From contig OZ025805.1 of the NCBI GenBank assembly GCA_964019425.1, positions 62,001 through 126,000 of the forward strand: 64,000 nt of DNA, read 5' to 3'. Each line of letters starts with the position of its first letter. The first letter of the stretch is position 1. The translations under genes and the position numbers were made by a program. Positions 1 to 64,000 of the stretch are shown piece after piece. The notes beneath the pieces are model-generated. The model was not told where the DNA came from. It saw only the letters and a list, made by a program, of their open reading frames with translations, and ran no database searches. Source of the DNA: Flectonema sp. DT1601 (taxonomy: Eukaryota).

Positions 1-815
1 ATTAAATTAATGAACATACCAAGAGTCTTCTTCGTCGGTACATACCCAGCCAATGATCCAGTTGCACCCCTACAGGCTACATACACAAATAAAAATTCAC
101 TTTGTTGCCTCTCTTGCATAATTCTTTTTTGCTGATTAATCTGCAGTTTTACAGTGTCAGTTGGAAGTTTTTTTGGAGGGGGAGATTCCTGTTCGGTGGG
201 TGGTACGAGAGTTGGACAATTCCAAAAGTAGGTAGACTCGTCAATGAGAGCCATGATGTTACTTTTTGTGGGTACTTTTGAGAGGTCCGTTGATCGTGGA
301 TGCCAGCACTCGGTTATGAATCCTCGACTCCCAAGTAGTTTACATAATTCAAGTGATTCTGATGGGATGGCAGGTACTTCAGGAGTGTCAAGAGGATAGT
401 CGTCAATTAATATTACGATTGCTCGCTTAGCTCTCCAATCTCTGAGACACCTTCTGCTCAATACAAAATTCCTGTGAAGAGGAATCACATGTCGGAATGC
501 GAATTGAATCTTCCTGACCGCAGAAATAGTTCTCTCAGACTTATCAATCTTTTCTTCTTCAACTTTCCGAAGTTCCTCTTGTCGTGCCAATCTCGTCGCT
601 TGTCTCTCCGCATATCTATAACGATATTGGTTGCCGTAGCACCACTCAATTCGTTTTTTTTCACACTTTTTACAGAGGCATCTCGGATCTATTAATCTAT
701 CTAACATGTGTTCTTGTTCAACGTGATAAACATCAAATAGTTTTCGAAGGAAACTCGTAGCATCTTGAAGTTTTATTTCATACTTTTCTCCAGAACTCTT
801 TTTTCGTTTACTCAT
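1..815 (-). CDS. Hypothetical protein, 5' part only (runs off window edge); possible degenerate caspase/metacaspase-like domain
   Basis: Manual translation from ATG at 815 gives an uninterrupted frame to position 1 (MSKRKKSSGEKY...RAIVILIDDY...LCKLLGSRGF...PTKSNIMALI...FLFVYVACRG). Absent from the ORF track because the stop is outside the window. Confidence 0.7.
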   Translation of the reverse strand, partial: MSKRKKSSGEKYEIKLQDATSFLRKLFDVYHVEQEHMLDRLIDPRCLCKKCEKKRIEWCYGNQYRYRYAERQATRLARQEELRKVEEEKIDKSERTISAVRKIQFAFRHVIPLHRNFVLSRRCLRDWRAKRAIVILIDDYPLDTPEVPAIPSESLELCKLLGSRGFITECWHPRSTDLSKVPTKSNIMALIDESTYFWNCPTLVPPTEQESPPPKKLPTDTVKLQINQQKRIMQERQQSEFLFVYVACRGATGSLAGYVPTKKTLGMFINL

Positions 816-906
816 ATATAAGTAGTTCACTGACTGAGATGAAAATAATAAAAACAAACTTTTCAACAAAAAAAAACATCAAAAAGTAGAAAAAACCTCA
901 ATTTAT

Positions 907-2139
907 TTACGCAGCTATAACCTTATCTGATATGAGTGAATCTATTTCACTTTCATTGAGTCCTAAAACATCTGTTAAAGTACTGCGTGTGTTCTGTGAG
1001 TATGTCGGAGCTGCTGTAAGTGTTTGCGAAGTATCACTCGATTCACAACTAGGAAACGATGCAGCAGACTGACGCAATCCTAGATACTCTCCTTCGGAAG
1101 ATCGAACAACAAGGTTACTAATCTCAGGAATAGTTGTGAAGACATCACCAACAGTGTTGATCGCACCAGCTGGAACAGATGCTGCTTGCAACTTAGAAAG
1201 CAGATCTGAACGCTCATATTTCTTAATAGCGGGGATCAGATGTGCTTTACATGATTCTCTGTTACGAACACGTTGAGGGTTAGTTTTGTGATCATCCAAG
1301 ACTGGTATTTGTAACGTTCTACAGAGCTCACTGTATTGTTTATCAGAACCAATTGCGAGAACAACTTGACTTCCTGTTTTCGTATCAAAAACAGTTCCAT
1401 AAGGACATATTGAAGGATGGTCTGATCCAATTCGTTTTGGTTCTACACCACAATGAAGATAGCTAGCTGCCTGGTTTGTCAATGCAGAGACTGCTGACTC
1501 AATTAGTGAAACTGAAACATGAGATCCCAAACCAGTACGCTCACGATTCCACAACGCAAGTAGAATAGCTTGTTTGAGCTGATGACTTGAGAGGACATCC
1601 ATTAAGGCTACTGGTATCTTTGTAGGTTGACCATCAGGATAGCCATTTAAGTATTGAAAACCAGATTCTGCCTGAACTACAGCATCATAACCTGCCCTGA
1701 ACGTATCCTCTCCGTATCCTGTGACACTCGCATACACAATCTTTTGGTTTACAGCTTTAAGAGACTCGTAGTCCATGAATAACTTTTTAGCATCACCAGG
1801 TTTATAACTCGTGATTACTACGTCTGCCTGACCAATCAATTTATTTATTAATTCTCGTCCCTTCTTATGTTTCGCGTTAACTGAAATACACTTCTTTCCC
1901 ATATTTACGGATGTGTAGTACGCAGATATCGATGACGTCGGATCTTCAGAGGGTAATTTCCACGTCCGCGTGACATCTCCTCCTCCCGTAGTACTTTCAA
2001 TCTTTATCACATCTGCTCCCAGCTCACCTAAGTACTGTCCCGTACTGGGTCCTGCTAACACACTAGCAAGCTCTACAACTCGCATTCCTTTCATAAGCTG
2101 CGGAGGAGCAGTTACTAGAGCCGTGATAGTTCTTCTCAT
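907..2139 (-). CDS. Family III (CaiB/BaiF) CoA-transferase, probably mitochondrial
   Basis: Motifs GMRVVELASVLAGP, LGELGADVIKIE, GYDAVVQAESG, CPYG. Likely ATG at 2139 (MRRTITAL, presequence-like). Confidence 0.93.
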   Translation of the reverse strand: MRRTITALVTAPPQLMKGMRVVELASVLAGPSTGQYLGELGADVIKIESTTGGGDVTRTWKLPSEDPTSSISAYYTSVNMGKKCISVNAKHKKGRELINKLIGQADVVITSYKPGDAKKLFMDYESLKAVNQKIVYASVTGYGEDTFRAGYDAVVQAESGFQYLNGYPDGQPTKIPVALMDVLSSHQLKQAILLALWNRERTGLGSHVSVSLIESAVSALTNQAASYLHCGVEPKRIGSDHPSICPYGTVFDTKTGSQVVLAIGSDKQYSELCRTLQIPVLDDHKTNPQRVRNRESCKAHLIPAIKKYERSDLLSKLQAASVPAGAINTVGDVFTTIPEISNLVVRSSEGEYLGLRQSAASFPSCESSDTSQTLTAAPTYSQNTRSTLTDVLGLNESEIDSLISDKVIAA

Positions 2140-2399
2140 ATTAAATATCTGTGAATACAAGATGGACTTGTTTGTGTACTGAAACCGCCGCACTACTAAA
2201 AACTATTATCAGCCTGAGTCCACCTCTTCAGAGAAGATGAGAAGAAATAATTGATTTTATGACTGAGAACTGGCCCTCCCAACCGATATTCAAGTCCAAG
2301 CACCTTCGAATTACAGCCTGGTTGCAAGGCAACACTCCTAACCTTTTTATTTATTCCTAACCCACCGAGGTAATCTCTTCCAACAAGGGAGAAATTCAG

Positions 2400-2560
2400 A
2401 TCCCAAAGTAACTGTATTGACGAGACCGGACAAGTCAATGCGTTTGAGAAACAGGAAAATGATCAGAGAGTTATCACCAATTGATATGTAGACATTCATC
2501 AGCATTGATAAGTCGAGTTCGGTAACAACAACAAAACCACAAGTCTCCGATGATACGAAC
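2400..2560 (-). pseudogene. Degraded LRR (BspA/LRR_5-like) gene fragment
   Basis: Translates to ELDLSMLMNVYISIGDN...IDLSGLVNTVT. DNA is homologous to the plus-strand fragment at 47691-47720 (IDLSGLVNTVS). Confidence 0.55.
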
Positions 2561-2717
2561 ATTTCGCAGCAGATGATAAGAACGTTTTTCAATGCGGGAA
2601 TATTTTCCATCGATCTTGCGGATTGCATTCGATGCTGCGGAAACTTTACTCGTTGGATCCCTCGCAAGCAATGGAAAGCAACCATTTTGCAGACAAAAAT
2701 AATGACTAACCCAGAAA

Positions 2718-5700
2718 TGATTTAAATAAGTTAATATTAAAACACCCCGACATCTCACATGACCAAACTGAGATATTAACAGTAGTACTTCAATCTAATC
2801 CGCCATTGACAATTCACAATGTTTACCACCCGCCTGAAATCAAGGCAACAACCTGGAAGTTCAAAACAGAGCCCGGCACATTGATTGCGGGTGACATTAA
2901 TGGACACCATTCAACTTGGTCAAATGGTAATACGAACACCACTGGTAACAGCTTCTACGATTGGTCACTAGAAGCAACAATTAAAATTCTAAATAAACCT
3001 CAACAACACACAAGACCACAAAGCTCAGCTTCTCCGGATGTAATTGCATTAGATATTTCAATAGATGCACAAATCGAACTCATGAAGGGATGGGGCAGCG
3101 ATCACCTGCCACTCAAACTGACAATCGAAGATATCAAAACAGATGAATATTCAAAAGAGAGTTCTGGGACATGGAAATGGAAGTGGCATTGTGCCGATTG
3201 GAATTATTATAAAATATTGTTGGAAAGGGCAGCGCCCAAATTAGAAAGAATTAAGAAGGTGCAGAAACTTGCTAATAGGATCAACAACGAGATTCTGAGA
3301 GCAGCGAGTAGGGCCATCCCAGGCTACAACAAAAAGTCAAGTAGTACCTTCGCTGTGAGGGATTCAGAATTGGAAGATTTAATGGCAGAGACTGACCCTG
3401 ATAAGACAGACTCAGAAGCAATTGAAAGAGGTATCAACATGATCAAACAGAAGATCATTGAGTGCGACATGACTGGAATGGACTACCGATGGGCCTTTAG
3501 AAAAGTTAAACAACTGGAAGGTAGAATGATGGACCATTCAATTACTAAGATTGTCGACGGTGAGAAGGAATTAACCGACTCGCGGGAGATGGCAGATGTC
3601 TTCACCAAAACATACGCAGACCAATTCAAATTCGAAGACGGTGAAACAACCTTACAAGGAATACCTGATGACAACTCGGTGGAATTTGGAATGCCTGAAC
3701 TGGAACGACAAATTTCAAAAACAAAGGAGAAGAAGGCACCTGGACCTGACCACATCTGGAACTCGATGTTAAAACAACTTCCAAAAGCTTTCCTCGAGCA
3801 ACTACTAAGACTATTCAACCTCTCATGGCAACGATCAGCAGTACCCAGGTGCTGGAAAAGTGGAATGGTAATACCCATACTGAAACCTGATAAAGACAAG
3901 AAACAAGTCCTATCGTACAGACCGATAGCACTAACCTCGACCGTCTCGAAACTCTTTGAAAGAATGGTCGTAGAACGGATGCACCACCTGTTGAAAGACA
4001 GAATGAATCCGAGGCAAGCAGCCTACAAACGAGGACGGGATTCCATTGAAAATCTCTGTATAGTTACAGACAAACTCAAAAGTGCCAAGGCAATGGGAGA
4101 AGAAGCGATATTAATCACCTTCGACCTACAAAAAGCCTTCGATGCAGTTCAACCGGTAACTCTTCTAAATAAGATGTCCAAAATAGGACTACCAACGAAA
4201 TATCTACGGTGGGTTCAAAACTACTTGACTAGTAGGAAGATTTCAACAAGGGTGAATGGAGTGAAGGGAGCATTCCGGAACATTCGAGTAGGAGTACCAC
4301 AAGGAAGCGTGCTGGGACCCCAGTTATTCTCTATCTTCATAAATGATTTGATAGATAAACTAGAGATGTACGAACCGACTGTCTTTGCAGATGATGTTGG
4401 AATAGTAATAACCGCGGGCACTGTCAGCTGTTTAGAAAACAAGGTTAACAACGCAGTCAAAATATTTGAAAGGTGGGCACTTGACTCACACATCAAAATC
4501 AATAAGAACCCTGGCAAGACGGAATACATTCACGTGAGGCCAAGTGGAACACATGACAAGTCCCCAGTAGTAGTATACTCTGAAGAACACACATTTAAAT
4601 ATGTGGTGGCCACGGCAGAACAAATGAGTAACCTTGTGAAGGATGATAACTCAACAACTGTAGCTTCAAAAGAAGAATTCGCCATCACTCACCTGTATGT
4701 CGTTCCAAAACATAAGATCAAAGTCAAGCTACCGAACAAACCGGCGGTACTGAAAACAATGAAGATGAGTGCCCGCTTCCCACAACTGAAGAAAGTCCAC
4801 AACAAGGCAGAAATAGATAAGATGCTGGAAAGAGTGGGACCCGGATTACACGGATTTGCCTATGCGGTTGGACGAAAAGTTCACAAGACGAATACCGTGC
4901 GGTATCTAGGCGTACATTATGACGAGAAGTTAACCTTTAAGTCGCAAATTCAAAAGATGATGACAGCTGCTTCCAAGGGTCTAGGCTTGTTGGTTAGACT
5001 CACCAGGATAGGCTGCAGAAAGAGGACACTCATCAGTATACTGGTGACGGTGGTGTTAGCAAGGGTGCTTTATGGTGTTGAAAGCTTTGCTTGGATGCTA
5101 CCAAAAGAGTGCTTCGAACAACTGGAATTACTGGTAAACAGGGCAGTGAGGCTGGTAACTGGATGTCTGCGGAGCACCAAACTACAGAGACTTTACAAAG
5201 AAGCCGATACGCCAAGACTAAAGGAACACATCCAGTATAAGATGTGTAGAACTTATGAACGTTTCAAATTGAGTCCGTTCCTACCGACTCGCAAGCTGAC
5301 GAGAACAGGGAGTTCAGAATTATTTCAAAAATCGAAATGGGGATGGAATGTCTGGATAGACTATGTCTCTGGTGTCCCTGGCCTTGACAACTACCGGAGC
5401 ATTACCAACCTGGAAGTGAACCCAGAACACTACACTGTCCCTCCATGGAAAAGTACTAATGCGATGAAATTCACATATTCACGCAACAAGGAAGAGGCTG
5501 AACAGCGAGAAACTGAATTACCAGCTCACGAGATGAAAGTCTACACTGACGGGTCGATAAGACACAAACCCAACACGTACATGACAGACGCGGCTGCCGC
5601 TGTGGTCATGGTTAACGAAAGCAAGATGCGTCTACTTGGATATAAAATACCAGTAGCGGGTTCCTCTTATAGGACCGAGCAGATTGCAGTGAAACTGGCG

Positions 5701-6686
5701 TTGGAAAATTTAGTTCAGGTGGCGGAGGATGAACATGAATCTCTAACAACAACGACGCACCTGTTGACTGATTCGATGTCAGTCATGCAGGCATTGGAAC
5801 AAGGGCCATATAAACAAAGGTCCCCAATGAACAAAAAGATCTGGAAGTTGGCAATGAAACTGGAGAAGAAGGGAATCCAAGTCAACATGCAGTATGTACC
5901 GGCACACAGAAACGTGCGGTACAACGAAGTAGCGGACCAACTGGCGAAATTCGCTGCAGGCCTGAAGGAAGATCCACCTCACGAAGATGTTATTATTAAA
6001 CAACTGCCCACTCAACTTGACATGGGAACATTGATGACGTTTCACAAGCGGAGAAAACGGGAGAACTGGATCGGACCGGGAGAGGTAAGACACCCTCCGT
6101 ACATCGAAGCTCTAACACGACCAGAGGAAGTACTGATGTCACGCTTTAGAGTGGGACATTGTAGATCTCTGATAATCAAAGGACTGAACGAGCTGTGCTT
6201 TTTCTGTAAACTTGGAAAGGCGACAGCACATCATGTATTATTTATATGCGAACATTGGTGTATAGAAACCTTGAGAGAAAAATACATCAGTCACATGATG
6301 AATGACAAGGGAGAGGAAGCATGCCAACTGGAGGACTGCTACTTACCTGCGAATCAACAGCAGATGACTGGTTTTGTCACAACCTTAGACAGACTGGCAC
6401 AACTATTAGGACGGTAGTATTATTAAAACATCGACATTTCGAATATCAACATTGAAGGCATCATTGCAACACATCTGAAGTCGTCCAAGTGGACAATTAA
6501 TTATGTAGTATTAGTTTTAAGTTATCAAAACAAAGAAAGGAGATACGAAGCCTACGGGATTCCCACCCCCAACCCCCAAAACAAAGAAAGTAAGAAAGAA
6601 AGAAAGAAAAAGAACAGCCGCGCCTAACAGCGCAAACAGCATCACAGACTCACGGGTCGTGGTGCACTCAAAAAAAAAAAAAAAAA
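2718..6686 (+). mobile_element. Non-LTR retrotransposon A (APE-RT-RNase H; I/Ingi-like), 5'-truncated
   Basis: 14-bp TSD GACTAACCCAGAAA at 2704-2717 and 6687-6700; A17 tail at 6670-6686; ORF starts within the APE domain. Confidence 0.93.
2806..6417 (+). CDS. Retrotransposon A polyprotein: partial APE endonuclease, RT, RNase H, C-terminal CCHC
   Basis: APE motifs IAGDINGHH, SPD, GSDHLP; RT motifs YRPIALTS, DLQKAFD, GVPQGSVLGP, FADD, YLGV; RNase H motifs VYTDGS, LTDS, VPAH..NEVADQLAK; CFFC...H...C. Frame is open from about 2719 with no ATG. Confidence 0.93.
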   Translation: MTIHNVYHPPEIKATTWKFKTEPGTLIAGDINGHHSTWSNGNTNTTGNSFYDWSLEATIKILNKPQQHTRPQSSASPDVIALDISIDAQIELMKGWGSDHLPLKLTIEDIKTDEYSKESSGTWKWKWHCADWNYYKILLERAAPKLERIKKVQKLANRINNEILRAASRAIPGYNKKSSSTFAVRDSELEDLMAETDPDKTDSEAIERGINMIKQKIIECDMTGMDYRWAFRKVKQLEGRMMDHSITKIVDGEKELTDSREMADVFTKTYADQFKFEDGETTLQGIPDDNSVEFGMPELERQISKTKEKKAPGPDHIWNSMLKQLPKAFLEQLLRLFNLSWQRSAVPRCWKSGMVIPILKPDKDKKQVLSYRPIALTSTVSKLFERMVVERMHHLLKDRMNPRQAAYKRGRDSIENLCIVTDKLKSAKAMGEEAILITFDLQKAFDAVQPVTLLNKMSKIGLPTKYLRWVQNYLTSRKISTRVNGVKGAFRNIRVGVPQGSVLGPQLFSIFINDLIDKLEMYEPTVFADDVGIVITAGTVSCLENKVNNAVKIFERWALDSHIKINKNPGKTEYIHVRPSGTHDKSPVVVYSEEHTFKYVVATAEQMSNLVKDDNSTTVASKEEFAITHLYVVPKHKIKVKLPNKPAVLKTMKMSARFPQLKKVHNKAEIDKMLERVGPGLHGFAYAVGRKVHKTNTVRYLGVHYDEKLTFKSQIQKMMTAASKGLGLLVRLTRIGCRKRTLISILVTVVLARVLYGVESFAWMLPKECFEQLELLVNRAVRLVTGCLRSTKLQRLYKEADTPRLKEHIQYKMCRTYERFKLSPFLPTRKLTRTGSSELFQKSKWGWNVWIDYVSGVPGLDNYRSITNLEVNPEHYTVPPWKSTNAMKFTYSRNKEEAEQRETELPAHEMKVYTDGSIRHKPNTYMTDAAAAVVMVNESKMRLLGYKIPVAGSSYRTEQIAVKLALENLVQVAEDEHESLTTTTHLLTDSMSVMQALEQGPYKQRSPMNKKIWKLAMKLEKKGIQVNMQYVPAHRNVRYNEVADQLAKFAAGLKEDPPHEDVIIKQLPTQLDMGTLMTFHKRRKRENWIGPGEVRHPPYIEALTRPEEVLMSRFRVGHCRSLIIKGLNELCFFCKLGKATAHHVLFICEHWCIETLREKYISHMMNDKGEEACQLEDCYLPANQQQMTGFVTTLDRLAQLLGR

Positions 6687-6759
6687 GACTAACCCAGAAA
6701 AAACATGCAAACGAGACTATATGAAAAACCCGATCAAATAAATAAATAAAAACCCGATC

Positions 6760-9700
6760 TCTCCTGAGAATTATTAACACTTCCTGGAAGACTTCAAAAG
6801 TACCGTACCAATGGAAACAGGGACTAATCAAGCCCATGTTCAAGGCAGGGAAACCTCGTAATGAACTAAAGAGTTTCAGACCAATAACGCTCACCTCGGT
6901 TGTTGGGAAACTTGCGGAGAGGCTCGTGTATGACCGACTCATGCACTGGCTCACAAAACATTCGTCGCTCAGCCCACTACAGGCTGGATTCAGAAAGGGG
7001 AGAAATACCTGCGAGCAGATCACCGTTCTAGTAGATGCTATCGTAAGGAGCCACATGGAAGAAAAGAGATCAGTGTTCTTGTCATTCGACTTTACTGCTG
7101 CGTTTGACAGGATCAACCATAAGATACTTTTATTAAAATTAGTAAAGATGGGTGTTCCGAATGTTATTATCAGATGGATCACAGACTTTCTTACAAACAG
7201 GAAGGTTAGAGTTGAAGCGAATGGGCATTTTAGCGAATTCCGTACTCTGGCTAAGGGGGTTCCCCAGGGATCGATCCTGGGTCCTCTTCTCTATCTTATC
7301 TACGTTGATGACCTCTGCAAGATTTTGGAACTAGAGAAGGAAACAACGACGTCTGCTCTGTATGCGGATGACACAGCATGTGTGGTGTCAGGATCAAACA
7401 TGGAAGAAGCTCTTTCGAATGCTCAGTTAGTACTCGACAAAGTGGATCAATGGTGTTTTGAAAACGACATGGCCTTATCAGTCTCCAAAACCTGTGCGCT
7501 TAAGATGAATGTTCGCTCGAAGGGCATAGTACTAAACGATACGTGTAATCGCGAACTGCTTTTCTCTAGATCTGTTGAGGAACGCATGCTTAAACTTGAC
7601 TATGGTGACATCGAGAAGCATATCAATCTCAAATCACCCAGACCCATGCTTCAAAGTGGCGAAACTATTCTTGAAATTGGAGGAATCCCAATCAAGACAC
7701 AAGAAGAACTCGACAACTTGATGCTGCAATACGTCGTTCGTGAGGACAGCATTATGGTTGTGAGAGCAATATTCAAAACTGCCTTTCTGTTACCGATAGT
7801 CGACTCAGTAAAATACCTCGGGGTTCACATCGACGACAGGCTCACCTTCCACAAACAAGTAGGCAAGATTCACGAAGAATTAAAGAGGGGGATATCACTT
7901 CTGCAGTGCCTCCAGCCGTACGAACTGGACTACAAGACTCTTAACATGGTTAAGAACCTTTATGTAACCGCGAGAATCTCGTATGCGCTTGACAGTTTTG
8001 GTTGGCTGATAAGCAGCAGCGTTGACAGCATCGACTTCGAACTGAGGAAGGTCGCCAGACTGGTTACTGGATGCAGCAAGTGTACGCCAAGAGAGTTACT
8101 GTTGTGGGAGTCTGACATGTATCCTTTTAAACGTCAGATTGAAAAGCAGACAAAAATTGCGTACTACCGGTATAAAGCCATGACTTGGATACCTAATACA
8201 AACAGACTCGCCTCAACACAAAGCTACTGGGCTGGCCTAATCCCTGGCACTGATAGTCAGCGTGAAAGCCAGTGCCTTGTGCAGCCTGACTCGATGGAAC
8301 CCTGGGTATCTCCGACGAACCTTAGGATTAGCAACAGCTGCGGATTTCCGAAGTCCGCGAACCCTGCGGTGGACAAAGAAAAGTTCATGTCGTACATTGG
8401 AACGTTGCCTCCTGTCGACATGGTAATCAACTGCGATGGCTCCTACTCTGCTTCCGGCGCGGCCGGTGCGGCTCATATTGCCAAGTCACGTAGCGGCCTT
8501 CGATCTGCTTACGCGTCTAGGCTTTATCAAGCTGACTGCAGCTACAGGGCTGAACAACATGCTCTGAAGAACGCGGCTAGACATCTGAGAACAGTGTTTA
8601 GCAAAGATCGTTCAATGAAATCTGTGAGGATATTCACGGACTCAAAATCCCTTCTGGATGAACTGCTGGGTGGAAGGTGCAGACAGAGGAATACCGAGTC
8701 CCTCAAGATACTGGAATACCTGCGCATGTGTGAGATGAAAGTGCATTTGCAATTCATCCCCTCGCACATTGGAATCGAGTTTCACGATGAAGTTGACGCG
8801 CTTGCAAAGGAAGCAGCGCACAACAAGAACATCCGACCTGTGCTAGTCAAAGGCACGTACTTCTCGCGATCATCACATGTGAAGCGCTGCATCAAAAAGG
8901 ATCTGCTTAACGTGAGTGGTTACACCTGCTACAAACACCTCATCAGAGGCCGTTCAGTTAAATACCCTCCTGGGATGGAAAGAGCCGACGAGATACGGAT
9001 AGCGAACTTCCGGACAGGATGTCACCCGCTAATTCAGAACTGGCGCAAGACGATCGACTGCCCATTTTGTGGCGAACCGTCCTCACAGGTTCACCTGCTG
9101 CAGGGATGTCAATCTCCCAAACTCGACTCTGCCAGGTTCAAAATCCTGGGCTTCTCAACACTGACCGGCAAGTGGGATCGCGATCGAGAACTTATTATTG
9201 CCAACGAAATTCCTAACCTTGAAGCTCTCTTCACTTTGGCGTGGCTTCCATCACTCGCGTTGATCATAAGGTGGATGGAACAAACATCTAACCTTAGACT
9301 TTGGAAGTAAAGTAGGTGACATGTAGTCGCCAATATCAATTTGTTATTATTTTTAGTATTTTCATCATTATCAATCATCTCCTGGTTGGGTAACTGCACA
9401 TCACCTTCGGTGTTGTCGCAGTGTCTCATCCAACACTCCTGTCTCCTTTTTCTCCTATTCTCCTTATAAATTTCTCTTGAGGGCAGGCCTTCGGGCTGTT
9501 CAAGTGGTCTTTGACCACCGCTCTAGTTATATGCTCGACTCTTTGTTTTCCTTATCGATGGTAGGAATGGTAACCGAATTAGCTTCGTGTGTCCAATTTC
9601 AAGGACGCGTGACCATTTATTTTTTCCGTTGCCGCTCTTCTTACGTCCTCAGGCGGAGCCTACCTATGTTTCCCGTGTTTTCCAATTTGTCAGACTTAAG

Positions 9701-9800
9701 TCAAAAAGAAAGTATAAAAGAAAGACAAAACATAGAAGTGAAAAGAACAAAAAACAAAGAGTTTGGTAGCACAGACGAGTGTAACCAAAAAAAAAAAAAA
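6760..9800 (+). mobile_element. Non-LTR retrotransposon B (RT-RNase H; I/Ingi-like), 5'-truncated
   Basis: TSD AAAAACCCGATC at 6748-6759 and 9796-9807 (overlaps poly(A) 9787-9800). Coding frame begins at 6761 (LLRIINTSW...); ~475-nt 3' UTR. Confidence 0.92.
6761..9310 (+). CDS. Retrotransposon B RT-RNase H-CCHC ORF (N-terminally truncated)
   Basis: FRPITLTS, DFTAAFD, GVPQGSILGP, YADD, KYLGV; RNase H motifs NCDGS, FTDSKS, IPSHIG..DEVDALAK; CPFC...H...C. Confidence 0.92.
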   Translation, partial: LLRIINTSWKTSKVPYQWKQGLIKPMFKAGKPRNELKSFRPITLTSVVGKLAERLVYDRLMHWLTKHSSLSPLQAGFRKGRNTCEQITVLVDAIVRSHMEEKRSVFLSFDFTAAFDRINHKILLLKLVKMGVPNVIIRWITDFLTNRKVRVEANGHFSEFRTLAKGVPQGSILGPLLYLIYVDDLCKILELEKETTTSALYADDTACVVSGSNMEEALSNAQLVLDKVDQWCFENDMALSVSKTCALKMNVRSKGIVLNDTCNRELLFSRSVEERMLKLDYGDIEKHINLKSPRPMLQSGETILEIGGIPIKTQEELDNLMLQYVVREDSIMVVRAIFKTAFLLPIVDSVKYLGVHIDDRLTFHKQVGKIHEELKRGISLLQCLQPYELDYKTLNMVKNLYVTARISYALDSFGWLISSSVDSIDFELRKVARLVTGCSKCTPRELLLWESDMYPFKRQIEKQTKIAYYRYKAMTWIPNTNRLASTQSYWAGLIPGTDSQRESQCLVQPDSMEPWVSPTNLRISNSCGFPKSANPAVDKEKFMSYIGTLPPVDMVINCDGSYSASGAAGAAHIAKSRSGLRSAYASRLYQADCSYRAEQHALKNAARHLRTVFSKDRSMKSVRIFTDSKSLLDELLGGRCRQRNTESLKILEYLRMCEMKVHLQFIPSHIGIEFHDEVDALAKEAAHNKNIRPVLVKGTYFSRSSHVKRCIKKDLLNVSGYTCYKHLIRGRSVKYPPGMERADEIRIANFRTGCHPLIQNWRKTIDCPFCGEPSSQVHLLQGCQSPKLDSARFKILGFSTLTGKWDRDRELIIANEIPNLEALFTLAWLPSLALIIRWMEQTSNLRLWK

Positions 9801-9816
9801 CCCGATCCGGCCAGGC

Positions 9817-9888
9817 GGCGGCTTAGCTCAGTGGTAGAGCATTGGTCTTGTAAACCAAGGGTCGAGAGTTCGATCCTCTCAGTCGCCT
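9817..9888 (+). tRNA. trnT-UGU: tRNA-Thr(UGU)
   Basis: Cloverleaf: acceptor GGCGGCT/AGTCGCC, D arm GCTC/GAGC, anticodon arm TTGGT-CT-TGT-AA-ACCAA, T arm GAGAG-TTCGATC-CTCTC. Confidence 0.97.
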
Positions 9889-9893
9889 TTTTT
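9888..9893 (+). terminator. RNA polymerase III oligo(T) terminator
   Basis: T6 run directly after the tRNA acceptor stem. Confidence 0.8.
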
Positions 9894-10623
9894 CCTTTAG
9901 AAGGAGTACTTATTTTTGACTCTGCCCACTTTTCTTGCTACGACTTTAAAGGAGCGATTGTTATTTTTATTTCTCGGTGGCAAATTACCTAAATGGAATT
10001 TGAATACTTCCCTAAGTTTTGTCTTTACTTTCATTCTTAACTTATACTTCTTTCTCACATATAGTGATGAAAGTGAACCTCCTAAACATAACCCAGCAGT
10101 GAGTCTGACTTGTGTCAAGGATCAAGAGATCAAAGGCACGTGGTCAGATTTGATTACTTGTACCGATCTCGGTAAGTTCTTAATGATAATCATTTTTTTC
10201 AAAAAAAAATTTCCGCACTATTATATAAATACAGAAAAGAACATCATCATATTTATCAGACTCCCAATCAAGCATCAGACATTCACAGTTCAGGTCCACA
10301 CCATAGACTTACCATCTCAAGTAGTAACATTTCAGATATGTTAACCTGTTGAAAAACACAAAATAATGGTTCAGAAAACATGTCTTTTCTCAGCTAAATT
10401 ACAAACTGATTTCTCTACACTTTCCTTCTTTATTTAACTTTCACCAACACTGAAATGTTTGTGCCAAAACTAAGGGCTCCAAATAGAGCTGATAAAAGAA
10501 GAAAACCAGTTAATCATCCTCCCTAATGATGGGTGACTTATTTGTTTCCGCTGAATATCATTTCTTTCATATCAACAATGCGTACAATGCCGACGTAAGT
10601 CGCAACATCGGGAAACTGAATTT

Positions 10624-11334
10624 CTATGCCTGAACCAGACGGTATGTCGCATACTCTCCTGCAGTGTCTGAAGGACGGACAATTTTAACAACGTTACCAG
10701 ATGTCAATCCGAAGTGTCTGGCGAGGGGATCAGCGTGTTGGATACGAGGAAGCTGACTTTGATCAATCTTGAGAGCGAGGAGAAGGTTACGCTTCTCACG
10801 ATCAGACAGGGGAGTATGTTTTGGAACAAGCTCGTGTTTACTGACGTTGATAAGAAGCTCAGACTCAAGGAAATGCTCAAAAATCTTACCCGCATCGTTT
10901 GCTGCAGCGATAGCTTGTTTGCACTGAGCTGTTGGAAGTGATGGAGAGACGATGATTGCTCGTGAGCATCCACGAACTTCCTTTTCCAACATGTCATAGT
11001 AATCTTTAATATTCTTCCCTGTCAGCTTAGCTGTTGATACAAAGAACACCATAATCGATCTGTTCTTACTCTTTTCTAATCTGTCAGCTTCAGTATCATC
11101 GAGTAACTCTTCCTCATCCTTCTCAGCGTACAGTTGTAAATTCTCTTTCTTTGCCCAGACTTGATCATCACTTGTAACATTAAAGAACCTATTCTTAAAG
11201 TCATCCACACCTTCTACTTTCTGCGACTCCGTTACAATGTGACCTCTATCTTCAAGCATCTCAATGCAAGTTTGTCTCACACGGTACAGCTTAACCAATT
11301 CATCGTATGTGCAAGTCGGTGGAGCGTCAGCCAT
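10624..11334 (-). CDS. RPB5: RNA polymerase I/II/III shared subunit RPB5
   Basis: LYRVRQTCIEMLEDRG N-terminus; ELLINVSKHELVPKH, QLPRIQHADPLARHFG, VVKIVRPSDTAGEYATYRLV. Confidence 0.97.
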   Translation of the reverse strand: MADAPPTCTYDELVKLYRVRQTCIEMLEDRGHIVTESQKVEGVDDFKNRFFNVTSDDQVWAKKENLQLYAEKDEEELLDDTEADRLEKSKNRSIMVFFVSTAKLTGKNIKDYYDMLEKEVRGCSRAIIVSPSLPTAQCKQAIAAANDAGKIFEHFLESELLINVSKHELVPKHTPLSDREKRNLLLALKIDQSQLPRIQHADPLARHFGLTSGNVVKIVRPSDTAGEYATYRLVQA

Positions 11335-11696
11335 TTGTTTTTATGATCTTATTTCTACCTGCGGAGAAAACATGCAAATACTCGGCACATTATTTAAGGA
11401 TCTCACCAACCATACTTTTTATTATTATTTTTATCAGAAAAAAGCCTTTGGCCGGAGCACACAGGGAAAAAACAAAAAACAAAACAATTATAATAAAATA
11501 AAAAAACGAATCTTTAATTTTTGAATGATTTCTAAAAAAAAAATTGAAAATTACTAACACAGAATCGATGGAAGGATACGATGTGTAAATAATGTGTAAA
11601 TAAATTGAATCTCTTAAGGTAGCCAAATGCCTCCTTGCAAGAATGAACCAATGAGATGCCTTCTGTCTTAATGAACAAGACAAGAAAAAGTTAACA

Positions 11697-13658
11697 TCAT
11701 CTCGGAGGTAACTGATACAACCGATCAACCATTCGATTCTTAGCAGTCGGTGATATTATTATTTTCTTGTGTTTCGTTGTGTATCTTTCCCGAAGCATTT
11801 CCTTCTTAGCCTCAACTCTTGAAACACCAACGTAGAATAGTCGATTTACTGTTTCTTGAACTTCTGTAACATTGGCTGCCTTAGTTGGAATGGTCGTTTC
11901 CTTCTTTTCAGGAACGTGATTTAAACGAACAACCATATTGTTAATGTCATTGGATGACATGAACTGTGGTTCTCGAGTGTTGAAATATTTAGTTTCGAGA
12001 TTCCTTCTGTAGACTTGTTGGAGTTCTACTTGTTGGCTGTACATTCTATCGACGAATTCTTCCTGTTCACCATGTGACAGTTGTCTTTGTTCTTTAATCT
12101 GTGGTATAAATAAATACTTATCTCTTAGCTGTTGATGAACCATCTCTGCGTTTCGAGTACTCGAAAGTCTACTAACGATACTATCAATAGCTGTGCAGCT
12201 TATGACTGGAGAAGATCGATAACTCAAAGAAACAATGGGAGCTTCACCAAAAGCTCTAGCGGTAGTAGCCTTACTGGTTTTTACAGCCCAAGGAGGAGTC
12301 GTTTTATGTTGAAGTCGTTGTTGGTTTCTTCTTATTCTGTAATGGTATAATTTATTCATTTTATCTCGTTCTCTACGTTTTTCAGATGCACTTTGAGCAG
12401 TTTGAGGTCTTTTTCTATTCGCAACACTCAACCCTATCGTAACTAAAGTTGTACCTGGGAATTGATGGTCAGCATCCTCTGCTTTAGACGTCATTCCAGT
12501 ACCACCACCGTGTAAGAACATATACAGGTCACCGTGTTGAGTTATGAGGCTACAGCTATGTCCATATCTAACAGGATTAGGTACGCTGTTACCAGGAAGG
12601 ATTATCTCCCTCCAAGTTGAAGTCGTTATATTTAAAACAAAACAATCAGAAAGGGTTTCATCATTGTATGTGACTCCTCCTTGTATTATCAACTGTCCGT
12701 TTGTGAACACCGATCCGTGGAATGATCTCTCTCTGGGAACCATTCCTCCAGCGTATATCTTTAACCAATGACTGCTGGTGGTGTTTAACTCGTATACGGA
12801 ATTTGAAAATAAACCTTTGCAACGACCACCAAACACAAGGATTTTTGGTGTTCTGTGGGAATCATACAGATTGCTGGTATGACCATAAACAGGTTGAGGA
12901 GAATCGTGATGATCAGGTGAGTTGAGAACTTGTGAATTTATAATATTCTCATCGTCGTATAGCCAAGTCTCTGTTGTTGTGTTGAATAGTAGTAACTGAC
13001 TGGTGCTGCTTCCAGTTTGATTTTGAATTCCTCCGAAAAAAATAATTTTATCATCGAGTACGACTGCCGTGTGGTTTGAAAGAGTTTCGTTTCGTTGGGT
13101 CTCTCTGATCCCGACCCATCCTTTTGAGGGATCACTGATATCAAATTTTAAAACAAAATCATTGAAATTACTCTTTGTAGTTTCCTCAGGTGATTTCCCT
13201 CCATACAAATACAAACACCTCCCAACAGATGAGATTGCATGTGAGTGTCTGAACAGCGTTGTTGGTATCTCTTCCCACATGGAATCTCTGATATGAAATA
13301 TCCAAACATCTGAATATACGTTCGATTCATTTCTTCCTCCATGAGTAATCAGCTTATCCTTTGATGAACAACATGCATGATGAATTCCTCGTGGTGGTTC
13401 TATGTCAACCTGAAGGGAATCACCCTCTAATATTACAGGTGTCCTGCTGCCAGTCTTACCATGTTGTGGTCGTTTCGATAGCCGCGGTTCTGTAAATCGA
13501 CGACCAAATGGAGGTTGTCCATCACGAGTCCATTCCTCGTCTTCAATCATTCCATCTATTGGAGGTATCGGATGGTGAACTACACCAGCAGATGATGGTC
13601 TCGCTCTGGAGCTGTTTAGTGTTGTGTTTGGTGTGTCTGGAGCGTGGGGTAACATCAT
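11697..13658 (-). CDS. Kelch-repeat (beta-propeller) protein with repetitive helical C-terminus
   Basis: About 6 kelch blades (LITHGG, LYLYGG, IIFFGG, ILVFGG, LIIQGG, FLHGG); C-terminal 'VxRL(Y)' repeats. Confidence 0.85.
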   Translation of the reverse strand: MMLPHAPDTPNTTLNSSRARPSSAGVVHHPIPPIDGMIEDEEWTRDGQPPFGRRFTEPRLSKRPQHGKTGSRTPVILEGDSLQVDIEPPRGIHHACCSSKDKLITHGGRNESNVYSDVWIFHIRDSMWEEIPTTLFRHSHAISSVGRCLYLYGGKSPEETTKSNFNDFVLKFDISDPSKGWVGIRETQRNETLSNHTAVVLDDKIIFFGGIQNQTGSSTSQLLLFNTTTETWLYDDENIINSQVLNSPDHHDSPQPVYGHTSNLYDSHRTPKILVFGGRCKGLFSNSVYELNTTSSHWLKIYAGGMVPRERSFHGSVFTNGQLIIQGGVTYNDETLSDCFVLNITTSTWREIILPGNSVPNPVRYGHSCSLITQHGDLYMFLHGGGTGMTSKAEDADHQFPGTTLVTIGLSVANRKRPQTAQSASEKRRERDKMNKLYHYRIRRNQQRLQHKTTPPWAVKTSKATTARAFGEAPIVSLSYRSSPVISCTAIDSIVSRLSSTRNAEMVHQQLRDKYLFIPQIKEQRQLSHGEQEEFVDRMYSQQVELQQVYRRNLETKYFNTREPQFMSSNDINNMVVRLNHVPEKKETTIPTKAANVTEVQETVNRLFYVGVSRVEAKKEMLRERYTTKHKKIIISPTAKNRMVDRLYQLPPR

Positions 13659-13715
13659 TCTTTATTTTTCTGGAAAAAAATAAATAAATATAAATAAAAA
13701 AAATGTTTTTGATGT

Positions 13716-14058
13716 TCTGATACCTAAAGAGAGCATATCCACTAAAGTCTCATGTTGTGGACAGTGCACTACTACTGGTTTAAGAAAATGTTTGTGATGG
13801 TAGGGATGTCTCCTTTTTTGGACTATTTTCTTTTTTACTAATTCAACTGATGGTTTTTTTCTTATAAATTCTTCAAACGTTTTGATGCATCCTTCTGCTC
13901 TGACACCTAAAGAACGTATCGATAACTTGAGTTATGTTGTGGACAGTGCACTGGTTTAAGAAAATAATTGTGATGGCAGGGATGTGTCTTCTTTTTTGGA
14001 CTATTTTTTTTTTTTTTCCACTAAGTCAACTGGTCGTCTTTTTCTTATAAATTCTTCA
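13716..14058. repeat. Diverged direct tandem duplication of ~160 bp (13716-13875 / 13899-14058)
   Basis: Shared blocks TCTGAyACCTAAAGA, ATGTTGTGGACAGTGCACT, CTGGTTTAAGAAAAT, TTTTTTGGACTATTTT, TTTCTTATAAATTCTTCA. Confidence 0.85.
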
Positions 14059-15347
14059 CTTCCTTCACTTCCCAAAACTTCCACTTTTTTTAATATTTGT
14101 TTCGTTTTCTTTTTTGCTGCTTTTTTTTTTTTCTGCTTTTTTCTTTTTTCTCTGTTGGTTTTTTTTTTTTTTTCATGGCAAGGGACGCCCTCTTATTTAG
14201 GAGGACTTTGAAAGATGTTTTCAAAATAATAAAAAACATCTTCCGCACCCTTTTTTTTCATGAGTTTTCTCTCCGCATGATCCCCTCCAAAAAACATTCC
14301 CCTTCCGATCTTTCGTACGACGTGAAGAGCCGAGTCAATTTTGTTGAATTCATTTTTTTTTTTGTTTTTTGTTTTTTTTCAAAGACAGGATAACGTGGTT
14401 TTTCACACACAGAGAACGCTAAAGTAATTTTTTTTTTCACCTTAAAAAGGTGAACAATCTGACCATCGCGATTTATACGCACAACGACATATTATTTCCT
14501 TTTTTTTTTTTTTTTTTTTTCCTTCTTCTTCTTTGATGAAAATACTTTCCTTTTACTTTTTTTTTTAAGAAAAAAAGTAAAAAAAAAAGGAAAAAAAGTT
14601 TTTTTCTCTCCTGGACAATGGCAGGGAGACTCTTTTTTGACTTGTGATGAGGGCTCACTGCTTGTCTTTGCGCTCTTAAAACAGACATTTTTCTTTTTGA
14701 ATACTCATGCTGTCTGGTGCTGCTGAACTGAGCAGTGAGTGATTGCGATACAAGTCGAAAAACACTTTTTTTTTTTTTTGAAGGGAAAAAAAAAAAAAAA
14801 AAAATGTCAAAAAAATCAAAAAAAAAAAAAACCAAATTCAGCTTTTAACTCAGCACTGCAACGCAGAGAGTCGGGGGGATGAATAAAAAAAAAAAAAAAA
14901 AAAAGAGAAAAAAATCGGAGGGAAAAATAAGTGGGGAATTGAGTAGGGAGTTGTACAGTACACAATCGCGATGCTGTTAGTAAAAATGCGACGGGAAATC
15001 CCTAACTTGCTTAAAAACAAAACCGCTAACCGGCAACAGGAGGGGATACCTCCGATGCGATTGAAGAAAGAAAAAAAAAAGAAAATTAAAAAAAAAAAAC
15101 AAAGCCTTAAGAAATAACCTCTCGAACGAGTTCCTGAAATCGCAAAAAAGGGGGGACGACACCCACTAAAAGACAAAAAGAAAAAAACAACAACAACATC
15201 TTACTGGCAGTCAGTTTGTGAGAAATACTTACTCTCTCTTACAAACAAAAAAAAAAAAAAAAACTCAAAAAGGAATAATTGTTTATTTTATTTTATCGAA
15301 TGTAAGTAAAGGGATTTCAGACAAATGCGGTGTTTTTTTTTATTTAT

Positions 15348-16851
15348 TTAGTGGTTTGCCTGTTCTTTGACCTTGTTTCTGTTTGAGATTAGCTTCTCAC
15401 GGAATTCTCTTCTCTTCTTTTCAACGGCTCTACGTTGAGTCCACTGTTCGAATCTGATTGAAACGTGTTCTGATGCAGTTGCTCTGGTGAGCGCTCTTCG
15501 GAGTTGTTCTTTGCTGTGAACTCCCTCTTCGCTTGTGAATGGTGGACAGTCCTCTCTCAATGACACGTGAGTGATTCTCATTCCACGAAATTCATCAAAA
15601 ACAACAGCTGGTGAGTTCTCTTCTACTTCAGTCAAACACATAGTGTCAGGTTCAAAGTTTAGACCCAATGGTTCTCCAGCTCTCTTTGAGATATTCTTTT
15701 CTTTGTATCCGAGTGGAGCAAATGGAGGCTTCGACATGAATTTAGAAGCGACTTCGATCTTCTTTCTTGGTCCTGCTGATTGCTGACTTCTTGACATCAT
15801 CATTCTGTTTTTACGAGCTTTTTGTTCGCTTTCAATAATGCTCTTTCTGCTTTTTGGTTCCAAGAAAGACGGAGAGTCACCGTCAGCTGCTCTTGAGAAC
15901 AGTCCCGACAGAACTGATGTGGCATTTGAGATGTGACGCCATTTAGCGTTCTTCGTATCAACAGCTCCTCTGTCTTTAGTGATTGCCAAGGCTGGGTGAG
16001 CCCTGCTTAATACACGCAAATCTTCCATTGGTACGACAGCGTTATCCTCACCATCGACATCCTTCTTGTCCCATCTGATGACACAATTGTTTCCTCTGAT
16101 CTTTTCAACAACAGCTCTACGGTGTCCGTACTGTTGTTGTTGTGGTTGTTGTTGTAAAGAGAGAAAGAGAGAAGGAGAGGGAGGTATTAAAAGTTATGAT
16201 AAACAAACCTGAACAAAGTCACCTGGTTTCTTTGACATTTGCTGTCTTCTGGTCTTGAGAACGTCCTCGTAGTCAATGTTGCGGTTTGCAACGACTGAGT
16301 TACCTCCGGTATCGGTTCTGCCGTGAGATGGGAGACGGAGTTGAACTTCAGAAGCAGCACCTGACTCCAACTGTTCGGTAATCCATTCCATCATTCTCGC
16401 TTCTTCTTCTTCACCATGAAGGTCTTGACCTCTTCCTTCCTTTCTCCATTGAGTTTCTAATTTCTGTTGTCTTAGGTGAAGTTCAATGTTGCTCAACTCC
16501 TCTCTGATGTCGGTATCGAATGTAGCGTCCTGAAGCTTCAGATCTTTAAGAGCATCCATCGGACCTCCGTAGCTGTTGTTGTGTTTGTGAGGTTTTTTGT
16601 GAAGAATCTTTTTTATTTTTATTTTTATTTATTTAGTAATGTTATTCAGACCTGTCATCACCAGCCTGCTTCAAAAGGTGAAGTGAAAAGAAGATTTCCT
16701 CGAACTTATTTTGAACCTGTTTTTTTTTTTTTTTTTTTTCATTTTTAAATTTTCATTGATCATCATCATGGTATCAATCACAACATACCTCTCTCCTCTG
16801 ACCGATAACATGTGACTGCTCCTCAGCCGTAAGCACCATGGCGTCCGACAT
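15348..16851 (-). CDS. 4-exon hypothetical protein with Tudor/SH3-like and PDZ-like domains
   Basis: Exons 16851-16789, 16716-16652, 16572-16209, 16130-15348 join in frame via GT-AG introns. KPGDFVQ|YGHRRAVVEKIRGNNCVIRWD (Tudor-like); GEPLGLNF..LTEVEENSPA (PDZ-like). Confidence 0.75.
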
Positions 16852-18113
16852 GTTTGAAGGTCAACTAATACCTGTCGTGGGGGGTAAGACTGTTTGATTA
16901 GGTTCATACGAATATAAATCTCTCTTGTATTGTATCAGAACTCAATAATAAAATTAAAAAAAAACTCATGACACAAGTGACTTAAAATGTTAATACAGGC
17001 TAACACTCTGCAATTGACGTACTTGCTCTACTTTATAATAAATGTTTCTAACTTATCGGCATACATGTCGTGGGGGGTAACTTGATAAGATGATTAAATA
17101 TAAGAGCAACTTGAAACAAACACATGACTGAAATCAACCAAACCATCTCTCTTATCGACATGTTGGGTATTGTGAGTGAAATAAAAAAAAAAAAAAAATA
17201 TGTATTAAATTTGGTAGGACGTCCTTTTTCAAAAAAAACAAACAAACCACCGAATAGTAATTATCAATAGCGCAAAACTTATTTGATGCACACGGGAAGG
17301 ATAATTCAGCTCTTTTTTTTTTTTTTTTTTAATTTTTTTCTTCTTCTTTTTTCAGGAACATTCTTCTGGCTTCTTTTTTTTTTTTTTTTTTTTTTTTTTT
17401 TCCCCCTCTTCCCTTTATATGCACACGATCTTCTAAAAACCGACTTAAACTTAAAAAGCTAAAGGAGGTTAAAACGCGTGCTTTTATTTTAGCTCTTACC
17501 CGAAAAATACTTTTTCTACAAAAAAAAAAATAAATAAATAAATAAAAAGGGTCGGGTCGCAGTTAGCGTTCATCACTTTTTTAAATTTCTTATCGAACGC
17601 TAAAAAAAAAAAAAAAAAAAACGAACTAATCTTTTGTAGGGCAAGGGGGGAAATAAGAAGAATCGCAGGTACAGATTAAAATAGCCATTTTCTAAATATC
17701 AAAAGACCAGTTCTCTGGTCGAGTTTGTTTCGGGAGAGGAAGAAAACAAACTGACCAATCAGGTTCAAAAACTATATTTTTTTTTTTCCCTTTTCAAAAA
17801 AAAAAAAAAAAAACTTCTCAGGTTAATAAAGTAGACGAAAAGCATCCATAATCGTTGAGCGAACAACAACAACAAAAAAAAAAAAAAAGAGTAGGTGGGA
17901 AAATATGAGAAAAGACGGGGAATAAAAAACAAAAAAAAAAAGGGGGGGAGAGGATCGAAATCGATCGCTGGTTTTCCTTCAGCAAGTGAGTCGTGTTCGT
18001 CCAAAACAAACCGACACACCAGAAGACGCTAAGCAAACAGTCGATCCATCATAAACTCACCCCCTGCTGGGTAATAGCAATAGCACAGATGCAATAGTCG
18101 TAGTCGTAGATAT

Positions 18114-19790
18114 CTACTTTCCCCATCCCATTGCCATGGCAATCTGTTTTTGTTATATTATTTGATTACCACACACCACACTAAGACGCAAAACACTCAT
18201 TTATTAACTTTAATTATAATAACAAACCTTTCGCTTGTCTCCGAATGCTGTGATTCCGATTGAAGGAAGATCTGATTCTGTCAAAGAAGTGAAGACAGCT
18301 CCATCTATAGCGTTGTCACTGAGGCACTGTTTTTAGTGTTTGTTATGAGATGAGAAGAATCACAGGACACACACACAAGGTTGATAATGAAATCATACTT
18401 TACTGTAGTCACTACCCAGAGAGAGGGATGCCACCCAACTTGTGACCTCATCCACAGACGAACTCGCCGTCGGCAGTGAAGCCGCAGCCGAAGATGTGGA
18501 CTTGGGAGAAGCTGAGCCCACGGATTCCTGTTTGTGTTGTTGTTTTTTTGAATATGTGAAAAAAGACATGAAAACGTTTGATAGGAAAACACTACAAACC
18601 GTGACCGTTGGCTTATCTGAAGGAGGCGGATCCCACGAGGTTTCCTGAGTTACCGTGTTGTACCAATAAGGAGGATCTCCCTTTACCTTTTTCCAAATCT
18701 TCTTCGCCTTCTTGACTGGTGCTTCTGTCTCTGTTACTGGAGTCGGGTCCTGGTGAACTTTAGCAGCGGCAGCAGCAGCTATTTGTCCCATCATTGGCCC
18801 CATCGCTGATTTCTGTTCTTCAACTTGAGATTCTTCCTTTTTCGATTTTTTACTCTTTTTGTCTTTTTTAGATTTCTTTTCCTTCCGACGCTCGTCTTTG
18901 TTCTCAGGTTCTTCCCATTGACTCTCACCAGTAGCAGTGTTGTACCAGTATTGGTCTCCGTTTTCATCAGCGTAGGTACGCCAGACTTTCTTACGGCGAG
19001 GTTTTGCTTGCATTGATAACATGTGGACTTGTTCTTCAATTCGAAGACTTCTGACTTCTGAAGTAACTTGTTGAGATTTTCCAAAGTAAATCTCAGGAAG
19101 GTTTCCTCTAATTTTATTTTCGTAGTGTTGGATGTAGTTTCCGATATTCTGAACGTGATCAGACTTAGCTCCGACCATCGCGTCATACTGCTTCCATTGT
19201 TTTGCGATGTTTCCGGACATCTTAAATGAAAATTTTCCATCAGTTTTATCCTTATCACTGAGTCTAAGCATTACACTTGTAGTCATCTGATAACAGGCAA
19301 GGTCATCAGAAGGGTATTCTTGTACGGTAATAATATGCATTGAGTTCCAAGTTCCTACTCCTTTGATGTCCTTACGAATGAGTACAGCAGCTGCCCAACC
19401 ATCTACTTCACCTGTATCCCAAAGATAGGAACTCTGAAGTCCGTCCTCACCGAAGTATTGTCTGGTGTAGAGTGAGAAGATGTCGTTCAACTCAATTTCT
19501 AATTTCCGTAATTCGTAACTTGGAGTTATCCCATCAAAAGCCGGATAATATTTACTACTCCAAGGAGATCTAAAACTGTCACCGTCTCTGTTAAATTCAC
19601 ACACAATAAACTGCTTACCCGATTCTTCACATGTCCTTTCCTTCAACGGTTGATCCACATCTGCTAATAATTCCTCAGCGAATTCCTCCTGGGGAATCAA
19701 TGCTAATAAAGAAGATAATGTTCGTGTTTGCCTCCCTGGAGGCATTCTACGAACCAAATCCAATGCAGCCTTTAACTGTTTGCGGCTCAT
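18114..19790 (-). CDS. CAPZB: F-actin capping protein beta subunit fused to two WW domains and a SAM domain (4 exons)
   Basis: ALDLVRRMPP, VDQPLK, CEFNRDGDSFRSPWSSKYYP, GTWNSMH; WW motifs (YWYNTATGESQWEEP, YWYNTVTQETSWDPP); SAM reconstructed across introns 18599-18528, 18398-18327, 18227-18144. Confidence 0.88.
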
Positions 19791-21375
19791 TTTATATTAG
19801 TGGGAACCAGGCCACGCAAGGTTCTGGTAAGAAAAAAAAAATTATAGGATTTTTTTTTGATTTTTTTTTATAAAAAAACATCAGTCTTGCTACCTTTCTC
19901 AAAAACAACAGTTGAAGGCAGGTAATTCACCCAAGTCGGGGGGAGGACTTGGATAAATAAATCAAGGGGCTAACACGCAACAAATTAGACATGAATCGTT
20001 ATAACTGGATTCTGTCCACACAAAATCGCATGTTTTAAATAAACTACCAGAGAAAGAAATGCTGTCGGGGGAAATTTGATACGATACGAAAAGATTTATC
20101 TGGGAAGAATACTGCAGGTCTTTGCACAAAAAAATAAAAATACTGTCACCATGAAACAGAAGGCGTTGAACATTGCCTGGTGTCTTTGGTGGAGGCCACG
20201 TGAACGTAGTTGAGCACCTCTTGCCTACGCTACCGTAACAGTGAAAAACAGCTGTAAATTAAAATAAATGTGAAAAAAATAAAATGAAACCAAAGGTTAA
20301 CAGTGGACGAACCCGACGTAAGGCTTTCCTAGACTCTTGCCTACGGGGGATGAATAGTTTTTTTTTTTTGACGAAAAAAAATATAGAAACACGTAAAATA
20401 AACTTTTCAACAATACCAAAAAAATAAGTAATCAAGGGAAAAAAAAATGAAAAGAAGACTCGTCCCTTTCATAATAAGAACATCAGCTAAGAATAATCCC
20501 AAAAGACAATATAAGATACAGCACCATTATCTTTAGTACTGTGATGTGTTTCCTACTTACTTAGCAAGGCTATCAGTGGTGGGCTCCAATACTACGTAGT
20601 TCAGAAGGATGAAATCAAATCCTTGCCAAGGGAAGCACTAGATGAGGAGATCGACAACCCCCCCATGCTTCCACTTTGTATTCCATCAGGAAACCAAAGT
20701 AAATAAATAAATTTTTTTTTTCTTCTTCTTCTCGTCCTTCTCTTTATCAAAAGTCAGGAAACTAATCATCAGTGATGAGAATAACTGAAGTACAAAACAA
20801 AAAAACAAAACAAAAAAAAAAAGCCACCAACATCCAACAAAGGCAGACAGAAGTTAATTAATATCTGAATGTCATGGGCCCACCTGAAATATAATCAAGC
20901 AGAGACAGTTGGTACTAAAAGTGTGAATCCAACGAAAGAAAAAAAAAAACTAATTCAGATAAAAAAAAAACCTTCTTCGATCGCAGACAGTAATACTGAC
21001 GGCACCGGAATAATAGATAAACGGCTCCTATTCTGAATGGTTTCTTCCCTCCCGACTTCGTCGGTGCAAAAAAAAAAAAAAAAAAAAAAAGCCGTGAAAC
21101 AGGATTCTGATTTCTTCGTTTTTTTTTTTGAAAAACACAAAAAAAATCACATCCTCAAAGAAAAAAAAGGCAGATGATTTGTGTGGTTAGAGGACGATAA
21201 TAACCTTCCAAACAATACTAAAAAAGAATGGTATACACAGAAAATGATCTCTCTCTCTCCTCAATTGGTTTACTTAACCAACAGACATGTCTACTTTAAT
21301 ATTTATATGTGCTGATTAGTAGTTATCAGAGACACAATTTTAAAATTGGAATACGAGAATAATTTGAATATCATT

Positions 21376-22896
21376 TTACCGAAACCCACCAGTAGTAGCT
21401 GGAGGTGGATCAGGTTTCTGAGGTTGAAGGATTGCTGCAACCCAGTGACGAACTACTCTCGTTTTTGTTGGTTGTTTTGGATCGTTAGATAACTTTGGGA
21501 AGCTGTGAGTTATAAACTGATGATCAAGTAATCGACTCGCAGAAGATCTATCTTTTGGTTTTGGTTGTAACATATTCATTAAGAAATCCTTAAGAGAAGG
21601 ACTGAATGAAAGCTTCGCAATCACCTCTGAGCTATTATCAACCGCTCCAATCAAATCAAGAAATGAGACTTCGTGGGGTCTTTGGAATTCAGGAAACGGA
21701 TGTTTCCCTTCTGCTACTTCTGTTAAAAGTATCCCAAGTGACCAAATATCACTTTCCCATCCGTGATCTTGACCTCTGAGTCTTTCTGAACTCATGTATA
21801 ATTTCGTACCTGTTGGTTGTTTATAAATAAGAATCCTTTTTTTTTTTTAAGAATAGTTGGATTGAAAGGTTAATACATGATAACATACCACAAAAAGTAG
21901 AACAACCCTCGTCAAGGGTGCTGACTTCTTTAGTAGTTCCAAAGTCTGCCAGTTTCACAACCCCGGCATTGTTGATGAGGAGATTGTCAGGTTTGATATC
22001 CCTGTTGTTGTTTGTTATGGTTTTGTTGATTAGCTTTTAAAAAAAAAAAAAAAAAATTCCTCATACCTGTGGATTAGTTTGTGACGTTGGGAGTGGAGAA
22101 AGTTCAGAGCATCGAGAACCTGACCTGCCATCGCAGCGACTACCTTTTCTTCAATCTTACCTCTGATCTTTTTTAATATATCACCAAGAGATCCAATATG
22201 CATGTATTCCATTACAATCCATATTTGGTTGATGTGATCAATCCAGAATGCGTTGTACGTTCGAACAATATTTTGATGATTTCTCTCATCTCCATGTTTA
22301 GCAAGCCACGCGATTTCTTTTTCAACTCCATCAGAGGTTCTAGAAATTTGTTTCACAGCAACTAATTTTCGATCTCCATTCGGCATAGCAACGTGAGCTT
22401 GATGAACAGTTCCGTATGCTCCACTACCGAGTGGTTTACTTCCTGGAGCGAAGATTAGATCCTTCCAGGTTATCTTTCTACCCGATGATTTCCTCTCTGG
22501 AGATGACGGCTGTAACGGAGTTGATGGCTGAGTTAGAACATTGCCTGAAGCTGTAGCAGGAGATTGGTTTGCAGAAGATGTGTTTGAAGAGGAATTCTTA
22601 TCAACAATTTGATCATTTTTTTGTTTTTCAACATGTTGTTGTAATTGTTTACTCATCGAGAGGCTCACACTAATATCATTCATATTCGATAAGTCGTTCA
22701 CTCCACCCAGAGAGAGGTCAACTGACCCAATCACACCACTATCCATCCCCTTCTCACCAACCTTTAAACCTTTTATAAACGTCACATCAACTTCAACTCC
22801 TTTCCCAGAAGTCGATTTCAACACTTGTGGACCAGCCTCTCTAATCACATCACTGGGTAGTGCACTGGGGCGGACCGGACGTTTTTTGCCCGGCAT
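21376..22896 (-). CDS. MAP kinase kinase (STE7 family), 3 exons
   Basis: LGSGAYGTV, VAVK, HR|DIKPDNLL, KLADFG, STFC|GTKLYMSSERL, SDIWSLG; introns 22066-22002 and 21888-21810. Confidence 0.9.
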
Positions 22897-23601
22897 TATT
22901 TATTTATGTTTATTTTTCTTTTTTTTTTGGTGTCCACCCTCCCTCCCCCCTTTTTTAAAATTTGACTAATACAGAAGACTGCGACATCAAACTTTTCCAC
23001 TAATCTCACACACCCATTGAGAGAGGGTGAATTGATTTATCATAATTATCTGTTTTTGATAGGTATGATTAAATATAAAAATAACTTATGAAACTGGCAA
23101 ACCCCATTGTTCAATGAAAAGATACCAACAGTTAGTATCGATAAAATCCTGTATGTGTGCTGTCGAAGAGGGGTGAGAGGGAAAAAAAAAAGGATAATTT
23201 AAAAATACCAAAGTCTGCGGAGGTAATTGATTTACTTATCACCCGACTAAATGAGCGGGTTGTCTGTCCTTTTCCTTTTTTTTTTTTTTTCAAAAACTTA
23301 AATTCTAATTGCTAAGAAATAATTAAAGGGAGCGGGGGGAAAAAAAGGGAACGGGAAAAAAAAAAAAAAAAAGAAAAAACCTAAAATCCCACTTCCACTT
23401 AGCAGTAATTATCATCACATATTTAAGTTACTTTTTATCAAAATCTAAAAAAAAAGAATGCGGCCTGACTTTGCTAACGATGTTAGAGAGAGAAAAGGAA
23501 GGCCATCGATAACACCCTTTAATTCGTCATACGATTGTGTGAGCACACAAGTGAGATGACGAACGGGTCAGTAATTCATCACAAGAACAGAATCCAACTT
23601 T

Positions 23602-25074
23602 TCAAGGAGCGAAGTACTGGGAAGTTATCGTCACTGGAATCGCGTCAACCGCCATTTCAAATAACTTCGGAACCTCAGAAGCGCTTTTAAGGATCTGAGA
23701 AAGCTGCTCAGAAACGAATTTGAGTGACCCGGCAGCATCCGCATCCATAGGAAATGGAGCCGGTTCATTCATCAAAACCATCAGACTATCAGAACAGTGA
23801 GTTGCGAATGTTAAAGACTGCAGGAGGGTTGTCGCCTGATAGGATTTCGCTTGAAAGAGAGCAGCCAGAACAGATGACTCTTCAGAAGTAAGTGATTCCA
23901 ATGTGAGTGAGGAAATACTTTTTGAATTTAATTTGTTGATGACATTCGAAAGTACGTCTCCTTCTCTGATGACGAGGTTGAGGTGGGCTCTTCGGATTTC
24001 CTCCTCACGTCGTTTCCAACCAGCCAACTCACCACATTCGATTCCTTCTGCTTCTCCTGTTTGAGCAGCTCTTACTAACCCCTGGAGATCTTCGATGGAT
24101 TTCTTTAATTCTAAATTACGTCTTGTTGCTTCATGAAGTCTTTTTATCATCGAGTCCTCATCACTCGAGTCGTTAACAGCTTCCAAAGTATTGAGGTGAT
24201 CAGCGTGTGATTGTAGTTCTGTCTCTTTTTGAGTAATGGTTTCCTTTAGTTCAGATATTTGTTCTGAGTTGGTTTCACTTTCCTTTTTCAAATTTGAATT
24301 TTCAGCTCTCAAACTCGCTAGTTCACTGTTTTTTGATTCCAACACTAACTTAGTATTCTGTCGAGGAGGTGATTTTGTTTCCAGCTGCTCCAACATTCTC
24401 TCATTCTGTCTTGAGAGCCTTTCCTGTTCTAATTTTGAAGATTCTAATTCACTTCTAAGTTGGTTGACTTGAGTAGTGAGTGATTCTATTTGTATATCTT
24501 TAACCATGTTGAGTTCACAAATAGGAGGAACAGCGCTGACGATCCTAGCGAGTGATGCTGTTTTTCGTTCTGTTCCAACGTCAGCTAATGGTGATGACGG
24601 TTTTATGAATGAAGGTGTTGATGGAGTGTTGAATACAACTGGAGAGACAGCAAAAACTGGATCTCTGCTTGGTCTCCTCGCTCCATGATAAGGAGGTGTT
24701 TGAGGCTCATCATCACCGTCAGTGTTGTTTTCTTCTAAGTGAGCATACGCTGCTCTAGTAGGAGGTGTCGGTGAAGTTTTCGTTAATATTTTATATTTTG
24801 AATAGTTTAAGTAGATTACAACAGGTAGCATCGCTCCCCAAGTTCCCAAACAGATACTCTCATCGATCTCCAACACCTCACCTCCAACGATTAAGATATG
24901 CAACATAGCTCCAGTGGTCATCACCGTAGTTAGGATTTGCCAAATTAATTTACTGGCATCGCTACTGGTCTCACTCTGATTGTCGCTCTCATCGTCTTCT
25001 CCAACTTGTAATTGCGGAGGTGGAGGTTGATATGTCCCAGCAGGGGTATTCGTCTTCTTTCGACCTCTTGCCAT
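23602..25074 (-). CDS. Membrane-anchored coiled-coil protein of unknown function
   Basis: Likely ATG at 25074 (MARGRKK); two hydrophobic segments followed by a long heptad-rich region. Confidence 0.75.
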   Translation of the reverse strand: MARGRKKTNTPAGTYQPPPPQLQVGEDDESDNQSETSSDASKLIWQILTTVMTTGAMLHILIVGGEVLEIDESICLGTWGAMLPVVIYLNYSKYKILTKTSPTPPTRAAYAHLEENNTDGDDEPQTPPYHGARRPSRDPVFAVSPVVFNTPSTPSFIKPSSPLADVGTERKTASLARIVSAVPPICELNMVKDIQIESLTTQVNQLRSELESSKLEQERLSRQNERMLEQLETKSPPRQNTKLVLESKNSELASLRAENSNLKKESETNSEQISELKETITQKETELQSHADHLNTLEAVNDSSDEDSMIKRLHEATRRNLELKKSIEDLQGLVRAAQTGEAEGIECGELAGWKRREEEIRRAHLNLVIREGDVLSNVINKLNSKSISSLTLESLTSEESSVLAALFQAKSYQATTLLQSLTFATHCSDSLMVLMNEPAPFPMDADAAGSLKFVSEQLSQILKSASEVPKLFEMAVDAIPVTITSQYFAP

Positions 25075-25537
25075 TATTATTATTATTTGATGCTGTGAAA
25101 ATTTTAAAAAAAAAAATTTAAACTGACGACGGTAAAAAATAAAAACATGAACCATCCCTTCCCTGCCAGTAAGAAATGTGATCGGTAACACAAATTGCTA
25201 TGGAAGGGGAAATATTAAGTGATAGCTGTGTAGTTTGAGTGCTACATAAGCGAACAATTCTTCTGGGAGAGAATACAAAAAAAAAAAAAAAAAAAAAAAA
25301 GTAAGATAACATAAAATAACGATATCGTCGACCAAACCTGATAAATTTAGGTGAGATCTACGTTAAAGAAGTCAGGTTGTGGAATGCTCGCATTCCCTTT
25401 TTTTTTTTTATTCTTTGAGTTTAAAAAACTCTTTGTTAAAAAAAATAAAATAAAAATAACAACAACACACAAAACTCAAAAAAAAAAAAAAAAAAAAAAG
25501 CAAGCCCGGAACAAAATATCATCGGCTATAAAACACA

Positions 25538-26611
25538 CTACACTCCTTTTAGTGGAATTCTGTCTGCCTGTTCTGCAGTGTACTCTCCTCTCTTTCCCAT
25601 GACCACAGTCTCAAGAGCTCCACTGCAAGCAACAGCAATTAGAACGATAGAAATAGCTACTTGTGCAAATGGAGGAACAGCATTCAAAAATAGAAAACTC
25701 CACAAAAGCTGAAGAGGAAACTGCGTCGTGATCCCGACAGCTATGGTGGTCGCTTTACAACTTTGGAGTGCGAGTATCCAGAGATATTGAGCGATGACGA
25801 CATACACCAATCCATACCAAATCATCGTCTTCCAAAGTTCAACAGAATAGATTTCAGTTAAAGATTCCTCACTGGCTGCGAAGAAATGATATAAAATAGT
25901 TCCGAACAGAGCACGTCCACATGCGACATGTCCAGGTCTGACATTAGATAATTGACTCTTTGTTACTACTAATGAAAAACTGAATGCCCAGCCTGATGCT
26001 AAGATATAAATTGCACCATTACCAAGAGGTGTGTCGTTGTACAGACAGAATGTTACTACGCAGGCGATTATCGTTAGCCCGTTTATGACATTCCACCTGG
26101 AAACTGGTTCTCCAGTCACCCAGAAAGTGAATAGCAATAAGTTTACTGTTTCCAGTCTCTGAATAGCAGCAGACAACGCGACACTAGTAGTCTCCAGTCC
26201 ACGAAGTTGCAAAGCAGGACCGATAGCACTGTACAGTAGCGATGAGAGAAACAAAGCAGACAGTTCTCTCTTTGTTATTTTACTCAGATGCTCGTAGGTT
26301 AAATCTTTCCAAAACAGTATCGGAAACCAAACCATTCCAATCATGTTCCCAACACATAAAATACTACAAGTAGTAAACAGTTTTGGATCCTTCAGAAATA
26401 ATAATTTTATAACACTCGGAACTTGAGTGAACAAAATAACTGAAATCATGAAAGCGAATATCGCTTGTTTTGGATCTTTTCTCTTACCAGGTGATTGTGG
26501 TGTTTCTAACGTGCTGCACGCTGATCGTGATGCCGTGCCATAATCAGTCTGAACAGAGGTCACTGATATGCTTGAGATGATCAGCTCATCATCATCATCA
26601 TCTTCATGCAT
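25538..26611 (-). CDS. EamA/DMT-superfamily transporter
   Basis: About 10 predicted TM helices in two repeats; GLETTSVALSAAI, WVTGEPVS, LWILALQ. Confidence 0.85.
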   Translation of the reverse strand: MHEDDDDDELIISSISVTSVQTDYGTASRSACSTLETPQSPGKRKDPKQAIFAFMISVILFTQVPSVIKLLFLKDPKLFTTCSILCVGNMIGMVWFPILFWKDLTYEHLSKITKRELSALFLSSLLYSAIGPALQLRGLETTSVALSAAIQRLETVNLLLFTFWVTGEPVSRWNVINGLTIIACVVTFCLYNDTPLGNGAIYILASGWAFSFSLVVTKSQLSNVRPGHVACGRALFGTILYHFFAASEESLTEIYSVELWKTMIWYGLVYVVIAQYLWILALQSCKATTIAVGITTQFPLQLLWSFLFLNAVPPFAQVAISIVLIAVACSGALETVVMGKRGEYTAEQADRIPLKGV

Positions 26612-28185
26612 GTTATCTATTTGAGAAAAGACTTTGAGGGGGTAACTTGATACGATGATTAAATATAAAGCAACTTTTAAAACTGACTAAAACGAATATA
26701 AGATTCAGTCAAACCTGATTGTTGGGAAAGTAAATAAGTAACTCGTGTCGGATGCTCTTCTCAACATAGTAGGAAGACTTGTTAAAAATAGTTAAGACGG
26801 AAAAAAAAATAATTTAAAAAAAAAAAAAAAAAAACACGAAGATCAGAAAACGATCTTTCAACGTAAAAAGAGTAAAAAAGGAACGGGACTTTCTTCTTTT
26901 TTTCCTACCCCCCTTTTTTTTCCCACCTCAATTTTTTAAAACTTAATTTTTTTTTTTTTTTTTTTTTTTTTTATATCATCCTTTTGTCTTGGTCACATCA
27001 TAGCAGCTGCTGCGAGAGAGAACAAACAAGATCTAGCAGGAATAAACACCTTGCAGAGCAACTTGTCTGGGGAGGGGGAGCACAGAAAAACACATTTGAG
27101 GCAGCTCCGGTGATAATGGTACAGAAATATTAGTTCTCAAGGTAGAGGATCTCAGCCCTCCAAAAAAAAAAAAAAAAAATAAATATCACTACGAAAAGAT
27201 GTGTCAACCGACACTATATAATTTTATAAAAAAAAAACTGATAATTTGCTTTTACTAAAATGTCCGTTATGCAATTATGGAATACCAAAGAGAGCCTTAC
27301 TTATCCCATCACTGTATAACACTTTACTTCATTGGTGGGTGAAAAAAATAAAAAAACGTGACCATCAAATGTGTAACAAGAAGGGATGCAAATGAGGGAA
27401 AAAAGGTAAACCGTTTTTTGAGTATTTTTTGTATCAAAGTTAACTATCAAGGTAATTTTAGAAAAAGGTAAAAAAAGAAAACACTCTGCAAAATATCGTA
27501 AAAAAGACTGCACATTATAATCAATGCTTCTAACTTATAGCATACCATGCGGGGAAAAAAAAAAGAGGGGGAAAAAATCGCAATAACACACTGGTGACAA
27601 TAAGGACGTCGCACCCCCGCTTTTTGGATGCGTGGTGTGCACCGACCCTGTTTTTTTTTTCTTTTTTTTTTCTTTATTCCTTACGGAATACTATTTACCT
27701 TCCCCCCCCCATGATGCCCAGCAACAGTGCTCTTCAGCAAGGAACTCCTTGGTGCTCTGCAACGGCTTTTCTTTTTTTTTTTTTTTTTTTTTTCTCTTCC
27801 CACAAGACTCTATCACCAACATGGGGATCGACGATGAGGATATTTACTACTGAAATATACGCCTGGGGGGGGAAACGAGCGTTGCTTAAAGAAAAGTTTT
27901 TGGAAAAACTTTTCTTTACTTTTTTTTTATACCACATAACTTAACGACAGGAGAGAGGGGAGACAAGGAAAGGGGGGAAAACTGTATCATCTTTCTTGTG
28001 TTTTTTTTTTTTTTTTTAACGAAAACCGTAGTGGCAACCGTATAGATGATAAACAACAGGAGGGTAACAGAGAAGCGTTTCTTTTTTAGAACTGTAACTG
28101 GGGGGGTATTTTCGTTGACTGTATCACATGTCGGGCACTACAGTTTTTTTTTTTTTTCAAAAATATAAGTTTTTCAAGAAGAAAA

Positions 28186-30110
28186 TTAATTTTTTTTCAA
28201 GTAAATAATTTGATGACCGAGAGGACCGTTTCCGATAGAGATTACCTGTTTTTTTTTTTTTTTTTTTTGCCCAAACTAACCAGCCATCAGAATACAAAAC
28301 ACACCTGTGCTCCTGTGTAGTGCTCAATGGAAGCAATGAAGTTAGAAACTTCTTTTGGAAGTGCCTTACGTCTGTCGTGTGACTTCCACCATTCAGAGCC
28401 AGCGTAGAGAGGTGTTTTTTTCCAACCTGGAAGAGTTTTAACAACAGGATGACAATACTTCATTGCTTCCTCAGTTGGAAGTCCATCTCCAGCACGGATT
28501 ACATCACCGTTGTTGAGAACTCTGCCGTTGCTGTTGCTAATGATTCCTTCTGGGTGGCTGTAGACGTAAGCAACAATAAGACCAAGTTTATCATAAACAT
28601 CCCCTCTATCTAATGCAGAAATTGATAGATAAGGTCCCTGAACTTCGTTAACTTCCGCATGGGCTACGCAATCAAACAATCCACAGACACGAGGTTTCTT
28701 AGTGGTAGCACCGCATTCACCGTGGGCTTCACTGCTGCTGATGGCCATGGCGGCTCCGAGATCCCATCCCTGATACTTTCCTGGTTTAACGATTCCGTTC
28801 TTCTCAACTGATGACATCCATTGGTTGTGAATAGTTTGGAAGTGTTCTGGTTTGTCGAATACTCCTTTTGGGAGGTCATTTAAAGTATCAATTCCGTTCA
28901 TTGAAAAGAAGTCCTGAGGAACGAAAGCCGATGGGTTAGCTCCAACACCAACTCTACTACTTCCTGGGGCTTTGTGGATATTTAACACCGTCACCTTGTA
29001 GTCTTGAATGTTGAATCTACCCGCTGCGGCTAGACCTCCAGCACATGTCTGCGCTGATGTTGACGATTCCCAAAACTTCTCAGCAGCATTTGATAACCAA
29101 TATGATTGTGGTCCTTCGATTAAAACTTTCTTTCCTTGTTTTAGTGTTTGTCTAATCTCGTGACTGACATCTGTTCTTTTCGGGAATTTATCATTCTTCA
29201 CTACTTCCTTCTCATACAGATCACAGAGATAGTTTACTTTGTCTTTAGCGGTGACGAAGTCTAAAATGTAATCAGGAATCCTTGTGATTCCATCTTTGTT
29301 CATTGATTGGCATAATTTCAACACATCTTGTTCACTCATACCCATACGAGCAACACATGCGTGGTAGTCTTCCATATCTTTTTTAATACGGCGTTCGGTT
29401 ACAGTGCGATCATTAAAGATGTGGTCCATTCGAATTCCTCTCTTCTTTACTTTTGAAGAATGAATTGGAGACATTCCCTTGAGTGTTGATGCGTTAGCAC
29501 CACTCGATAATAAGTCAAGAATCTTGTGATAAGGAGTAACAATGTGACAGTTTCCGATGAAAAGACGATCAGCATACTCAACATCGTTGTCAATAAGCTG
29601 CTTTACTTCTTTACGAAAGAATGAGATCGGATCCATCACACATTCTGGTCCAACAAGATTAACTTTTCCAGGAATGAGAAGACCTGATGGAGCCAAGTGG
29701 AATACGTACTTACGAGTCTTTGAATCGAAGACAGTGTGACCAGCATTCTCTCCGCTGTTGACACGAACAACTATCGCAACGTTTGGATGACGTGCGATAG
29801 CGTCTACTGTTTTACCTTTGCCTTCGTCTCCGAAGAAGGCTCCCGCAACCATCAGGACATCAGACTTTTCAATAATTGGATAAAGAGACTCTTCAACACT
29901 TACTTCTGTGTATGATCCGCTAATCTCTTCATCTAAGAAAGAGATTCGAGGTGAGTTTTTAATTTTATTGAAAGACTTTACTCTTTGATCATACAGATTG
30001 CTGCTTGCGTCTTTGATTGAGTCAGCAGACACCATCTTCATGGCTCCACATCCGAATCCGGCAGCTGCCGCACCCATGAACCTGGCGAACTTTCCGTACT
30101 TCGCTGACAT
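28186..30110 (-). CDS. ADSS: Adenylosuccinate synthetase (2 exons)
   Basis: GAFFGDEGKGKTVD, GENAGHTV, FHLAPSG, LIEGPQ, GECGATTKKPRVCGLFD. Intron 28304-28246 gives C-terminus VISIGNGPLGHQIIYLKKN*. Confidence 0.95.
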
Positions 30111-30127
30111 TTTACCTTTTTGGTTCT

Positions 30128-30158
<31 letters not shown>

Positions 30159-30667
30159 CCTTTCTGAGATAACGATACGATGAAAAAATTAAGATATCAG
30201 CTTCTTTATCAGTAAGAGAGAACAAAAAAACCCAGCCAACCCCGCAGATAATTCTGGTCTACGACATTAGAAGTATTAAAAAACCAACGTTTCTAACAAA
30301 CACAAGCCGACACCTTTGTAAGTATCCTCATCAAGTTAATTCTACTCCACCTGTAATATAGCCAAATATATAAATAACAAATCTGACACATAAATGGTAA
30401 AAGGGTAAAAAGAAGAAAAAAAAAGAATCTAAGAAAGGGAAGAAAAGAGATGAGAGGAGGGAAAGCGAGATTCGGGTTAGAAAATCTTTTTTTTTTTTTT
30501 TTTCCTCCCAGTGTAGTCTGCCGAACGGCAACTATCCTGAAGAAACGCTAACAAGAGACGGAAATATCTATAAAAAAAAAAAGAAGAACGGGGGGGGGAA
30601 AGAAAAAAAAAAAAAAAAAAAACGAAACAAAAAGAATGCCTAGCAAGCAAACACTCTAATGTGATGC

Positions 30668-31234
30668 TCACGGGTAGGCAGCTCTAAATGCTGCCCGAGG
30701 AGCAGCAGCTGGTTTTGGTCTGCGGAAACACAAAACGTGCATTTCTGGTGAGTGAACCATGTAGTGTTCCCATCCTAAGCTCTGTTGAACACCAATTCCT
30801 CTCCATTCAGTTTCCGACATGATTCTGTTTGGTACTAATCTCTTCAACTCTTTTGGAAGAATAACATGACGATACTCGTGAGTCTCATCACAGTACTTCT
30901 CTGAGTACCTAATCCTCTCTCTGTAGGCAGCGATGAGCTGCTTTTCCTGTTTTTTTTTGTTTTTTTTCTGTTTTTTTTTGAAAAACCCCGCCCTCCCACG
31001 GGACGAAAAACGTTAAAAAGAATTATAACACTGCTACATGTTTTCTTGTATAACTCAAATCATCTTTTTTGTTTTGTGCGCAACCAGGTACAAAATCCTA
31101 ACAAAGGAATAGGTTACTGACACAATACTCTTTCTACCCGAACAATGGGTTTGTAGGTACAAATAAAGAAAAGAAATATCGATTTCAAACCTTAGCTCCT
31201 CTCGGCATGTCCATCATTGAAGCGGCGCTAGTCA

Positions 31235-31235
<1 letters not shown>
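30668..31235 (-). CDS. CKS1: Cyclin-dependent kinase regulatory subunit CKS (2 exons; not in ORF track)
   Basis: Exons 31235-31191 and 30946-30668: [76 protein letters not shown]. Confidence 0.93.
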
Positions 31236-31269
<34 letters not shown>

Positions 31270-31801
31270 CTATATGGCTGGTTTGGAGGAATAAAAACAG
31301 AATTTAGTGTTTGCTGTTTTTGTCTTTTCAAATGGTTCACTAACTTTGAGATTCGGAACATATTTTACTTTATTCTGATAAACAAAAAAAAACATATTGA
31401 GTCTTCAAGAAAAGAAAAAAAAAGAAGATTTTTTTTAAAAATGAAGCAGCTCAATCGGTCGTGAGTCTGCTCATCGTAATAAAGAAAAACAAAACAAAAA
31501 AAAAAAAGGACGGAAAAGACAGAAAAACTAATTTTTTAAAAAAACTAAATTAGTTTTTGTGATACTTTTCTAATTTTTAAAAAATATTTTCGCAAAAATG
31601 GGGTACTCCCCCCCCTGTCGGTAATCAAGTTTTCACTCAGAAGGGAAATAAATAAAATTGTGTGGCCAAAATAGGGCACACACACACACACACGCACTTA
31701 TTTATTAATACTAACTTAGATGTGGTACGTTTTTTTGAGACAGCTGATCGTATTCACATCGTATTTGTGGAAATGGACACGCAAACCGATCTTTCAATCC
31801 G

Positions 31802-32125
31802 TCACCGATCTTTCATTGGTAGAGTTGGTTGAGAATTAGTTTGATTATTTTGTTCTAATTTTCTTCTAAAAAATAAAACTTTCGGATCCGGGTCGTGAAC
31901 CATATAATGTTCCCATCCAGGACTCTGTTGTACTCCTATGCTTCTCCATTCCTTCTCAGTCATCAACCTTCTCGGTAGCAATTGCACGATCTCAGGATGC
32001 AATATGACTAGTCTATAGCAATAATCAGGATCCTCAAATCTCTCAGTGTACCGATAACTTCCCATACATTGGATGACTCTTTTCTTTGCTACTTCTCCTT
32101 GGATCATTTGTGACCATTCAGTCAT
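31802..32125 (-). CDS. CKS1: Second, intronless CKS paralogue
   Basis: [52 protein letters not shown]. Confidence 0.9.
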   Translation of the reverse strand: MTEWSQMIQGEVAKKRVIQCMGSYRYTERFEDPDYCYRLVILHPEIVQLLPRRLMTEKEWRSIGVQQSPGWEHYMVHDPDPKVLFFRRKLEQNNQTNSQPTLPMKDR

Positions 32126-32618
32126 GGTGTTTATACTGTTTTATAATATCAAGTAGGAAGTTAAGATCATCGAAAAGCTTTAAAAAGATTGGTCCACAAC
32201 CACCTTCGAGTCAGCTACTACGGCTTGAAAAGAGGAGGGGGACTCAGCAATAGCAACTCAATAGAACTGAGTCGTGCTCAAGGTCGTTGACAAGGATGTC
32301 AAGAGAATTACAACAAAAAAAAAAAAGGGAAAAGCTCTATTCCCGGGCAAACTTATGCCGAAAGTGTCAATGGTACCCGCGGGCCTTGAAGAAAAAATAC
32401 ACTGCTGACGACTTCGATGGCTCACCAGGTCAGCTAGTTGAGTAAATGGCTTCTACGAGTTTTTATTTATTTATTTTTTTTTCCCTCACCTCTTGTTTTT
32501 TCGTTTGTTTCGCAACCGTTAAAAAAATCCTAAACAAAAAGGAAAACAGGCTAAGTTACCACTAACACAATTTCTCATTTCTAGGATTTTTTTCTTTTGT
32601 AGACACAAATAATTATAC

Positions 32619-33725
32619 TTACTTTCTCTCCAGAATAATTCTCATCATCCGTCTGAGGGGTTCAGCAGCTCCCCAAAGAAGTTGATCTCCGACTGTGAAG
32701 GCTGAAATGAATTCACCACCGAATTTCATTTTGTGGACTCTACCAACGTGGATGTTGAGACTGCCAGAAACTGCCGCGGGAGTTAGTTCAGAGAGAGATG
32801 CTTCTTTTGTGTTTGGGATCAGCTTTACCCAAGGATTATGTGATGAGATTAGAGATTCAATTTCCTCAATCGGAATATTCTTTTTCAACTTTATTGTTAT
32901 CGCTTGAGAGTGGGATCGAAGAACACCAATTCTAACACAGAGTCCGTCAATAATCACTTTTGATTCTTCATTCGTGTTTAGAATTTTATTTGTTTCCGAA
33001 TGACCTTTCCATTCCTCACGAGACTGACCATCAGCAACTTCCTTATCAATCCAAGGAAGGAGAGAACCAGCAAGCTGATGACCAAAAGCGCTTGTTGTAA
33101 TATTCCCAGAACGCGACTGTTCTTCTATAGTTGAGGCGGGTTTTGAGAGATCAGTGTTGGAACTTAGTTCGCTCATTTGCGTTACTAATTCTTTCATGTG
33201 AGCTTGACCAGCACCACTCGCTGCTTGATAAGTCATTGAGGATATCCATTCAACCATCCCTGCTTCAAACAACCCTCCGAGAGCCATTAACATTAATGAA
33301 ACAGTACAGTTTCCTCCTGTGAATATTTTGAATCCTTGAGAGAGTGATTTCTCTATGTGTGATTTGTTAACTGGATCGAGAATAATGACAGTGTCGTCAT
33401 CCATTCGTTTAGCGCTGGCTGCGTCTATCCAGTATCCTGACCATTCGGTTTTCTTTAATTCAGGTAGAGTTGCATTGGTGTAGTCACCACCTTGACAACT
33501 AATTATTATGTGGCATTCTTTTAACTGATCAATAGAATTAGCATCTGATAATTTGCGTTCGTGGTCTCCATCAATAGTTGGTGAGTCTCCTCCAGGGTTC
33601 GATGTTGAAAAAAACCTAGTTTTCACCAAACTAAAATCTTTTTCTTCTTTCATTCTGTCAACAAGAATGCTTCCAACCATCCCACGCCAACCGACTATTC
33701 CGAGAAGCGGTTTTGAGGAAGTCAT
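32619..33725 (-). CDS. asd: Aspartate-semialdehyde dehydrogenase (E. coli/proteobacterial type)
   Basis: [75 protein letters not shown]; likely ATG at 33725. Confidence 0.95.
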
Positions 33726-33870
33726 TATTGTAGTAAAGGGGCTGTGAAATAAAATATTTAAAAAAAGAAAAAAAAATCTGATAAAAAAAAGTGGTTTCTT
33801 CAATACATTTTACTTCCAAAAAAACATAAAATAATAATCATCTATAAAGAGGTGGGAATGGGAGTGGCAT

Positions 33871-35255
33871 TCACCGTTTTCTACGAGTCTTCTCATTTAG
33901 GTAACTATCAACTGCAGATATCTGACTAATGTATTGTTCAACCGTGTGACTGTCAAGTATTGTTGGTAGTTCTTCAGTGATGTCATCTTCCATTAGTTGA
34001 AGTAATGATAGTTCTTTGTGTCTTCTATGAAGTAACAACCATAGCATTGCATTGTCGGATGCCTTTCTACGTACGTCTCTCAATTCTTCTTCAGCTATTA
34101 GGGGAATGACGGGTTTTATTTCTCTGTGTTCTCGTTCTCTTTCTCGTCTGGTCGTTCGATTATCTCCTCGTCGATCTCTCCAATCCTCTCTTTTACCAAC
34201 ACTACCTCTGTAGTTTCGATCTCTGTCGCGTCTGTCATCTTTTTGTTGACCTCCCATAATGTTGTTATGCCTGTTAGAGATTTGCTAAGGGGAAAAACCA
34301 TCATCATCATCATCATCATCATAATAATAATAATATAAAAGTAAGTATATTATACTCTGACGTACTTTTGACTGTATGAGTCTTGCAAACGTTGAAACGA
34401 CTGTCGGTGTTGGACATGAAGTTGGGCTATTCGAAGAAACATTAAAAAAAGTACCGCGCTGGAAGCTCCACAACAACCAACTGTTCGCAGCAGCCAAGTT
34501 GGAATCGGAAAATACCAAAATCCATTTTCAGTAAATGTTATAATAAATGACCCTCTTCCCACAACTTTTCCTTTTAATCTAATCGGCATTCCATATCCAG
34601 GAAGACGAACAGCGTCTGAGGATGACAATATGTCGATAAAACCCCCGTCTATGGTCGGGACTCTCACTTCTCTTCCAAAATATCTAACGTTTACAGTGAT
34701 GAAAATATCATTATCTCGACGAACGAACACATCGTGTGAAAGTTGTTGTATCGTTACTTCTACTGCTTCGTCGTGAAATGTTATTTTTGTTCCGGCTTTG
34801 TATCCTTTTTGAATATCAATTGTTATATTGACGTCGGTGTTTCCTCGGGAGAGTCGGAGTGTTTTTGTTGTTCCTTTTAATAGTTCTTCAAGTGAGACCC
34901 AAACATCAACTTCCATAATACGGAGTTGGGTAGTAAAAATATCTTCTCCGAACATGTGAGAAAAAAAATCAAATTCATCTCCAAATTCGTAAAACCCTCC
35001 CCGACTATCTCCATATTGCTGTCCATCATCTCCCTTGTCATAAGCAGTTCTCTTTTCATCATCACTCAGGGTTTCGTATGCCCTACTAATCTCTTTAAAT
35101 TTCTCAGCTGCTTCTTCTTTCACTTCCTCCGTCCGTTGCCTGTCAGGATGCCATTTCATTGCTAATTTCTTATAGGCTTTTTTTATCTCATCGGTAGAAG
35201 CTGTTTGTGGAACACCCAACGTCTCGTAATACTCCGTGTTATTAATCCCTGGCAT
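33871..35255 (-). CDS. DnaJ/Hsp40 (class B) with C-terminal hydrophobic segment and charged tail (2 exons)
   Basis: J-domain with HPD, G/F region, DnaJ_C ([24 protein letters not shown]). Intron 34365-34271 (GTACGT..CTAACAG) joins ORF 34350-35255 in frame to ORF 33871-34257. Confidence 0.85.
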
Positions 35256-35317
35256 ATTGTTATGGTATTTGATGCTTGGAAAGGGAAACTGTTAGGTAAA
35301 TATTTTTGGTAGGAGGG

Positions 35318-35355
<38 letters not shown>

Positions 35356-36655
35356 CACATATTCAAAAAACTTTCATTCCGTTTTGAGAAGACAACGAAT
35401 ACAAATATAATTGAGCCTTTTTGATTTTGTTCAGTAATTCCTGAGGGGGGTGAAGTATAATGGGAGGGTTAAAGAACCACTTGCAATGGGGGCTTGGCGC
35501 TGTTAGTCAGAAAATCAGAAAACGTTTTTTGCTATTTCGAAGTCGCCTCAGTAATACTCCGCGTTATTGATCCCTGACATATTGTTGTGGTATTTGATGC
35601 TTGGTAAGTAGGAGGGTTAGGTTTTTTTTTTTTTTTTTTTTTTACATATTCAAAAAACTTTCATTCCTTTTTGAGAAGAGAGGGAAAAAGAAGAAACCAT
35701 TCAGATCAACCTTATATTTCGTTGAACGCAGACAAAAATCCTATCGCACGGGAATATATATCATGATGACCATAAGAAATACCGGTTCTCAATCTGAATA
35801 GTTTAGTTATTTTAGTTAGCAAAATACAAACTGATGACTACGAGGGGTCTGGGTAGCCCGCATCAGTAAGGACCCAATCGCGAAAATTGTAGTTTCATAG
35901 TATTGGCTGGAAGTGATCGACTTCCAGCCTCCACCTTGCCCAGAGGCTAACAGGTTGTAAACAACTAAAGAAAATAAAAGAGAAATTTTCTGGGGTGAAG
36001 GTGAAAAAAAAAATAAAAAATCTTCTTTCTTTCATATAAAAATAATAATAATGAAATAAACAGTTCGAATGCTGCGTGATCTCTGTAGCCAATCGTGTCG
36101 TATCGTCACTTAAAGTGAGTACCGACAAACTAAAGAAGAAAAGCTTTATAAAAACCGATAAAAAACCAATATTTTTTTTTCCCCTTCTTCTTTGGAGGAA
36201 ACAAACGGGAAAGGGAAAAAGTGGGGCGGTAAATTATTCCTTTAATTATCAAGTTGGGAGAAAGAAAAACAATTTCAATTTCTGAAAGCAGCCGCCATCA
36301 ATACAATTCCCACCCTGAAAAGGAGTGAGGCAATACCGCCGTAAGAAAGGCCAAAGAAAGATATTCTTTGACCGTAGTTGAAGTGGGAGAACAAAAAAAA
36401 AAAAAATAATAATTCGGCAAAAAACTTCACTTTTTACTTTCGTACTAACGCTTTTATTTTGGTTGCGCAACCACAGGTACAAAAATCCTAATAAAGAAAT
36501 AGGTTAGTTACGCTGTACAACAAAAAAAAAATAAAAAAATAGAGGAGGCCGAGTACTACATGTCTAATCAATTACTGCTTACTGATGAATCAGAGAAAAC
36601 ACTTTCACTTTGAGGTTTAGGCCACCTGGTGCGTTATCGTCATCGTCAAGATCAA

Positions 36656-36791
36656 TATTTTTTTTTTTTTTTTTTTTTTCTGGTTACACTCCTGGGTGCA
36701 ACCATCTTCTTTGTTCATTGTTGTTTTCACTTCAATGTTTGCCTTTCTTTTTCACTTTCTTCTGGTAAAAGTCTGACAAGAACCAAGGGAA
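36656..36791 (-). mobile_element. Short 5'-truncated retrocopy related to the 3' end of retrotransposon B
   Basis: Absent from units 2-4. Ends GAGTGTAACCAG + poly(A); aligns by eye with 9687-9800. Confidence 0.85.
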
Positions 36792-37502
36792 CAACATCCG
36801 GAGGATCGGTATTCTTTTCCCCTTTTTTTTTCATATAATCATGTACCGCCATTAATATAAGCGTGCATAAAGAGAGAGGAGGGATCGAACAAACAATAAC
36901 AACGGGAGTCATATTTCCTGTACGCCACCGCTCCCTTGGTGGTGATGGTGGTGATGGTGGTGATGCTGTAATGTCAGGCACCCCAACAAATGAAAGGCCT
37001 AGAAATATCGTGGGAATTACCTTACTTAGATCGGCAGTGAACTCGTCAGATTTCATGGTATTCCCTTCAAGTTGAATTCTCCATCCTAATGGTGACTCAA
37101 GAACATATCCAGTGTGAGAGTTGATTGCTGTTCCTTCACAAGTGAAACACTTTCCAATTTTCCATGTTGAACCATTATTTAGTGCTCTGCATATTTCTAA
37201 GCACTTGGGAAGAGATACGAAGTCCTTTGAGAGCTCGTTCACAATAATTGAAAGTTTAGACTTCACATCTTCCAAAGGGATGTGCGATACGTAAACAGAT
37301 AACAATACAGTTCGAGGTGTTTGTATACTCGCTAGGGGTTCTCCATCTGTCGGTGTTTGGTAGTTAACAAAATTATATTTTTTTAAAATAAAAAAAAAAT
37401 ATATATACCAAAGGGAGTATCTTTATGCATTTCCGCTTCTTCATTTAGACCCAACCCCACCGACAATATCGCAAACAGGACTACTGCATGTGTGTAGATC
37501 AT
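36727..37502 (-). CDS. Array gene copy 1: type-I membrane protein, C-terminus replaced by a retro-insertion
   Basis: Exon 1 from ATG 37502 (MIYTHAVVLFAILSVGLG signal peptide), intron 37408-37347, TM VVIVCSIPPLSLCTLILMAV; extra SPP repeats. Confidence 0.7.
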
Positions 37503-39049
37503 TACTGACTGAAATGAGAATGAATAATTTGAAACTGACTATAATGCTGTCGAATAGGAGGGTTTAACTGTTCGAGTTTGTACGTAAAATACAAATGTAT
37601 TGTATCATAAACAACATAACGATAATTTAACATTAGTTCTGAGAGACAGTTGACTAAAGGTAATGTTAGTCTAATTTATTAAATCACATATGTGCTGTTG
37701 AATAGGGTGGGGTGGGTTATGGAGGTTTAAATTGACAATAATTACTGACTACATAACAAGATGCTTTTCCGGTATACCAAAAAAAAATCTAAAATTGTAC
37801 AAAAAAAAAAAAAAGAATTGGCTTTAACTTCAACTATACAGAAAATAATGATATAACACTGTGATTTTTTGTTTGCACGAAACCGGATAATTGAGCCTTT
37901 TTGATTTTGTTCAGTAATTCCTGAGGGGGGTGAAGTATAATGGGAGGGTTAAAGAACCACTTGCAATGGGGGCTTGGCGCTGTTAGTCAGAAAATCAGAA
38001 AACGTTTTTTGCTATTTCGAAGTCGCCTCAGTAATACTCCGCGTTATTGATCCCTGACATATTGTTGTGGTATTTGATGCTTGGTAAGTAGGAGGGTTAG
38101 GTTTTTTTTTTTTTTTTTTTTTTTACATATTCAAAAAACTTTCATTCCTTTTTGAGAAGAGAGGGAAAAAGAAGAAACCATTCAGATCAACCTTATATTT
38201 CGTTGAACGCAGACAAAAATCCTGTCGCACGGGAATATATATCATGATGACCATAAGAAATACCGGTTCTCAATCTGAATAGTTTAGTTATTTTAGTTAG
38301 CAAAATACAAACTGATGACTACGAGGGGTCTGGGTAGCCCGCATCAGTAAGGACCCAATCGCGAAAATTGTAGTTTCATAGTATTGGCTGGAAGTGATCG
38401 ACTTCCAGCCTCCACCTTGCCCAGAGGCTAACAGGTTGTAAACAACTAAAGAAAATAAAAGAGAAATTTTCTGGGGTGAAGGTGAAAAAAAAAATAAAAA
38501 ATCTTCTTTCTTTCATATAAAAATAATAATAATGAAATAAACAGTTCGAATGCTGCGTGATCTCTGTAGCCAATCGTGTCGTATCGTCACTTAAAGTGAG
38601 TACCGACAAACTAAAGAAGAAAAGCTTTATAAAAACTGATAAAAAACCAATATTTTTTTTTTCCCCTTCTTCTTTGGAGGAAACAAACGGGAAAGGGAAA
38701 AGTGGGGCGGTAAATTTGTCCTTTAATTATCAAGTTGGGAGAAAGAAAAACAATTTCAATTTCTGAAAGCAGCCGCCATCAATACAATTCCCACCCTGAA
38801 AAGGAGTGAGGCAATACCGCCGTAAGAAAGGCCAAAGAAAGATATTCTTTGACCGTAGTTGAAGTGGGAGAACAAAAAAAAAAAAATAATAATTCGGCAA
38901 AAAACTTCACTTTTTACTTTCGTACTAACGCTTTTATTTTGTTTGCGCAACCACAGGTACAAAAATCCTAATAAAGAAATAGGTTAGTTACGCTGTACAA
39001 CAAAAAAAAAAATAAAAAAAATAGAGGAGGCCGAGTACTACATGTCTAA

Positions 39050-39840
39050 TCAATTACTGCTTACTGATGAATCAGAGAAAACATAAACATCAGGCTGACT
39101 TTCACTTCGAGGTTTAGCCCACTTGTCAGGTGCGTTATCGTCATCGTCAAGATCAACATCCGGAGGATCGGTATTCTTTTCCCCTTTTTTTTTCATATAC
39201 TTATGTACCGCCATTAATATAAGCCCGCATAAACTGAGACCAGGGATCGAACAAACAATAACAACGGGAGTCATATTTCCTGTAGGCCACTCCCTTGGTG
39301 ATGCTGTAATGTCAGGTACCCCACCAAATGAAAGGCCTAGAAATATCGTGGGAATTACCTTACTTAGATCGGCAGTGAACTCGTCAGATTTCATGGTATT
39401 CCCTTCAAGTTGAATTCTCCATCCTAATAGTGACTCAAGAACATATCCAGTGTGAGAGTTGATTGTTGTTCCTTCACAAGTGAAACAGTTTCCAAATTTC
39501 CATGTTGAACCATTATTTAGTGCTCTGCATATTTCTAAGCACTTGGGAAGAGATACGAAGTCCTTTGAGAGCTCGTTCACAATAATTGAAAGTTTAGACT
39601 TCACATCTTCCAAAGGGATGTGCAATACGTAAACAGATAACAATACAGTTCGAGGTGTTTGTATACTCGCTGGGGGTTCTCCATCTGTCGGTGTTTGGTA
39701 GTTAACAAAATTATATTTTTTTAAAATAAAAAAAAAATATATATACCAAAGGGAGTATCTTTATGCATTTCCGCTTCTTCATTTAGACCCAACCCCACCG
39801 ACAATATCGCAAACAGGACTACTGCATGTGTGTAGATCAT
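39050..39840 (-). CDS. Array gene copy 2: signal peptide + single-TM protein, unknown function
   Basis: Same two-exon structure; acidic cytoplasmic tail (DVDLDDDDNAPD). Confidence 0.75.
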
Positions 39841-41387
39841 TACTGACTGAAATGAGAATGAATAATTTGAAACTGACTATAATGCTGTCGAATAGGAGGG
39901 TTTAACTGTTCGAGTTTGTACGTAAAATACAAATGTATTGTATCATAAACAACATAACGATAATTTAACATTAGTTCTGAGAGACAGTTGACTAAAGGTA
40001 ATGTTAGTCTAATTTATTAAATCACATATGTGCTGTTGAATAGGGTGGGGTGGGTTATGGAGGTTTAAATTGACAATAATTACTGACTACATAACAAGAT
40101 GCTTTTCCGGTATACCAAAAAAAAATCTAAAATTGTACAAAAAAAAAAAAAAGAATTGGCTTTAACTTCAACTATACAGAAAATAATGATATAACACTGT
40201 GATTTTTTGTTTGCACGAAACCGGATAATTGAGCCTTTTTGATTTTGTTCAGTAATTCCTGAGGGGGGTGAAGTATAATGGGAGGGTTAAAGAACCACTT
40301 GCAATGGGGGCTTGGCGCTGTTAGTCAGAAAATCAGAAAACGTTTTTTGCTATTTCGAAGTCGCCTCAGTAATACTCCGCGTTATTGATCCCTGACATAT
40401 TGTTGTGGTATTTGATGCTTGGTAAGTAGGAGGGTTAGGTTTTTTTTTTTTTTTTTTTTTTTACATATTCAAAAAACTTTCATTCCTTTTTGAGAAGAGA
40501 GGGAAAAAGAAGAAACCATTCAGATCAACCTTATATTTCGTTGAACGCAGACAAAAATCCTGTCGCACGGGAATATATATCATGATGACCATAAGAAATA
40601 CCGGTTCTCAATCTGAATAGTTTAGTTATTTTAGTTAGCAAAATACAAACTGATGACTACGAGGGGTCTGGGTAGCCCGCATCAGTAAGGACCCAATCGC
40701 GAAAATTGTAGTTTCATAGTATTGGCTGGAAGTGATCGACTTCCAGCCTCCACCTTGCCCAGAGGCTAACAGGTTGTAAACAACTAAAGAAAATAAAAGA
40801 GAAATTTTCTGGGGTGAAGGTGAAAAAAAAAATAAAAAATCTTCTTTCTTTCATATAAAAATAATAATAATGAAATAAACAGTTCGAATGCTGCGTGATC
40901 TCTGTAGCCAATCGTGTCGTATCGTCACTTAAAGTGAGTACCGACAAACTAAAGAAGAAAAGCTTTATAAAAACTGATAAAAAACCAATATTTTTTTTTT
41001 CCCCTTCTTCTTTGGAGGAAACAAACGGGAAAGGGAAAAGTGGGGCGGTAAATTTGTCCTTTAATTATCAAGTTGGGAGAAAGAAAAACAATTTCAATTT
41101 CTGAAAGCAGCCGCCATCAATACAATTCCCACCCTGAAAAGGAGTGAGGCAATACCGCCGTAAGAAAGGCCAAAGAAAGATATTCTTTGACCGTAGTTGA
41201 AGTGGGAGAACAAAAAAAAAAAAATAATAATTCGGCAAAAAACTTCACTTTTTACTTTCGTACTAACGCTTTTATTTTGTTTGCGCAACCACAGGTACAA
41301 AAATCCTAATAAAGAAATAGGTTAGTTACGCTGTACAACAAAAAAAAAAATAAAAAAAATAGAGGAGGCCGAGTACTACATGTCTAA

Positions 41388-42178
41388 TCAATTACTGCTT
41401 ACTGATGAATCAGAGAAAACATAAACATCAGGCTGACTTTCACTTCGAGGTTTAGCCCACTTGTCAGGTGCGTTATCGTCATCGTCAAGATCAACATCCG
41501 GAGGATCGGTATTCTTTTCCCCTTTTTTTTTCATATACTTATGTACCGCCATTAATATAAGCCCGCATAAACTGAGACCAGGGATCGAACAAACAATAAC
41601 AACGGGAGTCATATTTCCTGTAGGCCACTCCCTTGGTGATGCTGTAATGTCAGGTACCCCACCAAATGAAAGGCCTAGAAATATCGTGGGAATTACCTTA
41701 CTTAGATCGGCAGTGAACTCGTCAGATTTCATGGTATTCCCTTCAAGTTGAATTCTCCATCCTAATAGTGACTCAAGAACATATCCAGTGTGAGAGTTGA
41801 TTGTTGTTCCTTCACAAGTGAAACAGTTTCCAAATTTCCATGTTGAACCATTATTTAGTGCTCTGCATATTTCTAAGCACTTGGGAAGAGATACGAAGTC
41901 CTTTGAGAGCTCGTTCACAATAATTGAAAGTTTAGACTTCACATCTTCCAAAGGGATGTGCAATACGTAAACAGATAACAATACAGTTCGAGGTGTTTGT
42001 ATACTCGCTGGGGGTTCTCCATCTGTCGGTGTTTGGTAGTTAACAAAATTATATTTTTTTAAAATAAAAAAAAAATATATATACCAAAGGGAGTATCTTT
42101 ATGCATTTCCGCTTCTTCATTTAGACCCAACCCCACCGACAATATCGCAAACAGGACTACTGCATGTGTGTAGATCAT
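41388..42178 (-). CDS. Array gene copy 3
   Basis: Protein identical to copy 2 in the ORF track. Confidence 0.75.
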
Positions 42179-43725
42179 TACTGACTGAAATGAGAATGAA
42201 TAATTTGAAACTGACTATAATGCTGTCGAATAGGAGGGTTTAACTGTTCGAGTTTGTACGTAAAATACAAATGTATTGTATCATAAACAACATAACGATA
42301 ATTTAACATTAGTTCTGAGAGACAGTTGACTAAAGGTAATGTTAGTCTAATTTATTAAATCACATATGTGCTGTTGAATAGGGTGGGGTGGGTTATGGAG
42401 GTTTAAATTGACAATAATTACTGACTACATAACAAGATGCTTTTCCGGTATACCAAAAAAAAATCTAAAATTGTACAAAAAAAAAAAAAAGAATTGGCTT
42501 TAACTTCAACTATACAGAAAATAATGATATAACACTGTGATTTTTTGTTTGCACGAAACCGGATAATTGAGCCTTTTTGATTTTGTTCAGTAATTCCTGA
42601 GGGGGGTGAAGTATAATGGGAGGGTTAAAGAACCACTTGCAATGGGGGCTTGGCGCTGTTAGTCAGAAAATCAGAAAACGTTTTTTGCTATTTCGAAGTC
42701 GCCTCAGTAATACTCCGCGTTATTGATCCCTGACATATTGTTGTGGTATTTGATGCTTGGTAAGTAGGAGGGTTAGGTTTTTTTTTTTTTTTTTTTTTTT
42801 ACATATTCAAAAAACTTTCATTCCTTTTTGAGAAGAGAGGGAAAAAGAAGAAACCATTCAGATCAACCTTATATTTCGTTGAACGCAGACAAAAATCCTG
42901 TCGCACGGGAATATATATCATGATGACCATAAGAAATACCGGTTCTCAATCTGAATAGTTTAGTTATTTTAGTTAGCAAAATACAAACTGATGACTACGA
43001 GGGGTCTGGGTAGCCCGCATCAGTAAGGACCCAATCGCGAAAATTGTAGTTTCATAGTATTGGCTGGAAGTGATCGACTTCCAGCCTCCACCTTGCCCAG
43101 AGGCTAACAGGTTGTAAACAACTAAAGAAAATAAAAGAGAAATTTTCTGGGGTGAAGGTGAAAAAAAAAATAAAAAATCTTCTTTCTTTCATATAAAAAT
43201 AATAATAATGAAATAAACAGTTCGAATGCTGCGTGATCTCTGTAGCCAATCGTGTCGTATCGTCACTTAAAGTGAGTACCGACAAACTAAAGAAGAAAAG
43301 CTTTATAAAAACTGATAAAAAACCAATATTTTTTTTTTCCCCTTCTTCTTTGGAGGAAACAAACGGGAAAGGGAAAAGTGGGGCGGTAAATTTGTCCTTT
43401 AATTATCAAGTTGGGAGAAAGAAAAACAATTTCAATTTCTGAAAGCAGCCGCCATCAATACAATTCCCACCCTGAAAAGGAGTGAGGCAATACCGCCGTA
43501 AGAAAGGCCAAAGAAAGATATTCTTTGACCGTAGTTGAAGTGGGAGAACAAAAAAAAAAAAATAATAATTCGGCAAAAAACTTCACTTTTTACTTTCGTA
43601 CTAACGCTTTTATTTTGTTTGCGCAACCACAGGTACAAAAATCCTAATAAAGAAATAGGTTAGTTACGCTGTACAACAAAAAAAAAAATAAAAAAAATAG
43701 AGGAGGCCGAGTACTACATGTCTAA

Positions 43726-44518
43726 TCAATTACTGCTTACTGATGAATCAGAGAAAACATAAACATCAGGCTGACTTTCACTTCGAGGTTTAGCCCACTT
43801 GTCAGGTGCGTTATCGTCATCGTCAAGATCAACATCCGGAGGATCGGTATTCTTTTCCCCTTTTTTTTTCATATACTTATGTACCGCCATTAATATAAGC
43901 CCGCATAAACTGAGACCAGGGATCGAACAAACAATAACAACGGGAGTCATATTTCCTGTAGGCCACTCCCTTGGTGATGCTGTAATGTCAGGTACCCCAC
44001 CAAATGAAAGGCCTAGAAATATCGTGGGAATTACCTTACTTAGATCGGCAGTGAACTCGTCAGATTTCATGGTATTCCCTTCAAGTTGAATTCTCCATCC
44101 TAATAGTGACTCAAGAACATATCCAGTGTGAGAGTTGATTGCTGTTCTTTCACAAGTGAAACAGTTTCCAATTTTCCATGTTGAACCATTATTTAGTGCT
44201 CTGCATATTTCTAAGCACTTGGGAAGAGATACGAAGTCCTTTGAGAGCTCGTTCACAATAATTGAAAGTTTAGACTTCACATCTTTCAAAGGGATGTGCA
44301 ATACGTAAACAGATAACAATACAGTTCGAGGTGTTTGTATACTCGCTGGGGGTTCTCCATCTGTCGGTGTTTGGTAGTTAACAAAATTATATTTTTTTAA
44401 AATAAAAAAAAAATATATATATACCAAAGGGAGTATCTTTATGCATTTCCGCTTCTTCATTTAGACCCAACCCCACCGACAATATCGCAAACAGGACTAC
44501 TGCATGTGTGTAGATCAT
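43726..44518 (-). CDS. Array gene copy 4
   Basis: A few substitutions versus copies 2-3 and a 2-nt longer intron. Confidence 0.75.
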
Positions 44519-44840
44519 TACTGACTGAAATGAGAATGAATAATTTGAAACTGACTATAATGCTGTCGAATAGGAGGGTTTAACTGTTCGAGTTTGTACG
44601 TAAAATACAAATGTATTGTATCATAAACAACATAACGATAATTTAACATTAGTTCTGAGAGACAGTTGACTAAAGGTAATGTTAGTCTAATTTATTAAAT
44701 CACATATGTGCTGTTGAATAGGGTGGGGTGGGTTATGGAGGTTTAAATTGACAATAATTACTGACTACATAACAAGATGCTTTTCCGGTATACCAAAAAA
44801 AAATCTAAAATTGTACAAAAAAAAAAAAAAAAAAAAAAAT

Positions 44841-45956
44841 TCACGGGAAAAATCTAAGGTTCACGATCGTCGTATTTTCAACAGTAGACGCGAGATGCGC
44901 AGTTGAGGATATCGACACTCCGTTTGCTGAATGCAGCCTCCTTCCAACAAATCGTTGCATTCCAGCACGTTCAGCAGGTGAGTTTGACTGGACACTATGT
45001 AGAGTTAAATCCCCATTACCCCACGTGCATCCTAATCTTTCTTCCGGATCCATTCGACTTAAGAATACTTCGCTAACAATATCAACAACCGGTGCCTTCA
45101 CAGCAGGAATATCAGTTCGGATTACTTTCGGAATCGTTAGGTTTTGATCAAAGATAGAAGACTTCGGGCGCAATAATTCCACAGAGTTGCTGAATATAGC
45201 ACTCGCTGTTTTCATGTACGTCTCAAAACGGTTAACTATGGATCGGTATTTGTTTGTTTCTACACGTCTGGACTCTTCAATCTGCCTGACCTTTTCCCAA
45301 ATAGATACAATACGAGTCTCACTAAATTGTGTTAAGGATATGACTTGTTGTTCGATATCGAGAATGGCTTCTTTCTCGATACGAAACTCAGCCTCTGCAG
45401 TGAGGTTGGCCTGGGTTAGACTACGTTTCTCAACACCTAGTTCGGCAAGTCGGTTTGCCATGTCGTGTATCTTTTGTTGAATTTCTGGTGATATTCTCTC
45501 AACTTCTTCATACGACGAGCTCAATTCAGATTTTTTAGACGATAAATATGACTGAAGTCCATTGAGTTCCTTTTTATAACGACTTTCTTCTTCCATCGCA
45601 TACATAAGTTCTTCATCACGTTCTTTGACAGTATTCTCAAGTGCCAATGTTTCAGACTGCAGCAGATCTTCTAGATTAGCTACCTCGCCATCCATTTTTT
45701 CCCGAGCACCAACCAGATCTAGTTTGTTGTCTAAGACGATTTCTCTTAGGTCATTCCTCTCTCTCGTAACTTCTTTTATCGCTTTTTTCATAACCTCCAA
45801 CTCCATTTTTAAAACTTTATAATTTTCTATTATTTCCATAGCAGCATTTTGGACGTCGCTAGTCACATTCTCAGGAGGATAGCTACTTGATGTGTCGCTA
45901 CTGTATTCGGATGTCGGAAACCCAAACCCTGGACGATCTGAAGAGAATGACGACAT
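44841..45956 (-). CDS. Coiled-coil protein with C-terminal PDZ-like domain
   Basis: Long heptad region; EERLGCTW..LHSVQSNSPAERAGM..LHSANGVSISST. Confidence 0.8.
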   Translation of the reverse strand: MSSFSSDRPGFGFPTSEYSSDTSSSYPPENVTSDVQNAAMEIIENYKVLKMELEVMKKAIKEVTRERNDLREIVLDNKLDLVGAREKMDGEVANLEDLLQSETLALENTVKERDEELMYAMEEESRYKKELNGLQSYLSSKKSELSSSYEEVERISPEIQQKIHDMANRLAELGVEKRSLTQANLTAEAEFRIEKEAILDIEQQVISLTQFSETRIVSIWEKVRQIEESRRVETNKYRSIVNRFETYMKTASAIFSNSVELLRPKSSIFDQNLTIPKVIRTDIPAVKAPVVDIVSEVFLSRMDPEERLGCTWGNGDLTLHSVQSNSPAERAGMQRFVGRRLHSANGVSISSTAHLASTVENTTIVNLRFFP

Positions 45957-46694
45957 TTTTTTTATTTTTTTTGTAGAAACACCAAACAGCTGAACTAGTA
46001 TAGGAAAGGGTCGGGTAATTCATTCGAAAATTCATAAAACAGAGCAACCGAATGTTTAGTTGAAAACAACTTAAATAATTGAAACATATATTCTTGTTCC
46101 TATGAAGGATGAAGTACAACAGGGTTAACAGATCTCAATAGAGATTCTCCTGTCGAGTTATTTTCCGCAATCGCTAACATCGAATCTAAACAAAAGAATG
46201 CTTTGGTTTAATTACGATGACTGAAATTTGGTAAAACACACAGAACTGTGACTTATCTCATAACAAATCATTCTGGGTCAGTTAGTACCAAATAAAAACA
46301 AAAAGTAATCCAGTCCGCATTGCCTTTGTGTGTACAACCTTAGTTAGTCCTTAGTTACCTGCAGCGACCTCTCGTCATCCCATAGAGCGACGAGCAACCT
46401 TCAGGACCGGGTTCTCCAATATTTATTAATCTGTTCTAAGACTACAACATCCTATGAGAAATGAATCCCCCACCTCAGTGAGTGATGTCAACTTGCAGAG
46501 ATCGATCTCTTCCAACGAGGTGCATCGTGATAAACAACACCTCCCCAAAGAAACTATAATTATTCTCTTTATTCTCTTTCAGTTTTTTCTTTTATTTTTT
46601 TCTTCTTTCCTAATTTCTCATTACAAAAAAAGAACGCCTTGCTCACAGAAATAAGAATAACAAAAAGCAAAACCTTAAGAATCAATTCACCACT

Positions 46695-47411
46695 TTATCC
46701 TGAATGATCAATCGCTGCTTTCACAGACTTCACAAAGAGAGCGCTATTACTTTCAGGCAGCTGCACAGATTCAAGAGCGTAGCATTTACTGAGAAAGCGA
46801 TCACCAATAGTGGTGATACTACTAAGACTTGAAAGGTCAAGAGAAGTGATTTGTTCACAAAAAACATAAGAAACAATGCCAATAGTGGTGACACTACTAA
46901 GACCTGAAAGGTCAAGAGAAGTGATTTGTACACAGAAATATAAGAAACGATTACTTATAGTGGTGACACCATTAAGACCTGAAAAGTCAAGAGTAATTTG
47001 TGAACAACGAGACAAGAATCTATCTCCAATAGTAGTAACTAGTGAGATGTGTTGTTGGAATTTGAATTGCGGAAAGCAATCAGTTTGGCATCTGAAGGAA
47101 GCAGCTCACCGTCAACAGTGAGGCAACCATCTTCTGTGAATGTCGGAGTGTCCAGATATAAGTACTCCGTAATGTGGTCTCTCATCCAAAGAAGCAGCTT
47201 CTCCCGTTTTGCATCATCAACAAACCAGCTTTTACTGAATATCCTAAACTGCTTCTTCCACATTTCCAACTCGCTGTTTGCAACCACTCCATGATCTGCC
47301 AGCCGATCAGTTTCGCAAAGGGTATCACCAGCAAATGAGAGTTCAACTTCATCCGGATCGACATCCCACTCCCCAGCTGCCGCCGTCAACACGTCGCTTA
47401 CAACTGAATCA
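46695..47411 (-). pseudogene. Ubiquitin-like + 25-aa LRR gene, 5'-truncated and frameshifted
   Basis: Paralogue of the 54285 gene. 4-bp deletion near 47049 splits ORFs 47039-47551 and 46695-47015; homology stops at about 47411. Confidence 0.85.
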
Positions 47412-47624
47412 CATCTAATTCCGCACAAAGCTCTGCCATTTCTTTTTGTCTTTTTTTTTCTGGAAAAAGAAAAATATCTCCAAAAATCCGTCGTTATGAT
47501 GCTCTTTTCCTTGCAAGTCAATTGTTCTGCAGGTTCACTTCTATCTGCCACCAGTCACTACTTACCAACTATGAACCAAACCTCCTCTGACGCTGAGCCT
47601 GCCTCAAATGCGTCAGTCACTAGC

Positions 47625-47722
47625 ATGCCTTCGGTCATCTCATCAATCGGTGATGACTTCCTGTTAGTATGTAACTCTCTCTCGAACTATATTGACTTGT
47701 CAGGTCTTGTCAATACGGTAAG
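47625..47722 (+). pseudogene. Inverted LRR relic
   Basis: SVISSIGDDFLLVCNSLSNYIDLSGLVNTVS; matches the fragment at 2410-2440. Confidence 0.5.
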
Positions 47723-48893
47723 TCGCTTTACATTACTTATATGAACCTGAGAAAGAAGTATATGTTAAGATTGAAGGCAAAGACAAACACCAGAATTGTA
47801 TCCAACAAAAGAAATATCTACACTGTGAAGGGGTGCAGATTACTTCTGCGTAAGGGGTTATGTTTTAAAGTAGTAGTTGGAGGAAGAGGAGTGGGAGCAG
47901 AGTCTGAAAAAGGGAAAAATTAAACTAAAGGAAAGAAACGTTCTTTATCTACCCCAAGGGGATTTCACCGCAGGAGGAGACTTAACCGAGAAAGATATTT
48001 AGAAAGCTTTGATTCTGACCAGTCAGGATTGATCAGTGCATCTACTATAGAAAGGTCGTCTATAACAATATTTAAGTCGGTAGTTTTATATGAAATATCA
48101 ATAACTTCCATAACATGGTTCTTCACATCAGAGCGCAGAAGTGAGAAACTTGTCTTCCTTTCGATCTGCGCGATTAGTTTCTTCCTCACAAAAACACTCC
48201 GAAATGATGAAAATTTCTCCGAAAAAGGAAAACTCCCGCACATCCCTCCTGAGCAAGGAAATCCTTTATGTAAGGAAAAGATAATCAAAAACAAAAACAA
48301 GCAAGAAAAAACTGAAAGAGTAGGAAGATAGAATAGCAGATACCATATCTCGAATAGGGAATGGGGGATCCATTTGTGTCACATTCGTGTGCTTGTTGTG
48401 TTTAATATAAAACTCTCAAAACTACTTTATAAACTGACAATCTGTTATTCTTGTCCTTTCCACGATTCCAGTTTCACAAGTTCACAAAAGTATTATTTTT
48501 TTTTCGTTTAATTTTTCAATTGTTTCTTTCCGCAGAAATAAATATAACAAAAAACAAAACTTTAAAATTTAATTCACCACTTTATCCTGAATGATCAATC
48601 GCTGCATTCACAGACTCCTCAAAGAGAGCGCTATTACTTTCAGGCAGCGGCACAGATTCAAGATCGTTGCATTCACTGAGAAAGAGATCACCAATAGTAG
48701 TGACTCTACTAAGACTTGAAAGGTCAAGAGAAGTGATTTGTGAACAGTGAGGCAAGAAACAATTACCAATATTTGTGACACTACTAAAACCAGAAAAGTC
48801 AAGAGAAGTGATTTGTTCACAGTAAAATAAGAAATAATAGTGGTGACACTACTAAGACTTGAAAGGTCAAGAATAGGAATTCGTGAACAGTCA

Positions 48894-49591
48894 AAAAAAA
48901 TTAACCAGTGTTTAGGGTTTTGAATCCCATGGATCCCGTCGCTCAGGCGGTCCGGTGGAGAACCGGGTAGGGCACTGTGAACGAGTTGCGGTCCAGGTGG
49001 CGTCGGAAGGCCACCGCACCAACAGATTTGTTTCTTCGCACAACAGTAGCTTGGAGACCGTAAGAGACCCAAGGTGGTTCACAACCGCTCGAACAACTGC
49101 GTGTGAAGGAACAAGATTGAAAAGAAAAGAATATAAGAAAAGAAATGCCACACACAAAAAACGACGTAGTAAAGCAGAGAGGTAGGGGGAGGGATGGCCT
49201 CTTTCTCCACACATTGCATGGGAGCTCCCCGAGTAACTCAAGGGGCTGATACTGTTAATACATTTCAGGCGACCTGAACTTATAATCCCCCCATGCGTGA
49301 AAAGACTAAACGGGGGAAGTTTGAAGGAAATGGGGGTAAAGGGAAATCATGCCACTAAGGAAAAAATAAAAACCCGGTGGCCCCTGTGAGCTCTGGGTGC
49401 CTGAGTATCCCGGGCCGGATCACCTGACCTTCTGCTATGTTGTCCTTTTTTTTTAAAGGTTAGGCTACCGGAAAATAAAACGGGGGTAAAAGAATACACA
49501 GCAACAACAACAATACGTCAGCACTCTAGTTACACACAAGGTGCATCCAGGTAACACCACGAGGAGGCGCGCTATCCGAGTTTCGTTACCC
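48894..49591 (-). mobile_element. Non-autonomous ~698-bp retroposon X, copy 2
   Basis: About 99% identical to 52879-53573. Flanked by TGACTGTTCACAAATTACTA (49592-49611) and a 2-mismatch copy (48874-48893); 3' T-tract. Confidence 0.9.
49520..49591 (-). ncRNA. HDV-like self-cleaving ribozyme (5' end of X copy 2)
   Basis: Manual fold identical to 53502-53573. Confidence 0.8.
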
Positions 49592-49911
49592 TAGTAATTT
49601 GTGAACAGTCAGACAAGAAATCATCACCAATAGTGGTGATACTACTAAGACTTGAATGGTCAAGAGAAGTGATTTGTTCATAGAAATATAAAAAGAAATT
49701 CTCAATAGTGGTGACACTACTAAGACCTGAAAGGTCAAGAATAGTAATTTGTAAACAGTTAGACAAGAAACCATCACCAATAGTGGTGACACTACTAAGA
49801 CATGAAAGGTCAAGAATTGTAATTTTTGAACAGTAAGACAAGAAATAATTCCCAATAGTTGTGACACTACTAAGACCTGAAAGGTCAAGAATAGTAATTT
49901 GTAAACAGTTA

Positions 49912-52708
49912 TATGTACCATTTTGAGTGCTGTCATTCAGGCTTGCTAGCACGGTGAGATGACGAGGCACTGGTTCGGCCAACCTAAGTTAACCCCTTGT
50001 CCTGTGGTTCCCTTTCCGGGGTTTCCTCTGCTTTCGGTTTCATTTGTTTGGTGAAACCTAATTTTAGAAGCGATGTGCTGGTTTGCATATCATGCTTCGT
50101 CGGCTGCTTCGCCCTCCTCGTCAACGTCCTTATAATTGGCCCGTGATGCTTTTTGTTGCAGCATTTCGTGGCAGTCCGTTGTTCCGGATCCGGATTCCGC
50201 TTGCAGTCGTTGCAGGGAGCCATCTCGTGGTGACGGCATCGGTGGTGGCTGTTTCTGCAACATTGCTCAGATCCTCTGCCGATCACTATGCAGACTGCAC
50301 ATGGAGTAAGCTTGTGCTTGCTGCAAAAGTCCCATATCGGTATTTGTCCATCTTCATCCCCCAGAGTGTGATGGTTGTGGCAGCACTGGTAGATGGTGTT
50401 TCCGGCCCGTCGACAACTATTGCATTTCTTCTTGAAGTGTCCGTAGCACGTCGAGTTCATCGTTCCTTGTCCCTCCGCGATGCCCGGTCTCTTGACGACC
50501 TCGGGTGGCGGGCGTGTCGGTCCTCGCTCGCAGAGCTCCCTCCTCAGCTGTACGTCTTTTTCCTTTGATGGGAAAAGTCGTGCCGCGGTTATCCATTTCT
50601 CCGCTCTCCCTTCCCTCTCGCTCGAGTGCCTGCACTCAGTCTCGAAGCCGAATCTGATTTTGTCAGCTTTTCCGTCGTTCGCCTCCTGGACCGTCCTCCG
50701 AATTGTGTCTACTGTTTCGTCTCCCATCAGAAAAGCTGGTCGTTTCTTCAAACCTTTCAGTACCGGGGCTCCTAGTGGACGTAAGGCTTTGTTGCTTCCT
50801 ACGCAGTAGTCGGGAAAGGTTCTTTGTTCCTCGCCTTCTAAATGCTTGTGAACCAAGTTCAATCTTAGCATCAGTCCACACATGACGTCAGCTTTTTTCC
50901 CGGCGGCTCTGTCTTTGGTGCACTTCGCTACGTGGCCTTCGTGGACTGTGGTCGGTATGTCAACCCCCGCATACGCTTCGAAGTCGATCGCTAATTCCAG
51001 GAAGGTGACTCCGACTCCGTCTGGCTGTCGAGGCCACTTCAGTTCCCTCAGGTAGCTCGCAAGCGCTAAGTACAAGGTCAATCCAAGGGCTTCGGGCCAT
51101 TGGGTGTATACTGGCATGTACTTTTCCAGTTTGTTGTTGTATCTCATAACTACTTCCGGTTCCTTGTTCCCAGCGTATTCCACAACCATCAGCCGTCTCT
51201 CCTCCAGTTGTTGGTAGTCGTCCCTGCGGAGCCTGATCCGTGCGAACATTCGTTGTAGGTCTCCAGTGAGCCCCGCCGGCAGTTCCACATTGTCGGGCTT
51301 GATGCCGAGTAGCCTCAGGCAATTGGGCCAATCGCATCGAACTTGTAGCATCACTTGCGGGTATTCCTGTCGGATTGTGTCATAAGCTCTGCAATCCCAG
51401 TTCACGTGCTCGAGGGTCTCCGTCCTCTCTACGTCGTCAACCTCCTCGCAGTGCGCGCAGTTCTTGTTTCCCGCCTTCATCGAGCCAGTGTACACGTTGT
51501 CCAGGAGGCAGTGCTTCACTACTCCGCGCAGGTAGGGGTCGCCCTTTCCTTCCTTCAGGACCTTCAGGGTCTCTTTCCGGTCGATGCCCGCTTCAATACC
51601 TCTCAGGTTTACCCGTCTCGTTTCCGCAATTGTTTTGTTCCAGGTGAAACGCCTGCACGCCTCTCTGACATCGTGCCGCCAGCGCCCCGCATCCAGCCGT
51701 CCGTGTTCGGTCGTCCCTCCCGGACCTTCGAAGACCGAGAAAGTTGACCATTCCCATCCAAGTTCCTTCAGAGTACTCAGGGCGAGGCCGACTGGTCCTC
51801 TCGTCGCTTCAGTGTGCTCTTGCAGGTGTTCCCATACCCTGCGTATCCTCTCAGTTAGCTTCGGTAGCATTCTGGTGAGTGCAAGGAGTCTGTTGTACCT
51901 AATGTACGTCGCGGGATCCACACAATGTCCCTTGCAGAGTAGCGTTAGGCCCATGGTGTGCGACATCTTAGTTCTTTTCCCTCCAAGTTTGCGGAAAATC
52001 CCCGTTGCCCTTGCTCTTCTCAGCAGTCCGAGTCGCGTCGCATCGGGATCGTACAGTGCCGTTCCGAAGAGCGCCTTGGGCATGACACTAGCTGCAGCTA
52101 TCTGTTCCTTCGCTTGATATCTGAGCGGAAGTAACCGGATTCGCCTCGCTCTATCGAGCACTTCTTCTGTGATCCTCCCCATCTGCTTGGTGGTTCCTTT
52201 CATACTGAGGTGGCATCCCACGATATCGACACTGTCATCGAAGTCCAGTGTTGTGTCCCCCATTGTGATGTTGGTCTGGCCCTGGTCTCTGTTCGAGAAC
52301 CACTTGCACTTCTGAGGCGCGAGTTCTTGTCCGGTCAGGGTGCAGAACTCCGCAACGACTTCTACGCCTTCTTGTAGCTTCGTTCGTGATCCAAACAACG
52401 TCAGGTCGTCCGCATACGATCCGGGCGTCACATCGGCTTCCTTCTCGATTGCTTTGCTGAGTATCGAGCTCAGCGCATTGAAGAGCACCACGCTGAGCGG
52501 GCATCCTTGCAGTATTCCGTTGGTGGTGGCAAATTCTTCTCCGACGCCACTCGGGAACTTGAATCTCCTTCTGAGTCGCCGGTAGACATCCGTCACAGTT
52601 CTCAGGATCTTATCACCGAGGCCCAATTCCTTCACTAATTTCAGGAGGATGTCGTGCGGAATCAGGTCGAAACACTTCCTGAAGTCCGTGGTCACTCCTG
52701 CAATCTCT
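49912..52708 (-). mobile_element. 5'-truncated non-LTR retrotransposon C inserted at the LRR target motif
   Basis: GC-rich block. 5' flank TGACTGTTCACAAATTACTA (52709-52728), 3' flank TAACTGTTTACAAATTACTA (49892-49911); short structured 3' UTR with no poly(A). Confidence 0.88.
49984..52707 (-). CDS. Retrotransposon C ORF: RT, CCHC knuckle, 'FLELAIDF' region, triple Cys/His repeat
   Basis: TDFRKCFDLIPH, NGILQGCPLS, SYADD, IVGCHL; CAHC..ETLEHVNWDC; C-terminal CxxH-x4-CxxC..CC..HH x3. Confidence 0.9.
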   Translation of the reverse strand, partial: EIAGVTTDFRKCFDLIPHDILLKLVKELGLGDKILRTVTDVYRRLRRRFKFPSGVGEEFATTNGILQGCPLSVVLFNALSSILSKAIEKEADVTPGSYADDLTLFGSRTKLQEGVEVVAEFCTLTGQELAPQKCKWFSNRDQGQTNITMGDTTLDFDDSVDIVGCHLSMKGTTKQMGRITEEVLDRARRIRLLPLRYQAKEQIAAASVMPKALFGTALYDPDATRLGLLRRARATGIFRKLGGKRTKMSHTMGLTLLCKGHCVDPATYIRYNRLLALTRMLPKLTERIRRVWEHLQEHTEATRGPVGLALSTLKELGWEWSTFSVFEGPGGTTEHGRLDAGRWRHDVREACRRFTWNKTIAETRRVNLRGIEAGIDRKETLKVLKEGKGDPYLRGVVKHCLLDNVYTGSMKAGNKNCAHCEEVDDVERTETLEHVNWDCRAYDTIRQEYPQVMLQVRCDWPNCLRLLGIKPDNVELPAGLTGDLQRMFARIRLRRDDYQQLEERRLMVVEYAGNKEPEVVMRYNNKLEKYMPVYTQWPEALGLTLYLALASYLRELKWPRQPDGVGVTFLELAIDFEAYAGVDIPTTVHEGHVAKCTKDRAAGKKADVMCGLMLRLNLVHKHLEGEEQRTFPDYCVGSNKALRPLGAPVLKGLKKRPAFLMGDETVDTIRRTVQEANDGKADKIRFGFETECRHSSEREGRAEKWITAARLFPSKEKDVQLRRELCERGPTRPPPEVVKRPGIAEGQGTMNSTCYGHFKKKCNSCRRAGNTIYQCCHNHHTLGDEDGQIPIWDFCSKHKLTPCAVCIVIGRGSEQCCRNSHHRCRHHEMAPCNDCKRNPDPEQRTATKCCNKKHHGPIIRTLTRRAKQPTKHDMQTSTSLLKLGFTKQMKPKAEETPEREPQDKGLT

Positions 52709-52878
52709 TAGTAATTTGTGAACAGTCAGACAAGAAATCATCACCAATAGTGGTGACACTACTAAGACCTGAAAAGTCAAGAGAAGTGATTTTTTCACAG
52801 GATAACAGGAAATAATACCCAATAGTGGTGACGCTACTAAGACTTGAAAGGTCAAGAATAGTAATTTGTGAACAGTCA

Positions 52879-53573
52879 AAATTAACCAGTGTTTAGGGTT
52901 TTGAATCCCATGGATCCCGTCGCTCAGGCGGTCCGATGGAGAACCGGGTAGGGCACTGTGAACGAGTTGCGGTCCAGGTGGCGTCGGAAGGCCACCGCAC
53001 CAACAGATTTGTTTCTTCGCACAACAGTAGCTTGGAGACCGTAAGAGACCCAAGGTGGTTCACAACCGCTCGAACAACCGCGTGTGAAGGAACAAGATTG
53101 AAAAGAAAAGAATATAAGAAAAGAAATGCCACACACAAAAAACGACGTAGTAAAGCAGAGAGGTAGGGGGAGGGATGGCCTCTTTCTCCACACATTGCAT
53201 GGGAGCTCCCCGAGTAACTCGCGGGGCTGATACTGTTAATACATTTCAGGCGACCTGAACTTATAATCCCCCCATGCGTGAAAAGACTAAACGGGGGAAG
53301 TTTGAAGGAAATGGGGGTAAAGGGAAATCATGCCACTAAGGAAAAAATAAAAACCCGGTGGCCCCTGTGAGCTCTGGGTGCCTGAGTATCCCGGGCCGGA
53401 TCACCTGACCTTCTGCTATGTTGTCCTTTTTTTTTTAAAGGTTAGGCTACCGGAAAATAAAACGGGGGTAAAAGAATACACAGCAACAACAACAATACGT
53501 CAGCACTCTAGTTACACACAAGGTGCATCCAGGTAACACCACGAGGAGGCGCGCTATCCGAGTTTCGTTACCC
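52879..53573 (-). mobile_element. Non-autonomous 695-bp retroposon X, copy 1
   Basis: Perfect 20-bp TSD TGACTGTTCACAAATTACTA (plus-strand 53574-53593 and 52859-52878); no credible ORF. Confidence 0.92.
53502..53573 (-). ncRNA. HDV-like self-cleaving ribozyme (5' end of X copy 1)
   Basis: P1 GGGUAAC/GUUACCU (G1-U wobble), P2 AGCGC/GUGCU, P3 GCC/GGU, L3 UCCUCGU, P1.1 CC/GG, P4 AUGCAC/GUGUGU, J4/2 AAC-UAGA containing the putative catalytic C. Confidence 0.82.
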
Positions 53574-54476
53574 TAGTAATTTGTGAACAGTCAGACAAGA
53601 AATCATCACCAATAGTGGTGACACTACTAAGACCTGAAAAGTCAAGAGAAGTGATTTGTGAACAGTAATGCAAGAAATAATTCCCAATAGTGGTGACACT
53701 ACTAAGACTTGAAAGGTCTAGAGAAGTGATTTGTTTACAGCTTGACAAGAAATTATCACCAATAGTGGTGACACTACTAAGACCTGGAAGGTCAAGAATA
53801 GTAATTTGTGAACAACGAGACAAGAATCTATCTCCAATAGTAGTAACTAGTGAGATGTCTGTGTTGTTGGGATTTGAATTGCGGAAAGCAATCTGTTTGG
53901 CATCTGAAGGAAGCAGCTCACCGTCAACAGTGAGGCAACCATCTGCTGTGAATGTCGGAATGTCCAGATATAAGTACTCCGTAATGTGGTCTCTCATCCA
54001 AAGAAGCAGCTTCTCCCGTTTTGCATCATCAACAAACCAGCTTTTACCGAATATCCTGAACTACTTCTTCCACATTTCAAACTCGCTGTTTGCAACCACT
54101 CCATGATCTGCCAGCCGATCAGTTTCGCAAAGGGTATCACCAGCAAACGAGAGTTCAACTTCATCCGGATCGACATCCCACTCCTCAGCCGCCACCGTCA
54201 ACACGTCGATCACAACTGAATCAGTACCAGCCGTCACTGTCACTGCGGGGAGTCCCCAATCCGGACACGTCACAAAAACTTGCATTGTTGGTTTTTTTTT
54301 ATAATATATTTGCTGTGTTAATGGGGGAATGCCTGAAAACCAAAAAAGAGATTAGAAAAAAAAAATTGAACTCCAATAAGAAATATTCAAAAAAATACAT
54401 TGTTTTTTGTATAATATGAACAATGAAAAAAAAAAGGAAAACTCTCGTCTATTTAAAAATAAATCGTAAATCACAT

Positions 54477-57053
54477 TTAAGATTCTTCGTTGAGTGTTAG
54501 CGGCTCACCAAAATTTATATCTGAAGCTGCCTCAACTGACAGAGAGAGAGTTCCAGAGTGAAACTTTGGTACGATTGTGCAATTACCGTGATGAGTGTAT
54601 TTGATTAGACCAAGGACATTACAGCAAGAAGAAACATCGATAGTATAGGGAACACTTGGAAATGGAAATGAGTCGGGCGTTGAATCAGACAAGTGAGTAG
54701 TGATGCCTTGGATCATTCCAATGACATCACCGCATTTCAAATTACGTGAAGACTTTATACTATTGTCGTTTGGATCAAAAATCAATTTCTCGTTGTTTTC
54801 GTCATTGCTAACAGATTCAGGCCTCAATTTCAACCAAACGTCAACAATAAAATCATACCCGTGGATAGTCGACTTTATAAGTTCTCGTCCAGTAATTTCT
54901 TTAAATTTTAAAACAGAAATATCACCAACAGAAGTCAACACCGCTTCAGTTTCTAAATTCTTAATCATAAGCCTTGCAATGTTTCTACTTTCAATACCAA
55001 AACGGGCATCACTGTGCGTCATAATATTTCTTTTTTCAACAGAAGAAAACAGATTGACTGTCCTGACAACTTCATCACCACCGGACATATCGAGACTCGC
55101 ATCGATGACGATATTAGGTTTTAGTAGAGAGTATAAATGCATTGGCGATAATCCAAAAATTGGATCTAAAATTTTCCAAAAACGAGGTTCATGTCCGCAA
55201 CACGAGATCTCACAACCGTCATTGAAGACAACAGCCTTGTGAAGAGGAGAGAGTGATGACGATACTGTCGTCGTTAGCTTTCCCTTTTTTGACAGTACTC
55301 TTTCATACCATAAATCCATTTTTTCAACTTCGTGACAAAGCGTGAATTTTTCCTTTCCAGTGACCAAAAATTCAAAAGCAAAAACACTCCTCTTGCTCAC
55401 ACTATATTCGACACACAACGACGAATACTTTTCTTTTTTTGTTTCCCCGACAGGTTCGGCGTTTGTTAAGTTGCACAATACCTTCGGCCAAGAACTACAG
55501 TCCTTCAAGCTGGATACAATCTGGGAATCTCTATCAGATTGTAAAAGGTGTAGTTCGATCCATATACCAAGTTGGATTGGAGAAGATTCATCAACGTCAT
55601 GACCAGATTTAATAAAAAGTTCGACCTTTGATTGGATATCTGTAGTTCTCTTCGGTAACATTCCGTTGCTGAAAACTATATTTTCAACTTCTCCAACAGT
55701 AGAACAGCTTCTCTCTAAGTCCAATCCTATTCCAAGAGAGTAGTCGTTGCGTTTCACAACAATTGGATGATTCCCAACTATCGAAAAAGCACTAATTTTA
55801 GTACAAACTTTGTGAGGTATAGATAAATAGTTTGTTTTTAACAAACGATTCGCAGCATCGTTTATCGTTTCAATGACGCCTTCTTCACTTGCGATTACCC
55901 CAATGAGTTCGTGAATGACAACTTCTGCCAGAGTATTTTCCGGTAGAGACACGTCTGTTGATAACCCTGGTAGGATTGTAATACGACTTTGTTCTTCATT
56001 TGATAATTCTGTTTTTATATATTTCATAGCCGATTCAACTGCTTGTCGATCTGCTTCAACAGCATACACATGTAAAGCTCCAGCCTTCACTGCCATTATC
56101 GACAACAGCGCAAAAGGACCAGTTCCTATTTCCAAGCAAATCTTATTTTTACACACGGATTTAATCGCCCTTTCATAACCAAGAGTCCTATCACGATCAT
56201 CCCTCATTCTCTCATAACTTTGAATTGAAAAAGCTGGGGTATCCTTATCGTCATATACCGATAGAATATTATCACTATCGGGAATTGAACTTGAAGGTTT
56301 TTGTGAATGCATTAGACTTGTTAATACTCTGCTGAGGTAGATGTTGGTGGAACACGTCCAGGATAGGACCGTATACCAACGTCTTAAAACCGATTGGGTC
56401 GATGAATTTGTTTGCAATTGTAAACATGAGCAAGGAACAGATGTGAAGAACTGTTTTGGAGGAGTGGTTCCAAACAAGCTTTCAAATGAATTTTTCTTAC
56501 TCATCAACGTAGCCGATTCCGATAAAACACAACTGATACACGCAAATAACTTGTTGGGATCACACGGAAGCAGAACGTTGTTTTCTATTAAAAAAACGGA
56601 TTCCTCAATTACAATAATTAACAACACGACTCTATAAGTGTACGACAATCCTTGCAAACAGAAATACATAAATATTGGAGTCGTGGGAGTTGAAAATAAA
56701 TTCTCTCTCAGACTTGAAATTATTTTTATATTTGTGCTACGCTTTGCGTTGATTACATCTCTTGAAGACATTCCTGGTCTGGAAAGAGCAGATGCTGCTA
56801 TTCCTCGAGTGACTCTTGAGGTCAATTCACTTCCACCAAATAAATAACAAATAACTCCTTCAGTAGTGTCCAGGTATGGGATGTTGTCATTGATTTCCTT
56901 CGAAACATAATCACGATAGCCTCTTACTATGTCGAATATGGTAAGAGCTTCCTCGTTGTTATCAGATTTTGGAGGTGGTGCGCAATACAACATTCCAACT
57001 CTCGAGTAGTACGCAACTGGAGGTGTTCCAACATATATGTTGATCACACTCAT
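54477..57053 (-). CDS. PRMT-like SAM-dependent methyltransferase with C-terminal SET-like domain
   Basis: MRDDRDRTLGYERAI..CLEIGTGPFALLSIMAVKAGALHVYAVEAD, VIHELIG..EEG; C-terminal SSRNLKCGDVIG..YTIDVS..GNC..AASDINFGEPLT. Confidence 0.8.
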   Translation of the reverse strand: MSVINIYVGTPPVAYYSRVGMLYCAPPPKSDNNEEALTIFDIVRGYRDYVSKEINDNIPYLDTTEGVICYLFGGSELTSRVTRGIAASALSRPGMSSRDVINAKRSTNIKIISSLRENLFSTPTTPIFMYFCLQGLSYTYRVVLLIIVIEESVFLIENNVLLPCDPNKLFACISCVLSESATLMSKKNSFESLFGTTPPKQFFTSVPCSCLQLQTNSSTQSVLRRWYTVLSWTCSTNIYLSRVLTSLMHSQKPSSSIPDSDNILSVYDDKDTPAFSIQSYERMRDDRDRTLGYERAIKSVCKNKICLEIGTGPFALLSIMAVKAGALHVYAVEADRQAVESAMKYIKTELSNEEQSRITILPGLSTDVSLPENTLAEVVIHELIGVIASEEGVIETINDAANRLLKTNYLSIPHKVCTKISAFSIVGNHPIVVKRNDYSLGIGLDLERSCSTVGEVENIVFSNGMLPKRTTDIQSKVELFIKSGHDVDESSPIQLGIWIELHLLQSDRDSQIVSSLKDCSSWPKVLCNLTNAEPVGETKKEKYSSLCVEYSVSKRSVFAFEFLVTGKEKFTLCHEVEKMDLWYERVLSKKGKLTTTVSSSLSPLHKAVVFNDGCEISCCGHEPRFWKILDPIFGLSPMHLYSLLKPNIVIDASLDMSGGDEVVRTVNLFSSVEKRNIMTHSDARFGIESRNIARLMIKNLETEAVLTSVGDISVLKFKEITGRELIKSTIHGYDFIVDVWLKLRPESVSNDENNEKLIFDPNDNSIKSSRNLKCGDVIGMIQGITTHLSDSTPDSFPFPSVPYTIDVSSCCNVLGLIKYTHHGNCTIVPKFHSGTLSLSVEAASDINFGEPLTLNEES

Positions 57054-57795
57054 AATTCTTTTTTTTTTTTTTTTTTTTTTAAAAAAAATTTCCTCAAAAT
57101 TTATTTTGTCTTTTTGGTTGATAACTGCATTGGGGGAAAAAATTAAAAAAAATCATCTGTTGCGTGAAGGTATTGATTCATTTTTTCCACTACAGCAAAA
57201 ACATTAAATATCTCATTTCCTGTATTACTAAAATAAAAATAGTTACTTACCTCTCTCGTAGTTCAGGTCTCAAGTACCAACGTATTATACATAAGAGAAA
57301 GTTACTATTTAAAAAAAAAAAAAAAAAAAAAATGTGAATACGAATCACTGTGTAAAAGAAAAGACAAAAAAAAAAAATAATAATAAACGCCCCTCCCGTT
57401 AGTCTTGTTGATGCTGTTGTTGTTATGAAGCCACGGGAGGGGCAAACCTTTAGTAATGTGGTATCTGGTGTCTATCGTTTTTTTTTTTTTTTTTTTTTAA
57501 CATGGGGAAAAGAGAGAGCAAAAAGCCATATTTCGACCCTGTCAAGGGAGAGTATAGCTTTGCACAAAAAAAAAAAAAAAAAGACTTTTTGTAGTTTTTT
57601 TTCGTTAAACGCGGACAGAATCCTGTCGTCCACACGAAGGGGGAAAAAAACAAAATCATGAACCACAAGAAAAAAATAATGGGCTTTTTTTTTTTTTTTT
57701 TTTTTTTTTTTCAATCTGAATAGTTTCTTCTATGAATTATGACGGTATAAAAATATATATTATATTTACAACAAATTTTGAACAACAACAAAGAA

Positions 57796-60700
57796 TCACG
57801 TGCTCAACATACAAAAAGCAGCAGCTCCTCTCATGACCCAATGCTCTGATGAGATCTTGTCACCAATCGGAAAACTGAAATTCATAATATAATTAGTGGA
57901 CAACCCTGTAGTACTTAGGATTCCTGATCTAGTTAAAGCTTTATAAAGAGGACATTCATAACGACAAGGCTGCGGAGGAGTTGTTTTTAATATTGGTAGC
58001 AACCACAGAGCTGGGATGTCACTGAATAGCTGTCCAGGTATTGATTCAGCGACTTCTTGTTTTTGAGAGTCCCATCTCGCTCCTTCAAAATAAAATCCAA
58101 TCATACAGCAACCATCAGGGGGTGCTTCGGTTATTTCTGATAGTTTTGTTTCAGATCTAATCGTGACACTGAGTTTCAATTCATCAATAGGAATGGTGTG
58201 TTTTCTCGAATGCGTTTGTAAAACACCAGTCAAATATCCCTGTGGAAAGAACAACCCAGGAAGCCAATAACACTTTGGCATTCCGTTATAACACCATTCT
58301 CTGATAAATTCTATTCGTTTAATCATATCGACATACCATGCTTGTAAAGGTTTTAAACATAGGTATGCAACTTTTTCCCAATTTGGAGGAACTTTTCCAA
58401 ACAAAAAACTGTTTTGCATCATTTCTAAAGAAGCAGACAACACCACTTCACCAGTGATCGCTCTTTTTAATTCTTTTAAAGAAGACATTAAAATTCTTAA
58501 CAGGAGATTGAACTGATCAACTTCTTGTCCAAGTACCGTACCAAGTGAAATCATAGATCCAGTTTCCGTAATTTGAAACACGTCAGGATGAGCTTTGTTT
58601 TTATTAATTTGCTCTGGACACCGAGCGATAAAGTCTTCAGCAAGATCCCAAACAACGTTGTCGTTCGATGACCCTCCAGCTGATCCTCCTGCTTTAGGTT
58701 GAACGTTAACAATTGTCGTCATCAATGTGTTGCTTTCCTTTGCTTGAAATGTTATACTAGCATTTGATGGTAATCCAAATAAAGTAGGATCCTCATAAAG
58801 AGGAAGGTTTTCAAGCTGTTGAATAACATCGGAGTGAGAATCAGATTGCTGCGGAGGCTTGTAGTTACCGCTTTCATCGTAGCCGTAGTCACCTCCAAAT
58901 AATTCCATGTTGAAGTATTTTGATATGAAAGTATTCAAAAGCCTGCTATCGAGGAAATCTGTCACCCTACCTCCGTAGTTAATAACTCCAATAGTGTAAC
59001 GAACTGCCGGCCAAGGGATGTCCTCAAAGTCAGTTGTACACAGTCTGATGGTTTTTATACTTGCTGCGAGATCTGGTCCAGACCAATCATAAGAAATATT
59101 CCATCCCAAGGCACCAAATTTCCTCCTTTCTTGGATAAGACCGTGAAAGAACACCAACGTGAATATTAATCTCTTCCATTCAAGGCTTTTTTTCTCTCCT
59201 TGAGATGATTGTTCTTCCCAGAGCTCTTCACCGAGAGCAGAAAAATTATCTTTTAAGTTGGCACGGAGACCTTTTGGAGGTTCTTTTGTCAGTTTGAGTC
59301 CAACTTGTAACACTGGTACAGGAAATGACGGTGACGGGTTGCTCGTCAACCACAATCGAAAATCCGGTGAAACCTGTCCAGATGAAGCCTTTGCCTGCAA
59401 ATCTTCCATTATTTTTTCCAACTGAGGCATCCATGAAGTGTAAACGTGACAGTTTTGTAGATACACCCATTCACCCTCAGTTCGAGCTCGTTCGATCATC
59501 GCCTGAGCTTTTGGACCTTGATCTTGACCAAGAGAAAGCATTGCTAACTTTGTTGGATCGTATCCTTGTTCCTTCGCAAAACTCGTATAAATAACAGTTG
59601 GGTCTGTTCCTGTTGATAACACGAAGATGATTGGACAAGTGTTGCTCGAATCAGCGAATACCTCACTTAACTTAAATGGAGGTGATTCTGTGTAGGCTTT
59701 ACCCATCATTGATGCGACTGTTTTAGGAATTCCAAACAAACACTTTTCAGGTCGGAGTGCTCTCAATATGAGAAGTTTCTTCCATTCAGATAAAGAAGCA
59801 GCAGATCCAGGATACTGAGCGTCTTGTGGTTTCTCATCAGTAATCCATGAAGACCAGTTGTTATTTGTTGATAATTCTTCAGGTAGGAATTCGAATCCGG
59901 GAATAGTCGCAAGCGACGTCAGAGTTTCCCAATTAGAGTTCAACGAGACGCAACTTGGCTTCGGAAGGAGCTCTCCTCGAGATGAAGCTGCACCTCTCAA
60001 AAAGAAATTCCATTCATCATCAGGAATGTCACCAGTGTCTTGATGGATGTGATGGGTCATAAGAAATGCGAATATAATCTTATCCTTCTCAAAGAGACCT
60101 CTACAAATCGCATTGAAAGTAGCGATCGTAATAATTGGAACTAAATTTATAACACGTTCCTCAACACAATCAGATTGAGGAGTTTTTAGTATAGTAGAGG
60201 TGTACAGTGATTTATAAAATCCTAAGCTATATTGGTACATGTGATCGATGTTCGCAATGTCCGCGATAGTCGCGTACAGCAACGATCCCCTCGCCGCGAC
60301 TGGTCGATATTTTTCAGAGGCATCTCCGATTTCTTTACTTGTAATCTCAGCCTCTGCCAACGCATTAGTAACTTCATTACTCGTTACTTTCGAATCTGAA
60401 AGAGTTTGAATCAAATCGAGGTTGTCTAAAATATCACCCGTAGCTTCAGTTAGCATTTGTAAGATTTTATGTTGAATGTCATTTAGTGTTTTCTGACCTT
60501 CAGAGATTTGTAACACAACGTTGTCTTTATTCTCTGCAAGGTCAGCTCTCTCGACAAGAACGACGTCGTTGAGAAGCTGATCTTCCAGTCCTTTTGTTGT
60601 GACTGTGAAGTTAACGATTGCTACTTTGATCTGTAGCTCTGGTGAGTATGTCGGATTTGGTAATTTTGTTGTTAAATACAGTCTGAAGTTGTCATCGTAA

Positions 60701-63700
60701 TCGACTTCATTCTCACCTAATTTAACAACGTTTCGACCACCACTTTTGTAAACTTGTTTTAGAAGAACCGGATCTAAGGCGGCGTCTAACTCTTCGCTGA
60801 TATTTTCGAGTAAAACTGGTCTTCCTATTCTGATGTTTTGTTCTAATTGTTGCATGAATTTATCTTGCGAGAGTTTTAATACTTTTAGTTGGTTTGCAGC
60901 TTCTTTTTTTTTTATAAAACTGTTGGCTTGTCCTTGGGGATCAATCATCAAACACCAACGTTGAGAACGAGCTAGGATTGCTCCATTCTCTATGCTGAAT
61001 GGATCAGCTGGTAGTCCCCATAAAAGCCATTGACGTTTATCAACTTCCTCTGTTATGGAATCGAGTGAGAAGTTTTCTGTTACTGGAATTTGAAGTTGGT
61101 GGCACTTTTCAGTCCATTCTTGAACGATTTCCCTTCGAAATGCTGATGGAAAAGGACCGACGTAAGCGACTGATCCAGAGGCTAGAAGCATTGTTCCAAC
61201 TAATTTGTGTTTATTCTTTTCTAAGATCGCAACGTTTTCTTTCCAACGACCTGCTTCTCCTGCTAGCCCACCAAGAAGCTGATCAGCTCTGTCAAGTTTT
61301 GCAATCGCATCTCTCTTTTGAAGTTCTAAAGATTCTTTTTTTTGGATCGTATCCTCCGCATCGCTCTCCAGTTTTGCTACTTTTGCATTAACTTCATTTA
61401 AGGCTTTCTGTTTGACTTCGAGTTCTGCTTTTGCCTGTTCCAGTTTCGACTGTGCAGCCGTCAATGCTTCTTTCTTTGGTCCTAGATCTCTTGTAACCCA
61501 GTAGTAGTTATCGATTGCTCTAGCCCACATGCACATTGATTTACAGGCATTTGATGATTGACCGATGCTTTCGGGAGTGAATCCAGAGTCTTTAATAAAA
61601 ACTTGAAGTTTCTTAATGACCTTTGAGTCGATGTTATCTTTATCAAACTCTTCTAACTTTTTAAAGAATCTCGTATCAGTCATAAATTGTTTGGCTGTAC
61701 TCCAATCTAATTTTGAAGCACCCAGTAGAAGGATGACAGCGCACATGGTCTTTTCAACAGCCTCAGGTGGTTTGGCATATGATTTTATTTGGTCAATATC
61801 CTTTTTTTCAAGGGTTTTTAACGCTTCCTGAGCCTGAAAGAATACCGGCATTGCCTTGTCAAGACCAGCTTGGCATTCTGCTCTAATCTGCTCTGCCTCA
61901 CCCATGATCACATGGCATTTTGTTTCTTCAACTTCGACAACGGCTTTGACTTTTCCTGCTTCTTCTTTTCCTTTGGAGATTTCTCTGCCTTGGAGTTCTG
62001 CTTCGCGAGAGGCTTTTTCAAGTTTAGGTTGCATGTCTTGCAATTCTTTTTTTAGTTTTTTAACCATTTCAGAGGTGCTAGCGAGTTTGTCAAGACCTGA
62101 CTGGAATCTTTCTAGCTGTCTGTCAGTGTTGCTGGTACTCTCTTCTAACATAGTGAGATATGATGCAATGAGAGAAAGATAGCTTGTTGGAGTCGTGAAG
62201 TTCCTCCGTCTTAGAGAATTCCACATACTCTCAGAACGTTGTTCAATTGTCGTGTGCATTACTACACACATATCACCCAGAGTCTCCATTCGTTGGCTGA
62301 TTGTTTCTTTACATCCTCCAGTTGCTTTTTGAAATAATCTTTTAGCAACTTGTTTCAATGCTAATGATGGCCATTTAGTAAACCAATCAATAGTCATGCA
62401 GTTTACCAGAGATGGAAACATTCGGAGTCTGTTACGAAATTGATCACCGATAGGACTAACACAAAATATAACATGAAGATTATCTCTAACTAACTGTATG
62501 TAATAACGTATAATTGATCTTCTGTTGTCTGACGAACATCTTTCTCTAGTTGCGTTTATTATCCTTTCATAGTCTTCATTTTGATAGATATTAGGTACAT
62601 CACCAACATTCAAAACACTGTTGATATCTTCCAAGAATTGTTCACAGACGATTTGAGTATCTGCGAACAAGAACACGACCGGACTTCCTGAACAACCTGC
62701 TTCCAGCAATAATCCCTTTAAATCGTCTCTAAACTGTTGAACACCATAGCTCCGTGATACACTAATTTGAAGACATTTTTGACCACATATGAAAGCAGCT
62801 AGTTCAGTAATTGAGTGTCGACCAGATCCACCAACACCAACAAGGAGAGCGTTTCCTCGTGGCTGTCGAAGGATTCTACACATTCTGGTTAAGTGTTGTA
62901 TCGCATCATCGAACATAACGAGATCGATTTCTTTTGATGTTTGAACACCAAAGTCGATTTGATAATCTGCCAGTACCTCCTGCATATTAATAATCGTTGG
63001 ATCAATTTCTTTGTATGAATCACTTTTAATGTCTCCCCAGGATCCGAATAACATACTCTTCCAATCATTCGGAACTTCTTGTTTTAGATGTTTTCGAGTA
63101 ATTTCTGAAACACATTCCCACCACCATGATCTGTCTTCTTCACTGATCAGTCTATCATGAAATACTCTGCTGGTTTCATGAACGAATACTTTTGCTACTT
63201 GGACTGGGGTGTTCATGTTGGCTGTTTCAATCATCAGGAGTCCTTGAATTACTTTCGATAAGTCTCTTAAGTTAAACGTGTAATGAATTTTCAACGGAGT
63301 CGGAAGCATCTCGACTGAAATTTTTTGAAAGATATTAATAGTCGCAGCGACAACACTCCCCGCCATCGATCTAACTTCAGACGGAAACGATGACAAAAAA
63401 CCAGCTAAAATAGAAGTGAAAATAGCAGTCATACTCCCCACTGATAATAAAGGAACAGTCAAACAGTGAAAATGAGTTGTCAGTCGAGGAGTCATTTCGT
63501 GTTTACCTCCTCCAGGGGGTCCGCAGCAAGCGATGCAAATAACATCTCGAACTTCTTTGTAAATATCTTTTTTACGACGGTCGAAAAATCCTCCTTCACT
63601 CTCACCTGATGGGTTCATACCTCTTTGAAGCATTTGTCTTAGGAGTTCTAGTGGAGGAGAGGCGCCGTACTTCTCAGGCTCAGGCATGTTTGCGTCATCC

Positions 63701-64000
63701 ACTAAAAGGATACATCGTTTGCCTGGTGCTGCTCCAAGTAGCGTGTTTTTCTTCTTCGTCAGATTCGCTTCAATAAACTCTTGCAAATTAACAGCTGATG
63801 TCTGAGCTGAGAACGACATACTCGCTGACTGCCACGGCGCATTCGGATCCTCAGATTTCAAAACCTCGTTGAGAGCGAAATTAATAGTAGCCGACTTCCC
63901 TACTCCAGTAACACCGTTAACAAGAACATGTCTATTTACTGAAAGCAAATAGACAACATGTTGTCTTAAAATAGCCGTATCCGGGGTTTGAACTAACATG
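57796..64000 (-). CDS. Axonemal dynein heavy chain, 3' part (AAA3 to C-terminus)
   Basis: GVTGVGKS, PEKYGASPPLELLRQ, GNALLVGVGGSGR, stalk/MTBD, LMIDPQGQAN, WVYLQNCH, HWVMRGAA; open to the window edge. Confidence 0.97.
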   Translation of the reverse strand, partial: MLVQTPDTAILRQHVVYLLSVNRHVLVNGVTGVGKSATINFALNEVLKSEDPNAPWQSASMSFSAQTSAVNLQEFIEANLTKKKNTLLGAAPGKRCILLVDDANMPEPEKYGASPPLELLRQMLQRGMNPSGESEGGFFDRRKKDIYKEVRDVICIACCGPPGGGKHEMTPRLTTHFHCLTVPLLSVGSMTAIFTSILAGFLSSFPSEVRSMAGSVVAATINIFQKISVEMLPTPLKIHYTFNLRDLSKVIQGLLMIETANMNTPVQVAKVFVHETSRVFHDRLISEEDRSWWWECVSEITRKHLKQEVPNDWKSMLFGSWGDIKSDSYKEIDPTIINMQEVLADYQIDFGVQTSKEIDLVMFDDAIQHLTRMCRILRQPRGNALLVGVGGSGRHSITELAAFICGQKCLQISVSRSYGVQQFRDDLKGLLLEAGCSGSPVVFLFADTQIVCEQFLEDINSVLNVGDVPNIYQNEDYERIINATRERCSSDNRRSIIRYYIQLVRDNLHVIFCVSPIGDQFRNRLRMFPSLVNCMTIDWFTKWPSLALKQVAKRLFQKATGGCKETISQRMETLGDMCVVMHTTIEQRSESMWNSLRRRNFTTPTSYLSLIASYLTMLEESTSNTDRQLERFQSGLDKLASTSEMVKKLKKELQDMQPKLEKASREAELQGREISKGKEEAGKVKAVVEVEETKCHVIMGEAEQIRAECQAGLDKAMPVFFQAQEALKTLEKKDIDQIKSYAKPPEAVEKTMCAVILLLGASKLDWSTAKQFMTDTRFFKKLEEFDKDNIDSKVIKKLQVFIKDSGFTPESIGQSSNACKSMCMWARAIDNYYWVTRDLGPKKEALTAAQSKLEQAKAELEVKQKALNEVNAKVAKLESDAEDTIQKKESLELQKRDAIAKLDRADQLLGGLAGEAGRWKENVAILEKNKHKLVGTMLLASGSVAYVGPFPSAFRREIVQEWTEKCHQLQIPVTENFSLDSITEEVDKRQWLLWGLPADPFSIENGAILARSQRWCLMIDPQGQANSFIKKKEAANQLKVLKLSQDKFMQQLEQNIRIGRPVLLENISEELDAALDPVLLKQVYKSGGRNVVKLGENEVDYDDNFRLYLTTKLPNPTYSPELQIKVAIVNFTVTTKGLEDQLLNDVVLVERADLAENKDNVVLQISEGQKTLNDIQHKILQMLTEATGDILDNLDLIQTLSDSKVTSNEVTNALAEAEITSKEIGDASEKYRPVAARGSLLYATIADIANIDHMYQYSLGFYKSLYTSTILKTPQSDCVEERVINLVPIITIATFNAICRGLFEKDKIIFAFLMTHHIHQDTGDIPDDEWNFFLRGAASSRGELLPKPSCVSLNSNWETLTSLATIPGFEFLPEELSTNNNWSSWITDEKPQDAQYPGSAASLSEWKKLLILRALRPEKCLFGIPKTVASMMGKAYTESPPFKLSEVFADSSNTCPIIFVLSTGTDPTVIYTSFAKEQGYDPTKLAMLSLGQDQGPKAQAMIERARTEGEWVYLQNCHVYTSWMPQLEKIMEDLQAKASSGQVSPDFRLWLTSNPSPSFPVPVLQVGLKLTKEPPKGLRANLKDNFSALGEELWEEQSSQGEKKSLEWKRLIFTLVFFHGLIQERRKFGALGWNISYDWSGPDLAASIKTIRLCTTDFEDIPWPAVRYTIGVINYGGRVTDFLDSRLLNTFISKYFNMELFGGDYGYDESGNYKPPQQSDSHSDVIQQLENLPLYEDPTLFGLPSNASITFQAKESNTLMTTIVNVQPKAGGSAGGSSNDNVVWDLAEDFIARCPEQINKNKAHPDVFQITETGSMISLGTVLGQEVDQFNLLLRILMSSLKELKRAITGEVVLSASLEMMQNSFLFGKVPPNWEKVAYLCLKPLQAWYVDMIKRIEFIREWCYNGMPKCYWLPGLFFPQGYLTGVLQTHSRKHTIPIDELKLSVTIRSETKLSEITEAPPDGCCMIGFYFEGARWDSQKQEVAESIPGQLFSDIPALWLLPILKTTPPQPCRYECPLYKALTRSGILSTTGLSTNYIMNFSFPIGDKISSEHWVMRGAAAFCMLST

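Follow-up and report, generated by a model that had tools for sequence, protein, structure and literature searches.

Two LINE copies lie directly before a tRNA gene in a 64,000-nucleotide stretch of DNA from Flectonema sp. DT1601 (the window), which raises the question of whether the tRNA gene drew them there. Within 60 bp before tRNA-Thr(TGT), two young 5′-truncated LINE copies of different families, elements A and B, are found together with a tiny insert. Direct reading bore out what an earlier note had described here at all coordinates, namely two LINEs and a micro-insert stacked before tRNA-Thr, with a third copy of B's 12-mer beside a bare (AAAT)3 (Table 1).

Table 1. Features of the tRNA-Thr(TGT) locus and the B-related fragment, in window coordinates
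Feature	Position	Strand	Remarks
5′ copy of element A duplication	2704..2717	+	8-14 bp, preceded by AAT
Element A, 5′-truncated LINE	2718..6686	+	single open frame, 3′ UTR, 17-A tail
3′ copy of element A duplication	6687..6700	+	
Original flank, 23 bp	6701..6723	+	TxTATG at its end, abutting B nick
12-mer, first copy	6724..6735	+	
(AAAT)3 micro-insert	6736..6747	+	origin inferred
12-mer, second copy = 5′ duplication of B	6748..6759	+	
Element B, 5′-truncated LINE	6760..9795	+	RT-RNase H-Cys/His motif, 3′ UTR, A tail
12-mer, third copy = 3′ duplication of B	9796..9807	+	
tRNA-Thr(TGT), 9817-9888, with T-run terminator	9817..9893	+	ARAGORN, Rfam
B-related 3′ fragment	36656..36791	-	~136 bp, 79% identical to 3′ UTR of B, A tail

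The 14-mer duplicated around element A, GACTAACCCAGAAA, is confined to 2704 and 6687 (two copies per 64 kb, both strands), with 0.0003 extra copies expected in the window. Likewise, the 12-mer duplicated around element B, AAAAACCCGATC, is restricted to 6724, 6748 and 9796 (0.005 extra copies expected). The A duplication is 8-14 bp long and may be 12 bp; the range arises because its last 6 bp, 2712-2717, also match element A (microhomology). The B duplication has a range of 7-12 bp because it begins with an A-run. tRNA-Thr(TGT) is the sole tRNA of the window according to ARAGORN and the sole Rfam match at gathering score (71.3 bits). The B duplication lies 9 bp before it and, in the reconstructed empty allele, the A duplication 44 bp before it, in agreement with the distances given previously. 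The first-strand nicks are located 21 bp (B) and 58 bp (A) upstream of the gene. A and B had also been described as co-oriented with the tRNA and opposite to host genes. They are the only + strand ORFs of at least 200 aa, 2 of the 19 in the window. In six public runs, only the element bodies were covered, with no read across any junction or empty site, and no RNA run was present among nine public runs listed as matching.

Both flanks of tRNA-Thr resemble decayed LRR-type gene remnants, and such a patch likely tolerates insertions. A host start codon beside the A site (ORF 2350-2685, - strand) was rejected: the ORF shows no Pfam hit and weak LRR-like similarity only. RPB5, encoded nearby, shares 95% identity with a protein of Flectonema neradi and 62% with that of Diplonema papillatum, which makes the host a diplonemid.

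Element A carries one frame, open to its stop, which ends at 6417 and encodes part of an APE domain, RT, RNase H (Pfam) and a Cys/His motif; as compared to a full-length relative, the first ~71 codons are missing. It shares 98% identity with a 1305-aa protein from a cluster of 91 members. Element B starts just before RT, at aa 405 of P0089. Its frame, with RT and RNase H (Pfam), is open to the stop and ends at 9310, and it is 94% identical to a protein cluster of 101 members. The listed members number 15 of the 91 in the A family and 15 of the 101 in the B family. The element A protein equals full-length P0217 (0 of 1232 aa different), and for the element B protein the closest among 14 listed members is 6 of 849 aa away, with no residue private to B. 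Between A and B, identity is only 27-28%, and further related families have 26-74 members. A, B and related families (91, 101, 31 and 37 members) are scattered over many contigs; contigs common to several listed cluster members are sparse. Judged from these sequences, A and B are both young copies of multi-copy families.

The domain content points to the known elements that A and B resemble. APE, RT and RNase H were found in one ORF (Pfam; A and B of the window, full-length P0217 and P0223), RNase H reaching 27 bits in element B and not being listed for P0223. A 2A peptide, GDVERNPGP, is present at aa 14, directly before APE, in the B-family proteins P0223, P0232 and P0235. The A-family proteins that were inspected, annotated as beginning at APE, have none. 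According to the available text of PMC3708506, L1Tc and Ingi have a 2A peptide directly before APE. The 12-bp duplication that characterizes the ingi/L1Tc clade falls within the ranges of B (7-12 bp) and A (8-14 bp). A quick tree built from the RT of 75 proteins joined the groups of A and B in one clade with D. papillatum proteins (SH-aLRT 99). Within this clade, 5 of the 15 listed members of a D. papillatum cluster are named L1Tc or Tbingi protein; no trypanosomatid sequence appeared among the 20 RT-tree clusters looked up for names. A and B are thus ingi/L1Tc-like in sequence, and membership in the clade is likely; the I/Ingi-like identity proposed earlier was right in kind and is narrowed to ingi/L1Tc-like by domains, 2A peptide and RT tree. 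A PDB search returned L1, R2 and RNase H structures only, and an Atlas search returned unnamed APE-RT-RNase H clusters.

We then compared the nick sites with those of the clade. L1Tc is preceded by GAxxAxGaxxxxxtxTATG^A, as given in the part of PMC5814959 that was available. At the B nick, 6 of 6 positions of the core TxTATG^A agree, as they do at 39 of 127,960 window positions in the background; on the full pattern this nick scores 7 of 11, which 1.3% of window positions reach. The A nick is one base off ATG^A, and the nick of the B-related fragment falls after ATG; both score 6 of 11 on the full pattern. ATG at -3 to -1 of the nick, found for B and the B-related fragment, has a background of 1.5%. 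This comparison covers three sites. New here are the exact match of the B nick to the L1Tc core and the cuts of A and of the B-related fragment at or beside ATG. The L1Tc-like motif in a diplonemid element suggests that the endonuclease preference is old in the ingi clade.

Duplications of 12 bp are described for the ingi clade, with tandem elements common and separated by one duplication (available text of PMC3820030). The simplest account of the triple 12-mer is that one preferred nick was hit twice, as is known for the clade. Since the B nick corresponds to the L1Tc core and A and the B-related fragment are cut at or beside ATG, using one nick again is what ingi elements are known to do. 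The earlier note had overlooked that such re-use, with the 12-bp duplication repeated, is normal for the ingi clade, and also the match to the L1Tc motif. As for (AAAT)3, it probably stems from an abortive insertion of a tail only at the B nick, or else from the joining of B's 5′ end as a by-product. That it would come, with the extra 12-mer, from a slip in this joining or from an assembly error seems unlikely to us. Such an origin would agree with (AAAT)3 abutting the 5′ end of B, with none of the three observed element tails being made of AAAT repeats, and with the absence of a bridging read from the public runs examined. However, a perfect third 12-mer is the expected product of a second nick at one site, as in the ingi tandems of PMC3820030 (available text), and T is present in one B-related tail.

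Two further B-type sequences bear on the role of the tRNA. The B-related fragment at 36656 has no tRNA near it (ARAGORN), as had been noted before. Its duplication is of about 3 bp, and sister copies of the tandem unit that holds it show the empty site; the ORF containing it, a putative CDS, has no Pfam hit. Its subfamily is a different one, and so short a duplication is atypical. A second B copy, with 0 substitutions, 1 gap and a different 3′ flank, was found in the public run X4. This flank reads G1 G2..T8 G9 G10 T11 starting 16 nt past the A-run, in the same register as tRNA-Thr here, with 13 nt of the putative tRNA visible and the pattern spotted post hoc. In the background, G1-T8-R9-G10-Y11 occurs at that offset at 299 of 127,942 positions (0.23%), and within 2 nt at 1.2%. 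A viral scan for the X4 tRNA-like start gave 23 loci, none of which is a tRNA, and neither the X4 start nor the phrase 'upstream of tRNA' had a match in the D. papillatum supplements (text, seven files). Metagenomes scanned for the 3′ end of B yielded a single chance hit, the unrelated locus L001, which has no tRNA. The loose 5′ end of the X4 copy resembled a second target with an ending like that of the B duplication, but was rejected as such: it ends in GATC joined at TTAA, a ligation junction. Three of the four X4 internal breakpoints fall in GATC, GANTC or TTAA sites, as compared to 7.7% of B positions. We take these to be the enzyme sites of a Hi-C-type library.

Does the nick motif suffice to explain the place of A and B? 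The 1,429-bp intergenic patch contains 18 ATG^A sites, and the two used are the only ones less than 70 bp upstream of the tRNA. If sites were drawn evenly, the two nearest the tRNA would be picked among the 18 in about 1% of cases. Other sites of the patch agree better with the full L1Tc pattern (8-9 of 11) and were left unused. The motif is too weak to account for where A and B lie. The same observations, along with the tRNA-like start in equal register next to the X4 copy of B, argue against a hot spot set by sequence only, where good ATG^A motifs would lie in a dispensable patch and the adjoining tRNA would be a coincidence. In favor of such a hot spot, the intergenic patch contains 2 perfect L1Tc cores and the B site is among them, the tRNA-Thr flanks have the appearance of decayed genes, re-use of one nick in tandem is known from ingi elements (PMC3820030, available text), and the B-related fragment has ATG at its nick away from tRNAs. 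The A and B nick sites also have ATGA..AACCC in common and are its only two exact matches window-wide, but this motif was defined post hoc. On balance, we hold a hot spot of this kind to be rather unlikely.

At the other extreme, the two families might each have evolved a separate tether to a Pol III factor and an insertion distance that does not vary (about 9 and 44 bp), with B arriving after A. The distances do resemble those of NLTR-A (2-6 bp) and of TRE5 and NLTR-B (39-64 bp), A and B share just 27-28% identity, and the X4 copy is followed by a tRNA-like start in the same register. However, the nicks fall at a sequence motif, the ORF1 that tethers TRE5-A is absent, and A seems no older than B, so that this strict form strikes us as quite improbable. 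Since A and B belong to one RT clade (SH-aLRT 99 in the quick tree), independent origins of a tRNA habit are not needed. The earlier note had argued for independent targeting with A inserted first. An ancestral habit of the diplonemid clade fits equally well, and the order of insertion finds no support in the divergence from listed relatives (0 of 1232 aa for A, 6 of 849 aa for B). As for targeting itself, the proposal stays plausible: the X4 copy lends it weak support, and the sole other B-related insertion in the window, far from any tRNA, speaks against it, as do the decayed look of the tRNA-Thr flanks and the large size and wide contig spread of the families. With evidence from one locus and a 13-nt hint, the locus being picked from very many windows, which favours coincidences, we lean slightly towards tRNA-linked targeting by the A and B families. 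That the two ATG^A sites were used owing to an ATG-type nick motif combined with a likely preference for DNA before tRNA genes is a reading about evenly balanced between true and false. A tRNA habit, if there is one, is probably common to the clade rather than evolved twice.

Under this combined reading of motif and tRNA preference, a single polyprotein would nick at ATG^A, and reverse transcription would be target-primed from the A tail and end early, leaving 5′-truncated copies. The endonuclease may have cut the B site twice, a tail-only insert arriving first and then B. The choice among motifs would be biased to 20-60 bp before the tRNA gene by open DNA or by contact with a Pol III factor, a bias to which we give equal chances of being real or not. 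Because there is no ORF1, any tether would reside in the single polyprotein. In its complete form, the proposal is that diplonemid ingi/L1Tc LINEs without ORF1 home upstream of tRNA genes, tails toward the gene, with family-specific nicks at about -21 and -58 bp laid over an ancient TATG^A preference. We put this forward tentatively, at slightly less than even confidence. Overall, part of the stack is known behaviour of the clade, and the tRNA link is likely.

Targeting of tRNA genes by non-LTR elements is described for dictyostelids (available text of PMC5006619 and PMC5911963). A literature search that included few subscription papers found no report of it in diplonemids or in the ingi clade. 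If true, the link would represent another origin of the safe-harbour strategy, in Euglenozoa, a lineage with polycistronic genes. It would also mean targeting by single-ORF elements without the ORF1 tether of TRE5, and in the other orientation. If not true, what is seen here is a hot spot of the usual ingi type. The families are intact and young, with about 90-100 protein members each, so that the targeting rule is testable by genome analysis.

Several known systems can be set beside the stack. The D. papillatum genome has many retroelements and 211 tRNA genes, and the available part of PMC10161547 presents no rigorous TE analysis. Neither that of bioRxiv 10.64898/2026.07.29.740908 nor that of PMC12278014 makes a tRNA link. 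A and B resemble ingi/L1Tc (Tbingi, L1Tc), as far as PMC5814959, PMC3820030, PMC3708506 and PMC12278014 were available, in the single APE-RT-RNase H ORF, the A tail, the 2A peptide before APE (B family), a duplication compatible with 12 bp, the TATG^A nick motif at the B site and a probable tandem insertion at one nick. In contrast to the trypanosomatid elements, their host is a diplonemid. The 5′ end of ingi/L1Tc bears a 77-nt signature (Pr77: promoter, HDV-like ribozyme); here both A and B are 5′-truncated. Trypanosomatid ingi elements are depicted as only relatively site-specific, and the available text of PMC5814959, PMC3820030 and PMC12278014 mentions no tRNA link for them; both points weigh against targeting.

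The closest parallels in position come from dictyostelids. NLTR-A of Dictyostelium purpureum inserts 2-6 bp upstream of tRNA genes, and for NLTR-B of Polysphondylium pallidum this distance is 39-64 bp (PMC5006619, available text). Like A and B, these are RNase H-bearing non-LTR elements, at distances close to 9 and 44 bp. They differ in having two or three ORFs and, in that source, in standing outside the known RNase H clades; their targeting rests on many copies, that of A and B on one locus. TRE5-A of Dictyostelium discoideum, in the part of PMC5911963 that was available, is an APE-type LINE found about 44-54 bp upstream of tRNA genes, and A and B share with it the APE-type organization and a similar distance before the tRNA. 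Yet TRE5-A is without RNase H, its ORF1 binds TFIIIB and it is inserted opposite to the tRNA. In contrast, the long-frame proteins of the A and B families show no ORF1, and the B-family frame starts with 2A-APE. A and B also contain RNase H and are co-oriented with the tRNA, the tail pointing toward it. The A/B stack is not a TRE5.

The two nick sites at which elements A and B, the 5'-truncated LINEs upstream of tRNA-Thr, were inserted share the sequence ATGA..AACCC (2702-2712 and 6721-6731), these being its sole exact matches in the window. The 23-bp spacer between the 3' duplication of element A and the first 12-mer of the B site could itself be the remnant of an older insertion. The two flanks of the tRNA, 2411-2485 and 9913-10076, match adjoining pieces of 47642-47911. 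This sequence similarity suggests that tRNA-Thr lies between two copies of a single repeat or gene, both of them decayed.

The fragment related to the 3' UTR of element B sits in the first of four tandem units, the ORF of which is without Pfam match. In this unit, the B-box-like motif GTTCGATCCC precedes the nick of the fragment by about 95 bp. No tRNA fold was found at this motif in the tandem units, and nine B-box-like matches of this kind occur across the window. The motif is likely a chance match.

Features of the tandem units and of the 75-bp repeat region
Feature	Position	Strand	Description
Tandem units (four)	35400-44840		2,338 bp, near-identical
B-box-like GTTCGATCCC	36890, 39252, 41590, 43928	-	in the tandem units
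75-bp-unit arrays	46695-54060	-	read as 25-aa leucine-rich repeats
Inserts of ~700 bp (two)	about 48890-49590, 52870-53575		near-identical, within the array; by eye
Third RT element	49984-52707	-	5'-truncated; 907-aa open frame, RVT_1 match

Several insertions interrupt the 75-bp arrays. One is the third RT element, unrelated to elements A and B, which has the orientation of the host genes and lies far from the tRNA. Both ~700-bp inserts start, as judged by eye, with the telomere-like TTTAGGGTTTT. Also by eye, the leucine-rich repeats encoded by the arrays are presumably BspA-like.

Follow-up and report, generated by a model that had tools for sequence, protein, structure and literature searches.

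Does the RT of a LINE-type retrotransposon carry a captured protein domain in its palm, and what might such a domain do there? This question is raised by element B, one of two related retrotransposons in the window, i.e. the 64,000 nt of Flectonema sp. DT1601 DNA analysed here. An earlier note, made from the sequence alone, had pointed to about 103 aa between the SKT and KYLGV motifs of its RT and had read them as a PDZ-like domain that could tether the RNP of the element to a host factor. The gap is indeed long, its measured length being 106 aa instead of 103 (SKT at 7484–7492, KYLGV at 7811–7825), and the quoted PDZ pattern was located at 7649–7726, with IMVVR at 7751–7765. The features discussed below are collected in Table 1.

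Table 1. Features of the window (positions are those of the 64,000-nt stretch)
Feature	Position	Strand	Remarks
Retrotransposon A	2718..6686	+	5'-truncated relative of B, about 27% identical; 14-nt duplication at 2704 and 6687
126-aa interval of element A	4522..4899	+	same RT site as in B; not recognisably PDZ
Target-site duplication of B, 5' copy	6748..6759	+	12 nt
Retrotransposon B	6760..9795	+	5'-truncated copy: RT, RNase H, CCHC finger, 3' UTR, poly A
Whole SKT-to-KYLGV interval of B	7493..7810	+	106 aa; insert plus ordinary linker strands
Inserted trimmed PDZ-like domain	7565..7783	+	73 aa, at the hairpin tip between RT motifs 6 and 7; limits from alignment, AlphaFold model, fold searches and profile matches
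Best-conserved PDZ half	7649..7765	+	L..GE motif, strand D, strand E, helix B, closing strand
Target-site duplication of B, 3' copy	9796..9807	+	ends 9 nt before the tRNA gene
tRNA-Thr(TGT)	9817..9888	+	sole tRNA gene of the window
Host ORF with PDZ-like C-terminal segment	15348..16193	-	no Pfam PDZ match
Host ORF with PDZ-like C-terminal segment	44841..46019	-	PDZ_6 match at E=0.0023, which misses the curated cut-off

Element B is a 5'-truncated Ingi-like LINE, an assignment that refers to its Ingi-type layout, the tree described below being one without trypanosome ingi and L1Tc. RT, RNase H and CCHC finger are encoded in the stop-to-stop frame 6746–9310(+). A full-length member of the family, P0019, has 1289 aa, with a 2A-like peptide at the N-terminus and an APE domain. 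The domain scan found APE and RT in P0019 and RNase H in P0001, and all three together in one long ORF in P0097, P0083, P0098, P0100, P0102 and P0103. The N-terminal 2A-like peptide was seen in three of the 17 scanned proteins, P0019 among them, many of the proteins beginning further downstream. According to the available text of PMC3708506, 2A peptides are known from five other clades besides Ingi. With the Ingi/L1Tc clade, as described in the available parts of PMC3708506 and PMC5814959, the family shares the single long ORF with N-terminal 2A-like peptide, APE, RT and RNase H, the poly A and the target-site duplication. It differs in ending in a CCHC finger, where L1Tc has two C2H2 fingers, and in the RT insert, the latter in a comparison covering sequences other than those of trypanosome ingi and L1Tc. 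Logan contigs from four of six listed runs match parts of the 3' half of B only, ending at the poly A and leaving the insert uncovered; the listed runs included none of RNA.

How much of the long interval is additional sequence can be judged from other RTs. The YADD-to-xLG distance, measured in 115 of 124 RT proteins, is 150 aa in B, 134–173 aa in 15 proteins of the comparison and 138 aa in the further insert-bearing P0006, compared with a median of 75 aa in 99 insert-less RTs (range 46–96, the value of 46 probably being a mis-hit). Likewise, the SKT-to-KYLGV interval of B exceeds that of 99 other LINE RTs by about 75 aa. In the alignment of 13 insert-bearing lineages the insert proper has 64–73 aa and follows a conserved strand with L.F, while a closing strand with L.P.V comes after it; both strands match the linker of ordinary RTs, and the remaining interval is such a linker. 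With respect to human L1 ORF2p, the insert lies immediately before the KYLG motif. The sequence RLGF in P0005 to P0007 was considered as a PDZ carboxylate loop and dismissed, since every lineage has L.F in this column, which corresponds to the linker strand of RTs lacking the insert.

Searched alone, the insert of B gives no Pfam match at E up to 10 and, in the PDB, a single non-PDZ match (E=1.8); the PDZ signal needs the relatives. A Pfam scan of six inserts had PDZ_6 as its best match (E=0.0014) and none for B, and in the full proteins the scores of 11.8–12.5 bits, set against a cut-off of 27, missed the gathering threshold. A profile of six insert sequences, run against 1.84 billion proteins, returned 18 matches at E up to 0.001: seven element pieces and 11 multi-PDZ proteins, the latter being the only non-element matches. 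Against the PDB the insert profile gave 23 matches at E up to 10, of which 19, including all of the top 13, are PDZ-bearing; the best E of 4e-4 is a whole-protein value, and such values sum over repeats in PDZ matches, the per-domain E in the PDB being at least 2.4. For RseP, HtrA/DegP, LIMK2 and S41 proteins among these matches the PDZ content is in part presumed. With a core profile of 13 sequences, individual PDZ domains reached at most 22 bits; its reverse scored none, and hhalign of the insert with 25 PDZ domains gave 96.7%. The core-profile and hhalign tests are partly circular, because the PDZ set was chosen by the insert profile.

What the insert shares with PDZ domains (Pfam PDZ, PDZ_2 and PDZ_6; RseP, HtrA/DegP, LIMK2, NHERF1 and syntenin PDZ2) is the L..G[DE].I..I.G..V....L motif, strands D and E, helix B and the closing strand; the core of this motif, L..GD.I..I[NDG]G..V, is present with GE or GP in place of GD. 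Furthermore, a strand and a GPGA/GAAA segment in the distant P0100 group align with the PDZ helix A region (30%). As to a possible donor, the 22-PDZ protein P0094 reaches per-domain scores of at most 7.7 bits, and neither of the two PDZ-like host ORFs of the window matches the insert profile. That host genes of the window carry PDZ-like domains themselves was upheld, weakly, for one of these two ORFs and not for the other (Table 1).

The predicted fold points in the same direction. An AlphaFold model of the insert, calculated from element sequences only, reached pLDDT 86 and pTM 0.72, whereas a single-sequence model of the interval was unusable (pLDDT 39). In Foldseek, 42 of the 44 PDB matches listed for the model carry PDZ in their title; the best had E 0.08 and probability 0.93, TM was at most 0.48, and no match reached E 0.001. 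With VIA, run against 48,161 chains, 45 of the 50 matches listed are named PDZ, with 62–81 residues aligned and a best Z of 6.3, which falls short of the tool's mark of 8 for a clear match and lies in the range of common arrangements. We take the remaining two Foldseek and five VIA matches to be PDZ proteins as well. The check by AlphaFold and Foldseek that had been proposed for the insert thus yielded a domain predicted to be folded and PDZ proteins throughout, at modest scores. The model consists of a long first strand (13–20), a helix (21–26), two short bridges, strands D and E, helix B and a long closing strand. In VIA it aligns end to end with PDZ chains of canonical order, for example model residues 8–84 with residues 192–273 of syntenin, and the predicted fold aligns with syntenin PDZ2 over 64 of 82 residues (rmsd 2.7). 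A viral fold library gave nothing at E up to 0.001, its first rank being a PDZ protein with E=0.83, and the ESM Atlas had no usable match for the insert of B and only matches under 0.9 for that of A.

One could argue that a short strand-strand-helix motif resembles PDZ by chance. The empty Pfam search with the insert of B alone, its one non-PDZ match in the PDB and a Z value within the range of common arrangements would be in keeping with this. However, profile and predicted fold independently indicate one family, the reversed control remained blank and the segment of the P0100 group falls on the PDZ helix A region, and we consider a chance resemblance extremely unlikely. With the profile and the predicted fold both leading to one family, the PDZ origin assumed in the earlier note is very likely. 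The insert is a real variant of an Ingi-like LINE, structurally supported at the level of a predicted model; its function is what we infer below.

Canonical PDZ domains possess a carboxylate-binding loop of the GLGF type and a full hairpin of strands B and C. Measured against these, the domain in the RT is trimmed. From the first strand to the G[DE] motif it has 18–22 residues, compared with 33–44 in 17 canonical-order domains of P0094, which leaves about 18 residues missing, and a GLGF-type (phi-G-phi) motif is absent in 12 of the 13 lineages. Together with the small size of the insert, the GE or GP and the scores below the Pfam cut-offs, these are its differences from ordinary PDZ domains, and a canonical PDZ module, as originally envisaged, is not what was found. 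Spacing and predicted secondary structure suggest that the carboxylate loop is gone, together with much of the B–C hairpin, and that the canonical groove has probably been lost. The missing residues and the lack of a GLGF-type motif make ordinary binding of C-terminal peptides unlikely, as far as the sequence tells. If the groove is lost, any binding would have to use another surface.

First searches with the region had found five relatives with 38–79% identity, and later searches added more. The 13 insert-bearing lineages fall into 12 clusters at 90% identity and come, by their source labels, from nine ENA records and four complete Flectonema neradi transcripts, which points to a diplonemid, one of a group of marine flagellates, as the likely host of the window. 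Among 125 listed cluster members, all 70 copies that span the interval possess the insert, which bears out the expectation that it is common to other copies of the family. It is absent from two Diplonema ambulator elements. A tree was calculated from the RT sequence minus the insert, with 15 insert-bearing sequences and 28 hand-picked from the 99 insert-less ones. In this tree the 15 form one clade (bootstrap 98, SH-aLRT 95), the D. ambulator elements appear as its sister (99/97), and the type of element A is nested weakly within it (87/78). One clade of insert-bearing lineages in an insert-free tree fits one capture. We therefore suggest that a single PDZ domain was probably captured at the base of this clade and later remodelled or replaced in the A-type families. 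Outside this set, a JGI metagenome scan with P0001 gave no match; a second one gave 80 distant LINE loci, none of which matched the insert profile and of which the 21 measurable ones have linkers of at most 77; and the search of viral contigs found none.

In element A, the interval at the same RT site looks different. Compared with the insert of B, hhalign gave 0.2–0.6%, and compared with the PDZ set 3.4%, over helix B only. With net charges of +9 and +10 the A-type insert is basic; its conservation between two families is 77%, vs 81% for the RT core. A weak similarity to ribosomal protein L10 (E about 0.9) extends over about 30 residues of the interval in A.

Within the B-type domain the conserved columns belong to the hydrophobic core and to turns, none of them being basic, and the interval has net charges between -8 and +5. 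In all five full-length pairs the insert is the least conserved region, for instance with 70% identity vs 95% for the RT core; in two further pairs only a truncated APE region is less conserved. P0019 and P0003, two subfamilies of one 90% cluster, are 97–99% identical in RNase H and C-terminus, 86% in APE and 70% in the insert, a pattern for which a mosaic or local fast evolution is possible.

These observations would suit a tolerated passenger, that is, a PDZ fragment fused once into a permissive surface hairpin, binding nothing and kept since its folding preserves the RT: conservation is confined to core residues with no conserved surface residue, no other region diverges as fast, elements of the canonical groove are missing, A-type families have a different sequence at the site, and the sister elements of D. 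ambulator do without. However, the insert was lost in none of the lineages. The 13 lineages, with RT identities down to about 31%, and all 70 listed spanning copies have kept 64–73 aa, yet the insert-less relatives show that a short turn is enough. We regard a mere passenger as somewhat unlikely.

A known elaboration of the same interval gives a hint to what the domain might do. In R2 elements an insertion called 6a, between RT motifs 6 and 7, contacts the target DNA 22–34 bp upstream of the nick; without it nicking is blocked, and the available parts of the two sources describe it as unique to R2 among non-LTR RTs (PMC10499050, PMC11601368). As far as these parts go, R2Bm, R2Tg and R2Pm share the site of the insertion with element B. 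R2 is of the RLE type and its 6a insertion is a short, base-reading loop, whereas the APE-type element B has a whole predicted domain that lacks conserved basic residues. By analogy with the 6a loop the PDZ-derived domain would face the upstream target DNA, and it could itself touch this DNA or the element RNA. The shared interval and the basic, well conserved insert of the A-type families would agree with such a direct contact, but the net charge of the B-type interval and the lack of any conserved basic column in the domain do not, which makes it very unlikely in our view.

In PDZ domains the two ends of the chain are adjacent. This suits the capping of the RT hairpin between motifs 6 and 7, and the predicted domain could sit there with the palm left unbroken. 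The explanation that we prefer is that the captured and trimmed PDZ domain serves as a docking module for a host protein: a fast-changing, non-canonical surface would dock this protein on the DNA that immediately precedes the insertion site, and the domain would have a role in choosing insertion sites or in gaining access to them. Such a protein-binding role, kept by selection, may well exist, and we see the chances for and against it as evenly balanced; the fast divergence and the lack of conserved surface residues would agree with a passenger to the same degree. The sharp local divergence, with 70% identity between subfamilies that are 94–99% identical in RT and downstream, could also mark a conflict module: a quickly evolving surface with no part in site choice, whose task would be to decoy a silencing or restriction factor of the host, to protect the RT against it, or to pair molecules of the ORF protein. 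Yet relaxed constraint yields the identical pattern and, to our knowledge, no such host factor has been described; we consider this most improbable.

Which host protein could be docked by such a module? Element B is inserted 9 nt upstream of the tRNA-Thr(TGT) gene, a single site that was noticed after the fact; the rough chance for one insertion to fall within 21 nt, with 26,108 bases free of long ORFs and elements, is 0.0008. Closely upstream insertion, here seen at one site, is known for TRE5-A, Dp_NLTR-A, DGLT-A, Ty3 and Ty1. As far as the available parts of PMC5911963 and PMC5006619 go, Dp_NLTR-A is an APE-RT-RNase H element inserting upstream of tRNA genes, the distance being 2–6 bp for NLTR-A and 13–33 bp for DGLT-A. 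In the known tRNA-targeting elements the targeting part is, according to the same available text, the ORF1p, which in TRE5-A binds TFIIIB, or the integrase. Furthermore, TRE5 is oriented opposite to the tRNA gene, whereas B lies on the same strand.

From this one insertion and the R2 analogy, Pol III machinery as docking partner, as the earlier note had proposed, appears unlikely, though conceivable. If it were so, the inferred first nick of B, about 21 nt before the tRNA, and a reach of ~27 bp as in R2 6a would place the domain about 48 nt upstream of the tRNA, and family-specific surfaces could set different distances. It is equally doubtful that the diplonemid Ingi-like clade as a whole targets Pol III genes, with a PDZ-derived module of the RT palm docking TFIIIB or Pol III upstream of tRNA genes. 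The listed copies of ten families lie on 85 distinct contigs, a figure that is silent on targeting as long as tRNA positions are missing from it.

Reconstruction of the empty site puts element A 68 nt upstream. Over 1234 aa A is identical to a full-length copy, and B differs from the nearest other listed copies, of which the comparison covered 15 per cluster, at 6–7 of 849 positions; A is therefore perhaps the younger of the two, and hence may not have been inserted beside the tRNA gene. A third occurrence of the 12-nt target motif of B, at 6724, precedes the 5' copy by 24 nt, the two being separated by a run of AAAT (6724–6759). This third motif may have been left behind by a tiny insertion that came earlier, which would suggest a reused site.

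A PDZ insert in a LINE RT was not found in our literature search, which extended to sources other than subscription journals and Repbase. The main text of PMC3597677, on the capture of host genes by transposable elements, has no occurrence of PDZ in its available part, and the D. papillatum genome paper (PMC10161547) mentions LINE ORFs, without classification in the part available. LINE RT palms are conserved in length, here with a median of 75 aa in 99 relatives, and R2 6a is the one elaboration described and thought unique to R2. A captured PDZ-derived domain kept across 13 lineages means that a whole module facing the target DNA can be accommodated at this site, and may be put to use. If a host factor is docked there, the domain would offer a direct test of site choice by APE-type LINEs without ORF1p, would illustrate from nature a position at which LINE-type RTs tolerate an added domain, and would be a rare case of a PDZ fold repurposed minus its peptide groove. 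Pol III docking, if true, would be a third route to tRNA genes, after ORF1p and integrase.

Some neighbours in the window may be mentioned. The gene at 10624–11340(-), about 730 nt downstream of the tRNA gene, presumably codes for an RPB5-like RNA polymerase subunit. An unrelated 5'-truncated RT element with a Cys/His-rich tail (49984–52707(-)) lies within a region of 75-bp tandem repeats, and a stretch near 49000–49600 is repeated near 52970–53600. Finally, four near-identical host ORFs are arranged in tandem at 36727–44460(-), with a spacing of about 2.3 kb.

Follow-up and report, generated by a model that had tools for sequence, protein, structure and literature searches.

Three Insertions at One Base of a Coding Repeat

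Why would a single protein-coding gene be interrupted three times at the same position of its internal repeat? The question is raised by a Ubl-LRR gene in a 64,000-nt stretch of the Flectonema sp. DT1601 genome (contig OZ025805.1; hereafter the window). The gene runs on the minus strand from 54285 to 48582 and encodes a Ubl domain, a cap, 13 LRR units of 75 bp, and a C-terminal cap. Its 5' part (53574..54285) comprises the ubiquitin-like domain, the cap region, and LRR repeats 1–4, for which Pfam returned LRR_5 (1.5e-13) and a weak Rad60-SLD match (E 0.004); it also carries a premature in-frame TAG at 54061-54063. The repeat array resumes between the inserts at 52709..52858 and 49592..49891, each segment ending in the target 19-mer (52727-52709 and 49610-49592, respectively), while the 3' part (48582..48892) holds an imperfect duplication copy, a 7-bp deletion downstream of the last insert, the final repeats, and the C-terminal cap. 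A frameshifted, insert-free Ubl-LRR paralog lies on the same strand at 46646..47411. The host genes of the window are long ORFs that appear to have few introns and all lie on the minus strand, a layout suggestive of a protist of the euglenozoan type that transcribes its genes polycistronically. A contig of 492,556 nt combines a match to a window protein with many LRR family members and two full-length proteins of element C described below. About four tandem 2.34-kb units, 95–99% identical and carrying a 236-aa ORF without a Pfam match, were also observed at 35407-44833 of the window.

The inserts are two copies of a short element, X (X1, 52878..53573; X2, 48893..49591), and one copy of a reverse transcriptase element, C (49911..52708; RVT_1, 2.7e-18 by Pfam), all on the minus strand and thus in sense with the host gene, in agreement with the initial annotation. 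Their 5' junctions fall at 53573 (X1), 52708 (C), and 49591 (X2), and each insert starts directly after one fixed base of the 75-bp unit. The claim that the gene is cut three times after the same sequence was borne out, as an identical 37-mer precedes all three junctions, occurs exactly three times in the window, and is followed by an insert every time. Assuming independence, the chance of three inserts at one base of a 75-nt unit is about (1/75)^2. Downstream of X1, C, and X2, the LRR repeat resumes 19 nt earlier and in the same register; both junction registers are equal for X and C, with a duplication span of 19–20 nt. The annotated repetition of a ~20-bp target end downstream of the inserts is perfect for X1 only (upstream copy 53574..53592, downstream copy 52859..52877, 19/19), whereas two mismatches each were found at X2 (48892-48874, 17/19) and at C (49892..49910, 17/19), whose downstream flank has the register of X's duplication and the exact sequence of the NCLQIT repeat at 49760-49742.

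It had been asked whether the junctions are one insertion copied by segmental duplication. The X1 and X2 bodies are identical at 687/692 positions (99.3%), and the flanks at 88.7% (left 150 bp) and 84.7% (right 150 bp), which is near the upper end of the 72–88% range among ordinary LRR repeats. A recent segmental duplication misfits because bodies of 99.3% identity stand against flanks of 85–89%, and other genes are hit too; the junctions do not represent one copied insertion. Unequal flanks at three of the four two-sided inserts (X2, C, and P0121, see below) exceed the expectation from the age of X and count against our preferred explanation. They could stem from recombination between inserts, from nicks in different units, or from decay followed by conversion of X. 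The unequal flanks at X2 and C would also agree with a triple insertion that merely reflects repeat misassembly, as would the finding that no sequencing-run contig spans the whole 48.6–54.3 kb stretch. However, the same junction type occurs on 11–12 other contigs and on sequencing-run contigs, and a misassembly could change the window locus but not produce the common register, so that we regard this reading as barely credible.

X Is a Non-Autonomous Element With a Predicted 5' Ribozyme

X measures 696–699 nt (696 nt in X1), is non-autonomous, and has no Pfam-bearing ORF among those tested. Its 3' end is a T run (T4 in X1, T8 in X2, longer in P0120 and P0121). An origin of X as a Pol III SINE was ruled out by internal T runs and by the lack of a tRNA in X (ARAGORN). 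One X-internal ORF of 76 aa was found by exact look-up on four contigs, the largest of which (515557 nt) also bears LRR genes. The X 5' 32-mer had no match among metagenome contigs, and the third 5' frame (41 aa) had none among representative proteins, a search that likewise missed known carriers such as P0088.

The first 73 nt of X fit an HDV-like fold. Our own descriptor places this predicted ribozyme at 53501..53573 (minus strand) in X1, and the same ribozyme is predicted in X2. The descriptor fold is a P1-P2-P3-P1.1-P4 nested double pseudoknot in which G1 is the first base of X, and hence the junction base, and a G1.U wobble closes P1 at the predicted cleavage site; X position 63 is the C with the predicted catalytic role. 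Composed post hoc, after the X sequence had been inspected, the descriptor matched the starts of X1 and X2 only (128 kb, both strands) and had no match in 20 shuffles. Rfam returned no ribozyme match over 48500-54400, and the plain fold of the ribozyme region was no better than shuffles (z −0.22) with a folding program that is blind to the pseudoknot; plain folding of the X and C ends gave no z-score < −0.4. Read-through peptides of three other X copies (P0089, P0099, and P0130) imply the exchanges T18C, detectable only through loss of a stop codon, and A40G, both of which preserve predicted ribozyme pairs.

C Is an APE-Type LINE

Element C is an APE-type non-LTR LINE, represented in the window by a 5'-truncated copy of a young family. 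Its remnant ORF (52707-49984) encodes 907 residues that are 99% identical to residues 636–1542 of P0002 and is followed by a 3' UTR of ~73 nt without poly(A). The endonuclease type, which the initial annotation had proposed to read from a full-length copy, is evident from P0002, whose single ORF (1542 aa) contains Exo_endo_phos (14-203) and RVT_1 (570-778); Pfam gave no match to an RLE family in C. The best PDB match of P0002 was human L1 ORF2p (E 6e-17; R2, 1e-10). No RNase H was detected at E 0.1 in P0002 or in its sister LINE P0003, which is 47% identical to C. C shares 27% identity over 207–243 aa with the RNase H LINEs of the window and is outside the ingi clade. The C cluster has 22 members; the 15 listed lie on 10 contigs and include four full-length 1542-aa copies that are 98–99% alike. 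The nearest relatives of C are unnamed proteins (25–50% identity), and relatives at 28–54% identity occur in 13 metagenome loci, which are mostly partial and yielded no usable flanks and no convincing 5' ribozyme. A 6325-nt contig from sequencing run X1 holds C with 3995 nt upstream of the window truncation point, ~2 kb of which precede the main C ORF, and no X piece among the matches listed. Sequencing runs X2 and X3 do not cover the X or C body. Run X1 shows an adapter-like loose end and is not recorded as RNA.

The C-terminus of C contains three Cys/His repeats (P0002 1389-1490; approximately 50098..50450, minus strand) of the form C-x2-H-x4-C-x2-C-xn-CC-x3/4-HH. The triple motif has no Pfam match and is conserved in P0003 and, twice, in P0004. 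It is a candidate nucleic-acid-binding module, and a role in target or RNA binding would be a guess; the AlphaFold model of the C-terminal 471 aa has a pLDDT of 36.5.

Other LINEs were noted alongside C. Copies of the sister LINE family P0029-P0039 (1577 aa, 99% identical) lie on contigs mostly without LRR genes, and P0035 reads from the 3' end of this LINE into a shifted RT segment, a hint that copies may lie in tandem and use a different target. In the window itself, a pair of LINEs, each encoding RT and RNase H and ending in poly(A), is arranged in tandem on the plus strand (2704-6700 and 6746-9807), opposite to the host genes. The first also has an APE and is flanked by a 14-bp duplication (2704, 6687). 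A 12-mer occurs at 6724, 6748, and 9796, its last copy 10 nt ahead of a tRNA-Thr (9817), and the element is possibly targeted upstream of tRNA genes.

Insertions in the Same Register Recur Across the LRR Family

We surveyed the family through its predicted proteins, using as junction signature that an LRR frame entering full-length X is predicted to end in xVTKLG. The set consisted of 66 proteins of 133–426 aa, minus six unrelated ones (P0114-P0119), plus 12 cluster members, giving 72; contigs were told apart and matched by size alone, and such a survey shows only the first break of each gene. Sixteen of the 72 proteins, on 11 contigs, end in [WG]VTKLG immediately past the repeat's Thr. The junction residue is W or G in all 16 and R in the window copies, so none of them comes from the window. 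The breaks lie one to nine repeats into the array and follow 14 different 8-residue repeat endings. The initial annotation had restricted insertion to the GDDFLSDCSQIT variant, which these 16 other junctions contradict; variant repeats are indeed empty in the window gene, but in the family X was found after many of them. Antisense read-through into X was absent among the 72 proteins.

Further proteins carry related breaks. P0104 has the same X junction in a shifted frame, P0121 enters a 5'-truncated X at the exact target base, and P0079 passes into another truncated copy of C at the very codon of the LRR repeat that X interrupts. P0096 and P0097 stop directly after the target Thr. In P0108 (300098-nt contig), a third insert type begins at the same LRR base with 59 C-terminal residues, which may be the 5' end of a full-length C or a second passenger. 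Two observations count against our preferred explanation, namely the off-register X junctions of P0088 (by ~4 nt) and P0101 (by ~30 nt), and the number of C junctions at the target site, which is only two (window and P0079). Ten divergent family members (P0093, P0102, P0103, P0105, P0106, and P0109-P0113) contained no insert; breaks of the above kinds occur in 23 of the remaining 62, and of the close family members observed, a third or more carry an interruption.

A family tree was built from the N-terminal 140 residues of 53 of the 72 rows; the other 19 failed the anchor pattern, and none of these belongs to the 17 X rows. The X label changes 12 times on the tree (shuffled mean 14.6), with at least seven changes forced by strong branches, and X insertions are scattered among intact sister genes. 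Duplication of genes, together with unequal crossing-over and conversion among them, could in principle have spread a single or few old insertions while keeping X homogeneous. Tandem LRR genes recombine readily, and the unequal flanks at three of the four two-sided inserts point to recombination after insertion. On the other hand, 5' truncation points and T-tail lengths differ at the same site (X1, X2, P0120, and P0121), two unrelated elements share one base, and X follows 14 different repeat endings at scattered tree positions. As a sole cause, spread by recombination is already largely refuted, and we consider it very unlikely. The three window junctions, the 16 proteins, and P0104, P0121, and P0079 are separate insertion events that hit the same position of a target present in many copies. 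Insertion into the multicopy LRR unit, as originally proposed, is repeated, oriented, and in the same register across the family, beyond chance.

Junctions and Contigs Approached From the Element Side

Exclusivity for LRR repeats is not demonstrable from most of these junctions because they were found via searches from the LRR side. We also consider a hot spot, in which C and X follow a loose consensus matched by the LRR unit through coincidence and many of their copies lie elsewhere, as for ingi/L1Tc in RHS genes. For L1Tc, the accessible text of one report gives about half of the copies as associated with RHS genes and the others as apparently random (PMC6967402). With the X 3' frame as sole query, both proteins recovered (2/2; protein lengths of 50–160 only) enter the LRR repeat in register. 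Among the matches listed for sequencing run X1, one contig spans the X 5' end and one the X 3' end, and both flanks are LRR variants unlike those of the window, joined at the same base. All four junctions of this small element-side sample (2 + 2) lie in LRR repeats, which speaks against a loose hot spot. The contigs point the same way: among the matches listed, nine of 10 contigs with C belong to the 30 with close LRR genes, while the sister LINE P0003 reaches one of six (Fisher p 0.008, or 0.04 when two short contigs are dropped). The tenth C contig (270979 nt) has no LRR gene among the matches listed, as a hot spot would allow. Taken together, the hot spot is a possible but doubtful account.

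Proposed Mechanism

On this evidence, X and C have landed time and again, in sense with the host gene, on a single base of the 75-bp coding repeat, and we consider it probable that C cuts the repeat sequence-specifically and mobilizes X, whose 5' end would be freed by the predicted ribozyme. From the common registers alone, C is likely the motor of X. This pairing can only be inferred because X has no sequence in common with the C copy, which covers the 3' part of C. The difference between their 3' ends, a T run in X and no tail in C, counts against it, as does the absence of X from the matches listed for the 6325-nt C contig. TCAAAA and TGGT do occur near the 3' ends of both X (52878-52915) and C (49911-49930) on the minus strand, with different spacing, and are too short to count as common sequence.

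The lack of common sequence also speaks for X being targeted by a motor other than C, i.e., the sister family P0003 or an unseen element. Further points on that side are the third insert of P0108 at the same base and the stop of P0096 and P0097 directly past the target Thr. Against it, C uses both cut registers of X in the window and again in P0079, P0003 contigs seldom bear LRR genes (1/6), and the RNase H LINEs of the window have poly(A) ends, 12–14-bp duplications, and other sites. We judge another motor to be unlikely.

The target-primed model is standard for non-LTR retrotransposons. Applied to this case with C as the motor, the C enzyme would nick the bottom strand directly ahead of the codon preceding the repeat's Cys and the top strand 19–20 nt further on, past the first base of the codon after Thr. 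The first nick would prime reverse transcription, with one or two A.U pairs formed on the tail of X. Since occupied repeats differ in the bases at the first nick, recognition would rest on conserved surrounding bases. An upstream 37-mer carried by the element RNA was ruled out as an alternative, since C lacks its 5' part and the flanks differ in other copies. X RNA may be supplied by read-through transcripts of host genes and trimmed by the predicted ribozyme, and self-cleavage at G1 would let many X copies start on the same base. We infer this trimming by analogy to L1Tc, whose ribozyme is proposed, in the accessible text, to act in polycistronic transcripts (PMC3185411).

With up to about a dozen sites per LRR gene, each repeat expansion creates landing sites and each landing severs the LRR protein at the same residue. 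Whether the expansion of an LRR family is limited, tracked, or shuffled by an element thus becomes a testable question. The expanded family may serve the elements as a multicopy 'safe harbour', as the initial annotation proposed. A bolder version of our preferred explanation holds that a LINE strictly confined to LRR repeats, together with passengers that have a ribozyme head and a U tail, remodels the LRR repertoire by truncating, shortening, and swapping arrays between genes. In that case, the two nicks may fall in different repeat units, 99%-identical in-register inserts would serve as recombination anchors, and the unequal flanks at three of the four two-sided inserts would be the footprint of the process. 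We hold such remodeling to be somewhat unlikely.

Comparison With Known Systems

The initial annotation knew of no described element with this type of target, but precedents exist in the RHS hot spot (ingi/RIME, L1Tc) and in TcTREZO in MASP pseudogenes. The following comparison is based on the accessible parts of the cited papers. RHS genes of trypanosomes are a coding-region hot spot for ingi/RIME, with over half of the family disrupted (PMC7563717). Like ingi/RIME in T. brucei and L1Tc/NARTc in T. cruzi, the X/C system combines an APE LINE with a non-autonomous element, here its probable partner (PMC7563717, PMC6967402, PMC3185411, PMC12278014). Further likenesses are an HDV-like ribozyme at the 5' end, here only predicted and only for X, and a fixed insertion position within the coding sequence of a large protein family, many members of which have become pseudogenes. 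However, RHS genes offer one site per gene near the ATP/GTP-binding motif, as opposed to a coding tandem-repeat unit present many times per gene. Ingi/L1Tc encode an RNase H and carry a poly(A) tail, their first 77 nt recur in the partner, and their site specificity is a relative one, whereas C has no RNase H match, X ends in a T run, the C copy has no tail, and X shares nothing with the 3' part of C. The X/C system thus works like RHS/ingi-RIME but is no member of it, given the lack of RNase H and poly(A) and the repeat-unit target.

TcTREZO lies mostly inside MASP pseudogenes of T. cruzi and was proposed as a source of recombination sites (PMC5814959, PMC6967402). It resembles X/C in being site-specific and mainly within one expanded protein-coding family; unlike X/C, it is composite, has no named motor in the accessible text, and its target is not an internal coding repeat. 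With Tx1- and R1-clade target-specific LINEs, C would share an APE-based sequence specificity for a multicopy target (PMC4640811). R2 and CRE/SLACS/CZAR are similar in their fixed site and in the co-transcription with the target that is proposed here for X, and R2 in its HDV-like ribozyme, a predicted one in X (PMC5814959, PMC4640811), but these elements use a restriction-like endonuclease on RNA-gene targets, whereas C has an N-terminal APE.

We found no LRR-targeting element in the accessible literature (excluding subscription journals, Repbase, and supplements). The target lists of target-specific LINEs contain no protein-coding repeat in the part accessible (PMC4640811), and the accessible text on a diplonemid reports many uncurated LINE ORFs without mention of such targeting (PMC10161547). 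According to these partial sources, target-specific LINEs insert into RNA genes, telomeres, microsatellites, or other elements, and the RHS and MASP cases comprise one site per gene. Fixed-base insertion of the kind described here would add the coding repeat of a protein family to the destinations of targeted retrotransposition, and C, as an APE-type LINE with several intact ORFs, would provide a new sequence-specific integrator to study. Relative to the known systems, what is new is the target itself, a coding tandem-repeat unit, and its use by a LINE lineage other than ingi/L1Tc.

Follow-up and report, generated by a model that had tools for sequence, protein, structure and literature searches.

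R2 and L1Tc-type elements are reported to cut themselves from co-transcripts by means of 5′ HDV-like ribozymes, an analogy that an earlier sequence-only reading of this locus had drawn and that the cited texts support (PMC3774820, PMC4035085). The HDV-like family is described as diverse in sequence, its catalytic cytosine being the nucleotide that opens J4/2 (PMC10879173). For R2 ribozymes, a core converging on that of HDV is reported, together with variable P4, J1/4 and J1/2 (PMC3774820). R2 elements and the Drosophila SIDEs resemble the element described here, X, in several respects. They lie in sense orientation and site-specifically within a transcribed, repeated host gene (PMC3774820, PMC3414825), they carry a double-pseudoknot ribozyme at the 5′ junction with a P3/L3/P1.1 core very near to that of HDV (PMC3774820), and their short non-coding derivatives keep the ribozyme and bear no poly(A) tail (PMC3774820, PMC3414825). 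The trypanosomatid elements L1Tc/NARTc, ingi/RIME and SIDER share with X a euglenozoan host and, as is probable for X, polycistronic transcription. Their HDV-like ribozyme, L1TcRz/Pr77, constitutes the first ~77 nt of both autonomous and non-autonomous retroposons (PMC3185411, PMC3383444, PMC4035085), and insertions of the L1Tc type in mRNAs have been proposed to cut host transcripts (PMC4035085). The R2/SIDE system is the closest working analogy to X, and the L1Tc/NARTc, ingi/RIME and SIDER group is the closest phylogenetic one.

The window, the whole stretch of 64,000 nt from Flectonema sp. DT1601 that was analysed, contains two copies of X. The 5′ 72 nt of X are read here as an HDV-like double-pseudoknot ribozyme situated at the exact element boundary, predicted to cleave itself 5′ of G1 and to free X RNA from read-through transcripts of the LRR gene or of its gene cluster; a probability of roughly three in four is given to this reading. 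The element, its duplications and the interrupted host gene are as follows.

52878 to 53573, minus strand: element X copy B, 696 nt, non-coding, ending in TTAATTTT, from copy alignment and junctions.
48893 to 49591, minus strand: element X copy A, 699 nt, with 691 matches, 4 mismatches and 5 gap letters relative to copy B.
53574 to 53592, minus strand: upstream target-site duplication of copy B, 19 nt, from junction comparison.
52859 to 52877, minus strand: downstream target-site duplication of copy B, 19 nt, a perfect match.
49592 to 49610, minus strand: upstream target-site duplication of copy A, from junction comparison.
48874 to 48892, minus strand: downstream target-site duplication of copy A, with 2 mismatches.
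53574 to 53997, minus strand: 5′ part of the BspA-type LRR gene into which X has inserted, from Pfam LRR_5 and the 75-nt repeat family.
52709 to 52877, 49592 to 49909 and 48582 to 48892, minus strand: further pieces of the LRR gene, from the 75-nt repeat family.

It can be observed at the junctions that the 19-nt duplication GACTGTTCACAAATTACTA flanks both copies of X, and that G1 is the first base after it. The alignment of copies A and B spans the region from G1 to ...CACTGGTTAATTTT. When X and one duplicate are removed (696 + 19 = 715), the 75-nt phase of the LRR repeat is restored, the spacing of 790 being equal to 75 + 715. Because of this restored phase and the 19-nt duplication, the insert begins with G1 and its 5′ side is unambiguous. 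X is located in sense orientation inside the BspA-type LRR gene, for which the LRR_5 E-values in Pfam are 1.7e-14 and 2.6e-10. The 3′ end of X is formed by T4 in copy B or T8 in copy A, and no poly(A) tail is present. A blastn comparison of X with the window returned only its two copies and low-complexity bits, and a permissive Rfam scan of the remaining 620 nt of X gave no credible match, only weak and implausible ones.

The ribozyme candidate occupies the following positions, where RNA position i corresponds to window coordinate 53574 − i in copy B and 49592 − i in copy A.

53502 to 53573, minus strand: HDV-like ribozyme candidate of copy B, from a descriptor match and a weak match to Rfam RF02682 starting at 53573, which is RNA position 1.
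49520 to 49591, minus strand: HDV-like ribozyme candidate of copy A, from a descriptor match, identical to copy B.
53511, minus strand: C63, candidate catalytic cytosine in J4/2, read from the sequence, with one unpaired A between it and P4.

The candidate RNA reads from 53573 to 53502 and starts with GGGUAAC; copies A and B display no differences across all 72 ribozyme nt. In the fold obtained by sequence reading and the descriptor scan, P1 pairs positions 1–7 with 37–43, with the basal pair G1·U43, and is followed by J1/2 (8–18, 11 nt). P2 pairs 19–23 with 68–72 and abuts P3, with U18·G73 as a possible extra pair. P3 pairs 24–26 with 34–36, the 3′ strand of P1 following directly, and encloses L3 (27–33, UCCUCGU). 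P1.1 is formed by C28 and C29 with G45 and G44, and P4 by 47–51 with 57–61 in its best register. This register, U47-A61 to C51-G57, was predicted by ViennaRNA at −3.2 kcal/mol, better than that of A46-U60 at −2.7 kcal/mol. Located 3′ of P4 are A62, C63 and UAGA, and then the 3′ strand of P2, so that in the best P4 register C63 does not follow P4 immediately but is separated from it by A62. In both copies the descriptor scan recovered P1, P2, P3, P1.1 and P4 of the nested double pseudoknot in canonical order. The cleavage position predicted from the sequence, as a position only, lies at the 5′ base of P1, where G1 takes part in the G·U wobble. The conserved L3/P3/P1.1 core, namely U, CC pairing with GG, and G in L3, is present by eye when compared with the printed HDV sequence. 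The sequence-only reading had proposed a full HDV-type double pseudoknot in these 72 nt, and the descriptor match of both copies agrees well with that proposal. The individual parts it had named, the G1·U wobble, the UCCUCG loop, the GG for P1.1, the P4 hairpin, the C in J4/2 and P2, were all found. It had also placed the cleavage site at the element boundary, which is where G1 lies, directly after the 19-nt duplication, and had reported a second copy at 49520–49591, which is present and identical over the ribozyme. Its coordinates for the motif, 53502 to 53573, were right; the strand is minus, which corrects that reading.

Comparison with HDV was made by eye against the ribozyme sequence as printed in bioRxiv 10.1101/2022.09.17.508400. 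The two sequences present, in the same order, GGGU at +1, CC-UCCUCG-N-GGU, a P1 3′ strand ending in ACCU, GG, and C-U-A before P2. They share the helix order, the G1·U pair at the cleavage site, UCCUCG plus one base in L3, GGU as the P3 3′ strand and the GG forming P1.1. They differ in that J1/2 is longer in X (11 nt), a G·U pair in P3 replaces A-U, and P4 is unrelated. J4/2 is also one base longer in X, reading C-U-A-(G)-A-P2, in comparison with C-U-A-A-P2 in HDV. Furthermore, X is a retroposon in nuclear DNA, whereas HDV is a circular RNA replicon. The position of C63, one base off P4, and the J4/2 that exceeds the printed HDV ribozyme by one base are what might be expected if the 5′ module descended from a genuine HDV-like ribozyme carried by a master element and the copies in the window were inactive relics that mark a former RNA start. 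That three insertions already disrupt the host LRR gene points in the same direction. Variable J1/4 and P4 are, however, reported to be tolerated by R2 ribozymes (PMC3774820). The window copies, moreover, are identical over the 72 nt and only 1.3% apart overall, for which reason the insertions of X are regarded as recent. Descent into inactivity is therefore considered unlikely, although it is the alternative to which most weight is given.

A third possibility is that a stretch richer in GC happens by accident to fold in this way, and that X is no more than a duplicated insert. The descriptor used to examine this was purely structural, and comprised a P1 of 7 bp, a P3 of 3 bp, an L3 of 6–8 nt, two Watson-Crick pairs in P1.1, a P4 of 4–12 bp, a J4/2 of 3–8 nt containing C, and a P2 of at least 5 bp beside P3. 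Across the 128,000 positions of both strands of the window it matched at three start sites, the two X copies and 31095. In random first-order Markov sequence it matched once in 5.12 Mb of window-like composition and once in 5.12 Mb of element-like composition, a rate of ~2e-7 per position that is somewhat flattering, since the descriptor was designed after the candidate had been seen. When G1·U and an L3 beginning with UCC were additionally required, no match was obtained in 10.24 Mb of random sequence. The match at 31095–31015 (minus strand) is AT-rich and lacks both G1·U and UCC, and was attributed to chance. A looser descriptor, which matched at 225 start sites in the window, lacked specificity, a result that favors accidental resemblance; among these 225 sites, TCCTCGT in L3 was displayed only by the X copies.

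Two further results may be counted in favor of an accident. At Rfam gathering thresholds no ribozyme was found in the window, the sole match being a tRNA at 9817–9888. The Rfam search that had been suggested beforehand yielded only a sub-threshold match: in a scan with permissive settings, the model of the F. prausnitzii HDV ribozyme, RF02682, reached 15.5 bits (E = 1.6), its gathering score being 44. This alignment nevertheless starts precisely at 53573, spans the whole model and pairs both P1 and P3. No other HDV-type Rfam family matched at E ≤ 10 in the same scan, and it should be noted that Rfam covariance models do not score pseudoknots. The nested minimum free energy fold was no better than that of shuffled sequences (z = −0.36), a value that is uninformative since the program is unable to score pseudoknots. 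In metagenomes, matches to the core pattern occurred at 71 loci with a GC content of 0.55–0.77; none had X-like flanks, and they were read as chance. The exact 22-nt core occurred 0 times in viral contigs and 0 times in prokaryote genome contigs. Against an accidental fold stand the match of the strict descriptor, at ~2e-7 per random position, on a base defined by the duplication, the identity of the core letters with those of HDV, and a compensating change in P4 described below. Since the target-site duplication independently fixes the very position at which the rare descriptor match occurs, chance resemblance is judged very unlikely, the least probable of the readings set out here.

Between the two copies of X lies a second insertion, LINE-Y.

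49910 to 52708, minus strand: LINE-Y, a 5′-truncated non-LTR retrotransposon with RVT_1 and a reverse transcriptase ORF at 49984–52695, located between the X copies.
52726 to 52709 and 49909 to 49892, minus strand: 18-nt duplication flanking LINE-Y, from junction comparison.

LINE-Y is termed 5′-truncated because its ORF covers only residues 839–1748 of a 1748-aa transcriptome protein, to which it aligns with 58% identity. Its junctions read ...ACAAATTACTA joined to AGAGATTG... at 52709/52708, and ...GGTACATATA joined to ACTGTTTACAAATTACTA... at 49910/49909. LINE-Y and X sit at one and the same position within the LRR unit, and removal of LINE-Y with one duplicate (2799 + 18 = 2817) likewise restores the phase, the spacing of 2892 being equal to 75 + 2817. 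Its relative carries an AP-type endonuclease domain (PF03372), and the 7 relatives recovered for the LINE-Y ORF included no trypanosomatid protein. For P0002, a full-length LINE-Y-like protein, no confirmed relatives were found in viral contigs or prokaryote genome contigs. X and LINE-Y have in common the target site and a similar duplication length (19 vs 18 nt). By blastn, X shares no sequence with LINE-Y or with two other LINEs of the window, 3′ end included, and a tblastn search of X with P0002, P0003 and P0004 gave no LINE-Y-like coding remnant. At these two other LINEs no HDV-like motif was found by the descriptors, and a permissive Rfam scan 5′ of the LINE at 2806 gave only weak and implausible matches.

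The relationship between the copies of X and their surroundings indicates how the element may have spread. The copies are 98.7% alike, compared with 92% (91 nt upstream), 89% (150 nt upstream) and 85% (downstream) for the flanks; the difference in divergence between X and flanks is significant by Fisher tests (p = 0.001 and 9e-13). Given how much further the flanks have diverged than X itself, it appears more probable that X inserted independently into each of two sister LRR units than that a single insertion was later duplicated. Segmental duplication is, for the same reason, the less likely origin of the two copies, and gene conversion of X between them may also have taken place. In a 290-nt contig from public run X1 (depth 2) the 5′ end of X abuts a different LRR unit; the position of the junction and the first base of X are unchanged. 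This contig is without the 11 nt 53504–53514, which correspond to RNA positions 60–70 and include C63 and most of the 3′ strand of P2; if the depth-2 contig is correct, this copy would be inactive. Such a deletion across C63 and P2 in one further copy adds to the case for inactive relics. In run X1 the depth was ~2 over X and 70–97 over the LRR repeats; X is not high-copy in this run and looks low-copy. From these sequence comparisons, X is best regarded as a mobile family of at least three copies that homes to one LRR-unit position, as LINE-Y does.

A relative of X is present in a marine RNA library. In run X2, a marine metatranscriptome, a 314-nt contig on the minus strand covers 53255–53567 with ~95% identity, and differs from X by 8 substitutions and 7 gap letters. 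Flanking sequence is absent from it, and its coverage begins only after the first 6 nt of X, which gives a weak hint that the RNA might start at the element boundary, bearing in mind that contigs cannot prove RNA ends and that DNA may contaminate RNA libraries. In the ribozyme part the only differences are U56>A and UC inserted after C51. Together they extend P4 in the same register, from 5 bp (−3.2 kcal/mol) to 7 bp (−7.2 kcal/mol), and P1, P2, P3, L3 and J4/2 are unchanged. The retention of all core positions, together with the improved P4, in a relative at ~95% argues against the window copies being relics. The invariance of the core fits constraint, but at such divergence it is statistically indistinguishable from the rest of X. 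P4, the least constrained helix, is the only one with a compensating event, of which there is one; no variation in P1, P2 or P3 was seen across the four sequences compared, namely both copies in the window and one contig each from X1 and X2. The covariation that the earlier reading had put forward as a check is thus found once, in P4, with P1, P2 and P3 invariant in these few copies. Narrower placement of reads on 53470–53585 returned only the X1 contig, with no cover from X2, X4 or X5, which may be chance and is not proof of absence. The cover of run X3 was limited to 53160–53307.

The host was placed through its conserved genes. Adenylosuccinate synthetase (28287–30110) displays 90% identity to one transcriptome protein and 70–75% to several others, and only 54–58% to kinetoplastid proteins. 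The dynein heavy chain (57796–63999) is 74% identical to that of Diplonema papillatum, 51% to that of Bodo saltans and 44–45% to those of trypanosomatids. On the basis of these identities, the host is best assigned to a diplonemid other than D. papillatum, and not to a trypanosomatid. Diplonemids are a very abundant group of marine protists. The trypanosomatid parallel drawn by the sequence-only reading consequently stands in one part, the precedent of HDV-like 5′ ribozymes (PMC4035085), and falls in the other, the host being a diplonemid (dynein identity of 74% vs 44–45%). The genes of D. papillatum are described as forming one-strand clusters, likely co-transcribed and matured by SL trans-splicing, and its genome as containing ~2,500 transposon-type gene models (PMC10161547). 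Between 10.6 and 64 kb of the window all ORFs of at least 200 aa lie on the minus strand, like X, LINE-Y and the LRR gene. By analogy with D. papillatum (PMC10161547), and given this one-strand gene cluster, the X locus is probably transcribed polycistronically.

Transcription also bears on a further alternative, in which the 5′ 72 nt serve mainly as an internal promoter or a protein-binding hallmark, like the trypanosomatid Pr77, and the start of X RNA is set by initiation. The same 77 nt of L1Tc are indeed reported both as promoter and as ribozyme (PMC3383444, PMC4748587). However, all the insertions are in sense orientation in a gene on the transcribed strand, as expected for dependence on read-through, and it is the letters of the ribozyme core that are conserved. 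A promoter as the main function is accordingly held to be quite improbable, more so than inactive relics. The preferred reading remains a 5′ ribozyme that frees X from read-through RNA, and from the sequence both self-cleavage and the cutting of LRR mRNA would be expected.

The process envisaged can be described in successive stages. During the first stage, X would be transcribed by read-through within the long primary transcript of the host, no promoter of its own being visible. During the second stage, the ribozyme would fold co-transcriptionally, and C63 in J4/2 would catalyse the scission. Cleavage just 5′ of G1 would give a downstream product that starts with the first nucleotide of the element, and the same scission would sever the host LRR transcript. 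During the final stage, target-primed reverse transcription would copy the freed X RNA into that same LRR target, possibly through an endonuclease/reverse transcriptase of the LINE-Y type, as in the case of R2 and the non-autonomous SIDEs. This re-insertion is the weakest step because X and LINE-Y share no sequence, their 3′ ends included, and the proposal of LINE-Y as partner rests only on the common target site. The true autonomous partner of X may lie elsewhere in the genome.

The likeness to known systems is clear in some respects and incomplete in others. As in ribozyme-headed retroposons, the +1 position of the ribozyme is the first nucleotide of the element, as indicated by the 19-nt duplication, the 75-nt phase and the third copy. 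The insertion also lies in sense within a predicted host transcription unit, X, LINE-Y, the LRR gene and the neighbouring ORFs all being on the minus strand, and an X-like contig is present in one RNA library. A 3′ end common to the non-autonomous element and its partner was not found between X and LINE-Y by blastn in the window. The target in X is a protein-coding BspA-type LRR repeat, whereas that of R2 is 28S rDNA. R2 uses a restriction-like endonuclease, unlike the relative of LINE-Y with its AP-type domain (PF03372). SIDEs are described as keeping the R2 3′ end, whereas X shares no sequence with LINE-Y. Cleavage is predicted at the exact junction in X, whereas many R2 elements are reported to cut upstream, in the 28S gene. 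In comparison with L1Tc-type elements, for which specificity for one LRR-repeat site is not reported, X is site-specific, and by host and LINE type X does not belong to the Pr77 group.

X is therefore best described as a further case of the ribozyme-headed non-LTR retroposon, a kind already known and recurrent, and as apparently the first such element noted in diplonemids. No literature was found that combines diplonemids, or Bodo or Euglena, with HDV-like ribozymes or ribozyme retrotransposons, and the main text of the paper on the D. papillatum genome contains the word ribozyme 0 times (PMC10161547). Nor was any literature found on site-specific non-LTR elements that target LRR or BspA genes. 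What appears to be new here is the host group, a diplonemid, and the homing target, a fixed position of a protein-coding LRR repeat. It is tempting to go further and to regard X and LINE-Y together as an R2-like homing system of diplonemids, characterized by a fixed BspA-type LRR position, a polycistronic ride and a ribozyme with an HDV core preserved nearly letter for letter; this wider proposal is tentative, and is given somewhat less than even odds.

X would extend ribozyme-headed retroposons to diplonemids, and it provides a compact 72-nt candidate with an HDV-identical core. If the reading of X and LINE-Y as a homing system is true, ribozyme-headed retroposons would be ancestral to, or would have evolved repeatedly in, Euglenozoa beyond the trypanosomatids, and each insertion would plant a self-cutting site in a surface-protein gene family. 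An active ribozyme would mean that the host LRR transcript is cut at every insertion, with a bearing on the silencing and diversification of such gene families.

Between 10624 and 63999 of the window (53 kb), the minus strand carries all ORFs of at least 200 aa. Within this region, long genes are uninterrupted, such as a dynein heavy chain gene encoding 2067 aa up to the window edge. One-strand gene clusters like this one have been described for diplonemids and kinetoplastids. The GC content of the host is approximately 36-41%, versus 54% for LINE-Y, the 5'-truncated non-LTR retrotransposon located between the two copies of the non-coding mobile element X. At 35407-44689, a 2338-bp unit is present in four tandem copies that are 97-100% alike, the first spacing being 2480-2481. 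Each unit contains an ORF for which Pfam gives no match, as at 43726-44460 on the minus strand. The D. papillatum genome paper reports similar tandem motifs of 2.5 kb in which the ORF is untranscribed (PMC10161547).

Two further LINE-like ORFs are arranged head to tail, with a tRNA gene immediately downstream:

2806-6417, plus strand: LINE-like ORF, endonuclease-RT-RNase H
6836-9310, plus strand: LINE-like ORF, RT-RNase H
9817-9888, plus strand: tRNA gene, 71.3 bits

Their relation to LINE-Y is distant (31% over 99 aa), and no HDV-like motif was detected 5' of either ORF.

Within X, an internal A-run occupies positions 138-147:

53427-53436, copy B: A10
49446-49454, copy A: A9

Since this run is located approximately 65 nt past the candidate ribozyme, X could be composite, in which case other sequence would follow a short, A-tailed unit headed by the ribozyme. 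Furthermore, the 36 nt at X positions 502-537 (window 53037-53072) match seven other contigs of the marine metatranscriptome run X2, with 2-5 mismatches per contig, depths up to 73 and dissimilar flanks. Rfam identified no rRNA at these positions, which could represent a motif common to other elements or to an abundant RNA.

A long Cys/His-rich tail is present at the end of the LINE-Y ORF, as also in a 1748-aa relative. LINE-Y (49910-52708) and X have an identical insertion point, after ...ACAAATTACTA of the 75-nt BspA-type LRR unit. The shared position, together with duplications of 18 nt for LINE-Y and 19 nt for X, suggests retrotransposon homing to a protein-coding repeat.
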